The translations under genes were made by a program, and so were the position numbers. Shown here piece after piece: positions 1-64,000 of a DNA stretch of 64,000 nt. The notes beneath the pieces are model-generated. The model ran no database searches, was not told the DNA's origin, and was given only the letters and a program-made list of their open reading frames with translations. This DNA comes from Pseudogymnoascus verrucosus (taxonomy: Eukaryota), in assembly GCA_001662655.1 (NCBI GenBank), contig KV460226.1. The stretch is one strand, 5' to 3'. Within the stretch, counting starts at the first letter, position 1; the number at the start of each line of letters is the position of its first letter.

Positions 1-1208
1 GAAAGATATCGCAGGCAGAATCTCAAGTCTGAAAGGCGATGCGCCGATAACAGGGAATCCGGGAACAAGCGCAATCGTGTATAAGGAGCCATACGGTGTC
101 ATTCTAGGCATCGCTCCATGGTACTCCTCTCTCCATCTCTTCCTCTTTCCTCTCCTCTCTGGACAAAATGCAGATATATACTTACCCACCTTTCCTCTCC
201 CGAATATCCTCCACATCACGACTAACATATCCTAGGAACGCACCCTACATCCTTGGCGTCCGCTCTATTGCCTATGCCTTGGCCGCAGGTAACACTGCCA
301 TTCTCAAGGCCTCCGAGTTCTCCCCGCGCTGCGCGTGGGCCATTGCCGATTGCTTTCGTCTCGGCGGCCTCCCCGCCGGCGTTCTAAACACCATTGCGCA
401 CTTTACCTCCTCCGCAGCTGCCATCACAGAAGCCCTCATCGCCGATTCGCGTGTCCAGAAAATCAACTTCACGGGCTCTACGGTCGTCGGGCGCATCATC
501 GCCGAGACCGCAGGTCGGCACCTAAAACCCGTCTTGCTGGAGCTGGGCGGCAAAGCGCCTGTGATTGTATGTGAGGATGCGGATCTGGAAGTTGCCGCGA
601 CAGAGTGTGCGAAGGGCGCATTTATGCATTGTGGACAGGTGTGCATGAGCACAGAAAAGATTTTGGTGCATAAAGATGTCGCGGCGGCGTTTGAGGAGAG
701 ATACAGAGAGAAGGTGGTCGATATGTTTACCAAGCAGGGAGTGTTGATAAATAGGGCGGCTGTGGACAGGAATATGCGACTCGTGAGGGATGCGGTCGGG
801 AAGGGGGCAGAGGTGCTGACTGGGACCGTGGAACAAGATCATCAGCTACCGGGGACGCATATGTCACCAATAGTTGTGAAGGGAGTGACGGAGGCGATGG
901 AATTGTATAATACAGAGTCGTTTGGCCCGACGGTGAGTATTATTGAGGTAGAAACCGAGGAGGAAGCGGTACGGATCGCGAATGATACCCCATATGGCCT
1001 CACATCAGCAGTGTTCACGGAGGACCTCAGGCGCGGACTGAGGCTTGCAAAGTGCATTGAGAGTGGTGCAGTGCATATCAATGGGATGACGCTGCATGAT
1101 GAGACGATGTTGCCACATGGCGGGGTAAAATGCTCAGGTTATGGCAGGTTTGGGAGTGGAGGATTGGAGGAGTGGGTCAGGAGTAAGACGGTTACTTTTA
1201 AGAATTAG
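1..1208 (+). CDS. Aldehyde dehydrogenase (aromatic aldehyde / salicylaldehyde-vanillin dehydrogenase-like), 5' end outside window
   Basis: The exon at 1-120 (..YKEPYGVILGIAPW) is joined through intron 121-235 to NAPYILG. ALDH motifs present: INFTGSTVVG, LELGGKAP, GQVCMS (catalytic Cys), ESFGP, PYGLTSAVFT, PHGGVKCSGYGRFG. Stop at 1208. Confidence 0.93.
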
Positions 1209-1225
1209 ATAGGTGGGAAAGGCGA

Positions 1226-1480
1226 AAGCTTTCAGGAAGCTGCGACTGATGCAGCTTGATAATCATACCTTCCGTGTTTATAATTCGAAAATTCTGAGGA
1301 AGCTGCGACTGAGACTTATTTACTAATCAATCCTTCCATATCTATAACTCGAGAGCCTCGAGGAAGGTGCGACTGAGGCTTGCTTGATAATCATACCTTC
1401 CATATTTACAGCTGTAAAGCCTCGAGGAAGCTGCGACCGAGGCTGGCTTGGTAGTAGTTCCTTCCATATCCATAATTTGA
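1226..1480. repeat. Four degenerate tandem copies of a 63-64 bp unit
   Basis: The core GGAAG(C/G)TGCGAC(T/C)GA starts at 1235, 1298, 1362 and 1426. Each copy is followed ~30 nt later by CCTTCC. Confidence 0.85.
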
Positions 1481-2102
1481 AAGTCCCCAGAGCGAAAGTT
1501 AGAAGTTGTATATGTGAGGAGATTTATTTTGGGAATGAGGATGTTATGGCCTTTCCGATGAATAATTCGCAGTTGCAGATTGTATTGAATGAATATGAGA
1601 ATGACGAATGCTAACAACGAACGTCAATAATGGCTGTGATGTAGTTTAAAGGAACAAGGTTATGTCTAACTATACGTAAGTTATGTATGCTGTACGATCC
1701 AATAGATATATTCCGCACTCCAGCACACTAACTATATACAACCCTCCACTCCCCTCCCTGTCTATCTCTACAACTTTTATAATCCTACAGACTCCGAAAT
1801 TTTAGCTTCGACAGTTCTTTTGCAGCCCTTGTTTTCCAAGCACTGTACTGGGGGTTTATTTACCACGGTTAGTACCATTATGCTCGCCAACTGCTCATTT
1901 CTGATTCTTCCTTGAAAGCAGTGTGGAGCTTTGTCAGCTTTGAATGGAATTTGACGTTGGTTATGCTGCCCACATCACCATAATGGCGGAGCGGCTCAAT
2001 AAAGATAGAGCACCACTTCAGGTCGAGAAACTAAACGAAACAGGCGTGGAAAATAGTTATTCAGATATCTATGGGTAGCTACAAACGATCTACAATACCC
2101 GC

Positions 2103-3611
2103 CTAAAGTTTTGTACCTGAGGCCGTTCTGGTCCCCGGATTTGCAATATCAATCCACTCGAATTGATCATTTAAGAAGCGATGGGCTCGTACATCGCCCG
2201 ACCTAGCATGTCCCTCAAAGTTCTCCACTCTTGCAGCGCGTCCACATAATTGGCCTAACTCGCCGCTCGCCTTGGCTGATTTTACCTCTTGATAAGTGAC
2301 AGTCTTAAGATATTTCCCAACCCACAGACCTCCCGTATATCGTGCAGCGCCTCTTGTTGGGAGTACATGGTTAGTCCCGATGACCTATTTCCCATTAGTT
2401 TTTGCTTTCTTCTTTGTTTCATATGGGGGTTCACCTTATCACCATAACTAACACAGGTCTTCTCTCCTAAGAACAGAGCTCCGTAATTCGTCATCTTCTC
2501 CAACGCTTCCCTCGGCTCCCTTGTCAAGATCTGTACATGCTCTGAAGCGTATGTATCTCCTAACTTGTACGCGTCATCAAGATTCCCTACTACAGCCACC
2601 TCTCCAAAATCTCTCCAACTCGTTCCGGCCAGCTCCCTGGTCGGCATATCTTTTAAAATCACGTCAATCAGCCTGATTACCTCCTTGCCTAGACTCTCAC
2701 TAGTCGTAATTAAGACAGCAGGCGTATCAGGCCCATGTTCTGCCTGGCTCAACAAATCCGTCGCCACAGTAAATGCATCTGCGGACTCGTCTGCAATTAT
2801 TAGGACTTCTGTTGGGCCTGCAAAAAGATCGATGCCTACCGCGCCAAAGAATTGGCGTTTAGCTTCGGCCACGAAGGCATTGCCGGGCCCAGCAATGAAG
2901 TCAACCTTTGGGATTGTGTCAGTACCGATTGCCATGCCACCAATGGCTTGCACGCCACCTAGAATGTATATTGCGTCCGCACCTGCCATGGCCATGGCTG
3001 CTACTGTAGCTGCGGGAATAGAGCCGTTGATCGGGGGCGTAAATCCCATTACGTGAGGGACGCCGGCGACTTTGGCGGTGAGGATAGTCATATGAGCAGA
3101 GGCTAAGAGTGGATAGCGACCGCCTGGAATATAGCTAGAAAGCTGTTAGTAATAATCTCTTAATTACCTCACAATAGTTGGGAGTAGGGCGCAAAGGAAT
3201 TGCCATCTATGAACAACAAAGTGTATTAGAATGGGAAATAACTTACCATCCTACGGAATTAATTGGCACGTTTTTCTGTCCCAAGAAAACTCCTGGATGA
3301 ATCTCAAGCTCAAACTCTTTTAAACTCTCCTTCTGTGCCTGAGCAAACGTCCTCACATTGTGTTGCACCTCCTTGATATCCTTGATTACCTGCTCTGGTA
3401 AACTTCTAATGATATCTTCGATATCTTCGGCAGAAAGTTTGAAGGAAGGAGGCGACCACCTGTCAAATTTTTCGGAATAGGAGCGGACGGCAGAGTCTCC
3501 ATTTTTGCGAATATCCTCGATTACTGAGCTGACAACGGATGGCACATTGGTTGGTGCGCTGCTGCTTGATGGAGCCGTGCTTAGAGATCCTGTCTTTAAA
3601 TAATGGGTCAT
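2103..3611 (-). CDS. Stand-alone histidinol dehydrogenase homolog (HisD family, HpsN-like subgroup)
   Basis: Three exons (introns 3135-3246 and 2385-2434). Motifs: GCYIPGGRYPLLAS, GGVQAIG, AGPGNAFVAEAKR, IDLFAGPTE, LSQAEHG, ASEHVQI, SYGDKVIGTNHVLPT, EGHARS. No N-terminal HisI/HisE domains. TAG at 2103-2105. Confidence 0.9.
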
Positions 3612-3798
3612 CTTGAGTGCTTTGATGTATTGGGTGGGTGGATGTCTGAATAGAAACCGACGTGAGTTGAAGCGATGGGGATAATTTTAGGGGACTTTGA
3701 GCTATATATCGATCTGAAGCCAGGGTCAATAAAATATATTAATCATAGATCATGATCATTTTCATATCGGGATTATCGTGCACAAGTTATCCGGAAGG

Positions 3799-3844
3799 TT
3801 ATGCGGGGGATGTGCGGGGGATTTATGCGGGGTTATGCGGGGTT
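3799..3844 (+). promoter_or_regulatory. Four tandem CreA/Mig1-type sites (SYGGRG) in a bidirectional promoter
   Basis: ttatGCGGGGgatgtGCGGGGgatttatGCGGGGttatGCGGGGtt lies between the HisD-like gene and SDR1. It matches the SYGGRG consensus, but binding is not demonstrated. Confidence 0.55.
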
Positions 3845-4082
3845 CATGTTGAGTATATACCAATCGGAAATCACCATTCAATTCGGGTCTTGTTTTTGCC
3901 CATATTGCCGAATATCGGATAGATGTGGACACCAACCGAGACACCACTTGGTTGTCTCCCCGCTGATGATCCCCAGAATTGTTCAAAGCAAGGGCCTTAT
4001 ATTATCTAGCTCATACGGTCTCAGTCACATATTTCCACATCATTCCTCACCTGGCCTTTACAGTGCCGACCGCCAACAGACA

Positions 4083-4892
4083 ATGACTTCAATAACTACA
4101 TCACCCTTGGCTTCTACCACATCACCTCTACCACCCCAGACGCTTGCAGGCAAGACTGCTATTATTAGCGGTTCATGTTCCGGTATAGGAGCTGAGATTG
4201 CACGCGAACTTTCCTCACGCGGCTGCGACATAGTCATCAACTACCCTTTTCCAGCTTTGGAGACACAAGCACTCGAGTTGGCCAACAGTCTCACGTCTCG
4301 AGCAATCTCTGTGTGCGCGGATATCTCGACACTTGACGGTCCTCAAACCCTCGTCGCCGCCACAGTGAAGGAATTTGGGAAGGTTGACATCCTTGTTAAT
4401 AATGCGGCAATTGCTGTTAATCTCCCGCTCGAGGAACAAACTATAGAACATTGGGACTCACTTGTAAACCTGAATGGCAGAGGTACTTTCCTTCTTACCC
4501 AAGCTGCGCTACCACATCTCTCCAAGACGGATTCAAGGATCGTCAATATCGATAGCATTTCATCTCGCGCAGCACCTGCTATGCAGACGATCTATGCCGG
4601 AACGAAAGGGATGGTGGATTCCTTTACACGATGCTGGGCTAGAGAGCTGCCGCCAAAGTATGGATGTACAGTCAACTCTGTTAGTCCGGGACCCACTATG
4701 ACAGAGGGTTTTGCGGCGGCGGGAGAATCATTCATGAAATTAATGCAGCCTACTCTTGACCTAACGCCCGTAGGGCCGCGCATGGCGAGGCCTGAGGAGA
4801 TTGCGTTCGCGGTAGGGTTTCTGTGTGAACCTAGGGCCAGTTGGATTAATGGGCTCAACTTGACAGCAAGTGGGGGGTTATTTATTGATTGA
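4083..4892 (+). CDS. Short-chain dehydrogenase/reductase (classical SDR)
   Basis: Single exon from ATG 4083 (MTSITTSP). Motifs SGSCSGIG, ILVNNAA, YAGTK (YxxxK), VNSVSPGPTMT. Confidence 0.9.
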   Translation: MTSITTSPLASTTSPLPPQTLAGKTAIISGSCSGIGAEIARELSSRGCDIVINYPFPALETQALELANSLTSRAISVCADISTLDGPQTLVAATVKEFGKVDILVNNAAIAVNLPLEEQTIEHWDSLVNLNGRGTFLLTQAALPHLSKTDSRIVNIDSISSRAAPAMQTIYAGTKGMVDSFTRCWARELPPKYGCTVNSVSPGPTMTEGFAAAGESFMKLMQPTLDLTPVGPRMARPEEIAFAVGFLCEPRASWINGLNLTASGGLFID

Positions 4893-5232
4893 TTATATAG
4901 ATTACTTACCTGGCATATGATATAAACATCGAAGCATATTATAACAACTTGTTAAGCCTGAACCGCATTAGCATGGGCTCAAAGGTAGAGCTGACAGTAG
5001 TAAGAGAGAAACACTCAACTTGAGTAACTATGCAAACTAGAAAGCGTCGGGTTAGGACAGCCTCTGGATGCGGATAAGGTACTGCTCATAGTTAAATTAC
5101 CGAATACAAAAATATATAAGCTCGATGGTATTCTGTTTTTAGAAAAATATCTTCTTCGTCAACTTTATCACCCAAGAAGCAATACCTATCTCAAAAATAA
5201 TATGTAACGTCGCTCTCATTTTCGGCAACTTT

Positions 5233-7282
5233 CTATGCTGTAGGTATAATGGGAAGAGTAACATAATTCTCCAACTCCCTTCCAAAATGCAGGTGATTTT
5301 GCCCCATAAACTTCCACCTTGGCCTATCCGCCTCACTATTATGTTGGAAGACCCCACAACCCTGCGTATCTCCACTGGCTACTTCAAGCATAATTCTCCC
5401 TCCCTTCTCAACCACGACATTCGTTGGCCAGATCTCGACATCCACCTTATACACCTCTCTTGCTTTGACTTGTTCCACATCTGTAGAAACATATTCTCGA
5501 TGTATCAAGTAACTTCTGTGTCTCGGGTGCTTTTCGTGAACTTTTCGCATCGAGCAGCGTAACCAGCCTTTGGTTAATGGGACACCGTCGCCCGCTGTAC
5601 CGGTATACAACACCTCTTCCCCACTAGGATCGATGTGTCGAAGTGTAAGAAAAAGATCAATATCTTTCTCCAACATAGCGTCCTCACTGGTATCAGGAGT
5701 CATGCTGACATTTAAATGCGCAGTAACATGGCCCGTTATTTCCGTTTGTTTCTCAAACGGCCTGGTCTCAAATCTGACACCGTGGAAATCATCTATTGAT
5801 CCTAAAGCATCATAAGTCAACTTTACCTCCTCTGTTTCCTTTGAGGGAGTCGTGGATAGTTCCTTTCTGGATGTGAGGAAGTATTTCGTGTATTGAGTGT
5901 GAGGGAGTGGCCATGCGGTTTCGGTGCGTTTAGTGTATGCGGACTCTGCAACAGCATCGTTAAATCCCAAGTTGCCTTTGCGAATGGTTATAGTTACAGG
6001 CGGGACTTTTCCTGGTGTGGACCAGCCGTAGGTATCTTGGCCTTTTAGGAAGGCGTCGAAGAATGACTTTTGGATCTCGACTTCATTATGGTAGCTATAC
6101 AACACTGTTAGCTAGCCCTTGGTTCCCTGTAAGTACGAAAAGGGGTTGAGGTTGGAGATGAAATCAAAACACTATTAGCCGCTCAAATTGGGTTGATATG
6201 TTTGCGGCTTGTATTAGATTGCTCGGACAGAGAGGAAAGAAGAGGATAGACCGACTAGAATGGGAGGTCATGTCGACCGGTAATGAAGCGCAAATATTTG
6301 AATTTTGAGCCCGCTCTCACATAACCCTCGACATTTCCTCTCAAATGTAAAAGAATACCACCCCAGTTGGCCACAGACAGTAGTGGAACCTCGATATCCT
6401 CTAAATTGAATTCCTTGCTGGCATAGTACTCATCGTCCCTGAATCTATTTGCTTCGTTGTCTTCAGTTTGGTCCATGCGATTCTTCCTAAGAATATCTTC
6501 TGATAAATCACCCTCAATGGTATCTTCTTGGCCACGGGCACCAGGCCCATCTGGAGGGAATGTGAGTTTTGAACGTCCAGGCTTGCCGTATTGATTCACG
6601 AGAACCTGACGGTTCCACCAAAAGTCGACGAATTTATTGGATAGTATTCCACCGTGGCGGCATCGATCGCGATAGTAATCCGACATTCCCTCCCAAGGAA
6701 TTATAGCAGCCAAACCTTTTGGTCTCCGCGCAGCAACTCGCCATTGACTTCCTAGCCTAGAGTTTAGCACTTGAGTAAATAAAAGTATTGGGAGGGTATG
6801 AGCGTACCGGCATAATAACTAATCCCTAATAAACCAACCTTTCCGGTACTCCACTCTTGCTCTGCAGCCCATTCGACCACATCAAAGAAACACTCACTGG
6901 TTCCTCGGCTCATCGTATCCAGCAACCCTGGACTCTGTCCCAGACCCCTCTCATCAGCACGCACAACAATGTAGCCTCGCGCAGTCCAATACACGGGGTC
7001 TGGAGTCTCCCATGCGCTGTATTTACTTTTATGCTCAGGATTCACTTCGTTGAACGAGCCCTTGAAAAAAGTGGCGTAAGGGATGTCCTTTCCGTATGGT
7101 CCGTATGTAACCAGCACTGGGAATTTATTGCCATTTTCGGTACTTAGAGGTAGATAGACGTTACAGCGGACAGGTAAATCCGACTTTTTAAGAGGGATTG
7201 AGACATTTTTTTCGAATATGAGGCTGTTTTCCTCGTCTCTGTGCACTTCTTTGATGTCTCTAATAATATTGGTTTCCGCCAT
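5233..7282 (-). CDS. CocE/NonD family alpha/beta serine hydrolase (peptidase S15-like) with C-terminal PepX-like domain
   Basis: Three exons (introns 6752-6807 and 6095-6255). Motifs: GPYGKD, WETPDP, DERGLGQSPG, WSTGKVGLLGISYYAG (nucleophile), GRHDLPFY, and C-terminal GWLRCSMRK / VEIWPT. Confidence 0.9.
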
Positions 7283-7781
7283 TTAGTCGATAGAGTTGTA
7301 TTGTCACAATTGCTCTTTGTATCGGGAGGAAGAGATGGTCTGGGAATCAGTCGATCGTATACTCTTATCTTATTATAATGCGCTGGTATGGACTGGACGT
7401 CCTCTGAACCCCTCTACAAATGATGTGGGGTCGGAATGGTGTGGGGGTGGACTTTTTCGGGTTCGCTGGGAAATTTCCATGTCGGGTTTAACTTGGAGGG
7501 GCCGAGCCGAACGAAAACTACTTTGGAAATGCGAACCATTATCATTTTACTGGATAGTATTGTACCAAGATGGTTCATGGGTACTGTAGTGCGATATCGT
7601 ACATTCCCCATCGCTATCATCCGAAACACGCTATGTATTAATATAGAGACTACTCATATATCGAATTCCCGAGTCCTTATAATTTCCATAAAAATCGACT
7701 TTATTATTCTTAACACCAGCTACTAAGATCTCTTTCTACATTTCCAATCTTAGAATATCTTCCTCATCCTCGTTGTTAACC

Positions 7782-8459
7782 ATGGGTCCACCGCCACCAA
7801 CATCAACAGACGTACCACCAGCTTCTACTCGTGGTCTCTCTCACCCAAAACGCTTCATCACCGACCATGACAGTGATGGAAATGCGATCTTTAGTACAGC
7901 ACTCCCGGAGGAAATCCCTTTCCAGCAAATACCCAACGATGCCATCTTTTCGCTATGCTACGCAACGAACGAGTCACCGGTATTGTTAAATGACAATGCG
8001 GATGTTAATGTATATTCCAGTATGCAACCCATCTCACACGAATTATTATTTTCTGCGATGAGATGAAAAGTATGTCAGGTTTGTGTTGCTAATTTGGTAC
8101 AACTTTTAGACTACCTACACAACCTTCCTGGTGTAATGATCCCTGGTGGCACTGTTCTGCGCCTGGTGGACTTGCCACCAGGCGCGACATCGCCCATGCA
8201 CCGTACCGTCTCGCTCGACTATGGTGTAGTGCTAGAGGGCGAAATTGAACTCATCCTTGATAAAGGTGCTACTCGACTGATGAAGCGTGGTGATATGAGC
8301 ATACAGCGTGGCACTATACACGCGTGGAAAAATGTAGGGGCGGAGGGCAAGTGGGCTAGAATGTTGTATATTTTACAGGAATGTAAACCATTAGAAATTG
8401 CTGGCCAGGAACTTGGGGAGGATTATGGTGGATTACAGGTTCCTAAGAGTCGGAACTGA
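7782..8459 (+). CDS. Small cupin-domain protein
   Basis: Two exons (intron 8020-8109). Motifs KRFITDHD, SPMHRTVSLDYGVVLEGEIEL, QRGTIHAWKN are typical of small fungal cupin_2 proteins. Confidence 0.85.
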
Positions 8460-8711
8460 TGGAAATATCTTCATAAAGATTTAAATCGATTTTTGCTTTA
8501 CACCCATTTAAAGGCCATTGTGATCATCTTCATGTGACAAATGCCACGTGTACGAGAAACCTCGTTGGACAGCCTTACTATCAAATTGAAATCTAACTCG
8601 CTTCTTGTTGGCTTTGTTAACGTTATATGAACCGCTAAAATGTAAAGGTATTTGCAGCTTGAAAATCATGTTATTTAATTTTAAAGCTATGCCCGTTGTC
8701 TGAACTAAATC

Positions 8712-11120
8712 CTACTCGATTCTCCTCGCAGTACTAACATCCGGCACCCCAGTACCTTCCACCACCTTCGCACCCACGACCTCGTAAATTGGAATATCTG
8801 CAAGCACAGTCACAATATGATGTAATGTGGGTAGTGCATCCAAATCCAACTTGTCAAAGCTAACGCTAGCCTTTGCCGGCTTCGCAACGCTCTTGACCGT
8901 CGATGGCACCACTTTCGACTCTTCTTCATGAGGGACCACGATTGGATATTCACAGTCTGATTTTCCTCTCATATCTTTACCTACCGCAGGAATATATTTG
9001 TATGTCAGGATTCCGTAGTCGGACTCCCCGCCTATTGTCCCCATTTCTGTCGCTGGATCGGTAGCTAAGAGACCTTCAAGGTTGAAGTCGCAGAATTTAG
9101 CGCCTTGCCACGACGCCTGCATACGATATGATTCGGATCGACGATGGATATCGATTGCACAGTATACCTTAGGCATTCCTAGGTCTTCCCGGCCAGATAT
9201 TATTGGGTCCGCTAAACTTTCGAATAGGAGGGGCATGTATGTTCCGTCAATGATCGTCCCATCTCGCTTGGTATATTGGACTCCGTGGATGTATAATCCG
9301 AAGTGATTGTACCCGCCACCACCTAACCATGTCATGTTTCCCAGAGTAGTAGTCGAGAAACTCGCATATGCCACGGAACCAGGGGACTTAAAGCGAAACG
9401 ATTCGGTTGGAAACAGGTTCTTCAGAAATGTTGCGGAGGTTCGAAATTTGATAGATGCCGTAAGGAACGTTTGATCTAGGCTGGACCTGGGGTTGCCCCA
9501 TATGTCTTGTCTCGGGCCAGGTGCAGGGCCGAACGCAATCGGCATGCGGTAGTAGAGTTCCGGATGTTTGGCGCGTCGCCATTTGAGGAAAATGTTTGTT
9601 GAGTTGTCAAACTCGTCATGGCCAAAGTTGTAAGCTGTGTATTTCATCACTATGGTTTCTTAGTAAGGCAATGACAAGACGTGGGAGAGTGGGTGACAAA
9701 CTATCAATAGCAGGCTTTCCATCCACGCAGTCAACACCAGCCTGTCGAGAGTAATCTTGGATGTTGTTTGCGCGTTCATAACGAATTTGCTTATAGAGCT
9801 TAAGTCGCTCTGGTACCTCTTCAGGTTGAGTGCCTAAGGGAAGGACCACTGACAAAGTGGCTCCGTCTTCCAAGGCAATTCCTGCACCTTGTCCTTGATC
9901 TGTTCTGGTTAGTATACAAAAGTACATTTATTCTTGTAAGATCTTACGTGGTAAGAAAGGATGTGCGGCATCTCCTAATACTGCCATCTTCCCTTTGATC
10001 CATGTTGGCATGACCTCCATATCCAGGAGCTTCCAAACTTTCAAACTGGTTGGATCGGCTTTTTTGAAAAGTGATAGTAACTTTGGATCAAAGTCTCGGT
10101 ATACTTTCAGAAGGTCATCTATAGAGGCTTGCTTATTCCATTCTTCTTCATATTAGCAACTTCATTAGTAGAGGCTAAGAATGAACACATACCAGTAGTG
10201 CCACCTTGTGATTCTCCTTCGGGATGAATGCAGACGAAATTTAGTAGTTCGTTATTATCACATGGGTAAACCACAACACGTCTATCGGCCCCGTACCAAA
10301 TAACCAACTCATTGTCATTTTCGAGCAGTCCTTTTATCTCGGGATCTGCACTGGCAAGTTTTCGGGGAATAAGGAATCTGAATGCAGCTTTTCCTGACCC
10401 AAAGAGCTTGTTAGGTTGCCCGGTAATACATTCTCTGGTCTTAGACTGTATGCATCGTCAGCAACAATTCGCTAGACTAAAAGTAGACTCACATATATGC
10501 CATCTGCCCCTAATATCAAATCTGCCTGTATTTTGTCTCCCCCTTCCAACGTGATCGTCGCATTTTCTGTATCAACTGCCAATACCTTACTCGACAAGTG
10601 AAGCTCTGCAGGTCTTCCTTTCCCATCCTTTCCAGTCGCGATCTGCTTTAACTTATCATGTAGTTTAACACGGTGCACCAACATCCATGGATGCTGCCAT
10701 ATCTTGTTCTGTTCTCTCAGGTCAACCTTTCTTGTCTCGACGCCCTTTTCGTTGTATTCAGCCAAGCGCGACATTTCCACAGCACCAAACTCCTCTGCCA
10801 TGATGCCATAACGGCGCAGGATACCATTAGAATTTGGAGCAAGATGAATTGCAGCACCGACCTCTGATGCGAATTGGGATTGTTCATACAACTATAAACT
10901 GTAAGTATAGGAGGGTTGATACATGTCAATGTGGGGACTTTACAGAGACATTGTGCCCAGCCCTGCGTAATCCAATGGCAGCACCTAGCCCACCAATACC
11001 AGCGCCTACAATAGCAATATCAAGACCCTTCCGGCTGCATTCTCCGTTAACCCCGCCAGTGTCGCCATTCACTACCACAGCCATGGTGGTATTCGCGGCG
11101 TTATAGAATTTGGTCGCCAT
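8712..11120 (-). CDS. FAD-dependent monooxygenase (salicylate hydroxylase-like) fused to a C-terminal acetoacetate decarboxylase-like domain
   Basis: Six exons. Motifs IVGAGIGGL, LILGADGIYS, VLGDAAHPFLPHQGQGAGIALED. Intron 9650-9701 joins it in frame to YRMPIAFGP...ISGREDLGMPK. Start could be ATG 11120 or 11084. Confidence 0.88.
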
Positions 11121-11586
11121 CGCTCCTGTACTTTAAAATATTCAAGGATTGCAGAGCAAGATTGGGTCAAGTGTGCTATATTCTGCTCGTATGTGATGAG
11201 AGACAGATGGACGCGGTCTTTAATTAGTAATTTATTTTCAAGCAGGCTATGAATACTCGGGCACCGGGGTGGCCTGCCATTCCCGTCGGCTCTCCACATG
11301 GACGCCCATGCAACGTCAGGCACCAGTCCTTCAAGTTGATAAAGGCTAGAACAATTACAGTCATCGGGATTGTGGGGGATCGCGTGGCGACGGCAGGAAT
11401 GTGGGGGACAGGAACATGGGGCTAGTGGTGTCGGCCGCGGCAACGCTTGCGTGTTGTCGGCTCCGGGTCGGCTGGTAGGCCTAAACACTGGTTTTGAAAA
11501 GACATTGAAGACAGAAGATGGGGATAATGGTCTAATCATATTCGAGACAATGAACTTGATAATTATTCCTACGACACTCACGCCTC

Positions 11587-12599
11587 ATGTCAGCACCATT
11601 AGTAGTCCTCATAACCGGCGGCTCTGCTGGCCTAGGCGCTGCCACCGCACGAGTTTTTGCCAAAGCTGGCATGCGAGTGATAATCAACTATTCTACTAAT
11701 GAATCACGTGCGAATACTCTGATTGAACAATTACACCAGATCTCTCCTTTATCGAAGACCAAAGAATGTCAGAATTTCGTTTCGGTTCGTGCGGATCTGT
11801 CTAAAAAGTCCGACATCGAACACTTGGTCACAGAATCCGTATCGCAAATGGGAAAATTGGATGCTGTCTTCAGTAATGGGGGATGGACTGCAATACAGGA
11901 TTTCAATGATCTAGATGATAATGTCGATGAGGAGATGTGGGATAAATGTTGGAATATGAATGTGAAGAGTCATCTGTGGTTGATGCGTGCCGCCAAGAAA
12001 TACCTCGATGAGAGTGAAGGGGTATTTATCACCACGGCGAGTTTGGCTGGAGTGAGACCAAGCGGTAGTTCGTTGGTATGAGAATTTCTAATGCGTAGTT
12101 TATATTTCTTTGTCTATATTTAGAGATTCAACTAGACTAACAGTTTATCTATAGGCATATTCTGTTACAAAAGCAGCACAGATCCATTTAGCTAAATCTT
12201 TGGCTGTGATTTGCAGTCCTAGAATACGGGTGAACTCTGTTTCCCCTGGAATCCTCCTTACAGTCTGTTTCGCATAAATTTTACCGCTTTTGGCTGAAAA
12301 CTAATGGATGGTAGGATTGGGGTCTAAAATTTCCTCAAGAACGGCTTGATTCAGCGATGGCAAAAGCTCAATTAAAAAGATTTGCTACGGTTGAGGTAAA
12401 TTATCCATCCTTCGCTCTTTTGTCGAAATTATCCACGATTCAACAATTCTGAGAACTCGTTGACTCGTGCGTGTTGAAAAATCGTGATTAGTTGCTGATT
12501 TAGCCAATATAGGATGTTGCGGAACAGGTTTTATGTTTTGTAAGAAGCCGAAGTGTGACGGGTGCAAATGCGGTAATAGATGCTGGGTGGTCTCTATAG
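11587..12599 (+). CDS. Short-chain dehydrogenase/reductase
   Basis: Four exons. Motifs ITGGSAGLG, SGSSLAYSVTK (YxxxK), VNSVSPG, VTGANAVIDAGWSL*. Stop at 12597-12599. Confidence 0.88.
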
Positions 12600-12696
12600 T
12601 ATTTGCCTATATATCTCAATGCTCAACACTTACCTGCGCCATGTATTCGAAATGAGAAATAGTGTAGTAAATAATTTGATATTATGATCTCTAAAA

Positions 12697-14314
12697 TTAG
12701 ATTTTAGACCAATTCTGGTTATCTAATCCTCTTGTCCCAGATATATCTCCATCGTCCAGATACCCACTAACCGTTCCCTTTGGATCCCACTTTCTCCTCA
12801 GTTTCATCAACTTCTCCGCTGCCTCATCTGTCCAAAATTTCGTCGTCCTGATCTGAAAGTCCGAATCCCCAAGATAAGCACCCTTAGACATCGGTGCGAC
12901 ATCCTTCATAATATTATTAACCCACCCTTTACACCTCACGTCATCCTCTACATTCTCCCAAACCGTATACAATGCAAAGTAGTGGTCACTTTGCATAGTG
13001 CACGCCATATCTGGCAATGGTCTTCTACTCATAGGAGCCATTGAAAACCAAAGCGCAAAACTCTTCGGATGGGGAAGTGTTGTAAATGCCTTCTCCAATA
13101 CAGCAGTCACATCCACATCATCGTTTATATACGCGTTCTCGGTGCAGTAGCGATGATTTGACGGATTTGCCTTGGCCTGGTCCTGGTATTGATCGGCGAC
13201 GCTGGTAGGTTGCGATATAACTTCGACTATGGCTCCAGCCGGATGAGAGTCGTTTAGTGGTCGCAAGGCTTCGCAGGCTGCAGATTCAGATTCTTGGAAT
13301 GTGACAATATGTACCATTATACAGATTTCGTCAATTCCTTCGGGTATGAGACTTACGGCTACGATTTCGTTGCCTGGGTCAGATGTGGGTGAGGCCTAGA
13401 AGATTTTGTTAGGTCCAGAATGTTTCGTTATGTCAACCAAAAGGAAAGGAATGGAGTATGCGTGTATATAATATACGAAAGTGGATAAGTGGCGTAATAG
13501 GAGTAACAAAGAAATTGTTGTTACCTTAATAACCCAATCCATCACGATTTTATACTCAGAGATCGGATATATGAATGTAGACCTATACATGGCTGCAGGC
13601 TTCGGGCGGACGTTTAGATAAAACCTTGTGACAATTGCTGGAAACCCTGTAGTCGTGTTATAAAGAACAGTTCTATTAAGGTACCAGATATAATCTTACC
13701 TGGCCCAGCACCTCGAGCACACCATAAAAGTTCTGCATTTTCAGTCTCGTTGCAGTGTAGGATTTCACCAGCAGCAGTCACAACATCAAGGCCGACGATT
13801 TGCTCGCAAGCCCATCCCCAATTCTAGATCTCTCCGTTATTAAATGATTGAAAGTTCCGTAAACGAGTCGTACCTTGCAATTCCACCCCATTCCACCTTG
13901 CAGCAAGAAACCACCAATCCCAACATCAGGACAGTGCCCACCCCCAAACATGAAGCCCCTCTTTCCAATAATTTCATTGAGCATAATTCCTGTAGTACTT
14001 GGTGACGCCTTTACGATTCTCTTGCTCTCATCAAGCTCAACTTCGTTCAGGCCCTCCAAGTCAATGAGAATTGCGTCATCACGAACACTCCATGCTGCCC
14101 AGCTGTGACCCCCAGACCTCACCGATACTCTGCATTGTAACTGATTTGCCAATTGAACAGCTTCTTGCACATGCGATGGGTGGGTTACTTTAACTATCGC
14201 TCGTGGATACCGATTCGGTTTTATGGCATTAAAAACGCGATCGACACGTTCTTTTTCGTAGACATTGGCGTCGGCGGAATCTCTCCAGGTGATGAACATT
14301 GCGGGAGTTGCCAT
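12697..14314 (-). CDS. FAD-linked oxidase (FAD_binding_4 / berberine-bridge / 6-hydroxy-D-nicotine oxidase-like)
   Basis: Four exons. Motifs VSVRSGGHSW (flavinylation His), GGHCPDVGIGGFLLQGGMGW, LLWCARGAGPGFPAIVT, LRRKWDP. Confidence 0.88.
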
Positions 14315-14774
14315 TGTGAGGATTTAATCTGACAGTATAAATGATATGATGAAAATCAATTGCTTGAGGTGTCCTTTTAAGATATTTTAATTGCTTTCTG
14401 CAGCTAATGGGATGAAATCGTCAAATCCTAGAGCCTCGGGGCCCATACTGTGAGTTTCCGAGATCGGCTCCCCCACACCCCACAGTTTCGTTAGAACCCC
14501 CCTGTCAATAATCCCCCGCATTCCGATCGTGCGGGGTGCGGTAACTCGACTCGGCATTAGTGAGCTTCCCCAGTTTCTCCCAGACGCGTTTACCTCTCTA
14601 CTCACTTTGGAACTTAAATACTCATTCCATCACCCGAGTTCTCGGTGGCCTAGACCCCATGAACTATTACCTTACTAAAGTTTATTTTGGTTGCCTATAT
14701 TATCTAGTCGGAAGATCGTCTTACACCTAGACCGAAAAGCACTGTAGTTGCTGCCCCATCGACAAGCCTGCGCA

Positions 14775-16723
14775 ATGTCAGGTACAACAGAACCCATTCG
14801 GACGAATGATGGAGCCAAGGAACCACTTACGAAAATCCAAACCCTTGGGAGTGTCCGCCAGCGCGACGAGCACACCAATGAGATCATCCTTATTCCGACT
14901 CCTTCACGGGATCCCAATGATCCCCTAAACTGGTACGTGTGGCATCTATTTTATATCAATTCAACTGCGCTCATTAATGTATGTACTAGGAGCCAGAGAA
15001 GGAAGTACTACATGGCGACCCTGATTTGTATCGCAATGTTTATGTGCAATTTCCTCGCAGCTGGGCCAACCGTCTCTATTATTGAAACTGCGATGGACTT
15101 TTTCCCTACAGCTGGCCGAGCTGGCATGCCTGGTGCAATTGCGAAGACTGCTTATTTCTTTACTACCACTGCACTACTCCAAGGCACCGGCAATATCTTG
15201 TGGATGCCGTTAGTTAACAAGTATGGACGACGACCCATATACCTCGCAAGCTTTTCCTTGTACTTTGCCACTGCGCTCTGGCTCTCCTTCACAACGTCTT
15301 ACGCTAGCTTCTTGGCTGCTCGTATATTGATGGGGTTTTCTGCTGGCGCTGCTGAGACTATGGCCCCTTTGTCTATTGCTGACGGAAAGTTAATCTATCC
15401 CCCATGTGCTAGATTACTGGCTCATTATTATAGTATTCTTCCTTCATGAACGTGGAGCTGTTATGGGGTAAGTCCAAATCCCAACCCATCAACATGAAAT
15501 AATTATTGAACATAGATAGTATGTATTCGTCAGCTCTTTCATGTGGTGTTGCAGGAGGTATCATTATTTCTGGGTAAGTCTATATCCCAAAATTGTTAAT
15601 GATACGCTCCCTCCCCATCTTATAACATAACAACTATATATGGAAACTACATATCAAGTCCTCTTGAAAGTTCCTAACAACAGCCAGACTCATCACCATT
15701 CACAACACCTGGCGCACCATCTATTATGTAGCAACTGCTTTAATAGGCGCTCTTCTGCTCCTCGTTTTTTTAACCTTCCCCGAAACAAGCTACAACCGAG
15801 ATCCTTCTATGGTCAACATCTCCGAGGCATCACTCGCACAGGAAAAACCTGGCTGCTCCGGTGAATATTTGGAGTCCGAGAGTATCCCAGCTACCCCAAA
15901 ACGCAAGTCCTACCTACAAGAACTCAAAATATATTCTGGGACCTATACGTCGGAAAAACTTTCCCATCTTTTTATCCGGCCACTTGCTCTGATAATTCTT
16001 CCCCCGGTGTTATGGGGCTCCCTCGTCATGTCAGTCACCATCGGGTTCCTGGTGGCAGTGACATCCAACGTCGCACCAGCGTACAATACTGCATACGGAT
16101 TTCAGCCGTGGCAAACCGGTCTCTGTTTTTTCTCTGCCATAGTCGGCTCACTGGTTGGCATATATATGGGAGGGCATTTGACCGACAAGATGGCAGACTG
16201 GTTCACGAAGCGGAATGGCGGCCTCAGAGAACCCGAGATGAGGTTACCAAGTATTGTGGTTAGTTTGATTACCACGCCACTTGGATTGGTTCTATTTGGG
16301 GTTGGAATCCAGTACAAACTCCATTGGATGTGTCCTACCGTTGGCTTGGGACTACGTAAGTTGTCACATATGCGCTCTGCCAGCTAGCTGCTAACTTGCA
16401 AAGTAAATTTTTCAATCGTCCAAGCAACAAATGTTTCCCTTGTCTACACTATCGACTGTTATCGCCCTATTGCAGGCGAGGTTACCGTTACATCCATGGC
16501 ATTGAAATCTTGTTTCGGCTTCTTACTTTCTTTCTACACCAATCCTTGGATTGATAAGGTTGGGTATTTAAACGCTTATGGGACTATGGCTGGTATCTCT
16601 GTGGCAGTCCTGCTGTGTGGTATACCTCTTTACATCTTTGGAAAGAAGATCAGACATGCATCGTGGAATTGGGGCATGGTTAAGGTAGTGCATTGGAATG
16701 ATGATAGAGAGGTTGGTGAATGA
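14775..16723 (+). CDS. Major facilitator superfamily transporter
   Basis: Multi-exon. Motifs LIPTPSRDPNDPLNW, KYGRRPIY, IAD/VFFLHERG, FPETSY, RNGGLREPEMRL, plus multiple hydrophobic segments. One intron requires a GA donor (see findings). Confidence 0.88.
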
Positions 16724-17008
16724 GGTCAAATCCACCTACTTATTTATTCTACATATCGAATGCCAATATAGCAGCCGGTTTTGCTCCTCGCCAGAAATAA
16801 AATTTAAGTGCACTCTCCCTTAGCATCGATATCGTCGTCAATTTTTTAGATTCATTTAGCTATCATTAGCTGCTCGTAGACCCGCAATCTCCACATAAAG
16901 CAGGACAGGAGCGGAAAATCTTTCTGACGCCAATCAGTATCAAGACAGATTCGAGCAATACTCCCCAAAGTATAGGTGCACGCAAGTACCTACCCGACTT
17001 TCTGTTGT

Positions 17009-19251
17009 TCACAACGATGTGATACAGCCATCTAAAGCCCACTGGAAGACCTGGAAGTATGCCCAAACGCTGCCTTGTCGAGATTTCCAATACCCTGCCA
17101 AAAGGTCATGCGTGGTCAAGATTTGCTCGCGCCACCCCTGTGGCATCTTGATGTGTTCGATCGCGTTGGGTTGCAGCTCATGCCGCGCTCTATCCGCAGC
17201 CAGCAAAATTAGGGCGCACGTCGTCGAATTTGGCAGCTGGAACCAAAGACCATGATGGCGGTACTGTGGCGGTACTGCCTGAAGACGGAACATGCAGTAC
17301 TGTAAGCCTTGAGATGCAATACCGCCGACCTTGGCGAGAAGCTCAGATGGCATATTACTCAAGTCGTTATTTATTACGAGCTCAACGAATGGTCGGCAGC
17401 ACAGTTCACGGATGCCGAGGTAGCGAGCTCGGAGAAGCTGGTTGATCTCGTCTTCCAATGGCTGTATGGTGCCGAATGGATGTGGAAACTTGATGCTCGG
17501 TGGCAGGGATAAGTACCAATCATTAACCTGAGTTTCGAACATCTCGAGGTCTCTAAGCATCCTCTCAATCCCAGCTGCTGAAGGGTCGAGTATTTTCAAC
17601 TGAGTTGCCTCTATAATTCGATTTATAAGATGTCGACAGGCAATCTCCGCAAGGTAATAGTACCAAGTCCTTCTCTCACCATGGATGTCCTCACCTACAA
17701 CCAGTTCGCGGTCAATGTTTGGTGGGAAGGGGAATGTGTATGGGTAATCCATCCTTTCGAGAATAGACTTTGGCAATGACAATTCGATTGTAAGCTCACT
17801 AGAAGCATGTTAGTTCTGGATTTTCACTGTAGATGGGCTTAGACGACCAAATTTTAGTATAGTTCATGATATAGAAGGAATATGATTATTGATGGTATCA
17901 GACTAATATAGACCAACTTACCACTCTGATTTGAAACACGTGAAGTATAGACTTTGCTCACGGGTCAACGACTGTTCTTGTCCATACTCATTGTCAGTTG
18001 CCATAAAAGCAAGTCTATATGAAAAGGTCAGCATGGGTAAGACGAGGCAAGACCGGAATATAGCACCTTGAGTTAGTCATAGAGTACCAAGTATTACTCG
18101 CAAGAGCGAAGTACTTCCATCCTTGCAAAGGTTGCATGTTACACATGTACCAAATTCTGTTGCTGCTTTAGTTGTCATAACAAGATACTATTTTGTAGTT
18201 CCTGTAAAGGAGAGAGTGATCAGATCATACATACCCCGTTAGACATAAGCATTGTACAGATTCTATGTTATTCTGTCCAATGACGAATCCAAGTCGCTTC
18301 ATTGCAATATCCCAGTATTTGAATGCCTCATCATGTGGCAAACAGGACCCCGAAATCCTGTCTGGTGTGTATGCATGGGTATACTCTTCCGAAATGGCTC
18401 CTAGGGCGCAGACCATGGAGACCAAACACGTCCGCGCCGACCAGTCGAGACCATGCTCAGCTACCTGGGAGATCAAGTCATGCAGAGTTACTAGGTCGAG
18501 AATCGGATTTTTGGCATGGACACAAGCAATGTATTTTGCTTCTAGCCTCGATAATTCGCATAATTCTAAACTAGGCAGCGAACTTTGTTGTGGGTAACTA
18601 ATATCGTCATCGACCATGGCTATCGAGTGTGGGCATGGTTGTGGAAAGACTCTCCACTTCAGCACTGAACGAAGGTTTGTGGGGAAAATATTTTGTAGAA
18701 GGCGATTCGTATCTCTCTCAGGCAGGCGTTCATCAGATTTGGTAGTTTTATAATAGTTATGACGACAGGTAGGCCTATAATTCTGTTGAATATCCTCGTA
18801 GGCGCCTGGTGAAGGTAACAAGTTTTGCTGATGGCATTGTTGCACCTGCTGGTGCTGGAAAAGATCTTTAATATGCTCAACTACCTGAAGCAGTTGAGGC
18901 ACGCCGTTGATATGTCTAATAAAGTAAGTAAAGGTATCAAGGGTTGGTAGGGGTTGGAATAGGCAGTGTAAAGCCGCCTACTAAAGGGAAAACACACAAA
19001 ATGGCCGCCTCGTCATCGTTAAGATAAGAACAAGTGGCACCGACCCTGGAACAATAACTGCATGTTGGTCTTAGGTTATCACACTTAGTCTTTCTATTCC
19101 TGCATACTTCACAAGCTGTGGGACCCCGTATGGTAGGCCTAAAAGGTCGAGATGTCTCCGAAATCTGATCCGCAAGCATCGCGGAGGCTCCGCGACGCGT
19201 TCCAATGCGTGCAGCTTTAGAAGGGCGAGAAGTAGGTGACGCTTCTTCCAT
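17009..19251 (-). CDS. Zn(II)2Cys6 transcription factor with fungal TF middle domain
   Basis: Binuclear cluster ACEVCRNRKTKCDNLRPTCSYCSRVGATC. Later exons VHAKNPIL, SVQCLCLTG, FTCFKSE, WYYYLAEIACRHLINRI can be spliced in frame with GT-AG introns. Confidence 0.9.
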
Positions 19252-20303
19252 GTTGTCTTGAGAAACTTTGTTGCGCAAGAGGCGGTCAATTATAACTACG
19301 ACAAGACGGGGTGGTAACCTATGGCACAACCAAAGCAAGAAGATAGAGAGTACGTCTGGGATGATATGTTTGCAGAGCACCGACCGCCATGCTCCACAGA
19401 CTCACAAAATCGTTACTACCAACTTAAATATTTGTGGTCGCGAAAAATTTGCCAGTTCACGCTCCGCCAAGCTCGAATGCGAGGTGGGGTAAAGTGGAGA
19501 AACTCGCTTTACCCACTCTGGTCCAGATGGAGCAGAGTCCCACGACTCCAGCTCAAACATAAAACAAGGGTGCACACATAGGGTCGATACAAATATTCAA
19601 CGAGCTAATTAATATTAGAAATATATATATATATACTCGGGTACCATGCACGATCCCAGGAAAGAGGCATATAAAAATAATTGTGTACTTCGCTTGTGAC
19701 CGAGGCGCCATAAGTCGTAAGCCTGTAACGTAACCCTATTTGAATGCTTTTAGATCCAGGTTACTAAAGGATTGTAATAATGCTGATATCTTCCTTTGGT
19801 GTCACCACCTAGTTGGCGAATGCGAGAGCACTGTACTTCAGGGTAGACTAACCATTGGCTGGCGACTATGTGGGTAGCGATGTCACGGGATTCTTAAAAT
19901 AATTAAGGAGGTATAATCGTTATTATCGATCTTTTCCCCTCAAAAAACATACTTAAATCACTATCCCTGCGTATCCATACCATGGGGTACACGGTGTATG
20001 CGTAGAGCGGGGAATATCTGGCACAGCACTCCTCTAGTTCACAACTAGTCCGTCTAGTCTTTGACAGCCACCATCCCCACATTCTCGCTCTCTCGCGGAG
20101 ATTCCCCGGTCCCGTTTTTGCCTAGTCGTCGCCTGGCAATCCATTTTTCTGCATCCTGTTACTTAGACCCATACGTTGACATGATTTACTTCATAGCTCT
20201 ACTTAAGATGGCTCGTATTTCCTTCCTTTTTCTTCTTCCTGCATCTAACTATACCTCTACATCAAGGCGGTGCTCAAATATTTCTATTCTCAACTAATCC
20301 ACC

Positions 20304-22111
20304 ATGGGCATTCTCTCGAAGGAGCAGAACGAGAGTGAGATCGCTGCTGGCTCTACACTCGTTGCAGTATGTGGTTGCTTCCTTGATTATACTAAATGTA
20401 AGAGAGCTTGCTGATTCCCATATCTTTTAGGCTCTTCCACCAAATCCAAAACCATGGTATCGAACAAGACATCTTTTACGACTAAATGTTACTCTTCTTG
20501 TTCTCCTCGTTTCTGCTGCTTCCGTCGGCTTTGATGGTAGGCTATCCCGCTTTGGCGATCTGGGTGACTTAGATGTTGGTTCACAGAACTCAGCTAAATT
20601 GTCTTCATATAGGCTCTATGATGAACGGTCTTCAAACACTTCCACAATGGCGAGGCTATTTTGGACATCCCAACGGGGCACTTCTTGGAGCAATGAACGC
20701 AGTCTACCCCGTGGGAAAAGTATGTGGTCTCTTACCAGTCACATGGATCTCTGATCACTATGGAAGAAAAGCACCCATTTTGGCTGGCTTTATCCTGCTT
20801 TTGATCGGAACTGTTATTCAAACAGCTTCTCAGAATCTAGCAATGTTTATTGTCTCGCGTTTCTGGATTGGTGTCTCAACAGTCTTCCTCTCTCAACCCT
20901 GTCCAATTCTAGTCACAGAGCTGGCCTACCCGACTCACCGTGCCAAAGTCACTGCACTATACAACACATTTTATGCAAGTACTATCTTTCATATGGGTAG
21001 TGTCAAAAATTCTAACAGATTTCTAGTATGTCGGCGCAATTATAGCTGCTTGGTCGACTTATGGAACGTTTCGACTCGATTCTTCATGGAGCTGGAGGAT
21101 CCCGTCGGCACTTCAGGGAGCATTACCCTTGATTCAAATCAGCTTTTTCTGGCTCGTCCCCGAATCTCCTAGGTATACTCAAATCTCTCACCTCTCACTT
21201 AACGGAGCTGCAGTAAAGATTCTGATATGTCGCATAGGTGGCTTGTAGCCAAAAAGAGAATAGAGGAGGCGCGGAAAGTCCTAACCAAGCATCATGCTGG
21301 TGGAGATGTGACTTCACTCCTAGTCGAATTTGAGCTGAAAGAAATTGAAGAGAGTATCTCCTTTGAGGAAGTCGTCGTTTCCGAGTCGTCTTATATGGAT
21401 TTGATTCGAACTCCAGCGAACAGGAAGCGAACATTCATTGCCTTTGTCGTAGGATTCGGAGCACAGTGGAATGGGGGGGGTGTTATATCGTACTACCTAA
21501 CGCTCGTCCTCAACACCATTGGAATCACTTCCGTCGCCTCGCAAGCCCTAATTAATGGTTTGCTCCAAATTTTCAACTGGTTTGCCTCAGTTCTTGCCGG
21601 TGCGTTGATGGTTGATCGTTTAGGTCGTCGTACCCTATTTCTCTGGTCCGTGGGCGGTATGCTAGTCTCTTATATCATCTGGACCGCACTGTCAAGTTAC
21701 TTCAGCCGCACCCTTGACCAGAATTCTGGTAATGCAGTGGTGGCATTTATCTTCATCTACTACTTCTTTTATGACATCGCCTGGAATCCACTGCTTCAAG
21801 CATATACTGTGGAAATTTTCCCATATTCACTGCGCGGCCGCGGCCTCACCGTCACTCTCGGGTCGACCTACGTTGGGTTAATCGTTGGTCAATTTATAAA
21901 CCCTGTCGCGATGAAGGCTATTGGCTGGCACTACTATATTGTCTTCTGCTGTCTGTTAGGCATTCTCTTTGCAATTGTCTGGTTCATGTTCCCGGAGACG
22001 AAGGGCCACTCCCTAGAGGAAATTGCCCAGATTTTTGATGGCAAGAGACCTGATGCCACGGACGAGCTGAAGTATGCCAAGTCTACAGAGGCAAGGATCG
22101 AGTCGATCTGA
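20304..22111 (+). CDS. Sugar porter (lactose permease / cellodextrin transporter-like), intact
   Basis: Five exons. Motifs GFDGSMMNGLQ, DHYGRK, TELAYPTHR, WRIPSALQ, PESPRWL, DRLGRR, EIFPYSLRGRG, FPETKGHSLEEI. Confidence 0.92.
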
Positions 22112-22823
22112 TAAGAGGCGAACTTTGTACCCCAAAGCTCAAAGGTTTGGGTTGATACACGTGAAATACCCCATTCAGGTCTATGGAGAATAGAAATAGA
22201 GGCTTTGTTTACTTGGAAATTGTATACCTGGGCCCAACATTGAAGCATTCTATCTGCGTATATAGCACGTCAATGATAAATTGAAAGGTATTTCTTTTGA
22301 CTTCGTAAATTAAGAAACTATCTTCTCCATACCTTGGGGCTATTCTGACCAGTCACGTTTTCAGTGATGCTCCGACACTGCTACTGCTGTCTCTTAGTAA
22401 AAATGTGTCGTGGTTCTAATGTAGAGTTTGTTATAGAGGCGTCAACCGGAAGTCTGTATTTAAATTGAAACTGCCCGTAGATGCATTTGCCTGATCTAAA
22501 TCTCTATCTACGCGGGCGTTAATTTTAACCACCGAAAAATGCTAGGGTAGCTAAGTAACTGAGAGACCAGACCACTGGATTGTTGTGGGCAGTTTTCGAG
22601 CGGCGTTGAAAATATCTGCCTTGGAAGACCCTGCCTGTACATCCACCATCACCCGTTCGACAACTAGCCGTAGACTCCTAGAAAAGGGTCAATCGTCACA
22701 TCATATCACAGGGCAGCACTAATTTTCTGCAGAGAATATAGTCCTCTCAAATTATATTTCGGTCGAAAAATAACTATCAGTACCGGCACTGCTTAAAAAT
22801 TATCAAAACACCAACTTTTCGTC

Positions 22824-25620
22824 CTATAATCCACTCCATGTCGTAGTTTGTGCTACGCTCAAAGTACCACGTAAAGCTATATCGACACTACTCCTACCAA
22901 GCAACACGCCATATTCGCCCTCTTCACAGACCCACGCGTTGAGAATCTCATCCCAGAATGACAACGCAAAGCGATCAAGGGCGATTTCCACCTCCTGGCT
23001 CTCCGCTGCCTTCAGAAACACCTTGGCAAAGCCTTTTAGCTCTTTCTGGGGTCGTGAGATTGAGCAGTTCTGTGTATCTGGTGCTATATACAATTGTACA
23101 ACCTCAGCGCCATCGCGTGTCCCCGTGTTGGTCACTGTAAGTCGCACACTATTTCGTGAAATACGTAGGCACGAGAAGGAGAACGTTGTATAGGAGAGTC
23201 CGTGACTAGAAACGAAATAGTAAGCATGCTAGTACGTGCAGTTCCTTGCAGCAGTGGTGGAAAACAGTCCATGATCTTAAAAGGGGCGGGGGCGTGAAAT
23301 ATGCTTGAAAGGTGACTGGACTTAACTTACCCAAATGGGAACAGAACGTCGCGTTCAAGCTTCTCATAATACCGGTAGCCAACATAGACGTCTTCGCCGT
23401 AGATGACGCGTCCACGTTCGCTAGTAAAGTTTAAGAAAGCTGGATTGTCGCTCAGCTTCCGTGGGAAGGATAGCGGTAGGCGCGCGCTAGGATTTATGTT
23501 CCCAAATAAAACGTCAGAGATGCCGTTTCCAGTCTCATTACCATTATACCAAGCGTGCACTTGAGTTGTAGCGGCTCCAGTAAAAGGCAACATGTTAATA
23601 GGTGTACCGCTTTGAGTAATGATTACTGTGTTTGGGTTTGCTTTTAACACTGCGCTTATAAGTTTCGAGACGTTGCCTGGGAGGTCCATGGTTTTCCTGT
23701 CAAAGCCCTCACTTTCCCAGTCTTTCTATACGACGAAGGGAAGAGCGTTAGCCTATAACTACATCTGTAGAGTTTTGGGGCATTGGCTACTTACTGATAG
23801 CCCGGCGCATAGCACAACACATTTGCTTGTCGCAGCAAGCTTCGCGGCCCGCTCAATACCTTCTTCCTCATTCATCTGAAGAATTGCTCCAATACTTCCA
23901 GCGCCGCCAGGAAAGGCAACCATGCCAGGTCGGACAACCTTCGACGTAGGACTGCTTCCAAACTCCAATCTAATGTTGTATGTCTTTCCTTCTTCTACTT
24001 GAACCGTGCCTTTCTCCTCTGCAGTGCCTTTGCCAAAGAACGAGTCTCCAAACCTCTGGTTCTCTGTGTTTTCAATAATTAATTTGTCATCAATGTAGAG
24101 ATTTCCTGATCCGTACAATGTAATACCAAACTCAAAAGTTCCTGTAGAAGGTGCAGTAAATATCCCTTCGAGACTTGCATAGTACAGTATTCCTAGCCGA
24201 GGATGTCGATAGTCCATTAACTGAAATGAGGTGTCCGGAACATGGACTTGATCGATCATTTCTCGGCCCTTAACTGAAGGAGGGTCGATATAAAATGACA
24301 TAATAGCGCCTTGTTGACCGTCTGGCGCTGTTATATTTGGACCTAGAGTTGGAAGATATCTATGCGCATATGCCCCTAGTTCGTACTGAATCTTGACGCC
24401 TTCCTCTAAAGCGTTGGAAATTCCTTGGTACAAACTGACAGTGTAGTATGGCTCCAACCTAGCACTCCCTCCTCCGCAAAATGCTACATCTTTGATCCCA
24501 GGACCAATAAGTGCGATCTCGTGGATGTTTTTGGAAAGTGGCAGAACCGAGTTTTCGTTTTTCAACACAATGACGCTGTTAGCTGCGAGGTTACGATTAA
24601 TAGCGCGGTCTTCGGCGTAATCTCGCTTTCCCTCTATGGGGGAGACTTTGACCTGACTTGCATGTTTAACGAAGTTTAATACATTCCGTACACGAGCGTC
24701 GATTGTAGAGTTGGTAACCTTTCGCGACGATACAGCAAGCTCTGCTATGCTTCCCCGCCACCTTGTTGGACCTGGCATTTCGAGGTCAAGTCCAGCATCC
24801 AATGCTTTCGAGGTTGAGTAAGTTCCAAGCCTTTACAAGTATCAGTAGTTTCCCGCAAAGAAATTGCACAAATATACTCACCAGTCACTCATGACTAGCC
24901 CTTTCCAACCCCACTCTCCACGTAGAATATCCTCGATGAAATGTCTACTTTCTGCAACATGTTCTCCGTTGACTTTATTGTATGCAGTCATAACAGCGCC
25001 AGGAGAACTATCGGCAATAGCTATTTGAAATGGCAACAAGTAGATCTCCCGCAGGGCCCGCTGACTAATGATGGCGTTTACGGCCATACGTTCGTGTTCT
25101 TGGTCATTTGCAACAAAGTGCTTGATAGTAGCAATAGTGCCATTTGATTGTGCACCGTTGATATAGGACCCAGCAAGTTTGCCAGATAGGTAAGGATCCT
25201 CGGAAAATGATTCGAAACCCCGACCCCCAAGTGGCGATCGTTGTATATTCGTAGTAGGACCAAGCCAGCAATGGACACCTTTAGCATAACATTCTTTGCC
25301 TAGTAAGACTCCAGCCTCGTATAGAAGCTTTGAGTCCCAGGTGGACGCTAGTGCAGTCCCGCAGGGAAGGCACGCTGAAGGGACGCTATTGAAGAACTTC
25401 GTGCCGCGAATGCCGTTAGGGCCATCACTTGTACGAATTGAAGGGACGTTAAATCTCTCGAGGGGCTGCGTATGCCAGAAATCTTTCCCTAGAGTATGGC
25501 ATATATTAGAACTGAATGTTGAAATTTGAGTCTAGATCGCATACCGCTGAGCAAAGAGATCTTTTCTTGGATAGAGGCATTTCGAATAACGTCTTCGACA
25601 TCGAAAGGGGGGTTTTCCAT
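22824..25620 (-). CDS. GH3 beta-glucosidase with PA14 and Fn3-like domains, probably intracellular
   Basis: Five exons. Motifs [38 protein letters not shown] (nucleophile Asp), [55 protein letters not shown]. No obvious signal peptide. Confidence 0.93.
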
Positions 25621-26266
25621 ACTTAAGGATCAACCACAGAAACAAATCGTTCTGAATGTTACCAAAAGGCAGAAAATAGAGAGGAAGGGAAGAATGAAGA
25701 TGACGCTAAAGATTAAGTACTTGAAGGGATTGAGTGAAGGGATCAGGTGCACAAACAGTTTTATATTAGCAGGCTATCGAATATAGCACTCTCTTAGTCA
25801 GTTCTCTGATATCCGCAAAATTCACTACAAAGCAGATACGATGGTGGGTGAGCTGGACATTGGTCTAGAATTAGAGGGGCAGTCAGAGTAGAGCCGCGGA
25901 CCCTCCGCGACGCTAATGCTGCGATTTGTTTTTAGCTTCAGGTATGCCAGGACATAGTACGGGTTTATGTGGAGTCCCGAACGCGGAGTCGCGGACGTCC
26001 TACGAGGCTAAAATCGGCCAATATTGCCAGGAGTATTGCAAAAAGTATGATGCTTACTGAATATTCGCAGATTGCAATGGAAATGGAATGTGATTCATTA
26101 CATGCAAAATCTACTAGCTTATGCCATGATTTTATAATCCTACGTTTCTATCGTAACAGTACTGCCTCTCAATTTCTAATATATTTATCAGGTAGGTGGC
26201 CGTAGTAGCTTTTAAGAGCCTAAACAGGTTTAAGATGATTATCTACCCAACTCCTTTCTGTTCATA

Positions 26267-28724
26267 TTATTTCAAACACCACATTTCTACCTCGCTACAA
26301 TTCTCTCTTGACTCATGTACTAAGACTTCACTGTCTCCCAAATCCATCCTCATCTCTAGATGCACGATAAAGTTCTCACCTTCTTTCTTCCATTTCACCA
26401 GCGCCACGCCCTTCGTTTGCCCAACACGAAAAGGAACCCTTGCCTCTAACTCTGCAAATAATCCAACCCTCGGTTTAAACTCAATGACTCCCCACTCTCC
26501 CTCCTTCGGTCTGATCCCAACCACCTCTACCAAAAACTCATAGATAGGCGCACTTCCCCAAGCATGACAATCTGATCTAAGGGTTACATCATCTTCCACC
26601 CACGTGGTTAGGCCCTGAGCCAATTGGTCTCTACAGGGATTCCAGAAGGCATGGAAAGAATCGTTGTACAAATTCCCTCCTGCTAGAGAAAGAGCGCGAA
26701 GGGTGTAAAAGGACATCGAGATCGAGGTTGCTGTGAAATTAGGCGAGAACAAGCTAGTGCGAAGAATATTTTGGGCTTGCTCTCCAACAGCCGCTCCGCA
26801 TATTACAGCCCAGACTTGGGAGTGTTGGCTCATATCTTCGTCTGGTTTAGACATGGACGCCAACCCATCTGTGAAAACGTCGCCGTCGAAGCAGTGCTTT
26901 TGAATAGCTTCCACTATCGAGTCGGCCCGAGAAAGATACTCAGAAGCCAGTGCAGGTCGCTCAATACCTCCTAGAAGCTTCGCCGCCCTCTTTAAGGTAT
27001 ACGCGTATAACATATTAGTGAAACTCAAATATCCAGTTCGTTCGCCAGCTGGTGGAATCCCAAACGGTCTCCACCTTGGCGTCCAGTCCACAAAATCCCA
27101 CTGTGAAGCAGATACTGCAGCGTCTAGACTCCCCACAAGTTGCACTTCCGAATCAACACGACGAGCAAAAGATTCAAAAACCCCATCGCAAGCTGGCATG
27201 AACTGTCGCACGAACGTACTGTCTCCGAAATACTCGAAGTAATCGGTAACCATGCAGATCCAATAGAGCGAGAAGTTGGGAATGATTTGGTGTTTATGTG
27301 CTGGAGCCCGGCTAGCCGTGAGTCCAGTATTTGTGTTGTACGAATTGTGCACTTGTATAATGGCTTGACGGGCTAGCCGACCGTCGTCTGAGAGCACGTA
27401 CGTAAAGAGAGCAGAACTGCGAGTGTCCATGGCGTATTGGAGCTGTTCGTAGAATGGACAGTCTTCATAGCAATCATGCATGCAATTTTCGAGGGTTCGG
27501 ATACTTGTCGTCCATAATTTTTCGGTTGGTTGATCAATATTCGGGGTTTTGAAGTCTGCCAGTACTTCAAGGGAGTAGTTGGCTGTTGTTATGTCGATGC
27601 CATTAATGACCAAATCGCAGTCCTTTGCTACTAGAATGTCTAGAGCAATGAAGCGAAGAGTCCTGAAATGGAATGGAGTAAATATCTCCTCTTCTTCAGT
27701 TCGCCCATAGAGTTGAGGCAAATCTACACTTAATTTCTTCCCACTGAAAAGATATATATCTTCTGGACCGAGCAAGGCTTTAGTGGTATCTCGTCGATCG
27801 CCTTTCTGACGAACCCATGATATCTGCTCTGGCTGGTCCTCGTAGCACTCTGGATAGGTTATCTGAAAATCAAAGTAAGTAATCGGTTATATACTGAGAT
27901 ATGGAAATAACATACTTTTAGGGTGCTGCCCGAATTTGCAGGTCTTTCGAATTTGAAATCCAAAAAGCTGTGATGTGATGCTTCGCCTCCAACTCCACGT
28001 GATGTGAAGTGCCTGCGGGAAGGCGAAGACTTGTGCCCGTAGAACTTAGCAAAGCTTTCTCCCAACTTGACTGAGATTTTCTACTTCTGATGTTATGGAC
28101 CTTTTTGAATTTCAGCGACTGATATTTAGGAGTCGGGATCATTCTTGGAGACAGCTTCCAAGGAGCACATTCTCCATTTGAAGCTGGAAAAGTCAACTTC
28201 TTTGCTATTACCCATTTGATATCAGCATCCTTTGTAGTATCAACAATCTCGTACACATGCAAAAATGCGTCCTCCTCATTATCAATTGGTAGCCGGGTTG
28301 ACAAGTCGATAGCCGTTTCCCATGCATTCCCGGTATCAACGTCTATCGCCCCTTCCCCAATACTTCGAATGAGAAGGCCAGCATATGGCAACCTAGGGAA
28401 ACTCGCCGCATAAAACGTTGCATAATACCATCGTAATACTCGCACATTAAAGTGATTCTGGCCGATGCGTAGGTATGGCTGAATATCCACTTCGTCGAAA
28501 AACCAGAGATGTTCATCTCCTTTTACTGGACCAACGGAAACGAGTCGGGAATTTATGTACAGTTTGTATTTTGTATCTGCGCTGATTTGGATCTTGACAG
28601 GATGGCTGGGAAGAGCCTCAGCCGTAAGATGGAGCGTTCTGCGAAAGTGCACAAATCCCCCAGCAGAGCACTTATCCGGCCCATCCTTCTATTCAGGATG
28701 CCAGATCCAAGGGGCTGCAGCCAT
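26267..28724 (-). pseudogene. GH78 alpha-L-rhamnosidase-like gene with a premature stop and a frameshift
   Basis: Motifs ISADTKYKLYIN, HFRTLRF, CMHDCYEDCPFYEQLQYAMD, WDFVDW, TTWVED, RSDCHAWGSAP. In-frame TAG at 28689-28691 (MAAAPWIWHPE*KDG) and a 1-nt frameshift in the A-run at 27962-27966. Confidence 0.8.
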
Positions 28725-29724
28725 CGCGAATTCAGCAATGAGAGATGGGTGGTACTGAAGTATAAATAATTGATTGCACAGACGGAAACTTGTCTATGAG
28801 AAGGGACTGAGAACGTAGATATAAATAGTTGTCGAAGAAAGGACGAAAAGATATGTCACCCCACCTTTAATCATCGATCCACGAGTGCAACCAGGTCCAC
28901 ACTAGTCACTTTAGGGTCCTAGAGTATAGTAGATGGAATGTAATGAATGTTTAGTCGACACAACTCGGTTCAGGAGATCTCATCGTCATATACCAGTGTA
29001 GTGTGTTTTCGGGAAAGTAGAGAGCGAGAAGGGGCACGAGACGAGATACAACAAAAGGTAATGATGTTTTAAGTTTCATGCTTTGATGTTTGATGTCCCG
29101 ATGTTGAAGACGAGACTCCGCGGGGACTCCGCGAGAGGTTACAGAATGTGGAGACAGCGGCACATCTATACGCGTATAGTTGTGGGCTCAGCCGCCAGCG
29201 TGAACACAAGCGCGAATACAAGCGCCAATGAAGACTCAGTATCGGACCCCAATATTGGATTTTAAGTAGGCCAGGCCTGGTAACGATCCCAACTGTTTAC
29301 TGTTATAGGTCTAGGTTCCCAAGATTTGTCTCCAACTTTCAAGCTACTTGACTTGAGAGAGCGCGGAGAGCCGGGGTTCGTCCCAGGACTCTCTCCATCC
29401 TCTCTCTCCACACTTGAGGAGCTCTATCTCTATACACAATGTAAGACACTACAATTTTTTGGGGCAATGCCATCTCCGCTATCTTCACAATCTGGGCTAG
29501 ACCACCGGGCGAAAAGGAACCGGGCTCTTCGTGAATCGTTAAATCTATGTTCTATCATATAGGGAGCCTATCCTCCTAACGAAGACGTCATGCTCATCGA
29601 CAAAGTCGTACTCGAGTCCCTTCCCTAGAACTGATCACCATCCCGTTAAGACATCGGACTCTGGTGGTGCAACCCGACGATCGGATACAACAATTCAACC
29701 CTCTAACTGTATCCTTCGGTAGCA

Positions 29725-31472
29725 ATGCATGCTCCTAAATCCAGCTCGGTGGCTCTGGTCATGCCAGCGAGCAGCCTTGACACGGAACACTGGTGGAGGC
29801 ACAAGAATCTGCGCACGCTCAACCTCCTCCTCGTTTTCCCACTACTCTCTATCTTCACTTAAGGGTAAGCTAGCTATCCCACTTCCTTCCCTAGATGCGA
29901 AGATTTACACGATGGGAAGCTTCGATGGATCAATGATGAATGGTCTGCAGGCCGTTGAATCCTGGAAACTCTATTTTGGAAACCCAAAGGGGTTGACCTT
30001 AGGCTTGTTCAATACCGCCTACCCTATCGGTGGCCTATGCGCAATTCCATTTATCTCTTTCGTGAGCGATGGATATGGCCGCCGCGCTGGTCTTGCACTT
30101 GGGGCAACTCTCTGCTGTATTGGAGCAGCCCTTCAATCTGGTGCCGCGAACCTGCCAATGTTTGTCGTGGCGCGAGGTGTTCTTGGGTATGTCTTTCTCT
30201 TGTATTCCAAGCAGGGCAGCACTAACTAAATCTTCTCACAGCTGTGGTACTGTCTTCCTTGGCTCCTCCGGTGCCCCCTTAATCACCGAGATCGCCCATT
30301 CACACCACAGAGCAACCGCAACGGCGCTCTTCAACACATCATACGCGCTCGGTTCCATTATCGCGGCTTGGACTACATTTGGGACATTCCGCATCGTTGG
30401 GAGTGCAGCGTGGCGTATCCCTTCCGCCCTTCAGGGTCTCCCATCCGTAATCCAGCTTCTTGGCCTATGGTGGGTTCCTGAGAGTCCGCGTTGGTTGATC
30501 TCCAAGGACCGCAGTGAAGAGGCGCTCGAATTCTTTGTCAAATACCATGCCGAAGGAGACGAGAACGATCTCCTAGTGCAATTCGAATACGCCGAAATCC
30601 AGAGTGCTCTTGCCTATGAGAGAAGCATTGATCGGGGAAGTGCAATCAAAAACTACCTTGAATTCGTCAAGACACCAGGGAACCGATAGAGATTGTTTAT
30701 TCTGCTGTGGTGCGGATGTATCACTCAGTTGTCAGGAAATGCATTCATCTCATAGTAAGTACATTCTGCGACTCAGCGAAATATTCAAAAATTCATTTAC
30801 TACCTACCATTGCAATTACTGACAACACTTTCCAGTTACCTCTCCCCAGTTCTCACCTCTGTTGGCCTCACCACCTCTCTCGAACAAACTCTAATCAACG
30901 CGACCCAACAAATGCTGTCCTGGGTCTCAGCTCTATACTTCGCCACCCTTCCTGGCAAAGTCGGCCGCCGCGTTCTCTACCTCTCTTCCCTCTCCTGCAT
31001 CTTCCTCTGTCTCGTCTGCATCACCGCCGGTTCAGCCGTCTTTGCCTCAAACCCGAACAACAAAGCCGCTGACAGCGCCGTAGTCGCCTTCCTCTACCTC
31101 TTCTCCCCCGCCTACAACCTCGGCCTTAACGGCAACAACGGGCTCTACATCACCGAAATCCTGCCTTTCAGCTTACGCATGCGTGGCCGGGATTGCTACC
31201 ATCTCTTCTCGACCTGCTTTACCCTCCTCACGACCTACGCGTTTTCGGTCGGCCTCCAGAACTTAGCGTGGAAGTTCTACCTCATCTGGGTCCCGTGGGT
31301 TCTCGTGGAGATCTTTGTTGTTTGGCTTGCATTCCCTGAGACGAAGGGGCCATCCCTCGAGGAGATTGCTATCATTTTCGATGGTCTACAGGCAGGAGGG
31401 TTAGATACAGAGAAGTTGGAGGTGGAGATCGAGCAAGAAGAGGTAAAAAAAACCGTAGACGTTGCAAAATGA
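29725..31472 (+). pseudogene. Sugar porter (lactose permease-like) with two in-frame stops
   Basis: ATG 29725 gives ...WWRHKNLRTLNLLL...SIFT*G/FDGSMMNGLQ (TAA 29860-29862) and TPGNR*RLFILLW (TAG 30687-30689). Otherwise the motifs are complete: GYGRR, PESPRWL, FPETKGPSLEEI. Confidence 0.82.
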
Positions 31473-31894
31473 GTGTGTTGGTAGTTGGCTAGGAGTGGTA
31501 CTAGTAGACGAATAGTTCAGTGATGAATGTTAGTGTTAGTGATTAGCACACAACTGGGGTTTGTTGCGCGTTTCCCAAATATCCGTACGAATACCAGATA
31601 AAAAAGTGCATCCTTCATCAATCTCCATGTTATGCGTTACCTTTTCAAAGCTATTAGCGTCTCCGTGCCTAGATACATCCACAAACGCAGCCCCATTTAT
31701 ATTATCTCCCGCTAAAGATCTCTGACCTCACCTAGATCTAGCTGTCGGCTTTTGATTTAGCTTCCATTTTACAATCTCATACTGGCTGGCACTCACTAGA
31801 CGTTGAGATCGATGCTTTAAGGCTGATCGCTCCCACAACGGCTTAGTTAGCTTAAAATCAGGACACTAGAACTAATTGCTACTATGACGGGTTA

Positions 31895-32060
31895 GTCATG
31901 GTATATAGAGGATTTATTATCTTACGTTTATAAGTCGGATGATTTTGATTTATCATCTTATAGGATTTTTATAAACCGCATTATATTAATTTATTTCATT
32001 TATCATTAATATTTTTTAAAGTCGCATAGGAATAGAAGGCTAAAAAATCCCATTTGCTAT
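31895..32060. other. Very AT-rich, TpA-rich patch (possible RIP-degraded relic) at the accessory/core junction
   Basis: For example ttatattaatttatttcatttatcattaatattttttaaa. No ORF. Judged by eye. Confidence 0.4.
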
Positions 32061-32491
32061 CTATCGTTATCATCTTTGCCCATTCCTCTATCATAAAGAG
32101 CATAACGGCGACAAAATAGGAAAGAAAACATCAACGACAACTATATATCCTCCTTCATTGCCTATAGCCTCCCTCTTAAAAAAACACGAAAGGGATCATG
32201 AGACGACGCTTTAGCACATCCATATAAGCGGCATCGAAAAAACGAGAATTACCATTAATATTTTCATAGAAGGCAAAAAACAAAACAAAAAAAAAATGAG
32301 GCAGCTTGATGGTAACGAACCTAGCCTCCTGTACATAGGCGTAGAGGCAGACAGGTCATGGGGTGTTCCGATCTAGTTCCCTCCATTTCAATCCTCCTGC
32401 TTGTAGCTGATAACAGTAGTAGTGCAAGCACGAGGCGCGAAGGAAGTTTGGGACGTGGTAAAGCTCACATAGAGCAGCAGCACCAAAGTGT

Positions 32492-34162
32492 CTACACTTC
32501 ATCGTCGCTATCCAATGGGTTATGCTCGGGTCTCTTTGTCGGAGGAGCGTGAGCCGCAAAATCTACTGGGCCGTATGCTTCAAACTTGTAGTCCGTCGTA
32601 TCCGCCTTCGGGGCTCTCTAGTGTCGGATGTTAGTTTTTTGTAAAATAGTTGGGTGTTGTGGATAGCGGAGATGGGGAGAGGGGTATGAGGTTCTGTGAC
32701 CAAAAAGAAAGAACAGGGAAGAGTGACGGTGAAGGGATAGGTACTCACAGGCTTGAACCACGGGCTTCCGCTATCCCTTTGTGGCGTAGTAAGACCAGGG
32801 CGTCCATACGTACCACTCGCGACATTCTGTTCGAGTGCCGTCACGGACGCCGCGGGGGTCGCCCAAGTTGAGCTGGCAGTGCTCGGAGCAACAGCAGTCT
32901 GGAGGTGCGCAGTTCCGGTGTTATCATATCCTGTGAAAGGTGTGCTTGCCTTTTTGTTGTTCTTTGTGGGCACAGCCATCCAACAATCTTCTTTGAGGGG
33001 CGACAGCGTGGTAGATGGAACAGGAACATCATTGCCCCTGGGAATTTTCTTCGTGGGCGTTTTCTGCGCAGGGATCGTTCTCATATCGCCAGGAGGGGTA
33101 TCGGCAACCGAATCTGAATGAGCAGAAGATGAGACAGCAGCAGGACCACCGGCATTAACCTTGCCGGCCTTGCCACCACGACCGGCAAATGGATCAAATT
33201 GGGCAAATATATCAGTAGCAGCGGAGACAGGGCTGTTGGAGCGGCTGCCATAAGGATTGCTTGGTGTAGACTCAGTGTGGATATCGTCGCCGTGGTACGT
33301 CATCCTAGTTGGAGCCATAAATCCGTCAGGGGCAGAAGGAAGGCCACTCTCGACCACGGAAGGTCTTGTGGTAGTGCGCCCAGCGGAGTCATTGGTGGTG
33401 GCGACGCCGACCGTGTTGTTATTGGCAAGCGTCGTGCGCCAGACAGAGGAACTCTAGGGGAGGGAAGTTAGTTGGGGTTGATGAGGATTGGGAGGGGAGG
33501 GCGACATACCCCATCACCGCCATGAGCCTGGGCCGTGGAGGTCACCAGCACAGAGAGCGCGCCCGGGTTCGGGTTGTTTGGGGCAGCAGCGAGGGTGGTG
33601 TCGGGATGCAGCGCCATGCTGGGGCCCGGGAGGGTTTCCGTGCCAGGCTCATTCGTTTCCTGCCAGTTTATGCACGCCTTACAGCGCTGCTGCAGGTTAG
33701 TGTTGCATTGTGAGAGGGGCTTGCCTGTGTCGGGATACTTACAGCTGACAGAGCGGCAGTGCGCTGATTATAGGAGAAATCGTCCTTTGATTTGGTAATG
33801 TTGCAGTACTGGCAAAGAAGCTCGAAAACATTTTCACCAGAGCAGTGCCTGCAGCGTAAATTTGCATTGAAGCCGGTAACTGCCCTCCCCATTGCAATCC
33901 GAGAAGTGTACGTCTTTAGCTCCTTCTTGGAAAAATGATCGTTTGTACCCGACTTCACCTTGCTGCAGATACGGCACTTGAACCTGGGAAAGCGGTTAAA
34001 TCGGTGGTGTTTTGAAGGGGAGTAAAAGAAAACTTACGTTGCCGGCAAGTCAATACCTTTCTCCTTGAGGCTGGATTGGTTATTTGTTAGTACCTGCTCT
34101 GTTGTGGGTTGTGATAGAGGGAGAGTGATAGCTTACTTCTCGTTCCACTGGAAGGCCGACAT
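32492..34162 (-). CDS. Stc1-domain zinc-binding protein with low-complexity C-terminal tail
   Basis: Spliced model: MSAFQWNE..FKCRICSKVKS..FSKKEL..CRHCSGENVFELLCQYCNITKSKDDFSYNQR../QRCKAC.., which fits the tandem CxxC..K..FS..Q Stc1 pattern. Ends ..PLDSDDEV* at 32492. Confidence 0.7.
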
Positions 34163-35160
34163 CCTGATCTGATCTCAGTTGTTCAAGATGGGAAGGGTTT
34201 TAAGGGATTGGTTCACTTGCTTGATTGTTAGCTTAAAACGTAGCATATACTGAAGTGTAAAGTAACTGACCTTGTTCTGATTTCTGATGAAAAAAGTTCC
34301 CAGGCGCGGCGACGACGGTGGTCCAGGCTACTCTGAGGTTAGCAGGAAGTAAACCCAGTGAATTTGTAAAACATGTAAAACATTGAAATGAATATGAAAG
34401 GAAATATTTGGAAAACAGTAAGATCGGTCAGGTGAACCTTGTTATGGTATCAAACTCCTCTGAGAAAGTTCATAACGACGCGTTTAACTTGGCCTTTGTT
34501 AGGAAAGAAAAAAGGAACTTACATACTTTGTGGTTGATGTAAGGAGGTGTGTGAGAGTGCTGCAGATGCTTGACCCCTATTGCTTTGTTAACGGGGAGGT
34601 TGCAGTGAGGTAGAGTACAATAGAGGATGAAAAGTATAATGGAGGAAGAGTGTGGAGGGAGATGAAGAATGTGGTGGAGGAAGAAGATAGCTGCAAAATA
34701 GAGACACTTGTGGGGCAGGACAGAAAATCAAGGACAGATGTAGGTGGGCAAAGCCCTTTGGAAACATTAACGGCCTTAGGCAACAGACAGTCATGGCGCA
34801 AAGCGTCCAGAATTCAGACGCTTAATGACAAGGTAGCAATCTCAGATTATGCAAGAGGTGCTCAAGTCAACATCTTGCCATAGTCGCTGTCTCTCTAGGA
34901 CAAGAGACGGAGATGAAGAACAGAAACGTATTTGCTTCTCTAGTGAAAAGCATCTAAGCACAAAATAAGACAGAGAGAGAATATGCAGGGTAAAGGCATA
35001 AAAACAAAGTAAGGCAAAAAGAGTATATGGGCTGTCGAACTCATATAGAAACTATTCTGTGTTTTGATATATATGAAATAAACTTACTTTCAACTCAGAT
35101 ATTGACCTGTTACAGGAACAGAAGAAGGTGAGCAGGTCATATGCCAAGGTAAGCCCGCCT

Positions 35161-35210
35161 TGCTGCTGCTGTTGTTGTTGCTGTTGTTGTTGGTGGTGTT
35201 GATGATGTTG
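35161..35210. repeat. Trinucleotide microsatellite (TGC/TGT/TGG)n
   Basis: tgctgctgctgttgttgttgctgttgttgttggtggtgttgatgatgttg. Confidence 0.8.
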
Positions 35211-35299
35211 GGGTCGTGTTGTTATCTTTATAGCCCCAACTCTTGTGTTGTTGCAGGACCACCACCACACCACCGGTCCAACCACGACGTCACAATTGC

Positions 35300-36420
35300 A
35301 CAGGAAGGAACAACCAAACGACCCTCACCAGAAGAACAGCTATTCGAGGACGAAGGAGCGACTCGAGAAGGGACAGATAAGTGAGGACAGATAAGTGAGG
35401 TAAGAACCGCTGCCTTCCAAAGCAAAGACGACCTTGGGAAGGAACGACCGTCCCTGAACAGAACAACTCCCTTATGAAGCAATGGCTGCAGGAACGACCG
35501 CCCAAGTAATGCCGAAGGAAAGAACGACTCCCATCGGAAAAAAATGACTGCCTAAGGAAAGAATGACTTGCCAATCGAAAAAAACAACCACCCAAGGGAA
35601 GAACGGCAGGAGTAGGAAAGAGCCAACGCGTTACGACGCAACATATTCTTCAGGAAGGAACGGCTGCCTTAGAAGGCCCAACGAAAGAACGACTGCACTG
35701 TAACGAAATGGCAGCACTGGGAAGGAACGGATGCTATATATATCAACGACTGCCACGAGAACGAAAGACACCGGGAAGGAACGATTGTCATAGGAAGCCA
35801 CGATTGTCAAGGAAGGAACGACGCCATTACAAATCAACAACTGCCCTGCGAATAACTACTGTTGAGGGAGGTACGACTCTATAAAAGCACGACTACAACT
35901 GCTTTATAAAAGAACATCCGCGTGGGAAGGAACGGCCGGCATAGGAAAGAACGATTGCCTCACAATGGAACGACTGCCCGTCCTACAAAGCAACCACGTC
36001 CTCACAGGTCAATACAGTACACAGAACAGCCGACTGCGAAGAAGTGGCTGGCTGTGCTCTGAACAATGGACGTACGAATGGCTGACCTACAGATGACAGA
36101 CCTACAACGACTGTTTGTAATATGAAGAGCAAGTGCCTTTAGAAGGAAGGAACGAGTGCGATACAAAACACAACTTCCTCGGAAGGAACGGCTGCCGAAT
36201 CTAAATAGCAAACGCCCTCCGAAGGAACGGCCGCCATATATACCCACCGCTCGATTCGGAAGGAACGAGCGCCATAACAATAACAACAACAGCTCCCATC
36301 GGAAGGAACGACTAGCGTACGAAACACAACCGCCTTGTATGGAAGGAACGACTGCTATATAAACAACAACAACAACAAATGCCCTCGGAAGGAACGACTG
36401 TCATACAAGCAACTGCCAAT
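35300..36420. repeat. Degenerate minisatellite-like array with core GGAAGGAACG(A/G)CTGC
   Basis: Near-consensus cores at about 35303, 35437, 35653, 35720, 35774, 35811, 35925, 36144, 36181, 36220, 36258, 36301, 36341 and 36387, with many degenerate copies between them. Period is ~19-20 bp in the left block and ~38-46 bp in the right block. Confidence 0.85.
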
Positions 36421-38099
36421 TGTGCACAATGTCTTGACTTGCAAATCGACCTGCGAACAAACGATGGCTTACCTAAGCAACGTGTGTCTAGACCAACACA
36501 CCCTACGGAGTATAGTACCACCGCCATGCCGCAGTGCCACGCCATGCGACCAACCATTCCACTATGAATCCCGCCCACAATGCGATCACTTCCCAACCAT
36601 GGCAAAAACAACTTCTATCACAAACTTACAGACCCCTACAGAAAAACGACAGACTCACCTGCAAACCACCATTCGCACGCATTCAAACCGACAAGTTACA
36701 GGTCGCATCTCGCCGCACGCACACATCCTCCTCGCCCCGTCCTCCCCTACCGGCCATCCGCCAGACCCAGCTAGCCTCATTAGTCGACGACGCGCCGCAA
36801 CGCGACCAGCGGGCAAGGGTCCAATCCGCGGCGAGCTATGTGGATCCCGCGACTTCCACACTCGGCGTTGGTAGGTCGCATGTCAGACCCCTCTCCACCC
36901 GACTCCCGGCCTCCAGACTTTCATGGCACGGTACGGTAGTACGGACGGAGCCACACCACGGCGCATTCTACGCGGGCCACTTTTAGTGTGGTGCGGCGTG
37001 CTGGATGGAAGCGGTCGAGGGGGGCGCGATCAGGTCATCCCCGCAAGTGGGAAGGGGGTCCCACGACGGACGGGCGGCCGGTTTGTCGTGGTGCTCTCTT
37101 AATTCAGGGGTAGCCGTAATGTGCTGGATCCGTAATTTTATGATGGGGGCATGGGACATGGGGAGGGGCAAATTGGCAAGGAACAGGGGGGGTTGGGGGA
37201 AGTGATTCCCAGCGAGCTGCAGGTGTGTGGCTTGGGTGGGTGCGTGTGCTGGTTTCTTGAACTTTTTTTCCTTCTTTTCGGGGGTGTGTGTTCCTTCTGC
37301 CGCGATGGTTGATCTGCTCTGGCTATTTTTCCGTCGTGATGGGATAGGGATGGGGTGATGTACCTGAGGCGTGGTGCTGTGGTACAAGCACTGCGGGCTG
37401 CTACTACTACTCGTGTGGTAACGCATGATGCCTGCGCCTCTCCTTATTTCTGTTCCTTGTACCTTATAATTGCGGTGGATCAGTGGCAACAGAACAGGGT
37501 CTTTTGTGAGTGAGTACTGTACAACGTGCTCGCTCGTCTGATTCAGGCTGGGTTCACACACCACACTGAGACCACACCACATCGCATCGCACAATAGGAT
37601 TCAGTTGGATCATTCGCAAGGGGGAAAAGTTGAGGTGAAGAAAGATACATTCTGCCACACGACTCGGTACTTTCTGGTTTGAAATGCATACTGCAAACTG
37701 CCGTCGCCGCTCGGAGCCCCGGAATGTGCCACGACTGTCTGCTTATGTATCTCAACGTGTACAGCTGCATGCTGCTGCATGTACTAAGCAGTGCATATCT
37801 GGTATGTAGAGTCTGTCTCTCCATCTCTGCATCTCTGCATGTACATCACTCTGCCAGTCAGGTACGCGGTGTGCGATGGATGTGCGGTGTGCGTGAGAAT
37901 CCCATACTAACCATACTACCCATACTACCCATAGAGTACCTTTTTCTAACTCATACTAGCACTCCTTTGGTGTGACTGCGCATTTTGGACTGTCTGTAAC
38001 TCTACTAACTCTACTCTACTATCCTAACTCTACTAACTAGCTCTACCAACTATCCCCGACTGAGTACTCGACTGAACACAACTTTCGTCTCCCGGGTCG

Positions 38100-38134
38100 C
38101 TCCCAAGTCTCCCAAGTCTCCCAAGTCTCCCAAG
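38100..38134. repeat. Short tandem repeat (CTCCCAAGT)x~4
   Basis: ctcccaagtctcccaagtctcccaagtctcccaag. Confidence 0.85.
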
Positions 38135-39700
38135 CCTCCTAAATTCTTGCGCCTTTCCCTTTTCCACCCACCATCGAGGAAAGTGTCTCGTGTCGCACGT
38201 ACTACTGGAAGTACTCATTCTACTTCCCGGCCACTACGGTGGTACTTACTACTAACTATTCCCACCCAACCGTTCACGACCGACAGAACCAGAAAACCAC
38301 GAAATGTGCCTGTACACCACACCACCACTACTACTACTACACTACTACTGTGCGCACTACAACTGTACTCGCACTGTACTGCCCTCGATTTGCTCACAAA
38401 TCCCCAAATCCTTCATCCGCATCCTCTCATTCCCTTCCTACCTCAAACCGTCCATACATATGAATCGACTCATATGCAAACTGTTCTCGAGTATGCAATA
38501 TACAAATCCTCATGCCCAATAGATAATGGGCTACTGGGTAAAAGAGACGATAGACAAGGACCTCTTACATCTCTGCTTAATCGTGTCTGACCCAGCCCGC
38601 TCCGCTCCTCCTCGTTGGTTTCGTGTATCAAATACTACGACCTTCTACTTGGATTCATTCACTGGCCACTCTACTCGCTATTCCCCCCGATAGTAATAAT
38701 ACCGCACTCTCCTCACCACTGCGACAGAGAAGTTTCGTGATTCCAAGGCCCTCTACTCTCCCCCGGCCTCCCCAATCAAAGGCGGCAGGGACAAGAAAAG
38801 AGGGTGGCATAATCGTTGAAACTTAGCGAAATTGGCCATTTTATACACCACACTGACCAACCACCCATCCTGCGACAGTGCGAGCCCAACTCGTGTTTTA
38901 TGCCGAGATCAATCCACGCCTTTACCCGCTGAACTTCCAGAAGATTGGACCCTCTTACCTTTCTCCCGGGGGCACTGATCATACAACCGATCATATACGT
39001 TGTATACATATACATATACACGCCGCCGTGAACTTGCACTGTACTGGATCAATCGCCCTCCAGAACTCGTTCGGTGTCACGGCAAATATTCACCCACGAA
39101 CGCGGTCTGCAGCAAATTCACAAACCCCACGTTCATTAAGTACAGTACACCGCACATCTGCCTCCTCCTGTCACTGGTTTCCGCATTCAAAGTCACCCCA
39201 AAAAGCCACTATCTTCACGCCATCCCATAGTACGAAGGATATTCAGTGGTTGTGGGTCTCCAAGCTGGGATCCATAAAAAACCACCCTCGCGGGAACTCA
39301 ACGGGTACTCCCCCTAGTCCATCCAACTTGGGCCAATTTCACCCTATACTGTCAGCACCTCCCAGTTCCTTTGGAACTTGACCATACAATCCATTGTAAA
39401 CACTTCCTTTTGCTGAAGGCTTTGTCAAATCACCGACAATTCTCACCTTCAAGCAGCTTCATCCGACCAAACGAACACGCTCCTCTCTCCTTACTCGATC
39501 CTGAATGCCCCGATAACTCTCGCTGCTCTTCCCAGAGAGCAGGTCGAACTTGAAACAGTGTGAGTCCCAAAACTTCTACAGCAATCGCATTGTAAAGGAG
39601 GAAGCTGACCGCCCCTTGCTTCAGTCTCGACACGCATCAACTCGACCACCTCTCCCATGCTACTATAGCTGCGCGAATATATATTTAGCAAGGGTTCACA

Positions 39701-42201
39701 ATGACTCTCGTCGATGTTGTCCACCGAGGACACTCCTCACACTTGACTACGAACACTGGACAGGCACTGGAGGACCGCTTCGAGGTGCTGAAGGACATCG
39801 GTGATGGAAGCTTTGGGAGTGTCGTTTTGGCACGCGTACGTGGTGCTGGCGCCAGCGTTGCGAGACGTGGAACAGTGGTAAGTTGCGCCGGAACAAAGGA
39901 GGTTTCCAGGCCGTTCAGTTCGCTGACGATTTATAGATTGCGATCAAGACGATGAAGAAGAACTTTGAGTCGTTCGCCCCCTGCCTAGAACTGCGCGAAG
40001 TTGTATTCCTGAGGACACTTCCACCTCACGTTCACCTCGTCCCAGCTTTGGATATTTTCCTCGACCCTTTCACCAAGAAGCTTCACATCTGCATGGAGTA
40101 TATGGAGGGCAATCTCTACCAACTAATGAAGGCTCGCGATCACAAGTGCTTGGATGGCGGCAGCGTCAAGAGCATTCTTTTCCAGATTATGCAAGGACTC
40201 GAGCACATTCACGACCATCAATTCTTCCATCGCGATATCAAGCCAGAGAACATTCTCGTCTCGACATCAGGACAGCAAGAATCCTCCAACAGCTTCAGGC
40301 GATACTCGGCGCTCGTCACACCGCCATCTACACCACCAACATACACCGTCAAGATTGCCGACTTTGGTCTCGCTCGCGAGACTCACTCCAAACTCCCCTA
40401 CACTACATACGTCTCTACTCGATGGTATCGCGCACCGGAAGTGCTGTTGAGGGCAGGAGAATACTCTGCGCCCGTGGATATTTGGGCAATTGGTGCGATG
40501 GCAGTTGAAATCGCGACACTGAAGCCACTCTTCCCCGGTGGAAACGAGGTCGACCAGGTCTGGAGGGTGTGTGAGATCATGGGAAGCCCCGGGAACTGGT
40601 ACAGCAAGAATGGCACAAAGGTTGGCGGAGGTGAATGGAAGGAGGGCGCAAGGCTTGCTGGCAAACTTGGTTTCTCTTTCCCAAAGATGGCTCCCCATGC
40701 GATCGATACGATTCTTCAAGCACCACAATGGCCGGCTCCTCTCGCCCATTTCGTCACGTGGTGTCTTATGTGGGATCCAAAGGCCCGCCCAACGTCGAGG
40801 GAGGCACTGGCACACGAGTACTTTAATGATGCTGTGGATCCTCTGCGACCCAAGTCGTCGGCATCGAGGATGCTCGGTCGCAAGCAGTCGGATCTGAGCT
40901 ACCGTGGTTCGAGGGACTTCTCAACCGAGACCCTGACCTCATCCAAGCCTTCGTGGTTCAGGAAGTCCCTGATCGGACGATCGGAAAACTCGACTGCTTC
41001 GTCGCAGCCAACCTCTGGTAAGGAGAATGTGGCTCCTCGCCCATTACCAGTACATGCGCAAACCATGAACGACGCCACCGCCCCTGCCAAAGCGCGTCCA
41101 CAACCCACCAAGCGCTCGACCTGGTCCAACAGCCCGTCGAACGCTGCCCCAATGCCCATACTCCCCTCCATCAAACCAATCTCCCCGCTCTCCGATGCAG
41201 TTACCGCACAAGGTACTTCTAGGACGGCATCCTTTGCTGGCCAGCGCGGGTCTGCTGCCGACAAGGCCAGCCAGAAAATCGGCCGCCAACTCTCGGTTAC
41301 ATCTAACAACCACTACGATGCTGAAGCGCACCGACAGCAGGCAGAGCGAGCTCTTAACGGTAACAGTGGACTCATTTCTCCCCCGAGCGGCCAGAAGGAG
41401 AGCTTCTTCTCGCACCTCCGCAAGCGTGCTAGGAGGTTCTCAGGTCGTCATCAGACTCCAATGTCACCGACGGCAGATGACCTTGAGGCACAGGTAGGCT
41501 GTGGCCCATGGCAAAGCAACAGATCGTCGATGGTTATGGATCCTACCCAGCTCCCGACCCCTTCATACAAGGTGGACACGCACGAGGCGCTAGACAAGGC
41601 GCTCCGTGCCGTTCAGGACAATCTGGAGTCGCCATCACAAGGCACGGCCCCCATGCCACCAGCTCACCAAATCAGCCCCAGCACGATCCTCAAGCGCCAC
41701 CACTCCCTAAACCAACAACCTCAGACCCGCTCAGTGGATAACCTGATCGGAGCAGCCCGCAGCGGCGGACCAGTGTCGAGCAGGACCAGAAGGGCACAGG
41801 CACACGGCGGCACCCGCCAGTACGAAGTCCCGGATGAGGAAGATGAACTCCTTGACGAAGCCCTCACATCCGCCAACAAAGCGATGAGGCGCATGGACCG
41901 CAACTCCCTGACCGAATACATCCAAAAGGGCGGCAACGCCGAGCTTGAGCGCAAGCCCCTGAGGCAATCCCAGAGCAAGCCTACCGTGCTGAACCCTTAC
42001 CCTACACCCTCTCCGACTGCCAACGGTAACGCGGCACTCTTCTACGCCGATGCATCTGTCCGCAGCAACCAAACGCTCAAGAGCAACGCGCCAAGGGACG
42101 ATAACGATGCCAGGCATAAGTGGCCGACGCCACCATACGAGGGGAATGACTGGTCGAATTCGACGGCTGCTAGTATCTGGGAGGCGGGCAACCGCTTCTA
42201 A
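39701..42201 (+). CDS. ime2: Ime2/MAK-family serine/threonine protein kinase
   Basis: Two exons (intron 39878-39936). Motifs IGDGSFGSV, IAIKTMKK, FFHRDIKPEN, KIADFGLARE, PYTTYVSTRWYRAPE (TxY activation loop typical of Ime2/MAK), followed by a long disordered C-terminus. Confidence 0.92.
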
Positions 42202-43879
42202 ATGAAGCAAACTCTCCACCACCACGCAATCACTCACTCACATAACCATAACCACACCCGACCACACTACCAACAACCACCTGTATATTTGTGCTAAGAG
42301 ACAAAAGAAGAACTTGCAAGGCGTTAAGGGGGATACAAGGGAAAACCGCGACAGCACCACTGCACTCGATCGCGCGTCATACACCACTTTTTATTTATTT
42401 GTCTTTTAACTCGTGATGGTTCACACCAGCAATGCATCTCGGGGCTGCGACCAACCGAGGCCGGCGTTCATTTAGCTATTATACGCATTTCATTTTTTCA
42501 GTTCAGTTCAGACAGAGTCTGCGAGCTAGCGAAGCGGATTTGAGAGCCTTTTTTTGTGCTCACTTTTACTTTTTGGAGGGCGTGGATGGGATTATAAAAC
42601 CCACCATGACCGTTTACTGCGTGCTTCGAGCACACATCACATACAACTATTTCCTTTGTAATATCGCCACTACATACAGCATAGCTAGGATGGTGGCGCG
42701 GCGGCGAGAGAGATAGTTAGAGACAGACTGCTCTGCTCTGCCGCTGCTGTTATTTTATGGGGACGAAGGAGGGGGGGAGCCTCTTGTTACTATATGGGAA
42801 TGGGCTTTTTTGAGAAGGATTCTTCCGTTTTTTGCTTTCTACGTTGACGGGAGAAGAGGAGGAGGGATTGGGTTGTATTTAGATGGGATCCGGGAAATAA
42901 AGTATACTTAATAATAGTTCTGAGAGATATGGAAAGGATGGATAAATTCTAGAGAGGCTATTTGATGGCTCTTCCACTACTGACTTGACAATTCTTGAGT
43001 GAAAAATTTGATATGTTTCGACTTGACTCGCATCACAGCTCCTACAAACTGGGTCACCGAGACAGCGTTTCTGATGATGAAGTGACAGCTCATCCCTCAA
43101 TCCACATTGGAATGGTTGCAGGACCCCCCCATCAGAAAAACTCAGCCGTCCTTTCGCATATATAAGCACGCATGAGGCGGAGCACACACGTACTGTCAAA
43201 CCCACGATGCATCCCGAACGGCACGGGGAAGTACCCGCGAGACCCTTACTTGAACCCTCGTTCCCCGAAAAACGAATAAATCATAAATCACATTTCGACC
43301 CCTTCCACCCTTTCCCATCACATCTCTCAGACATCCCCATCACATCCCCTCAAACTTTCCCAATCCCCTACAATACAATTGCCCCCAAATTCCACCCCGC
43401 CCATAACCTCCTCCTCCCAATTCCAACATCCTCCACGTAAGCCCCCCAGCCCCAAAATAGCTCCAGGAACACCCCGACCCCACCCCGCCGCTCCACTACA
43501 ACCACGACCAACAGCCGCACCACGGACGCCAAGACCTTCGCCCTGGTGCCTAGCCGACCCCGCGAGGCTGTATGGTGTTTGTATCTACCCACGCGCGAGG
43601 CTGCGTCCGAGACGGCGAGGCAGCCATTTTGTGTACCGCTACCCACCGCCCCGAGCAGACCAGAGCAGAGCAGTGAGCGCGTGGTGTTTATTTATGTGTG
43701 AGGACGAGATTGTTCAATCGCGGTGTTAAGCTTCTGTTTTGTTTTAATTGCGAACTTGAGAGACGACGATACAGAGCGAGGAAGACGACAGGACTCGCAC
43801 AAGCACAGCAGCGCAACCCCGCCTCACTCCCCACGACACTCTCGCTCCGCGCGCAACTGTCGCATCCACATCAGCAGCG

Positions 43880-46050
43880 ATGAACATCGACCTCCCCCTC
43901 CGCCCCGCCAATGGGCGCGGCGACAGTAACACCAGCAACAGCAACAGCGCGACCAGCAGCGGGATCGGCAGCGTCGGCGACCGCGGGCGCCCGTTCTTCA
44001 CTTCATCATCCCCCTCTACTACTGCTGCCGCGGGGGCGAATATCGGGGGTGGCAACGGGACACCGCAGTACCGGATGCCGGTGCGGACGTCGGCGCAGTC
44101 GGAGGCGGAGGCGATTGCGGGGCCGGTGAGGGAGGTGGCGCCGATGAATGATCGGTTGATTGTTGGGGTTGATTTTGGGACTACGTATTCGGGGTGAGTT
44201 TTCTGTCTTGCGGGGGAGGGGGGGTTTATGGGGTGAAGATGGAGCTGGGCTAATAGGTTTACAGTGTCGCGACGGTATATACATCCACCCCCGACGATGT
44301 GGAGATCATCAAAACATGGCCCGGCGGAAACGGTATCACCTCCGACAAAGTGCCCACCGAGATCTCCTACGCCGCCCTCCCCTCCGCAACAGCCGGTGGC
44401 GAAGACACTATCAAGCCACGATGGGGATTCATGTTCAAGCCCGAAGAGCCGCGTTTACGCTGCATGAAGCTATTCCTCGACCGGAGCCAGAAACTCCCCT
44501 TCTACGTGTCGCCGAAGGAGACAGCGACGCAGCTTAAGAAGCATAATAAGACTGTTGTCGACGCGGTTAGCGATTACCTGACTGAGATCTACAAGCACAC
44601 CATGGACACGCTTGCGCGGCGGTACGGGGACGCATTTATGAGCACTACGAAGGTGGAGTTCGTGCTGACGTGTCCGGCGGTGTGGTCTGACGCAGCTAAA
44701 AACACGACGTTGCTTGCGGCGGAGAAGGCGGGGATGGGATCGAAGGAGGAGATTCAGATGATTTCCGAGCCGGAGGCGGCGGCTGTGTATGCACTCAAGA
44801 CGATCCAGCCGAATCACTTGTCGGTGGGGGATAACTTTGTTGTGTGTGATGCGGGTGGCGGGACGGTGGATTTGATTGCGTATAAAATCATGTCGCTGAA
44901 GCCGCTGCGGGTGGAGGAGTCGGCGGTTGGCACGGGTGGGCTGTGTGGGAGTGCGTTCCTGAATTATCGGTTTGAGGAGCATGTGCGGGAGCGTGTGGGC
45001 GCGACGAAGTTTGATGAGATGAAGGCGAAGAAGCAGAAGACGTGGCAGATGGGGTTGAAATACTTTGAGGAGTTCGTTAAGCGCAACTTCAACGAGGAGG
45101 AGCATGGCGAAGTTAATATCCCCTTTCCCGGGCTGCCGGACGATGAGGAGGCGGGGATTGATTGTGGGTTCCTCGTCATGACGGCGGCGCAGGTGAAGGA
45201 TATCTTCGAGCCCGTCGTGAAGGAGGTGTGCGATCTCGTGCAGGGACAGGTATCCGGGATCCGCGCGAAGGGCGGAATCGTGTCGGGAATTGTGTTAGTA
45301 GGGGGATTCGGGCAGAGCAATTACCTATACAAGCGGTTGAAGGCGAACTTCAACACCGCGGCGCCGCCGCCGTACAGCGAGAGGCCGACGCATGCGCAGG
45401 CGAATGACCTGGTGAATAATGGGTCGGTTGAGGTGATGCAGCCGGTGTATGCGTGGACGGCGGTGGTGAGGGGGGCGGTGCTCAGGGGGCTCGAGGGGAG
45501 TATGGTGGTGTCGAGGAAGAGTAGGTATCATTATGGGACGAGCTATGCGACGGTGTATGATGAGGATAAACATGCTGTTGGAGAAAGGTATTGGAGTCCG
45601 CTGTGGGAGCGGTGGATGGTCAGTGATCGGATGCAGTGGCATATTTCCAAGGTATGTTTTTTTTGCCTCGTTCCCCTTTATGGCTTCCATGAGAGCACTT
45701 GGCTAATCTCACACCAGGGCGAGGATCTCTCTCCCATAACACCCATCTCCTTTCACTACACGCGCAACTTCCGGCCTGGGCAGTCCCTCATTGTCTCCGA
45801 TGACCTGATCGCCTGCGATGAGACCGCCCCACCAGGAGCCTATTCCCGTGATCTGATCAACGTGTGCACGCTGACGACGGATCTGGGGGCTGTGCCGAAG
45901 AGCTTGTTCACGCGGCTGACGACGACGAGGGGCGTTGAGTTCGATAACCTCGACTTCACGCTCGAGATGGTGGTCGGGAGTGCGGGGTTGGGGTTCATGT
46001 TGAAGGTTGATGGGGTGAGGTATGGGAGTGTTGTTGCGGAGTTTCATTAA
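43880..46050 (+). CDS. Hsp70-superfamily (HSPA12-like) actin-fold ATPase
   Basis: Three exons (introns 44194-44264 and ~45652-45717). Motifs LIVGVDFGTTYSGVA, IKTWPG, KVPTEISY, LTCPAVWSD, SEPEAAA, VCDAGGGTVDLIAY, LVGGFGQSNYL. Confidence 0.92.
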
Positions 46051-48855
46051 GGGGGGTGGGAGAGGGGTTAAGTATAGATGATGAGTAGTTGGGTAATGCT
46101 AGATGGATATATGCATGGATTGGATGGGATATATATATGAGCAATAAATTCCTAACGTATATAACGTGTAGTTTCCGTTGGTCTTTGGAGATAGGATTTA
46201 TAGGACTATTGGTAACACTTAGTGGCCATCGAAGCTCCTTGGATGCACACATCTATGACCACCAAGCCAACGATATTGGTTGTTACGAGTGCCATGGTCC
46301 CTGGGCGCACAATGCTGTGAACCGAGATAATGGTTGGATTGAGCTGTTATAATAGTGGAGCGCGGTGTTAATTCCTTGAAGCTGCTGCCTATTCTCCATG
46401 CGGGACCTCATTTTATGTGAGCTCCCTGAGGGGTGCACACGTCCCAAACGGGTATGCCTCGGGCCAGTGGGTGCAAACTTCATAACATGCGCACTTTTGA
46501 CCTGGGATCATTTGTAGTATGATTCAGGTAGAGTAGCCGGATCACCGGGTGGTCCATACAGAATGGCATTTCTGCATGGGGAGTTTCTTTGATATATATC
46601 CTGTTTCAAGGAAACAAAGAATATATATATCGTTACGTTCGAGTTAAACTGGGACTGGGAACTACGTTGAAGATACCTAAACATACATCGACGTGGACTC
46701 AGCCAATTATGAGCTTCCGCAACGTATCTATATCGAGTTACCGCCACCAAGGCTGGGATATAACTCCTCGTACTCGCCTCACTCAGTGGCAATTGTTGGT
46801 TTGGCTATGGGTGGTGGATCTCCCAAGTGATAAATTCACGGCTCTGACCTGGGCCTCCGGATCTCGGAGTCATGTCAACTCGGTGACCTAATAGGTATCT
46901 GCCACGCTAGTCACTTATCTGGGGAGCTACTATTTTAGGTATGATTCTGGTCCTGTCACAGAAGGACGATGCGGATCAGTTGGGCCGATGGCTTACTGCA
47001 CAGTTTGCCAACTGCAGGGCGAACGACGCTGGCAAGGCGAACCAGGCTGGTGACATCCATAGCGGATGTGGAGGGCGTCGCAGCCTATCATCTGAGCGCT
47101 CGATGCCTTCGGAAAGGCGGGTTTTCGCATACAGTATATGACGAATTCTCCGGGGTTGCGGGATTATGGTTTTGATAAATTCAAATATTGCTGCTAGCGG
47201 TGAGTCAATCGGCTTTGATATTAGAATTGGGAAGGAGCGTCTGCCTGGAGCGAGGCGGGCAGGGCTGCTCCGACTCGCTAAGGGAAAATCATAAGATGGC
47301 TGGGCTGCCGACGGAGTGCTGGCTCATGGGGCTCGCGTCAAAATGCCAACAACACGACCACCAATAAATAACTGTCGAAAATAAAGAGCTGGGGCAATAG
47401 GATTGGATCGGAGATGATTTATATAGCAAGATGCTACAAAGTGAGTGGGGATCTTATATTGATTGGCTCCCGTTACTTTATATTGCTGTCCGATCATCAC
47501 ATGAAGCCAGAGCCTTGAAACAAGGTTGGGCACTGTTGGTTATCACTTCTCTCATTTGGTTCAATATGACTACTTCTTACAAATGCATACCTCAAGTTGC
47601 AAAGAACTGATATATTCATCTTTTGCTGTTTCTGCCATCTCAGTTGAGATATATCTCACGAGCGATGTTGATATATCACCCTACACATATACCCCTATCG
47701 TGTCGGGTTGGGAAGTCTGGCAATCCATTAAACCCCGCTAGATTGGGTTATGATATCCGAAAGTTGCGAATTTCCGACAACAAGCTTTGGTTCCCAAAAT
47801 GTGATCCAGAAGCGCCTTCGGATAGATATGCCCGAGAGGTGGGCAACTGGCGCTGGGCGAAGATGATAGACTTCGATATGCCCGATATTAACGTACCAGC
47901 CACTTGACGAGAATCATCCAAGAAAATAACAGACCACAATGACGAATATACACTTCCTATGCTGATACAGCATTGTCTTCATGAACGCGAGGAATATAGC
48001 TCCTGCGTTATCCCCAGACGGCCCGGACAAGGCTAGGAGGATGCAACATATGAAACTGTGACGGATATCAAAGCATATGGCACAGTCCTGGGAGTACAGA
48101 AGAGTCTGGCGGCGTCTCAAAAAGGGTCTGGCACCTCAACGCATCTATGAATCACATAAAAAGGTAAGCCCATCGAAAAAGACGACCAGTTGCACGACTC
48201 AACCCCTTGCCTGACGTGGACTAGGAAGGACAGAGACAACATTCCACAACGAAAATCACACAATAATTTCTCACAAGCAGACGGAATATAGTCAGAAGAC
48301 TACATATAGCAAAAGTAAAACAGTCGTCATTGGTAATGCTTTCCCCAAAGGAGATTATCGAAAAGAGATGAAAGACCAGCTACTTCTCAACTTCACACTA
48401 TCATCCGCCGTCAACAGCAACATCGCCGAGAGACCACAGCAATATCCTCGCCCCAGGCTGGCACCTGGCTCATCGCGGAGCCTCCCACATCCAACTTCGA
48501 AAGGGTGTCGAGTGTTAAAACAAGTATCATCAGAAAAAATGCATCGCTTCAACGCCCAAAAAATTACAACCAGATACCACGCTTTTCCAACCTCATCAGC
48601 TACCCCAAACGATGACAACAACGCCATGTACTTTTGGGCAATACCAGTCATAGTAATATCATCAAATCGTTAAAGAACCTGGACCCTGATAGACCTCCCA
48701 CCAGTCATCACGCGTGGACCCTTTTTCGCCACCGCGTTGGAACTTGCCGCACGGCCTATCGGCCGCATATTTCAGCTGAACGCGTTTTTATGCACGCGCC
48801 ACCATGTCGTTCTCACATCGCGCTCCTTTCTTATTTACTCCACTTCTTTCCTTAT

Positions 48856-49728
48856 TCAAGAAGTTTCGGTTGGGGAATGAATCACTGTCGATGCGGCCTT
48901 CTTCCCTCTTGGTGAACGTTGTTGATCTCGTCTCCGACGAGGATCAGTAACGATAACACGGTTCGAAGCAGCTTCCTCTGCTCTTTTCTTCGCAATTATT
49001 TCTTCTGGTTCGCAATTCAGCGGGATCAACCCAGATACCTTCGGTCGCTCTGACCCCTCGCGGCAGAAGATGGCATAATCATCCTCAGATATAATCCCTT
49101 TGTCTTGTAGGTATTTCAAGACTTTGAAGTCTGGGCGGAGTTCCATGTTTGTACCGCTTTCGAAATGCTCTTTTACATGCTCCAGGTATTCGTTCCAGCA
49201 GGCCATAGCGTTGTCATCCTCGAATGACCTGTTGCAGAAGACGCACAGGGCGTGAGGTGGTGGTCCGCTTCGGCCGAAATGCTCAATAACATGTTCGGAC
49301 CAGCTCTCAGAATCATCGAAATTCGTATGCTGACAGTCTGGTATGATGTATCGAAAAAGGCACGGAAGATTTGAACCGTCGATCGACATGTTGAGAATGT
49401 GCTGGTCGAGAGTAAGCTCGGGGTGATTCAAATCAATACTCGGAGCTGTCGATAAGCTAGTTGCATCGGATGCTGCTGATGACTTTGAGAATGTGCTGAA
49501 GCCGGTGTTGGATCTTGACAGCACGGTTGAGCTTGTCACTGAAGATGGCGACGTCGGCGGCGACTTGCATGACTCACGAGCATGGGCATGAGCAGCAGTC
49601 GTCACAGGTTGGGTGATAGTTGCATCGGATTTGTCCTGTCGACTGGCCGCCGGCGATAGTCGTGATTGCCCGAAGGCATGAGCTGTGTCTTGGTCCTGAA
49701 CGAACCTATCGATACTATAAACGGCCAT
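48856..49728 (-). CDS. Hypothetical fungal protein with Ser-rich region and C2H2-like Cys/His motifs
   Basis: Uninterrupted ~290 aa ORF. Motifs LPCLF..DC..F..SWSEHVIEHF, PPHALCVFC..F..WNEYLEHVKEH, RPDFKVLKYL. Confidence 0.7.
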   Translation of the reverse strand: MAVYSIDRFVQDQDTAHAFGQSRLSPAASRQDKSDATITQPVTTAAHAHARESCKSPPTSPSSVTSSTVLSRSNTGFSTFSKSSAASDATSLSTAPSIDLNHPELTLDQHILNMSIDGSNLPCLFRYIIPDCQHTNFDDSESWSEHVIEHFGRSGPPPHALCVFCNRSFEDDNAMACWNEYLEHVKEHFESGTNMELRPDFKVLKYLQDKGIISEDDYAIFCREGSERPKVSGLIPLNCEPEEIIAKKRAEEAASNRVIVTDPRRRRDQQRSPRGKKAASTVIHSPTETS

Positions 49729-51053
49729 TATGTCGACCGATGCAACGAACTTGGGACACAAGTGAGGGTCAGAGATAATGCAACAGTTCTGTTCGGGTGG
49801 GCAGCGACCAAAACCTCCTGTCTTGTCGCATACAAGACAGCTTAACGCCCTGTGCCGACGGGTGTTCGTCAGGTTGGTTGCAGGTGGGGTGTTGATGTTG
49901 GTCGCCGAGGAGGTCCGAATAGCACCAGTTCACCACTGTGGCTGTTATGCGCTGTGTTCGCGAGCAAGGGAAAGGTCACGATGGACCGCGATGAGTATAA
50001 TGTCAACGGTTTGGACCTGCCAAAATATTTTGATGGTAGATAATTATCTTATCTAATGTTTCGAAGATCGTATCGGACAACCGCCACTTTTGTTAACCCA
50101 AAGTTGGGTTGATTGGGACGCACGGTCTTTATGCCGCCACGACACGACAACCCATGCTCCAAATTACCATGCTAATTTAACTGTCGCAAGATCAACCCCC
50201 ACCAAACTATTGAGCTTACGATACGCAACATAGACACGACGCCGACATCCTGCAGAGACTATGGCAACATTGCAATATTTCGCTGCTCAAGCCCCACTGA
50301 AGAGTATTATCTGTTGCACACGATAATGCATGTCTGATGCGGGTGGCCGTCTCGTTCGGAGTACAACCGAGCAGGAAAATATCTCCCAGTACACAAAGGA
50401 GGGAAGTAGACCGATGGTCTCCGGAAACCATTCAGTAACAGCTTTCCAAGAAGCTAATTCATGCAGCATCACTAAGTGGTTTCACAAGCTCTGAGTGCGT
50501 TTTTTTTATAGGGTCCCATGATCCCTCGGACTTTTGCAGACACCAAATCTTCACCTTACCCGGGTTGGAAACGTCAGAATTGACGCGCTTGCAATTGGAC
50601 GACGTTCACGCCTCCTCGTGCGCATGTCATGAAGGATTGGGAGTCTTGTCATGGGACTCATAAACAGGACTGAAGGTAACTCTGCGGTTATGTATACCTC
50701 TCGTATAGTTTTGTTTCAAGTCTCATATTTTTAGTATCATCTATCTCCGCGGTACTAATTTCTTCAACAACCCCTTACATGAAGGGTCGTGTGGTGAGCA
50801 GTTTGACGGTTTGTACCATCCAACACCATCGCACTGTACTTCGAAGGAAGTAACGGGGGTATTCTCTATGAAATATGTTCCCATGACGTTCTGTTGCTAC
50901 AAGCTATACTTAGAACTCTGGGCGGCCCGCCCCGACACATCCTTTGGCGTTGGGTCTCGGCTAGCTTAAATATAGTTCAACGACACAACTCAGCTCATCA
51001 CACATAATTCAGAGTATTTCTAGTCGTGCTAGAGATTTGTACTACCTGTGATT

Positions 51054-52571
51054 TTAGTCTGGTGAACAGAGAACCTTCGATCTAGCAATGATATTCCGAA
51101 GCTGCATGCGCTGGCCATTCTCATCTCCCTCCTTTAAGACTCCAGGAAACGTCATGCAGAGAATATCTCTGCCCTCTAATGTCTCTTCATCCTCCCCACC
51201 TATATCATCCATGGTTTCGGAATCAAAGATATTAATCTGATGTCCTTCAACAACCGTCATGATCGGCTTAAAACTTGCCTTCTGCACCCTAAGCATCCTA
51301 GATAGGGTAATGGCCTCGATGATCAGTGCTCGCAATGTCACTTCCCTCCCCGCGTCCCGTTCAACATCCGTAATATCCTCTAAAATAGCCATGGCTTCCC
51401 TGACGACAGATGCCGCGACCTCTTCCGTCTTAACCCCTAGATTATCTAGCGAGCCCTTCTTATTGATGAGCCCTAATGTGGACGAGCGCCACTGGTTCAC
51501 ATCCCCCGCACTCCCCGATGTCGATGCCAGCCATGCTTCAAATCCGATCAGTTCTTTCTCCCTTTCTTCAGGCAGTCCGACGAAGTATCTCTGAAACACC
51601 CTTTTCACAAGCAGCATCGACACAATACTCTGTATGAGGTGCACCTTCGCCGTCCCCGCCAGTCCCTCCCATAACGGGCACAGCTCCTCAAGCCGCTCCC
51701 GCGTTCCCTCCTTCACTTCTTTAACATCCATCTTCGCGCGCCTAAAATTCCTCAACACCCAATTCTGCAGCCCGCTCCCGAGCGCCGAGAAGCCCTCCGC
51801 GATAACCTCATCCGTAACCTGCCCCTCCGACCTCCCACTCGTAGAAACAAACTCCTTCAGCCCTCGCACCTGCGCTCGCAGCCCCTCCACCTCCGACTCC
51901 CTGCCTTGCGCCTCGCGTCGCGCCCCAGCGAACCCCTCGCGTAGCGCCTCGCGCTCAATCAGCAAGCTCGAGATGCGCGTTGTGGAGTCCCTCTCCCGGT
52001 CCTCCCGCTCGTCTAGCTCGCGCGCGCGCTCCTCTATCTCAGCCCTGCAGTCCGCCAGGCGCGCCTCGAGGGCTCCATGTGCGGCGTGTAGACTGCTGTA
52101 CTTGAGCTGCCAGAAGTGCGCGACTTCGGCCTGGTGGCCCAGCTTGGCGGAGAGGTGCTCGAGCTCCTGCACGAATGTGCCTTCCATGACGGCGGCATCG
52201 GCTTCGAGGTGCGCGATGCGATCATCTTTGTCGATGGTGGTGGATTTCGTAGAGGGGTTGCGGGAAGGTGCAGCGCTAGGGGAGGTAGATGTTGGTTGTG
52301 AGGGTGGTTGCGAAGGCGGTTGTGAGGTGGGGGGTTCCGGGCTGGAGGGGCGTGAATTGGTCGCTGCGTTGTTGGAGACCGAGCCGCTCCGGGAGCGGCC
52401 CTGGCCCTGGAGGGCCGCGCGGGGCGGCGTGGCGATGGGGGATTTGGGGAACATGGGGATATCTGTGGTGCGAGTTAGTGGGTTGGTTTGGTTAGATTGG
52501 CAAGAGACCGTGTTGGCTTCTTCAGTTGTGTGGGGACACTGACTCCGGAGTTTGCGATCGCGGGAGCTCAT
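51054..52571 (-). CDS. Hypothetical coiled-coil protein
   Basis: 505 aa ORF with coding-like GC. Pro/Ser-rich N-terminus, heptad-rich centre, and a C-terminal CMTFPGVLKEGDENG...IARSKVLC. Confidence 0.75.
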   Translation of the reverse strand: MSSRDRKLRSQCPHTTEEANTVSCQSNQTNPLTRTTDIPMFPKSPIATPPRAALQGQGRSRSGSVSNNAATNSRPSSPEPPTSQPPSQPPSQPTSTSPSAAPSRNPSTKSTTIDKDDRIAHLEADAAVMEGTFVQELEHLSAKLGHQAEVAHFWQLKYSSLHAAHGALEARLADCRAEIEERARELDEREDRERDSTTRISSLLIEREALREGFAGARREAQGRESEVEGLRAQVRGLKEFVSTSGRSEGQVTDEVIAEGFSALGSGLQNWVLRNFRRAKMDVKEVKEGTRERLEELCPLWEGLAGTAKVHLIQSIVSMLLVKRVFQRYFVGLPEEREKELIGFEAWLASTSGSAGDVNQWRSSTLGLINKKGSLDNLGVKTEEVAASVVREAMAILEDITDVERDAGREVTLRALIIEAITLSRMLRVQKASFKPIMTVVEGHQINIFDSETMDDIGGEDEETLEGRDILCMTFPGVLKEGDENGQRMQLRNIIARSKVLCSPD

Positions 52572-53086
52572 CTTTTGGGAGTGTGGGGTTGCGAATGGAT
52601 GGTTATTGCTGTGATCTATATATAAATGTACGCATTTCTAGAAAAAAAAGTATAGCTAGAGGATATATATGCGCCGATGGGCTGCCATTTTGTGCGGCTG
52701 ACAATGGGAAGGCAACAGTAATAACAGCTTGGAGGTCGTGTTGGAAGTGGGAAGGCTGGCGGGTGAGATGGGCGCCAAGAGGTGGGACAGACCTGGGCCG
52801 CCACCAGAATGGCACACTTGTGTGGGGTAACAACTAACATGGGAATCCAACTCGACCTCGTCCAACATTCCAACAACATGCAGAAGGTAAATACACTGGT
52901 TGCCCAGTTCGTTAGTAGATGCATGTTATTCCAATATATTAATAAAAACTTGATATTTTGCGGAGACTAAAGTGTGTACATTATTTACATGGTATATATC
53001 AACAGGTCTGCATTCGACTTCCATTTCAGTACGTGCCTGGACAGTTCCAAAGGCTAGGAAGGCAATGCCAGCGTTCCCTTTCGAGA

Positions 53087-54478
53087 TCAAACTGGACATG
53101 CAGCATAGAGTTGACTTGCAGACGGCCGCCCGGCGAAAGTGGAACAAGACGCTCCGGCTTCAGGGCTCCAGAAAGCGGTATATATTTGCACACAGACTAG
53201 TTGGCACGCCATGGAAGAGGAGACTTCGTGCCAACTTAAGTTGTGTGCAGTGATGGTCACTGGTTGCAAATATGTGCGTCGCCTAGATAACTGGCGGCAT
53301 TTGTAATATATAGCATTGGGAGCTTCTGCTATAGTCTTCTTCTCATCTAGGTCGGCTTCAGTAGCCGAACCAGTGCTCCCGTCTGTGTTGTCATTTCCAG
53401 ACGCGGCAGCATGACTCGGGCCTGCATCTGGCTCTTCATCATCGTCGTCTTCTCCATGTACGTCAACCACACGTTCACCAGCTTTCTCAAGGGTATTCCG
53501 GCTCCAGGCCCTAACTCCTTTCCAAATTGCCTGTGTGCTGTGTCAGCTAATCTTATTACGTCCACTGGGTACAGGCGAACTCACGTATAGGATTGTGGCA
53601 ACTCCAATGAGAATCATCGACACGCTGATATCCTCAAGTCTCTCTCGCCCGGTTCCTCCCCTTCTGGCTCTACCACCACCTCCAACCACCCACCTAAAAT
53701 TCAGCCACTGAAACGGGGACATGATAAAGGACTTCAAGAGACCTAATAGCCCTAGAGATGCGAATCCTTTTAGAAGATGCTCAGACCATGTCCATTCCTC
53801 ACCCTCCTCAAATTCTATGAGAGGTTCGCGGAATGTTGTCCACGGGTTGGTAGTCAACGTTGCCACCGGATCCAAGTATAGCTTGACAATTGGTTCCGCA
53901 ACGAAGCCAAGCAAGAACACGGTGGCCCAAAGAATCAGCAGGGTGAGAGCAATTTGGGTCATGGTACTGCCAATCCACTTGCTCCATCGCATCCTCTCCA
54001 GACGGTATGTGTATTTACATGTGGGGCATTCGAAGTAATTGCGTCGCCTGTATGATGGATCGGCGTGTCGCCACCCCTGTAGACATCCTTCATGAACATA
54101 TGACTGTGATCCTTTGCACTTGCATGGTCGAATTAGCCGTCCGGATTCCGGATCTTCCGACACGTACTTCACCGTCGGAGTTGGAGCGACCACGCCAGCG
54201 AGGCCTTCCGGACCAGTCTCGAATGACGGGTGCACTTCCTCCAGACAAATCCTGCAGGTCCTTGAACCGTAGTATTTTTGTTTCTTTGGAGGATCACTGG
54301 AGCTGGCCTCGCCCTCATGGGGTGGGGGTGCTGGTTTCGTCTCGGATGGTTGTTTTGCGTGACGAAAGTCTCTCTGAGTAAATGAACTTTCCGGCGAAGC
54401 TTGATCGCGAAGATCATCGGCAACTACCTCCTCTGGCCATGACCAGGTTGACTCTGACCCATATGGTGGTGCAGGCAT
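53087..54478 (-). CDS. RING-variant (RINGv / MARCH-like) membrane E3 ubiquitin ligase
   Basis: C4HC3 pattern CRIC...RPCKCKGS..YVHEGCL..W..CPTC, followed by hydrophobic helices. Intron 53531-53584. The 3' end is uncertain. Confidence 0.82.
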
Positions 54479-54964
54479 GTTGGCAAACGCTAGTGTTGAG
54501 CTTGTAAAAGTCGAAAAACAGCTGGGTTTTGCCAGCTCAGTATTCAACAGACATTTAAGAGAAGGATTCGGGCAATAGCGACCTCTGCGATGATGCTCGC
54601 AGGTCCATTAGTCAAAAACAAGGCGATGACTTTATGAAATAGAAAATAATGTAAGGAAATACCGACGGTTGAGGCCAGATATTCAAGTCCCTTACATGGT
54701 GGTTGCTCACGGCAGGGTCGGATGGAGGAATGCGTCCGAGATCGAAGTGTTGGTGGTCTCGCTAGAGTTGCCGCGTTAGCGCCGTCAGTCGCTCCAGACG
54801 CGGAATTCGTAAGGCAGAGCTGCCTGTGAAGCTAAGTTACCTCAAGCAACGAACGGTGTATCCCAGCAATTTCCACGATCACCTTCCAACCACAACAACT
54901 GAATTGATCGCCCACTTGAAGCTTCATCTACACAACTCTCCTCCAAGCTTCAGATATTCGAACT

Positions 54965-56069
54965 ATGGCGGACAGATACTCCTTCTCCCTCACGACCTTC
55001 TCGCCCACGTAAGCTATCACCGTGTTGAGCTCCAAGCCATCCATGTCCTGTCCGCGAACCAAGCTAATACAACTACAGCGGGAAGCTCGTTCAAATAGGT
55101 CAGTCTCAGATGAAGCTCAACTGCACGCGATCTTCCGGTGAAACCCTACAGCCGTGAGCTGTGCTCATGATTTATAGAATATGCCTTAAACGCAGTCAAC
55201 CAAGGTGTAACAGCACTGGGAATCAAAGGTACGCCCATCCCCCCCCCAAACCTACGCAACCTCATCTAACTCCTCCTAAAGCAACAAATGGCATTGTCCT
55301 CGCGACCGAAAAGAAGTCCTCCTCGCCCCTGATCGATCCCCCCTCCCTCTCGAAAGTCAGCCTCATCACCCCCAACATCGGCATGGTCTACTCCGGCATG
55401 GGCCCCGACTACCGCGTGCTTGTCGACAAGGCGCGCAAGGTCTCGCACACGAACTACAAGCGCATCTACAACGAGTACCCACCGACGCGCATCCTCGTCC
55501 AAGACGTCGCGCGCGTCATGCAGGAGGCGACCCAGTCGGGTGGCGTGCGGCCATACGGTGTCAGCTTGCTCGTTGCTGGGTGGGACGAGGGTATCGAGCC
55601 GGATGTGGAGGCGGATAATGTGAGCGGTGGCGCTGGAACCGAAGAGCCAAAGCCAAGCGGCAAGACTGGAGGTATTCTCAAGGGTGGACCTATGCTGTAC
55701 CAGGTCGACCCCAGCGGGAGTTACTACCCATGGAAGGCCACGGCGATTGGCAAAAGCGCGACGTCTGCGAAGACGTTCCTTGAGAAGAGGTATACGGAGG
55801 GTTTGGAGCTTGAGGACGCGGTGCACATCGCGCTGCTAACGCTGAAGGAGACGATTGAGGGAGAGATGAACGGAGAGACAGTTGAGATTGGTATGTTTCT
55901 TCCCGCAGTGGATGGATGGGATTGAAAGCGGTTGCTAACGTGATGTACAGGTATCATTGGCCCGCCAGCACACCACCTTATGGGCGTTGAGGGTGTCGAG
56001 GGGGCACAGGGCCCACGCTTCCGCAAGCTCAGCCCTCAGGAGATCGAGGACTACCTGACGAACTTGTGA
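54965..56069 (+). CDS. PRE8: 20S proteasome subunit alpha type-2
   Basis: [49 protein letters not shown], then [50 protein letters not shown]. Five exons. Confidence 0.96.
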
Positions 56070-56976
56070 GGTGGGTTTGCTGCCATGGCGTCTGGGGATG
56101 GAGGAGCAGGGGTGGGGTGGACTTTGAATTGGTGACATTGGTGCACAATACAAATGTATCATAGAAATATCACGAGAGAGCGAGCGAAATCCACAAATGA
56201 ATTAGACCTGGCTGTTTGGGGGGTTGCTTGACCAGTGGTGTACGGTGTGTAGGATGCTGTGTGCTTTGAAATGCGTGTTGGGGCAACAGCATTCTGCTTA
56301 TTCCCCTACTGGTTCAGCTCATCTTGGTCTTCCGACTGAGATGCATCCCATCTGCTTTACCTCACGATGCTCTCTTTTTCCTTTTTAGAATGCGTATTCT
56401 TCATTATTCTTTATCTAGGTGAGCGAAACCGGATTTACCAGTCACCCAGCAACTTCAACGAGCTAGCCTAGAATTCATTAGGACTGACCGTCTTACAGAG
56501 ACAGCATGAGATCATCGGGCTACTCCATAGCACTGAGGAAATTGGCCCATCCCCACGTTGGTTTTGGCATTTGCTAACTGTTGTCATTACAATCTGTCAC
56601 CGGCCTGGACTCTCTGTTGTCGCCGTCATGTTCTGTTGCCGAGCTTCTTTCTCACCACCACAGACTCCTATTGTCACCGCGTCCACCCCCCGACAGCTAT
56701 TAATGATAACGCTGCAGCACTATGCCGCTATTTTGGATAAAATCTGCGTCCTTCCCATTATTGATTGTTGCATTGTTTTCTATTTTGTAGGGATGGATGC
56801 TTTGCTGGTTCGTGGTATTATATTTATAGTGTGAGGCGGGATAGAGGCACATGCTGCGAGGAAACCCGAGTAGACCAGGCACAGCTTTGAATTCACCTCC
56901 TCTCAGTCTCATCTCTAGCTACCTGTGTTATTCCATGGCCTTATAGTCTTTCAGGCGCCTCGAATGCCGGGAATGC

Positions 56977-58380
56977 TCATACACACCTCTCCACAACCAA
57001 AAAACTCCCCTCCCCTCCCCCAAACACCCCCTTTAACCTCCCTCCTTCCCTTAAAACCTCACTCAAATCAACCCTCCTCCACCCTCCCTCCCTCTCCTCC
57101 CCTTCGCTCTCCTCCTCTTCCTTCCCCGCCTCCTCCTCTTTCACCGTTTCCCCCCTAACCCACCACCCCCCCTCCTTGTCCAACACCCCCACCCCCCCAT
57201 CCCAAACCGCCACATCCACAACATCAAACTCTACACACTCCACCTCCCCCGTTCCACCACCCATAACATAACACCCCCCCTCCCCCGTCAACGCAGCCGT
57301 CACATAACCCGCTGCTACGACTTTGACTACTCCACCGCCGGGGATACCTTCTAGCGCCGTTACGAAGCCTGGTTCATCGGCTGGAACGCTGCCATCATCG
57401 TCAGGGGAGGAAGAACAGTGCCGGCCAAGCGGGGAGGGATGGCGCGGATCGCCCCAGGTGTAGAGGGTGCCGCTGGCGGTGAGGGCGGCGAAGTGGGTGG
57501 TCCCGGCGGTTATTTGTGTGGTGTCTTTTGAGAGGGAGAGGGGAGATGGGAAGGTGAGGGTGTTGGGGGCGAGGGAGAGGGAGAGGGGGAGTTGTGTGCG
57601 GATGCCTGTTATGTCTGGGGGTTGTTAGATGGGTTGTGGGGAAAAGGGGACGGGATACGTGATACGGGAAACACGTCAGGGGATGGAGAATGAGACCTTG
57701 ATAGAAGGGGGAACTGATGTGAATGCGAAGAGCTCGAAGGAATCAAATCGGGAAATATGAATAGGATATCAACTCACCAACGACCATCCCCGTGCCTGAA
57801 ACCGCCCAACCATTGCCCATCCCATTCCGCTGAAGTGCCTGCGCGTGCCTCTCCGCGAGCGCGTTTTGCTGCTGTCCCACGTCTCCCTCTTCGAGACTAA
57901 GACGAAGGAACGGCGTAGGAGAACCTGCTATGGCGTAGGAAGAGGTGTTGTATTTCACTGTGCGTAGTTAGCGATGTTATCAGGAGGTAGACAAAAACCA
58001 ACAGGGTGAAAATGAGGGAGTGGTCTGAAAAACGTGAAAGAAAGGAGAGGGTATGGGAGATAAAACATCAAATTGAAGACGAGCAGCAACGAAACAAGGA
58101 TAGGAAAACAGTAGCCACACCCATCCAAACAGAAAAGAACCTCCCAAAACATACCAATACACCCAAACCCATCACTCCTCACCCACTCCACCCTCTCCGC
58201 CTCAAACACCTTCCCATACATATCCAAATCACGTGGCTCTATCTCCTCCTCCTCCTTCTCTTCGCCACCCTCATTTCTCCCTTCCTCATCCCCCGCCTTA
58301 GGCAGCTCAGCCTCGTCAGATGAGGGCGAGAACTCAAGTTGTCTCCACACATTATTCCCCCTTGCCCACACCTCCATCAT
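56977..58380 (-). CDS. RCC1/BLIP-II repeat-like protein
   Basis: N-terminus MEVWARGNNVWRQL. The last exon contains ITAGTTHFAALTASGTLYTWGD and VVAAGYVTAALTGEGGCYVMG (RCC1-like repeats). Internal exon boundaries are approximate. Confidence 0.65.
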
Positions 58381-59358
58381 CGTACGTCGTGCTGCGGTGG
58401 TGGTGGCGATGGAGGGTGGTAGTCGGAGGGGCGCGTGGGGCGTGGGGGTTGCGTTGGGGAGGCGAGGGTGGGTGAGGTCAGGTGGCGCGCGATGGACGCG
58501 GGTGTGTGCTTGAACGTGCAGTTTGAGGTAAGGGACGGATGTCTGGTATATCCGTTAATCCCGATATGTTTTTGGTGCTGTTGTTGTTGCCTAGAATGGG
58601 TGAGGAGGGGCGTTGTGGTGAGATTGATGGAGGATGGAATATTGGGAAAGCTATGAGTAAATAACTTCAAATTGTATGTCAAATCCGAAGTATAGAATAT
58701 AAATCACGTGCGTGCATAGCAACCTTCTACGCGTCGTTGAAAGAAAGGCAGATAGGGTGAGAGGAATATTATCAGGTTGAGCAGGGTAGAGGTTCAAGGA
58801 GTAGAAAGTTCAAGGAGAAGAAAAGACGCCTTGAAAGCTGGTAAACACATGAGAGGAGTCGAGGGAAACAACACAACCTTTCACATACACCAGCGCAACA
58901 AACCACATAACACATTAAGACCCCATTCTTTTCTATCTATCACCACACACACAACACAGCATCCTCACCCCCCCATCCTTTCTGGAATCCCATCCTCACT
59001 TTCTTAATCATTTTATTTTCACCCCCCAACCTCCCATCCCCCCATTCCCCAAAAGCGAAGAACAAAAATAAAGACTCCCCATACTACTGTACTACGCTCC
59101 CCACCCCCCAGCTCCAAGCCCCCCGCCGCCCCAAAAACACCGCAGCAACCATCATCATCACATCACATAAAATAAGAGGAGCCCACCCCCATCACTGGCC
59201 CCAATGTCGCTCTGCCCATCCCGAATAAGCCTCGGCAGCGCGAAACGCCGCAGCGCACTCGCTGCGTCCCCCTCCTCCCTCCCCCCAAAAAAAACAAACT
59301 CCCCGTTCATTCCCCCAACTCTCTTTACAAGTCCTCGTGATCCTTCCAATCCCCATCC

Positions 59359-60098
59359 CTACGCGTAGAACCTCCTCAGCACGCCCTCAACCTCTTCATA
59401 CTGCTCCTTGACCTCCTTGAGGGTCTCCCGGATGCGCCTTAGGCAGAGCGCCTCGTCGGGCTCGTCGACGGTGCCGGACTCGTCCTTCTTCTGGCCGAAG
59501 TGCTGGATGCGCTCGCATGAGTCTTTGACTTTTGTGAGGCCGAGGGTGGCGGAGGAGCCTTTGAGGAAGTGGCCTAGGGAGGCGAGGGCGGCGAGGTCGG
59601 AGTTATCGCTGATGGGGGGTTAGCTGGCGTTCGTCCGTCTTTCTTTCTTCTTTCTCCATTCTTCATTTTGATTTCCGCGATAGAAGTTGCGAGGGGCGGG
59701 GTAAGGTGGGGATTGGGCAAAGAAACGGGGAAAGAATGGCGAAATAGAAAAAGGGAGACAAACAGCGCCTCCTTCATCTCCTCAAACGTCTGCTCCGCCT
59801 GCTCAAAGAAGCCAAACACAATACTCTTACTAAACTCCCTCTCCTCCTCATCATCATCCATCTCCAGGATCTGCTCAAACGTCAAAGCATCGATGCTCTC
59901 CCCCAAATCCGGGAAACTGACGGAGCCAGCCTCGCTCTGCAGTGGGGGGGAAGTAAATGTTAGCCGTTTGGTTGCTTTTTTGATATATGTTGCTTTTGGT
60001 GGGGGGGCGTGGGGGCAGGGGGGGGGCTGGGTGGATTTTGGAGGGGGGAATCGTACCTTATCCTCGAAATCTGTGGCTGATGCTGTGGTAGTCGCCAT
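59359..60098 (-). CDS. YPD1: Histidine phosphotransfer (HPt) protein
   Basis: Three exons. IDALTFEQILEMDDD..EFSKSIVFGFFEQAEQTF and LASLGHFLKGSSATLGLTKVKDSCERIQHFG (phospho-acceptor His). Stop at 59359-59361. Confidence 0.95.
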
Positions 60099-61029
60099 GT
60101 CTATGAATGTGTACACTCTCTAACCCGCGCGCGCGCGCTCTTGTTGCCTCAAAAAACTCGGTTGGAAAGTAGCGTGTGTTTGTGTGGATTGACTCGGCGC
60201 AGCAGTCGTGGTGGATTTCCCCTTCGGCCTTCTCGTTTCTTTATAGCCTTTCTGTCTGTATATCGTAAAGAGGGTATTGGGTTTGCCCTTTTTCCCCAGT
60301 TTGTACTTGGGGGGGGTTGTGGTATGTGAGTTTGTGGTTGTGGCGGTTGGTGATGGGCCGGGTTATTGCTGTAGCGAGGCTGGTGGTGGGGTGTGGAATA
60401 GCCAGCCACTCTCAAGCGTCGGCGGTGGTGGAGGGCGGTTGGACGGGGTCCGGTGAGGTCAGGTTTGTCGCGGCGATGGGGTAGGTCGGCATTCGAGATC
60501 GTTGGGGTTGTTGATTTGGTTGTTTTGCGGAGTTTGTGGTTTTGCGACGGTGAGGGCTGGTGGTAGTGGTGGTGGTTGTTGTGGATTGTGGTGGTGGTGG
60601 TGGTGGTGGTGGGTTTAATGATTTCTTTGACGACGGCGGGGTGGAGGGGGGAAGGGCTAGCGCGAAAGGAGAGCTATCCGTTGCTGTTGTATGCCGTACT
60701 TTTTTGGGAAGTATGGGGCCCTTTTTTTTACTAGGGTTTGCCGGGGGGGTCGGGGTATCGGGCGTGTACTGGAACTTCTCAGTGGATTTTTGTGTCTGTA
60801 CAAGATGTAGAAGATGCACCAGATGATGGGATTGTACTCTCGTGTTTTATAGAGTGAGTTAATTGTAATAATTCTCGTATTGTCAGTATTATACAGTACA
60901 ATGGGGTAGCACAGTCAAGTCAAACTACAGCTGCAGTAACTCGTACTTCGTTTCCAGCCTTATATAATCTTCCCTTCCCTTCCCCTCCCCTCTTTATTTT
61001 TTGTTATTTCCGCACCTCAACCGTCTAAC

Positions 61030-61097
61030 GAACAACGTACTGTACTGTTACTCTACTACTGTACTCTACTGTACTCTACTGTACTCTTCTGTACTCA
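61030..61097. repeat. Short tandem repeat (CTGTACTCTA)n
   Basis: ctgtactctactgtactctactgtactcttctgtactc. Confidence 0.75.
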
Positions 61098-62061
61098 CTC
61101 CTGCAACGCAACATAAACCAAACAAGAACAACCAGACAACAACAACAGCATGACAAACCTCTTCTCAACAAGGGAGCAGCACAACCAAAAAAAAAATACA
61201 CAGCACAGCAAAGCCCGAAGTAAAAAAAAAAATTAGGGCAAGGTTTAAGATAACAGTTCGGGAAGGTACATAAGGTAAAAAAAATAAGGGTTCAAAAAGG
61301 TAAAGTGTGGTAATGGGATGGATGGGGGGTGGTGAAAAAGGGAAGGAGAGGGGCAGGCAGACCGAAAGCGGGATGGAGTGAGGGATCGGGGCGGAGGGGG
61401 GGGGAGGGGGGAAGGGAAGGACGGTAAAAGTGGTAAGTGGCTTGTGGCTAATAATGTTGCTAATGCTGTGGGATGCGTGATGGCGTGGGAAGCGTTGAGT
61501 GACGATCTTTGAGGTGGCTGGAGCTGGAAGGAGAGTAGTTTAGTAATTGGGGTGAAAGATAGGAGGTTAGTATGGAAAAAAGAGTAGGGTTAGTATGTAA
61601 AAGAGGAGGGTTAGTAGAGTTAGTAGAGTAGTAGAAGTATAGAGAGCACTTTACGAGTGGTGGATGTCTGTTACTGCGGGCATCTTTATTGTTTTATTGT
61701 GGATTGTGAAGGAAGGAGGGAGGTAGGTACTCAGCTATTAGAGGTCTAGGTCTGTATATCTATCCACCTCTTGCCTATAACGTTAATATCTATAATACTC
61801 TAACTTACTAATACTCTAACTTACGCCTGACTCGAGGATCCCGTCTATTCACAATCACATCCACATTCACATTCACATTAACAGCCATACCCGACCTCCT
61901 CCCCTTCCTCCTCTCATCGCTCCTTCCCTCAATCCCGCTAGAACCCGGATAGCCACAGCCACAGCACCTCACCTCACCTCACCTCATGCGCAGTCCCCCT
62001 CATCCCGAAATGCAGGGCCAGATGCAACATGCCATCCCATCAGCGCTTACCTCCGTCAAAT

Positions 62062-62130
62062 CTTACCACTTACCACTTACCACTTACCACTTACCACTTA
62101 CCACTTACCACTTACCACTTACCACTTACC
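62062..62130. repeat. Perfect heptamer tandem repeat (CTTACCA)x~10
   Basis: 69 bp of uninterrupted cttacca units. Confidence 0.95.
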
Positions 62131-63532
62131 GTCTGACAAGTCTCCTCCTCAACCCTCCCTCCGCATATGTACACTACACTACACTATCAATACCAATACA
62201 TCTCCCTCCCCCTACCTCCCCTTACCTCCCCCTACCTCCACCAACCACACTCCTCCCAAGTTACAGATACAGACTCAATACTCGCAATCCCACCGTCGGA
62301 GACAACCACACACCACACGTGGCATGCTCCCCTCCCTCCCTCCCCTCCTCCCACCGTCGGACGATCGGCAACCCATTGGCGGATTCCGCGCCGAGGGGTC
62401 ATCATTGCTTGAACGGGCCGAGGGTCTAGACGCGCCGTAGTGCGGCTTTACTCGTGTATCCATCGCTCCTTCCCTCTACAACACAATACAATCCCACTCC
62501 CCTCACAAACCTCACTCTCCTCCTCCCCTTCTCTCCTCACAATCCATGCACCCTCCCATCCCCCATCTCCCCACGGAGTAAACTCCGACTATCACCCCCC
62601 ATGAAAAAAACCCGCACGTCCCCATCCCATATCTCCCCGGCACACTCAAAAAAAAAAGGCCAACAGCCTACACACCCTACACCCACACCCCCAACCAACC
62701 CCCCCATCCAACAAAGTGGAGCCATGACGTCCCCATGCATCCTGGACAACCAAATGACGTCGACTAGCCCCCTATGACGGCGTCGCGGGTGGGGCGGTCT
62801 GGACCCGTCTCTGACCAATCCCGGGAAGCGGCGAGAGTGTGCAAGGGTCTTGGCGCGGATGGGAGGAGGAGGTGGCGGGCTTGGCGGTGGCTTGGCGGTG
62901 GATGGGGGGCTGTGGTGCGTGGTGGTGCGTGGTGGTGCGTGGTGGTGCGTGCTGGAAGATTTTTGGGGGGAAGGAAGGAAGGTAGGGGAGGCTGGGCTGG
63001 GCTGGGGGGTTTTACCACGGGTTGATGGATGGATGGAGGGACGGGGATGGGGGGGAGTTCAGCCGGTGAGAGTGGGGAGAGGAGGAAGGGTAGGATAGTA
63101 GGGGATGGGAGGAGGGTAACTCGTGGTACGGGTGCACTGCGTGCGGTTAGAGGAGGGGAGGAAGGATTGTGATGTGAACAAGCACAGCACAGCACAGCAC
63201 AGCACGCCTGCATATACGCCCATCCTACTCTCTAATCCTCCCTCAGCCTTCCCTTCCCTTCCTACCACCCCCTACCCCCTCCCTCCTTCCCTCGGAGTAA
63301 CTCTCTCCCACCCTCCCCTCCCCTCCCTTCACACCACCACCACCACCCAACCTCCGACCCCGACCCGACCGACCCCGACCCCATCTCACCGCCCACCCAC
63401 CTCCCCTCCTTCCCTCCCACCCACCTGGCGAGCCGGTCCGAAGCACAGCACCGACCGGTCGCGTGCATGCATGCATGACGTAGCACCCCGCCCCCCGCCC
63501 GACGGCGCGGCACTGTTGGGATGGGGATGGGG

Positions 63533-63620
63533 GTGTGTGTGTGTGTCTATGTGTGTCTGTGTGTGTCTGTGTGTGTCTGTGTGTGTCTGTGTCTGTGTGT
63601 ATGTATGTATGTATATATGT
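63533..63620. repeat. Compound (TG)n / (TGTGTGTGTC)n / (TATG)n microsatellite
   Basis: Directly visible. Followed by (GTGC)n at ~63726-63753. Confidence 0.9.
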
Positions 63621-64000
63621 ACTCGGCACGCAGCGCAGTGCGGCGCGGCGCATGGCATGGCATGGCTGGCTGTGGTACCGTGTGGGTGCGTGCTGGAGCG
63701 AGGGAGGGGGAGGTGCGCGGACCGGGTGCGTGCGTGCGTGCGTGCGTGCGTGCGGGCTGGTGGGTTGGTGGGTTGGTGGGTGGTTGCGTGGCTGCGTGGG
63801 AGGGTAGGTGACAGCTCCGATTGTGGGTGGATGGGTGGTGGTGGGTGCAGGCTGGGCGCGGAGGGATGTATGGGGGGAAGCAAGGGAGGTGAGGAGGGAA
63901 AGCTTGAGTGCTTGTGTGATGCTTGGTTGGGGGATGTGCGGTGCGGGTGGGAGGTGGGTGGAAGGTATGATGCTTGGTGGAGGGTGAGTGATGCTTGGTG

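What the first reader, a model, noticed from the sequence alone, without database searches (positions are those of the whole stretch)
1..19251. Candidate undescribed 10-gene fungal metabolic cluster with its own transporter and regulator but no backbone synthase in view
Seen: ALDH, HisD-like dehydrogenase, SDR, CocE/NonD hydrolase, cupin, FMO-ADC fusion, SDR, FAD oxidase, MFS and Zn2Cys6 TF lie contiguously, with no housekeeping gene between them and nearly all frames intact. Known: ester/amide hydrolysis, flavin hydroxylation, alcohol-to-acid oxidation and Schiff-base decarboxylation are typical catabolic steps. Inference: this is a co-regulated pathway degrading one esterified or aromatic/heterocyclic substrate, and I do not recognise the gene set as a characterised pathway. 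Alternative: tailoring genes of a biosynthetic cluster whose PKS lies left of the window, since cupin + SDR + FAD oxidase sets also occur in fungal salicylaldehyde polyketide clusters.
Basis: partly seen in the sequence, partly recalled or inferred. Interest (0 to 1): 0.8.

Follow-up and report, generated by a model that had tools for sequence, protein, structure and literature searches.

The report
Duplicated fungal aromatic ring-cleavage gene cluster
These ten genes are the right-hand part of a 14-gene, apparently co-regulated fungal cluster whose core is present twice in this genome and recurs in distant moulds; it most likely encodes an uncharacterised route for opening and breaking down an aromatic plant compound that is still unidentified.

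Summary
The ten genes are real, contiguous and can all be spliced to intact frames. The cluster is larger than reported: a small unknown gene, a catalytically dead ALDH, a LigB/DODA-type ring-opening dioxygenase and a C2H2+Zn2Cys6 transcription factor lie just left of the window. No PKS or NRPS match lies on this contig. A paralogous core (FMO-ADC, LigB, cupin, CocE, dead ALDH, small gene, dual-finger factor, plus fumarylacetoacetase) sits on contig C12, and pieces of the core are adjacent in Eurotiomycetes, Sordariomycetes and Leotiomycetes. The HisD-like dehydrogenase is linked to the core only in Leotiomycetes. Both clusters share a promoter 12-mer (7 of 17 genome-wide copies), which points to the dual-finger factor, not the in-window Zn2Cys6 gene, as regulator. 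Best reading (0.68): a catabolic regulon in which a peripheral arm oxidises an alcohol side chain and the core hydroxylates, meta-cleaves and dismantles the ring. The substrate is not determined; flavonoid A-ring breakdown is a testable candidate (0.2). No description was found in ten literature searches, though a computational survey with unreadable supplements may list it.

The parts
1..1208 (+). Aromatic-aldehyde dehydrogenase (488 aa; starts 373 bases left of the window at G000:C21:371627). Left of it, outside the window: dual C2H2+Zn2Cys6 factor (C21:367851-370952, -), LigB/DODA dioxygenase (366393-367335, -), catalytically dead membrane-anchored ALDH (364479-366092, +), small unknown gene orfX (about 363906-364211, -)
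   Evidence: Pfam Aldedh; best PDB hits salicylaldehyde and vanillin dehydrogenases 6qhn, 9ihb, 4jz6; LELGGK and GQVC intact; left arm
2103..3611 (-). HisD/HpsN-like Zn, NAD+ four-electron alcohol-to-acid dehydrogenase; neither histidinol nor DHPS dehydrogenase by signature
   Evidence: Closer to HpsN (384 bits) than to HisD (248 bits); motif GRYPL, Zn and catalytic residues kept; a second, 40% identical match in an 826-aa frame on C1 is taken to be the housekeeping His4
3801..3842 (-). Four CCCCGCA half-sites in the HisD-like/SDR1 divergent promoter (no full 12-mer)
4083..4892 (+). Short-chain dehydrogenase SDR1 (269 aa, single exon, YAGTK)
5233..7282 (-). CocE/NonD serine hydrolase (610 aa, GISYYA nucleophile); core gene
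   Evidence: two splice joints; paralog on C12 53-84% identical by exon
7424..7446 (-). Two half-sites, one a longer-spacer variant of the 12-mer, in the CocE/cupin divergent promoter
7782..8459 (+). Monocupin (195 aa); core gene
   Evidence: Cupin_2; best PDB 3es1 and 8x0u; paralog on C12 49%; merged with FMO-ADC or CocE in gene models of other fungi
8712..11084 (-). Group A flavin monooxygenase fused to an acetoacetate-decarboxylase-like domain (about 707 aa); core gene
   Evidence: Schiff-base Lys invariant in 26 of 26 aligned rows; fold search ranks 3cmb, the Streptomyces aldolase-dehydratase 4zbo/6eej, then ADC 3bgt
11366..11406 (-). Two near-matches of the 12-mer (1 and 2 mismatches) in the FMO-ADC/SDR2 divergent promoter
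11587..12599 (+). Short-chain dehydrogenase SDR2 (YSVTK)
12697..14314 (-). VAO/BBE-family FAD oxidase (475 aa, RSGGH); no close solved relative
   Evidence: 38-39% identical over its length to a bacterial protein lying two genes from a HisD-like gene in a ring-cleavage operon
14514..14525 (+). Exact CCCCGCATTCCG site in the FAD-oxidase/MFS divergent promoter
14775..16723 (+). MFS transporter
   Evidence: the C12 cluster has only a distant MFS (24%)
17009..19251 (-). Zn2Cys6 transcription factor TF2 (605 aa); membership uncertain, may serve the block to its right
   Evidence: no match in the 36 kb C12 region
20304..31472 (.). Adjacent block, membership not shown: sugar transporter (20304-22111 +), GH3 beta-glucosidase (22824-25620 -), GH78-type rhamnosidase (26267-about 28724 -, apparent frameshift), sugar transporter (about 29729-31472 +)
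   Evidence: one 2-mismatch motif site at 20075, no half-site upstream of GH3, GH78 or the second transporter

Best explanation
A self-regulated catabolic regulon for a plant-derived phenolic, in two tiers. Regulation (inferred): the C2H2+Zn2Cys6 factor left of the window binds CCCCRCATTCCG, a G-rich half plus a CGG triplet, in the divergent promoters. Peripheral arm (inferred from families): FAD oxidase, the two SDRs, the HisD-like enzyme and the aromatic ALDH oxidise an alcohol or diol side chain through the aldehyde to the acid. Core (inferred): the FMO hydroxylates the ring to a catechol; the LigB/DODA dioxygenase opens it extradiolically; the seco-product, probably closed as a pyrone or lactone, is opened by the cupin and the CocE hydrolase; a fumarylacetoacetase (in the C12 copy, so in trans for this copy) cuts a beta-diketo acid; the ADC-like domain removes CO2 or does a retro-aldol through its Schiff-base lysine. 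Shown: genes, order, intact frames and active-site residues, duplication, co-location in other fungi, shared motif, no PKS/NRPS on the contig. Not shown: any reaction, the order of steps, the substrate. Within this reading I put about 0.3 on a C6-C2/C6-C3 phenolic with an alcohol side chain, 0.2 on a flavonoid or chromone A-ring, 0.18 on another aromatic or N-heterocycle.
For: Intact LigB with His11/15, His52, His173, His213 and DODA/YgiD as best solved relatives. Paralogous cluster on C12 with 7 of the C21 core genes (24-84% by exon, MFS distant) plus fumarylacetoacetase. Adjacent in other classes by tags or merged gene models: FMO-ADC+cupin in 4 of 120 hits, CocE+FAH in 6 of 120, CocE+cupin and CocE+cupin+dual-finger factor in Aspergillus, orfX+CocE in 2, dead ALDH+LigB in 1, FMO-ADC+dual-finger factor (49%) in 1; CocE next to FMO-ADC in 3 Penicillium genomes. 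Motif: 7 of 17 exact genome-wide copies lie in the two clusters (0.17% of the genome); 3 of the 13 copies not used to define it fall in 36 kb of C12 (binomial P about 5e-7); 12 half-sites in 1,932 bp of the four window promoters against 0.34 per kb in flanks. ALDH nearest to salicylaldehyde/vanillin dehydrogenases. Bacterial relatives in ring-cleavage operons: ADC-like gene between a VOC dioxygenase/FAD hydroxylase and FAH (1 of 5 viewed); CocE beside fahA or directly after an extradiol dioxygenase (2 of 4 viewed); HisD-like+FAD oxidase+SDRs with catechol 2,3-dioxygenase, FAH and FMO in one Meiothermus genome.
Against: No expression condition, knockout or assay exists. CocE and FMO-ADC were linked in only 4 of 15 non-Leotiomycete genomes where both were listed, and HisD-like and FMO-ADC in 0 of 7 (paralogs may have been compared). 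Linkage of SDR1, SDR2, FAD oxidase, MFS and TF2 was not tested outside one close relative. The window alone shows no significant motif excess (2 sites with up to 1 mismatch, 15 of 100 shuffles as many), and the HisD-like/SDR1 promoter has half-sites only; the half-site also fits the CreA repressor site (recalled). The FMO lacks the His of the HxxxY motif of its nearest solved relatives (Arg in 107 of 120), so its reaction cannot be copied from them. Only 7 of 80 bacterial HisD-like loci are ring-cleavage operons and the fungal clade is not sister to them. This copy has no FAH.
Confidence: 0.68

Rival explanations
1. Patchwork: the core is a real ring-cleavage unit, but the ALDH/HisD-like/SDR/FAD-oxidase arm (and TF2, MFS) serves a different substrate, for example a small diol or sugar acid, and was only inserted into the same island in Leotiomycetes.
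For: The C12 copy lacks all of these genes; HisD-like is unlinked from FMO-ADC in 7 of 7 non-Leotiomycete pairs; most of the 80 bacterial HisD-like loci sit with LacI-type regulators, aldolases and transporters, and the closest one with context (L073) with hydantoinase-like genes.
Against: The arm is interleaved with core genes through shared divergent promoters (FMO-ADC/SDR2, dual-finger factor/ALDH); exact or near 12-mers lie before ALDH, SDR2, FAD oxidase and MFS; HisD-like stays within 8 tags of CocE or FMO-ADC in 7 Helotiales genomes outside Pseudogymnoascus.
Confidence: 0.16
2. A synthase-free biosynthetic or detoxifying route: the FMO and DODA-type dioxygenase turn a host or endogenous phenolic into a ring-opened pyrone or pigment that is exported, rather than into carbon for growth.
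For: The dioxygenase's nearest solved relatives are 4,5-DOPA dioxygenases of betalain synthesis; cupin, SDR, FAD oxidase and FMO families are common in fungal biosynthesis (PMC13463297, PMC12720273, passages); this copy lacks FAH.
Against: FAH travels with CocE in the C12 copy, in 6 of 120 fungal hits and in Variovorax; hydrolases and a retro-aldol/decarboxylase domain dominate the core; no transferase or prenyltransferase among the 14 genes.
Confidence: 0.12
3. Tailoring genes of an alkyl-salicylaldehyde or epoxyquinoid cluster whose PKS or prenyltransferase lies nearby or acts in trans.
For: Two SDRs, a cupin and an FAD oxidase are present; salicylaldehyde pathways use HR-PKS + two SDRs + cupin (PMC13463297, passages).
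Against: 0 of 31 KS and 0 of 25 condensation matches lie on C21, and none on C12; 50 kb to the left and 20 kb to the right hold no megasynthase frame; the cupin's conserved partners are CocE and FMO-ADC, not a PKS.
Confidence: 0.04

Closest known systems
Bacterial fde (naringenin, Herbaspirillum) and ifc (isoflavone, Variovorax) A-ring meta-cleavage clusters (PMC11069340: passages, one section, supplement search)
   Same: Same logic and gene types: group A FMO, extradiol dioxygenase, hydrolase, cupin (FdeH/IfcD, which acts on a hydroxypyranone), FAH-family enzyme, MFS. The fungal cupin is 30-33% identical overall (39-42% over the barrel) to cupins in 3 fde-type metagenome loci.
   Different: Dioxygenase is LigB-type, not VOC; hydrolase is CocE, not FdeB; the FMO is only about 25% identical to the FdeE-type FMO of locus L070 and carries an ADC domain; no Rieske or cyclase gene. 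FdeH and IfcD themselves were not compared.
Fungal 1,2,3,5-tetrahydroxybenzene (gallate) cluster (PMC10832562, passages)
   Same: Conserved fungal aromatic catabolic cluster of FMO, FAH-like gene, short unknown protein, MFS and factor, outside the five classical central pathways.
   Different: Its ring-cleaving gene is DUF3500; the main text has no LigB, cupin, CocE or acetoacetate; no DUF3500 among our genes.
Aspergillus niger vanillate pathway VdhA/VhyA/MhdA/OmeA (PMC8336404, passages)
   Same: Aromatic ALDH, flavin hydroxylase, ring-cleaving dioxygenase and a downstream esterase.
   Different: MhdA is homogentisate-dioxygenase-like and OmeA a carboxylesterase; no ADC domain is mentioned; our FMO has Arg where decarboxylative hydroxylases have His.
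HpsN, R-DHPS 3-dehydrogenase (PDB 8v35, 8wwe; PMC11382572, passages)
   Same: Closest characterised relative of the HisD-like gene; Zn ligands, Glu/His catalytic pair, Asp352 and Lys353 equivalents kept; SDR partner next door.
   Different: Lacks the sulfonate-binding His126 (GRYPL, not GRYA/SH); no sulfonate pathway genes.
Aromatic ring-opening dioxygenase (ARD) cluster models of Gluck-Thaler and Slot (10.1101/184242, outline and Results)
   Same: Computationally detected fungal clusters anchored on this kind of dioxygenase, several enriched in plant-associated fungi.
Alkyl-salicylaldehyde clusters vir/str/palt (PMC13463297, passages)
   Same: Two SDRs, cupin, BBE-like oxidase, MFS, factor.
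   Different: No HR-PKS on the contig; LigB, CocE, ADC and HisD-like genes are foreign to them.

Membership tests
HpsN (DHPS 3-dehydrogenase) | G-R-Y-A/S-H motif with sulfonate-binding His126 | tested here: not met
   GRYPL in the window gene and in 111 of 120 hits
HpsN/HisD fold enzymes | Zn ligands Gln/His/Asp/His and catalytic Glu-His pair | tested here: met
   QAEH, SEH, GDK, EGH aligned to CpHpsN
HisD (histidinol dehydrogenase) | G-S-A-P-L motif; role as the genome's histidine enzyme | tested here: not met
   GRYPL; a separate copy in a long frame on C1
LigB/DODA class III extradiol dioxygenase | PF02900 domain with conserved metal-binding histidines | tested here: met
   the mapping of His residues to YgiD numbering is recalled
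ADC-like superfamily | ADC fold and Schiff-base lysine | tested here: met
   Lys161 invariant in 26 rows, motif in 114 of 120 hits, model pLDDT 79, Foldseek E 7e-21 to 3cmb
True acetoacetate decarboxylase | Decarboxylation of acetoacetate rather than aldolase-dehydratase chemistry | tested here: inconclusive
   Uncharacterised 3cmb ranks first; aldolase-dehydratase and ADC score alike at 14-16% identity
Decarboxylative phenolic-acid hydroxylases (8x38, 8r2t, 8gsm) | His-x-x-x-Tyr in the substrate strand | tested here: not met
   Arg in 107, Lys in 5 of 120; that this His matters for the reaction is recalled from NicC/3HB6H work
fde/ifc flavonoid clusters | VOC-type A-ring dioxygenase (FdeC/IfcB) | tested here: not met
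   LigB-type instead
fde/ifc flavonoid clusters | FdeE/IfcA-type monooxygenase | tested here: not met
   24.7% to the PRK06847 FMO of fde-type locus L070, used as a stand-in
fde/ifc flavonoid clusters | FdeH/IfcD-type cupin and FAH-family enzyme | tested here: inconclusive
   Cupin matches cupins in 3 of 80 loci of fde-like content; FAH only in the C12 copy; FdeH/IfcD sequences not available
fde/ifc flavonoid clusters | Induction by and turnover of flavonoids | not testable with these tools
   no condition-labelled expression data
Alkyl-salicylaldehyde clusters | HR-PKS in the cluster | tested here: not met
Alkyl-salicylaldehyde clusters | SDRs orthologous to VirB/VirD, cupin to VirC/StrC | not tested
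   sequences not at hand; that 8x0u is StrC is recalled, not confirmed
Epoxyquinoid clusters (aty/bis/pan) | Prenyltransferase or PKS plus epoxidase | tested here: not met
   none among the 14 genes
Gallate/THB cluster | DUF3500 ring-cleavage gene | tested here: not met
Active aldehyde dehydrogenase (for the left-arm ALDH-like gene) | Catalytic Cys and Glu | tested here: not met
   GQVC aligns to GASP and LELGGK is deleted

The most novel reading that the evidence does not exclude
The core is a widespread, unrecognised fungal meta-cleavage (extradiol) pathway that does in fungi, with unrelated enzymes, what the bacterial fde/ifc genes do: hydroxylate and open the flavonoid A-ring, open the lactone (CocE, cupin) and decarboxylate the beta-keto acid (ADC domain) to the arylbutenone seen when Penicillium rubens destroys naringenin, for which no genes were found; it is switched by a dual C2H2/Zn2Cys6 factor reading a composite 12-base site.
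Probability: 0.2. Interest if true: 0.8.

Novelty: new variant of a known kind. Interest (0 to 1): 0.62.

Why it matters
The fungal central pathways for aromatics listed in PMC10832562 (catechol, protocatechuate, hydroxyquinol, homogentisate, gentisate, and the new tetrahydroxybenzene route) do not include a LigB-type meta-cleavage route. A conserved, duplicated, self-regulated cluster built round one would add a further route for plant phenolics in soil and root fungi. It gives named genes, a candidate activator and a candidate binding site, so the substrate can be found by one overexpression or deletion experiment. It also offers candidates for the unknown naringenin-degrading genes of Penicillium (10.1101/2023.09.18.558247), and first functions for three families that databases misname: FMO-ADC ('salicylate hydroxylase'), fungal CocE ('X-Pro dipeptidyl-peptidase') and the GRYPL dehydrogenase ('histidinol dehydrogenase').

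Tried and rejected
Literature: six of ten searches returned nothing (combinations of acetoacetate decarboxylase, histidinol dehydrogenase, CocE, cupin, salicylate hydroxylase, vanillic acid, FdeH, and six homolog locus tags); one search gave three papers that were not opened; some searches gave the comparison papers. Supplement searches of two Aspergillus terreus transcriptome papers found none of the terms, which is uninformative. Supplements of bioRxiv preprints are closed; those of 10.1101/184242 could hold this cluster as an ARD model. Expression: no RNA holder on record was listed; TF2 was almost uncovered in the contigs laid, which is no evidence either way. ESM Atlas gave no usable hit for orfX. 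A single-sequence fold of a cupin homolog failed (pLDDT 32). Exact look-up of SDR1 found nothing. The ten motif copies outside the two clusters were fetched: two lie in long frames, the others sit by unrelated genes, and the control pattern gave 7 hits, so most are probably chance; no downstream regulon emerged. A direct fde ancestry for the HisD-like gene was rejected by the tree (21 fungal rows form one clade, SH-aLRT 100, joined to L006/L073/L007/L008/L010; 77 of 80 loci used, quick method, midpoint root). Membership of the GH3/GH78 block was not supported by the motif. Class-wide bacterial searches for the FAD oxidase were not run; one scan found 8 loci, only the Meiothermus one close. No complex prediction was sent, as no binding is claimed.
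Full report
Setting. The window is G000:C21:372001-436000. The nearest named homologs are from Pseudogymnoascus at 96-98% identity, so the organism is a Leotiomycete of or near that genus.

Observation. The ten genes are there as described. A coordinate-based splice search gave stop-free frames with GT-AG introns for 10 of 10. Contigs of run X1 (RNA is the tool's guess) skip five predicted introns at GT-AG ends, X4 (same study) three of them, while X6 runs unspliced through 1379-19500 in one 35.9-kb contig of a relative. FMO and ADC are one protein in all 120 listed long hits, several encoded on contigs of about 2.3 kb, so the fusion is real.

The cluster is larger. The ALDH begins 373 bases left of the window. 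Beyond it lie a 966-aa C2H2+Zn2Cys6 factor, a LigB dioxygenase whose best solved relatives are 4,5-DOPA dioxygenases and YgiD, an ALDH-like gene without catalytic Cys and Glu and with a C-terminal hydrophobic anchor, and a small unknown gene, orfX. Further left come an unknown frame, a HET gene, a sugar transporter and housekeeping genes.

A second copy. The ADC domain has two more matches in G000. The one on C12 lies in a paralogous cluster at about 330.7-355 kb: FMO-ADC (39%), a distant MFS (24%), orfX (39%), dead ALDH (39-47%), a transposase remnant, LigB (72-84%), dual-finger factor (27-52%), a rhodopsin-domain membrane protein, fumarylacetoacetase, cupin (49%), CocE (53-84%) and a P450. 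The order orfX / dead ALDH / LigB / factor is the same in both. The 36 kb read hold no match to the HisD-like gene, active ALDH, either SDR, FAD oxidase or TF2. I did not model the C12 genes for intactness. The third FMO-ADC, on C6, has no other cluster gene within the 10 kb read.

Other fungi. No fungal genome could be read directly, so I used locus tags, contig lengths and merged gene models. In Pseudogymnoascus the HisD-like gene and FMO-ADC are four tags apart in 10 of 11 genomes listed for both (one of them near-identical to the window and perhaps not independent), and CocE is two tags from HisD-like in 11 of 12. In Helotiales, HisD-like is within 8 tags of CocE or FMO-ADC in five Cadophora genomes, a Mollisiaceae isolate and Cudoniella, shares a contig length with CocE in three more, and is on another contig in Tricladium. 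Merged models show adjacency across classes: FMO-ADC+cupin (4 of 120), CocE+FAH (6 of 120), CocE+cupin in many Aspergillus, CocE+cupin+dual-finger factor in A. arachidicola, orfX+CocE in Seiridium and Colletotrichum, dead ALDH+LigB in Achaetomium, FMO-ADC+dual-finger factor in Cudoniella. So there is an old, shuffled core and a Leotiomycete-limited link to the HisD-like gene. The linkage of SDR1, SDR2, FAD oxidase, MFS and TF2 was not tested beyond one close relative.

A shared promoter element. Reading the C21 promoters by eye gave CCCCRCATTCCG. G000 has 17 exact copies (control pattern 7); four are in C21 cluster promoters and three in C12 cluster intergenic regions. The C12 copies are out of sample: 3 of 13 in 36 kb, binomial P about 5e-7 under a uniform background. 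In L001, 5 sites with up to one mismatch stand against 0.06 expected (0 of 200 shuffles); in the window alone 2 against 0.62 is not significant (15 of 100). All four divergent promoters inside the ten-gene block carry at least two CCCCRCA half-sites, 12 in 1,932 bp against 0.34 per kb in flanks. A G-rich half next to a CGG triplet fits a protein with C2H2 fingers and a Zn2Cys6 cluster (inference from recalled binding preferences), and that factor is the one both clusters share. The half-site also matches the CreA site (recalled), so carbon repression may explain part of the excess. TF2 is divergent from a sugar transporter, GH3, GH78 and second transporter block and may belong there.

Enzymes. 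The ALDH is nearest to salicylaldehyde and vanillin dehydrogenases. The FMO is nearest to decarboxylative vanillate and 4-hydroxybenzoate hydroxylases but has Arg for their His in the HxxxY strand in 107 of 120 homologs, so it is a distinct subfamily. The ADC domain keeps an invariant Schiff-base lysine and folds like 3cmb, the Streptomyces aldolase-dehydratase and ADC; decarboxylase and retro-aldolase cannot be told apart. The HisD-like protein is closer to HpsN than to HisD, keeps all metal and catalytic residues, and has GRYPL, matching neither signature given in PMC11382572; four-electron oxidation of a primary alcohol with a neighbouring metal-binding group is the safe inference. CocE has its nucleophile and an uncharacterised nearest structure.

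Bacterial context. Of 80 metagenome loci with a HisD-like relative, 7 are extradiol ring-cleavage operons with gene types of the fde cluster (gene list from the supplement of PMC11069340), 3 carry a cupin homolog and 1 an FAD-oxidase homolog; that last operon, in Meiothermus, joins SDR, FAD oxidase, HisD-like, SDR, catechol 2,3-dioxygenase, cyclase, amidohydrolase, two FAH and an FMO. The rest are mostly non-aromatic contexts, and the fungal clade is not sister to the fde-type loci. On plasmids, 1 of 5 ADC contexts viewed is VOC-hydroxylase-ADC-FAH and 2 of 4 CocE contexts are fahA-linked or follow an extradiol dioxygenase.

Mechanism. I commit to a two-tier catabolic regulon (0.68): side-chain oxidation by the peripheral arm, then hydroxylation, extradiol cleavage, opening of a pyrone or lactone, C-C hydrolysis by FAH (in trans for this copy) and decarboxylation or retro-aldol by the ADC domain. 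All chemical steps are inferred from families and context. The flavonoid case rests on three things: IfcD cupins act on a hydroxypyranone left after A-ring cleavage (PMC11069340, section read); P. rubens degrades naringenin through a hydroxylated form, a lactone and a decarboxylated arylbutenone, and the authors found no fde-like cluster (10.1101/2023.09.18.558247, passages); and Penicillium species keep CocE beside FMO-ADC. Against it, the FMO and dioxygenase are not fde orthologs, P. rubens was not checked, and the glycosidase block is not tied in by the motif.

Novelty. Ten searches found no account of this gene set. It fails the defining tests for the gallate, vanillate, salicylaldehyde, epoxyquinoid and fde/ifc systems while working like fde/ifc in logic. 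The survey 10.1101/184242 (Results read) reports uncharacterised ring-opening-dioxygenase cluster models whose content I could not see, so the core may have been catalogued. An earlier AI note of this scan describes the same core in another mould; it is a lead, not independent support. Verdict: real, uncharacterised, a new variant of fungal aromatic catabolic clusters; interest 0.62.

Noticed in passing
window 1223-1490: Degenerate repeat of about 64-base period between the ALDH and HisD-like 3' ends; many other contigs of a relative's DNA run match it, so it is probably a small dispersed element.
   Followed up: partly
window 26267-28724: The GH78-type rhamnosidase gene appears to change frame by one base within a T-run shortly before its intron; it may be broken or an assembly error.
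   Followed up: partly
G000:C12:330686-355224 (L100, L101, L105, L106): Paralogous core cluster with FAH, a rhodopsin-domain membrane protein and a P450 whose upstream regions also carry the 12-mer; a Tc5/pogo transposase remnant interrupts it.
   Followed up: yes
G000:C6:607011-609384 (L104): Third, lone and more diverged FMO-ADC gene; the lysine motif pattern did not match its ADC frame.
   Followed up: partly
L113 (G000:C26:244543): One exact 12-mer lies between a sugar transporter, itself next to another GH78 rhamnosidase, and an amidohydrolase; may be chance.
   Followed up: partly
G000:C21:364479-366092 and 363906-364211 (L001): A conserved catalytically dead, membrane-anchored ALDH and the small orfX are divergent from one motif-bearing promoter in both clusters; a sensing or scaffolding role is conceivable but untested.
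   Followed up: partly
window 1-33000 versus 33000-64000: GC is mostly 0.41-0.51 over the catabolic island (0.54 in the first kb) and mostly 0.46-0.63 in the housekeeping region to the right, which holds an Stc1-domain gene and, by recalled resemblance only, a protein kinase, an Hsp70-like gene, a RING protein, a proteasome subunit and a phosphotransfer protein.
   Followed up: no
L092 (Meiothermus genome contig): Undescribed-looking bacterial ring-cleavage operon with SnoaL, two SDRs, FAD oxidase, HisD-like dehydrogenase, catechol 2,3-dioxygenase, cyclase, amidohydrolase, two FAH and an FMO.
   Followed up: partly
L034, L047, L051, L054, L070: Bacterial operons with fde-like gene types that also contain a HisD-like dehydrogenase and an SDR, which the described fde gene list lacks.
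   Followed up: partly
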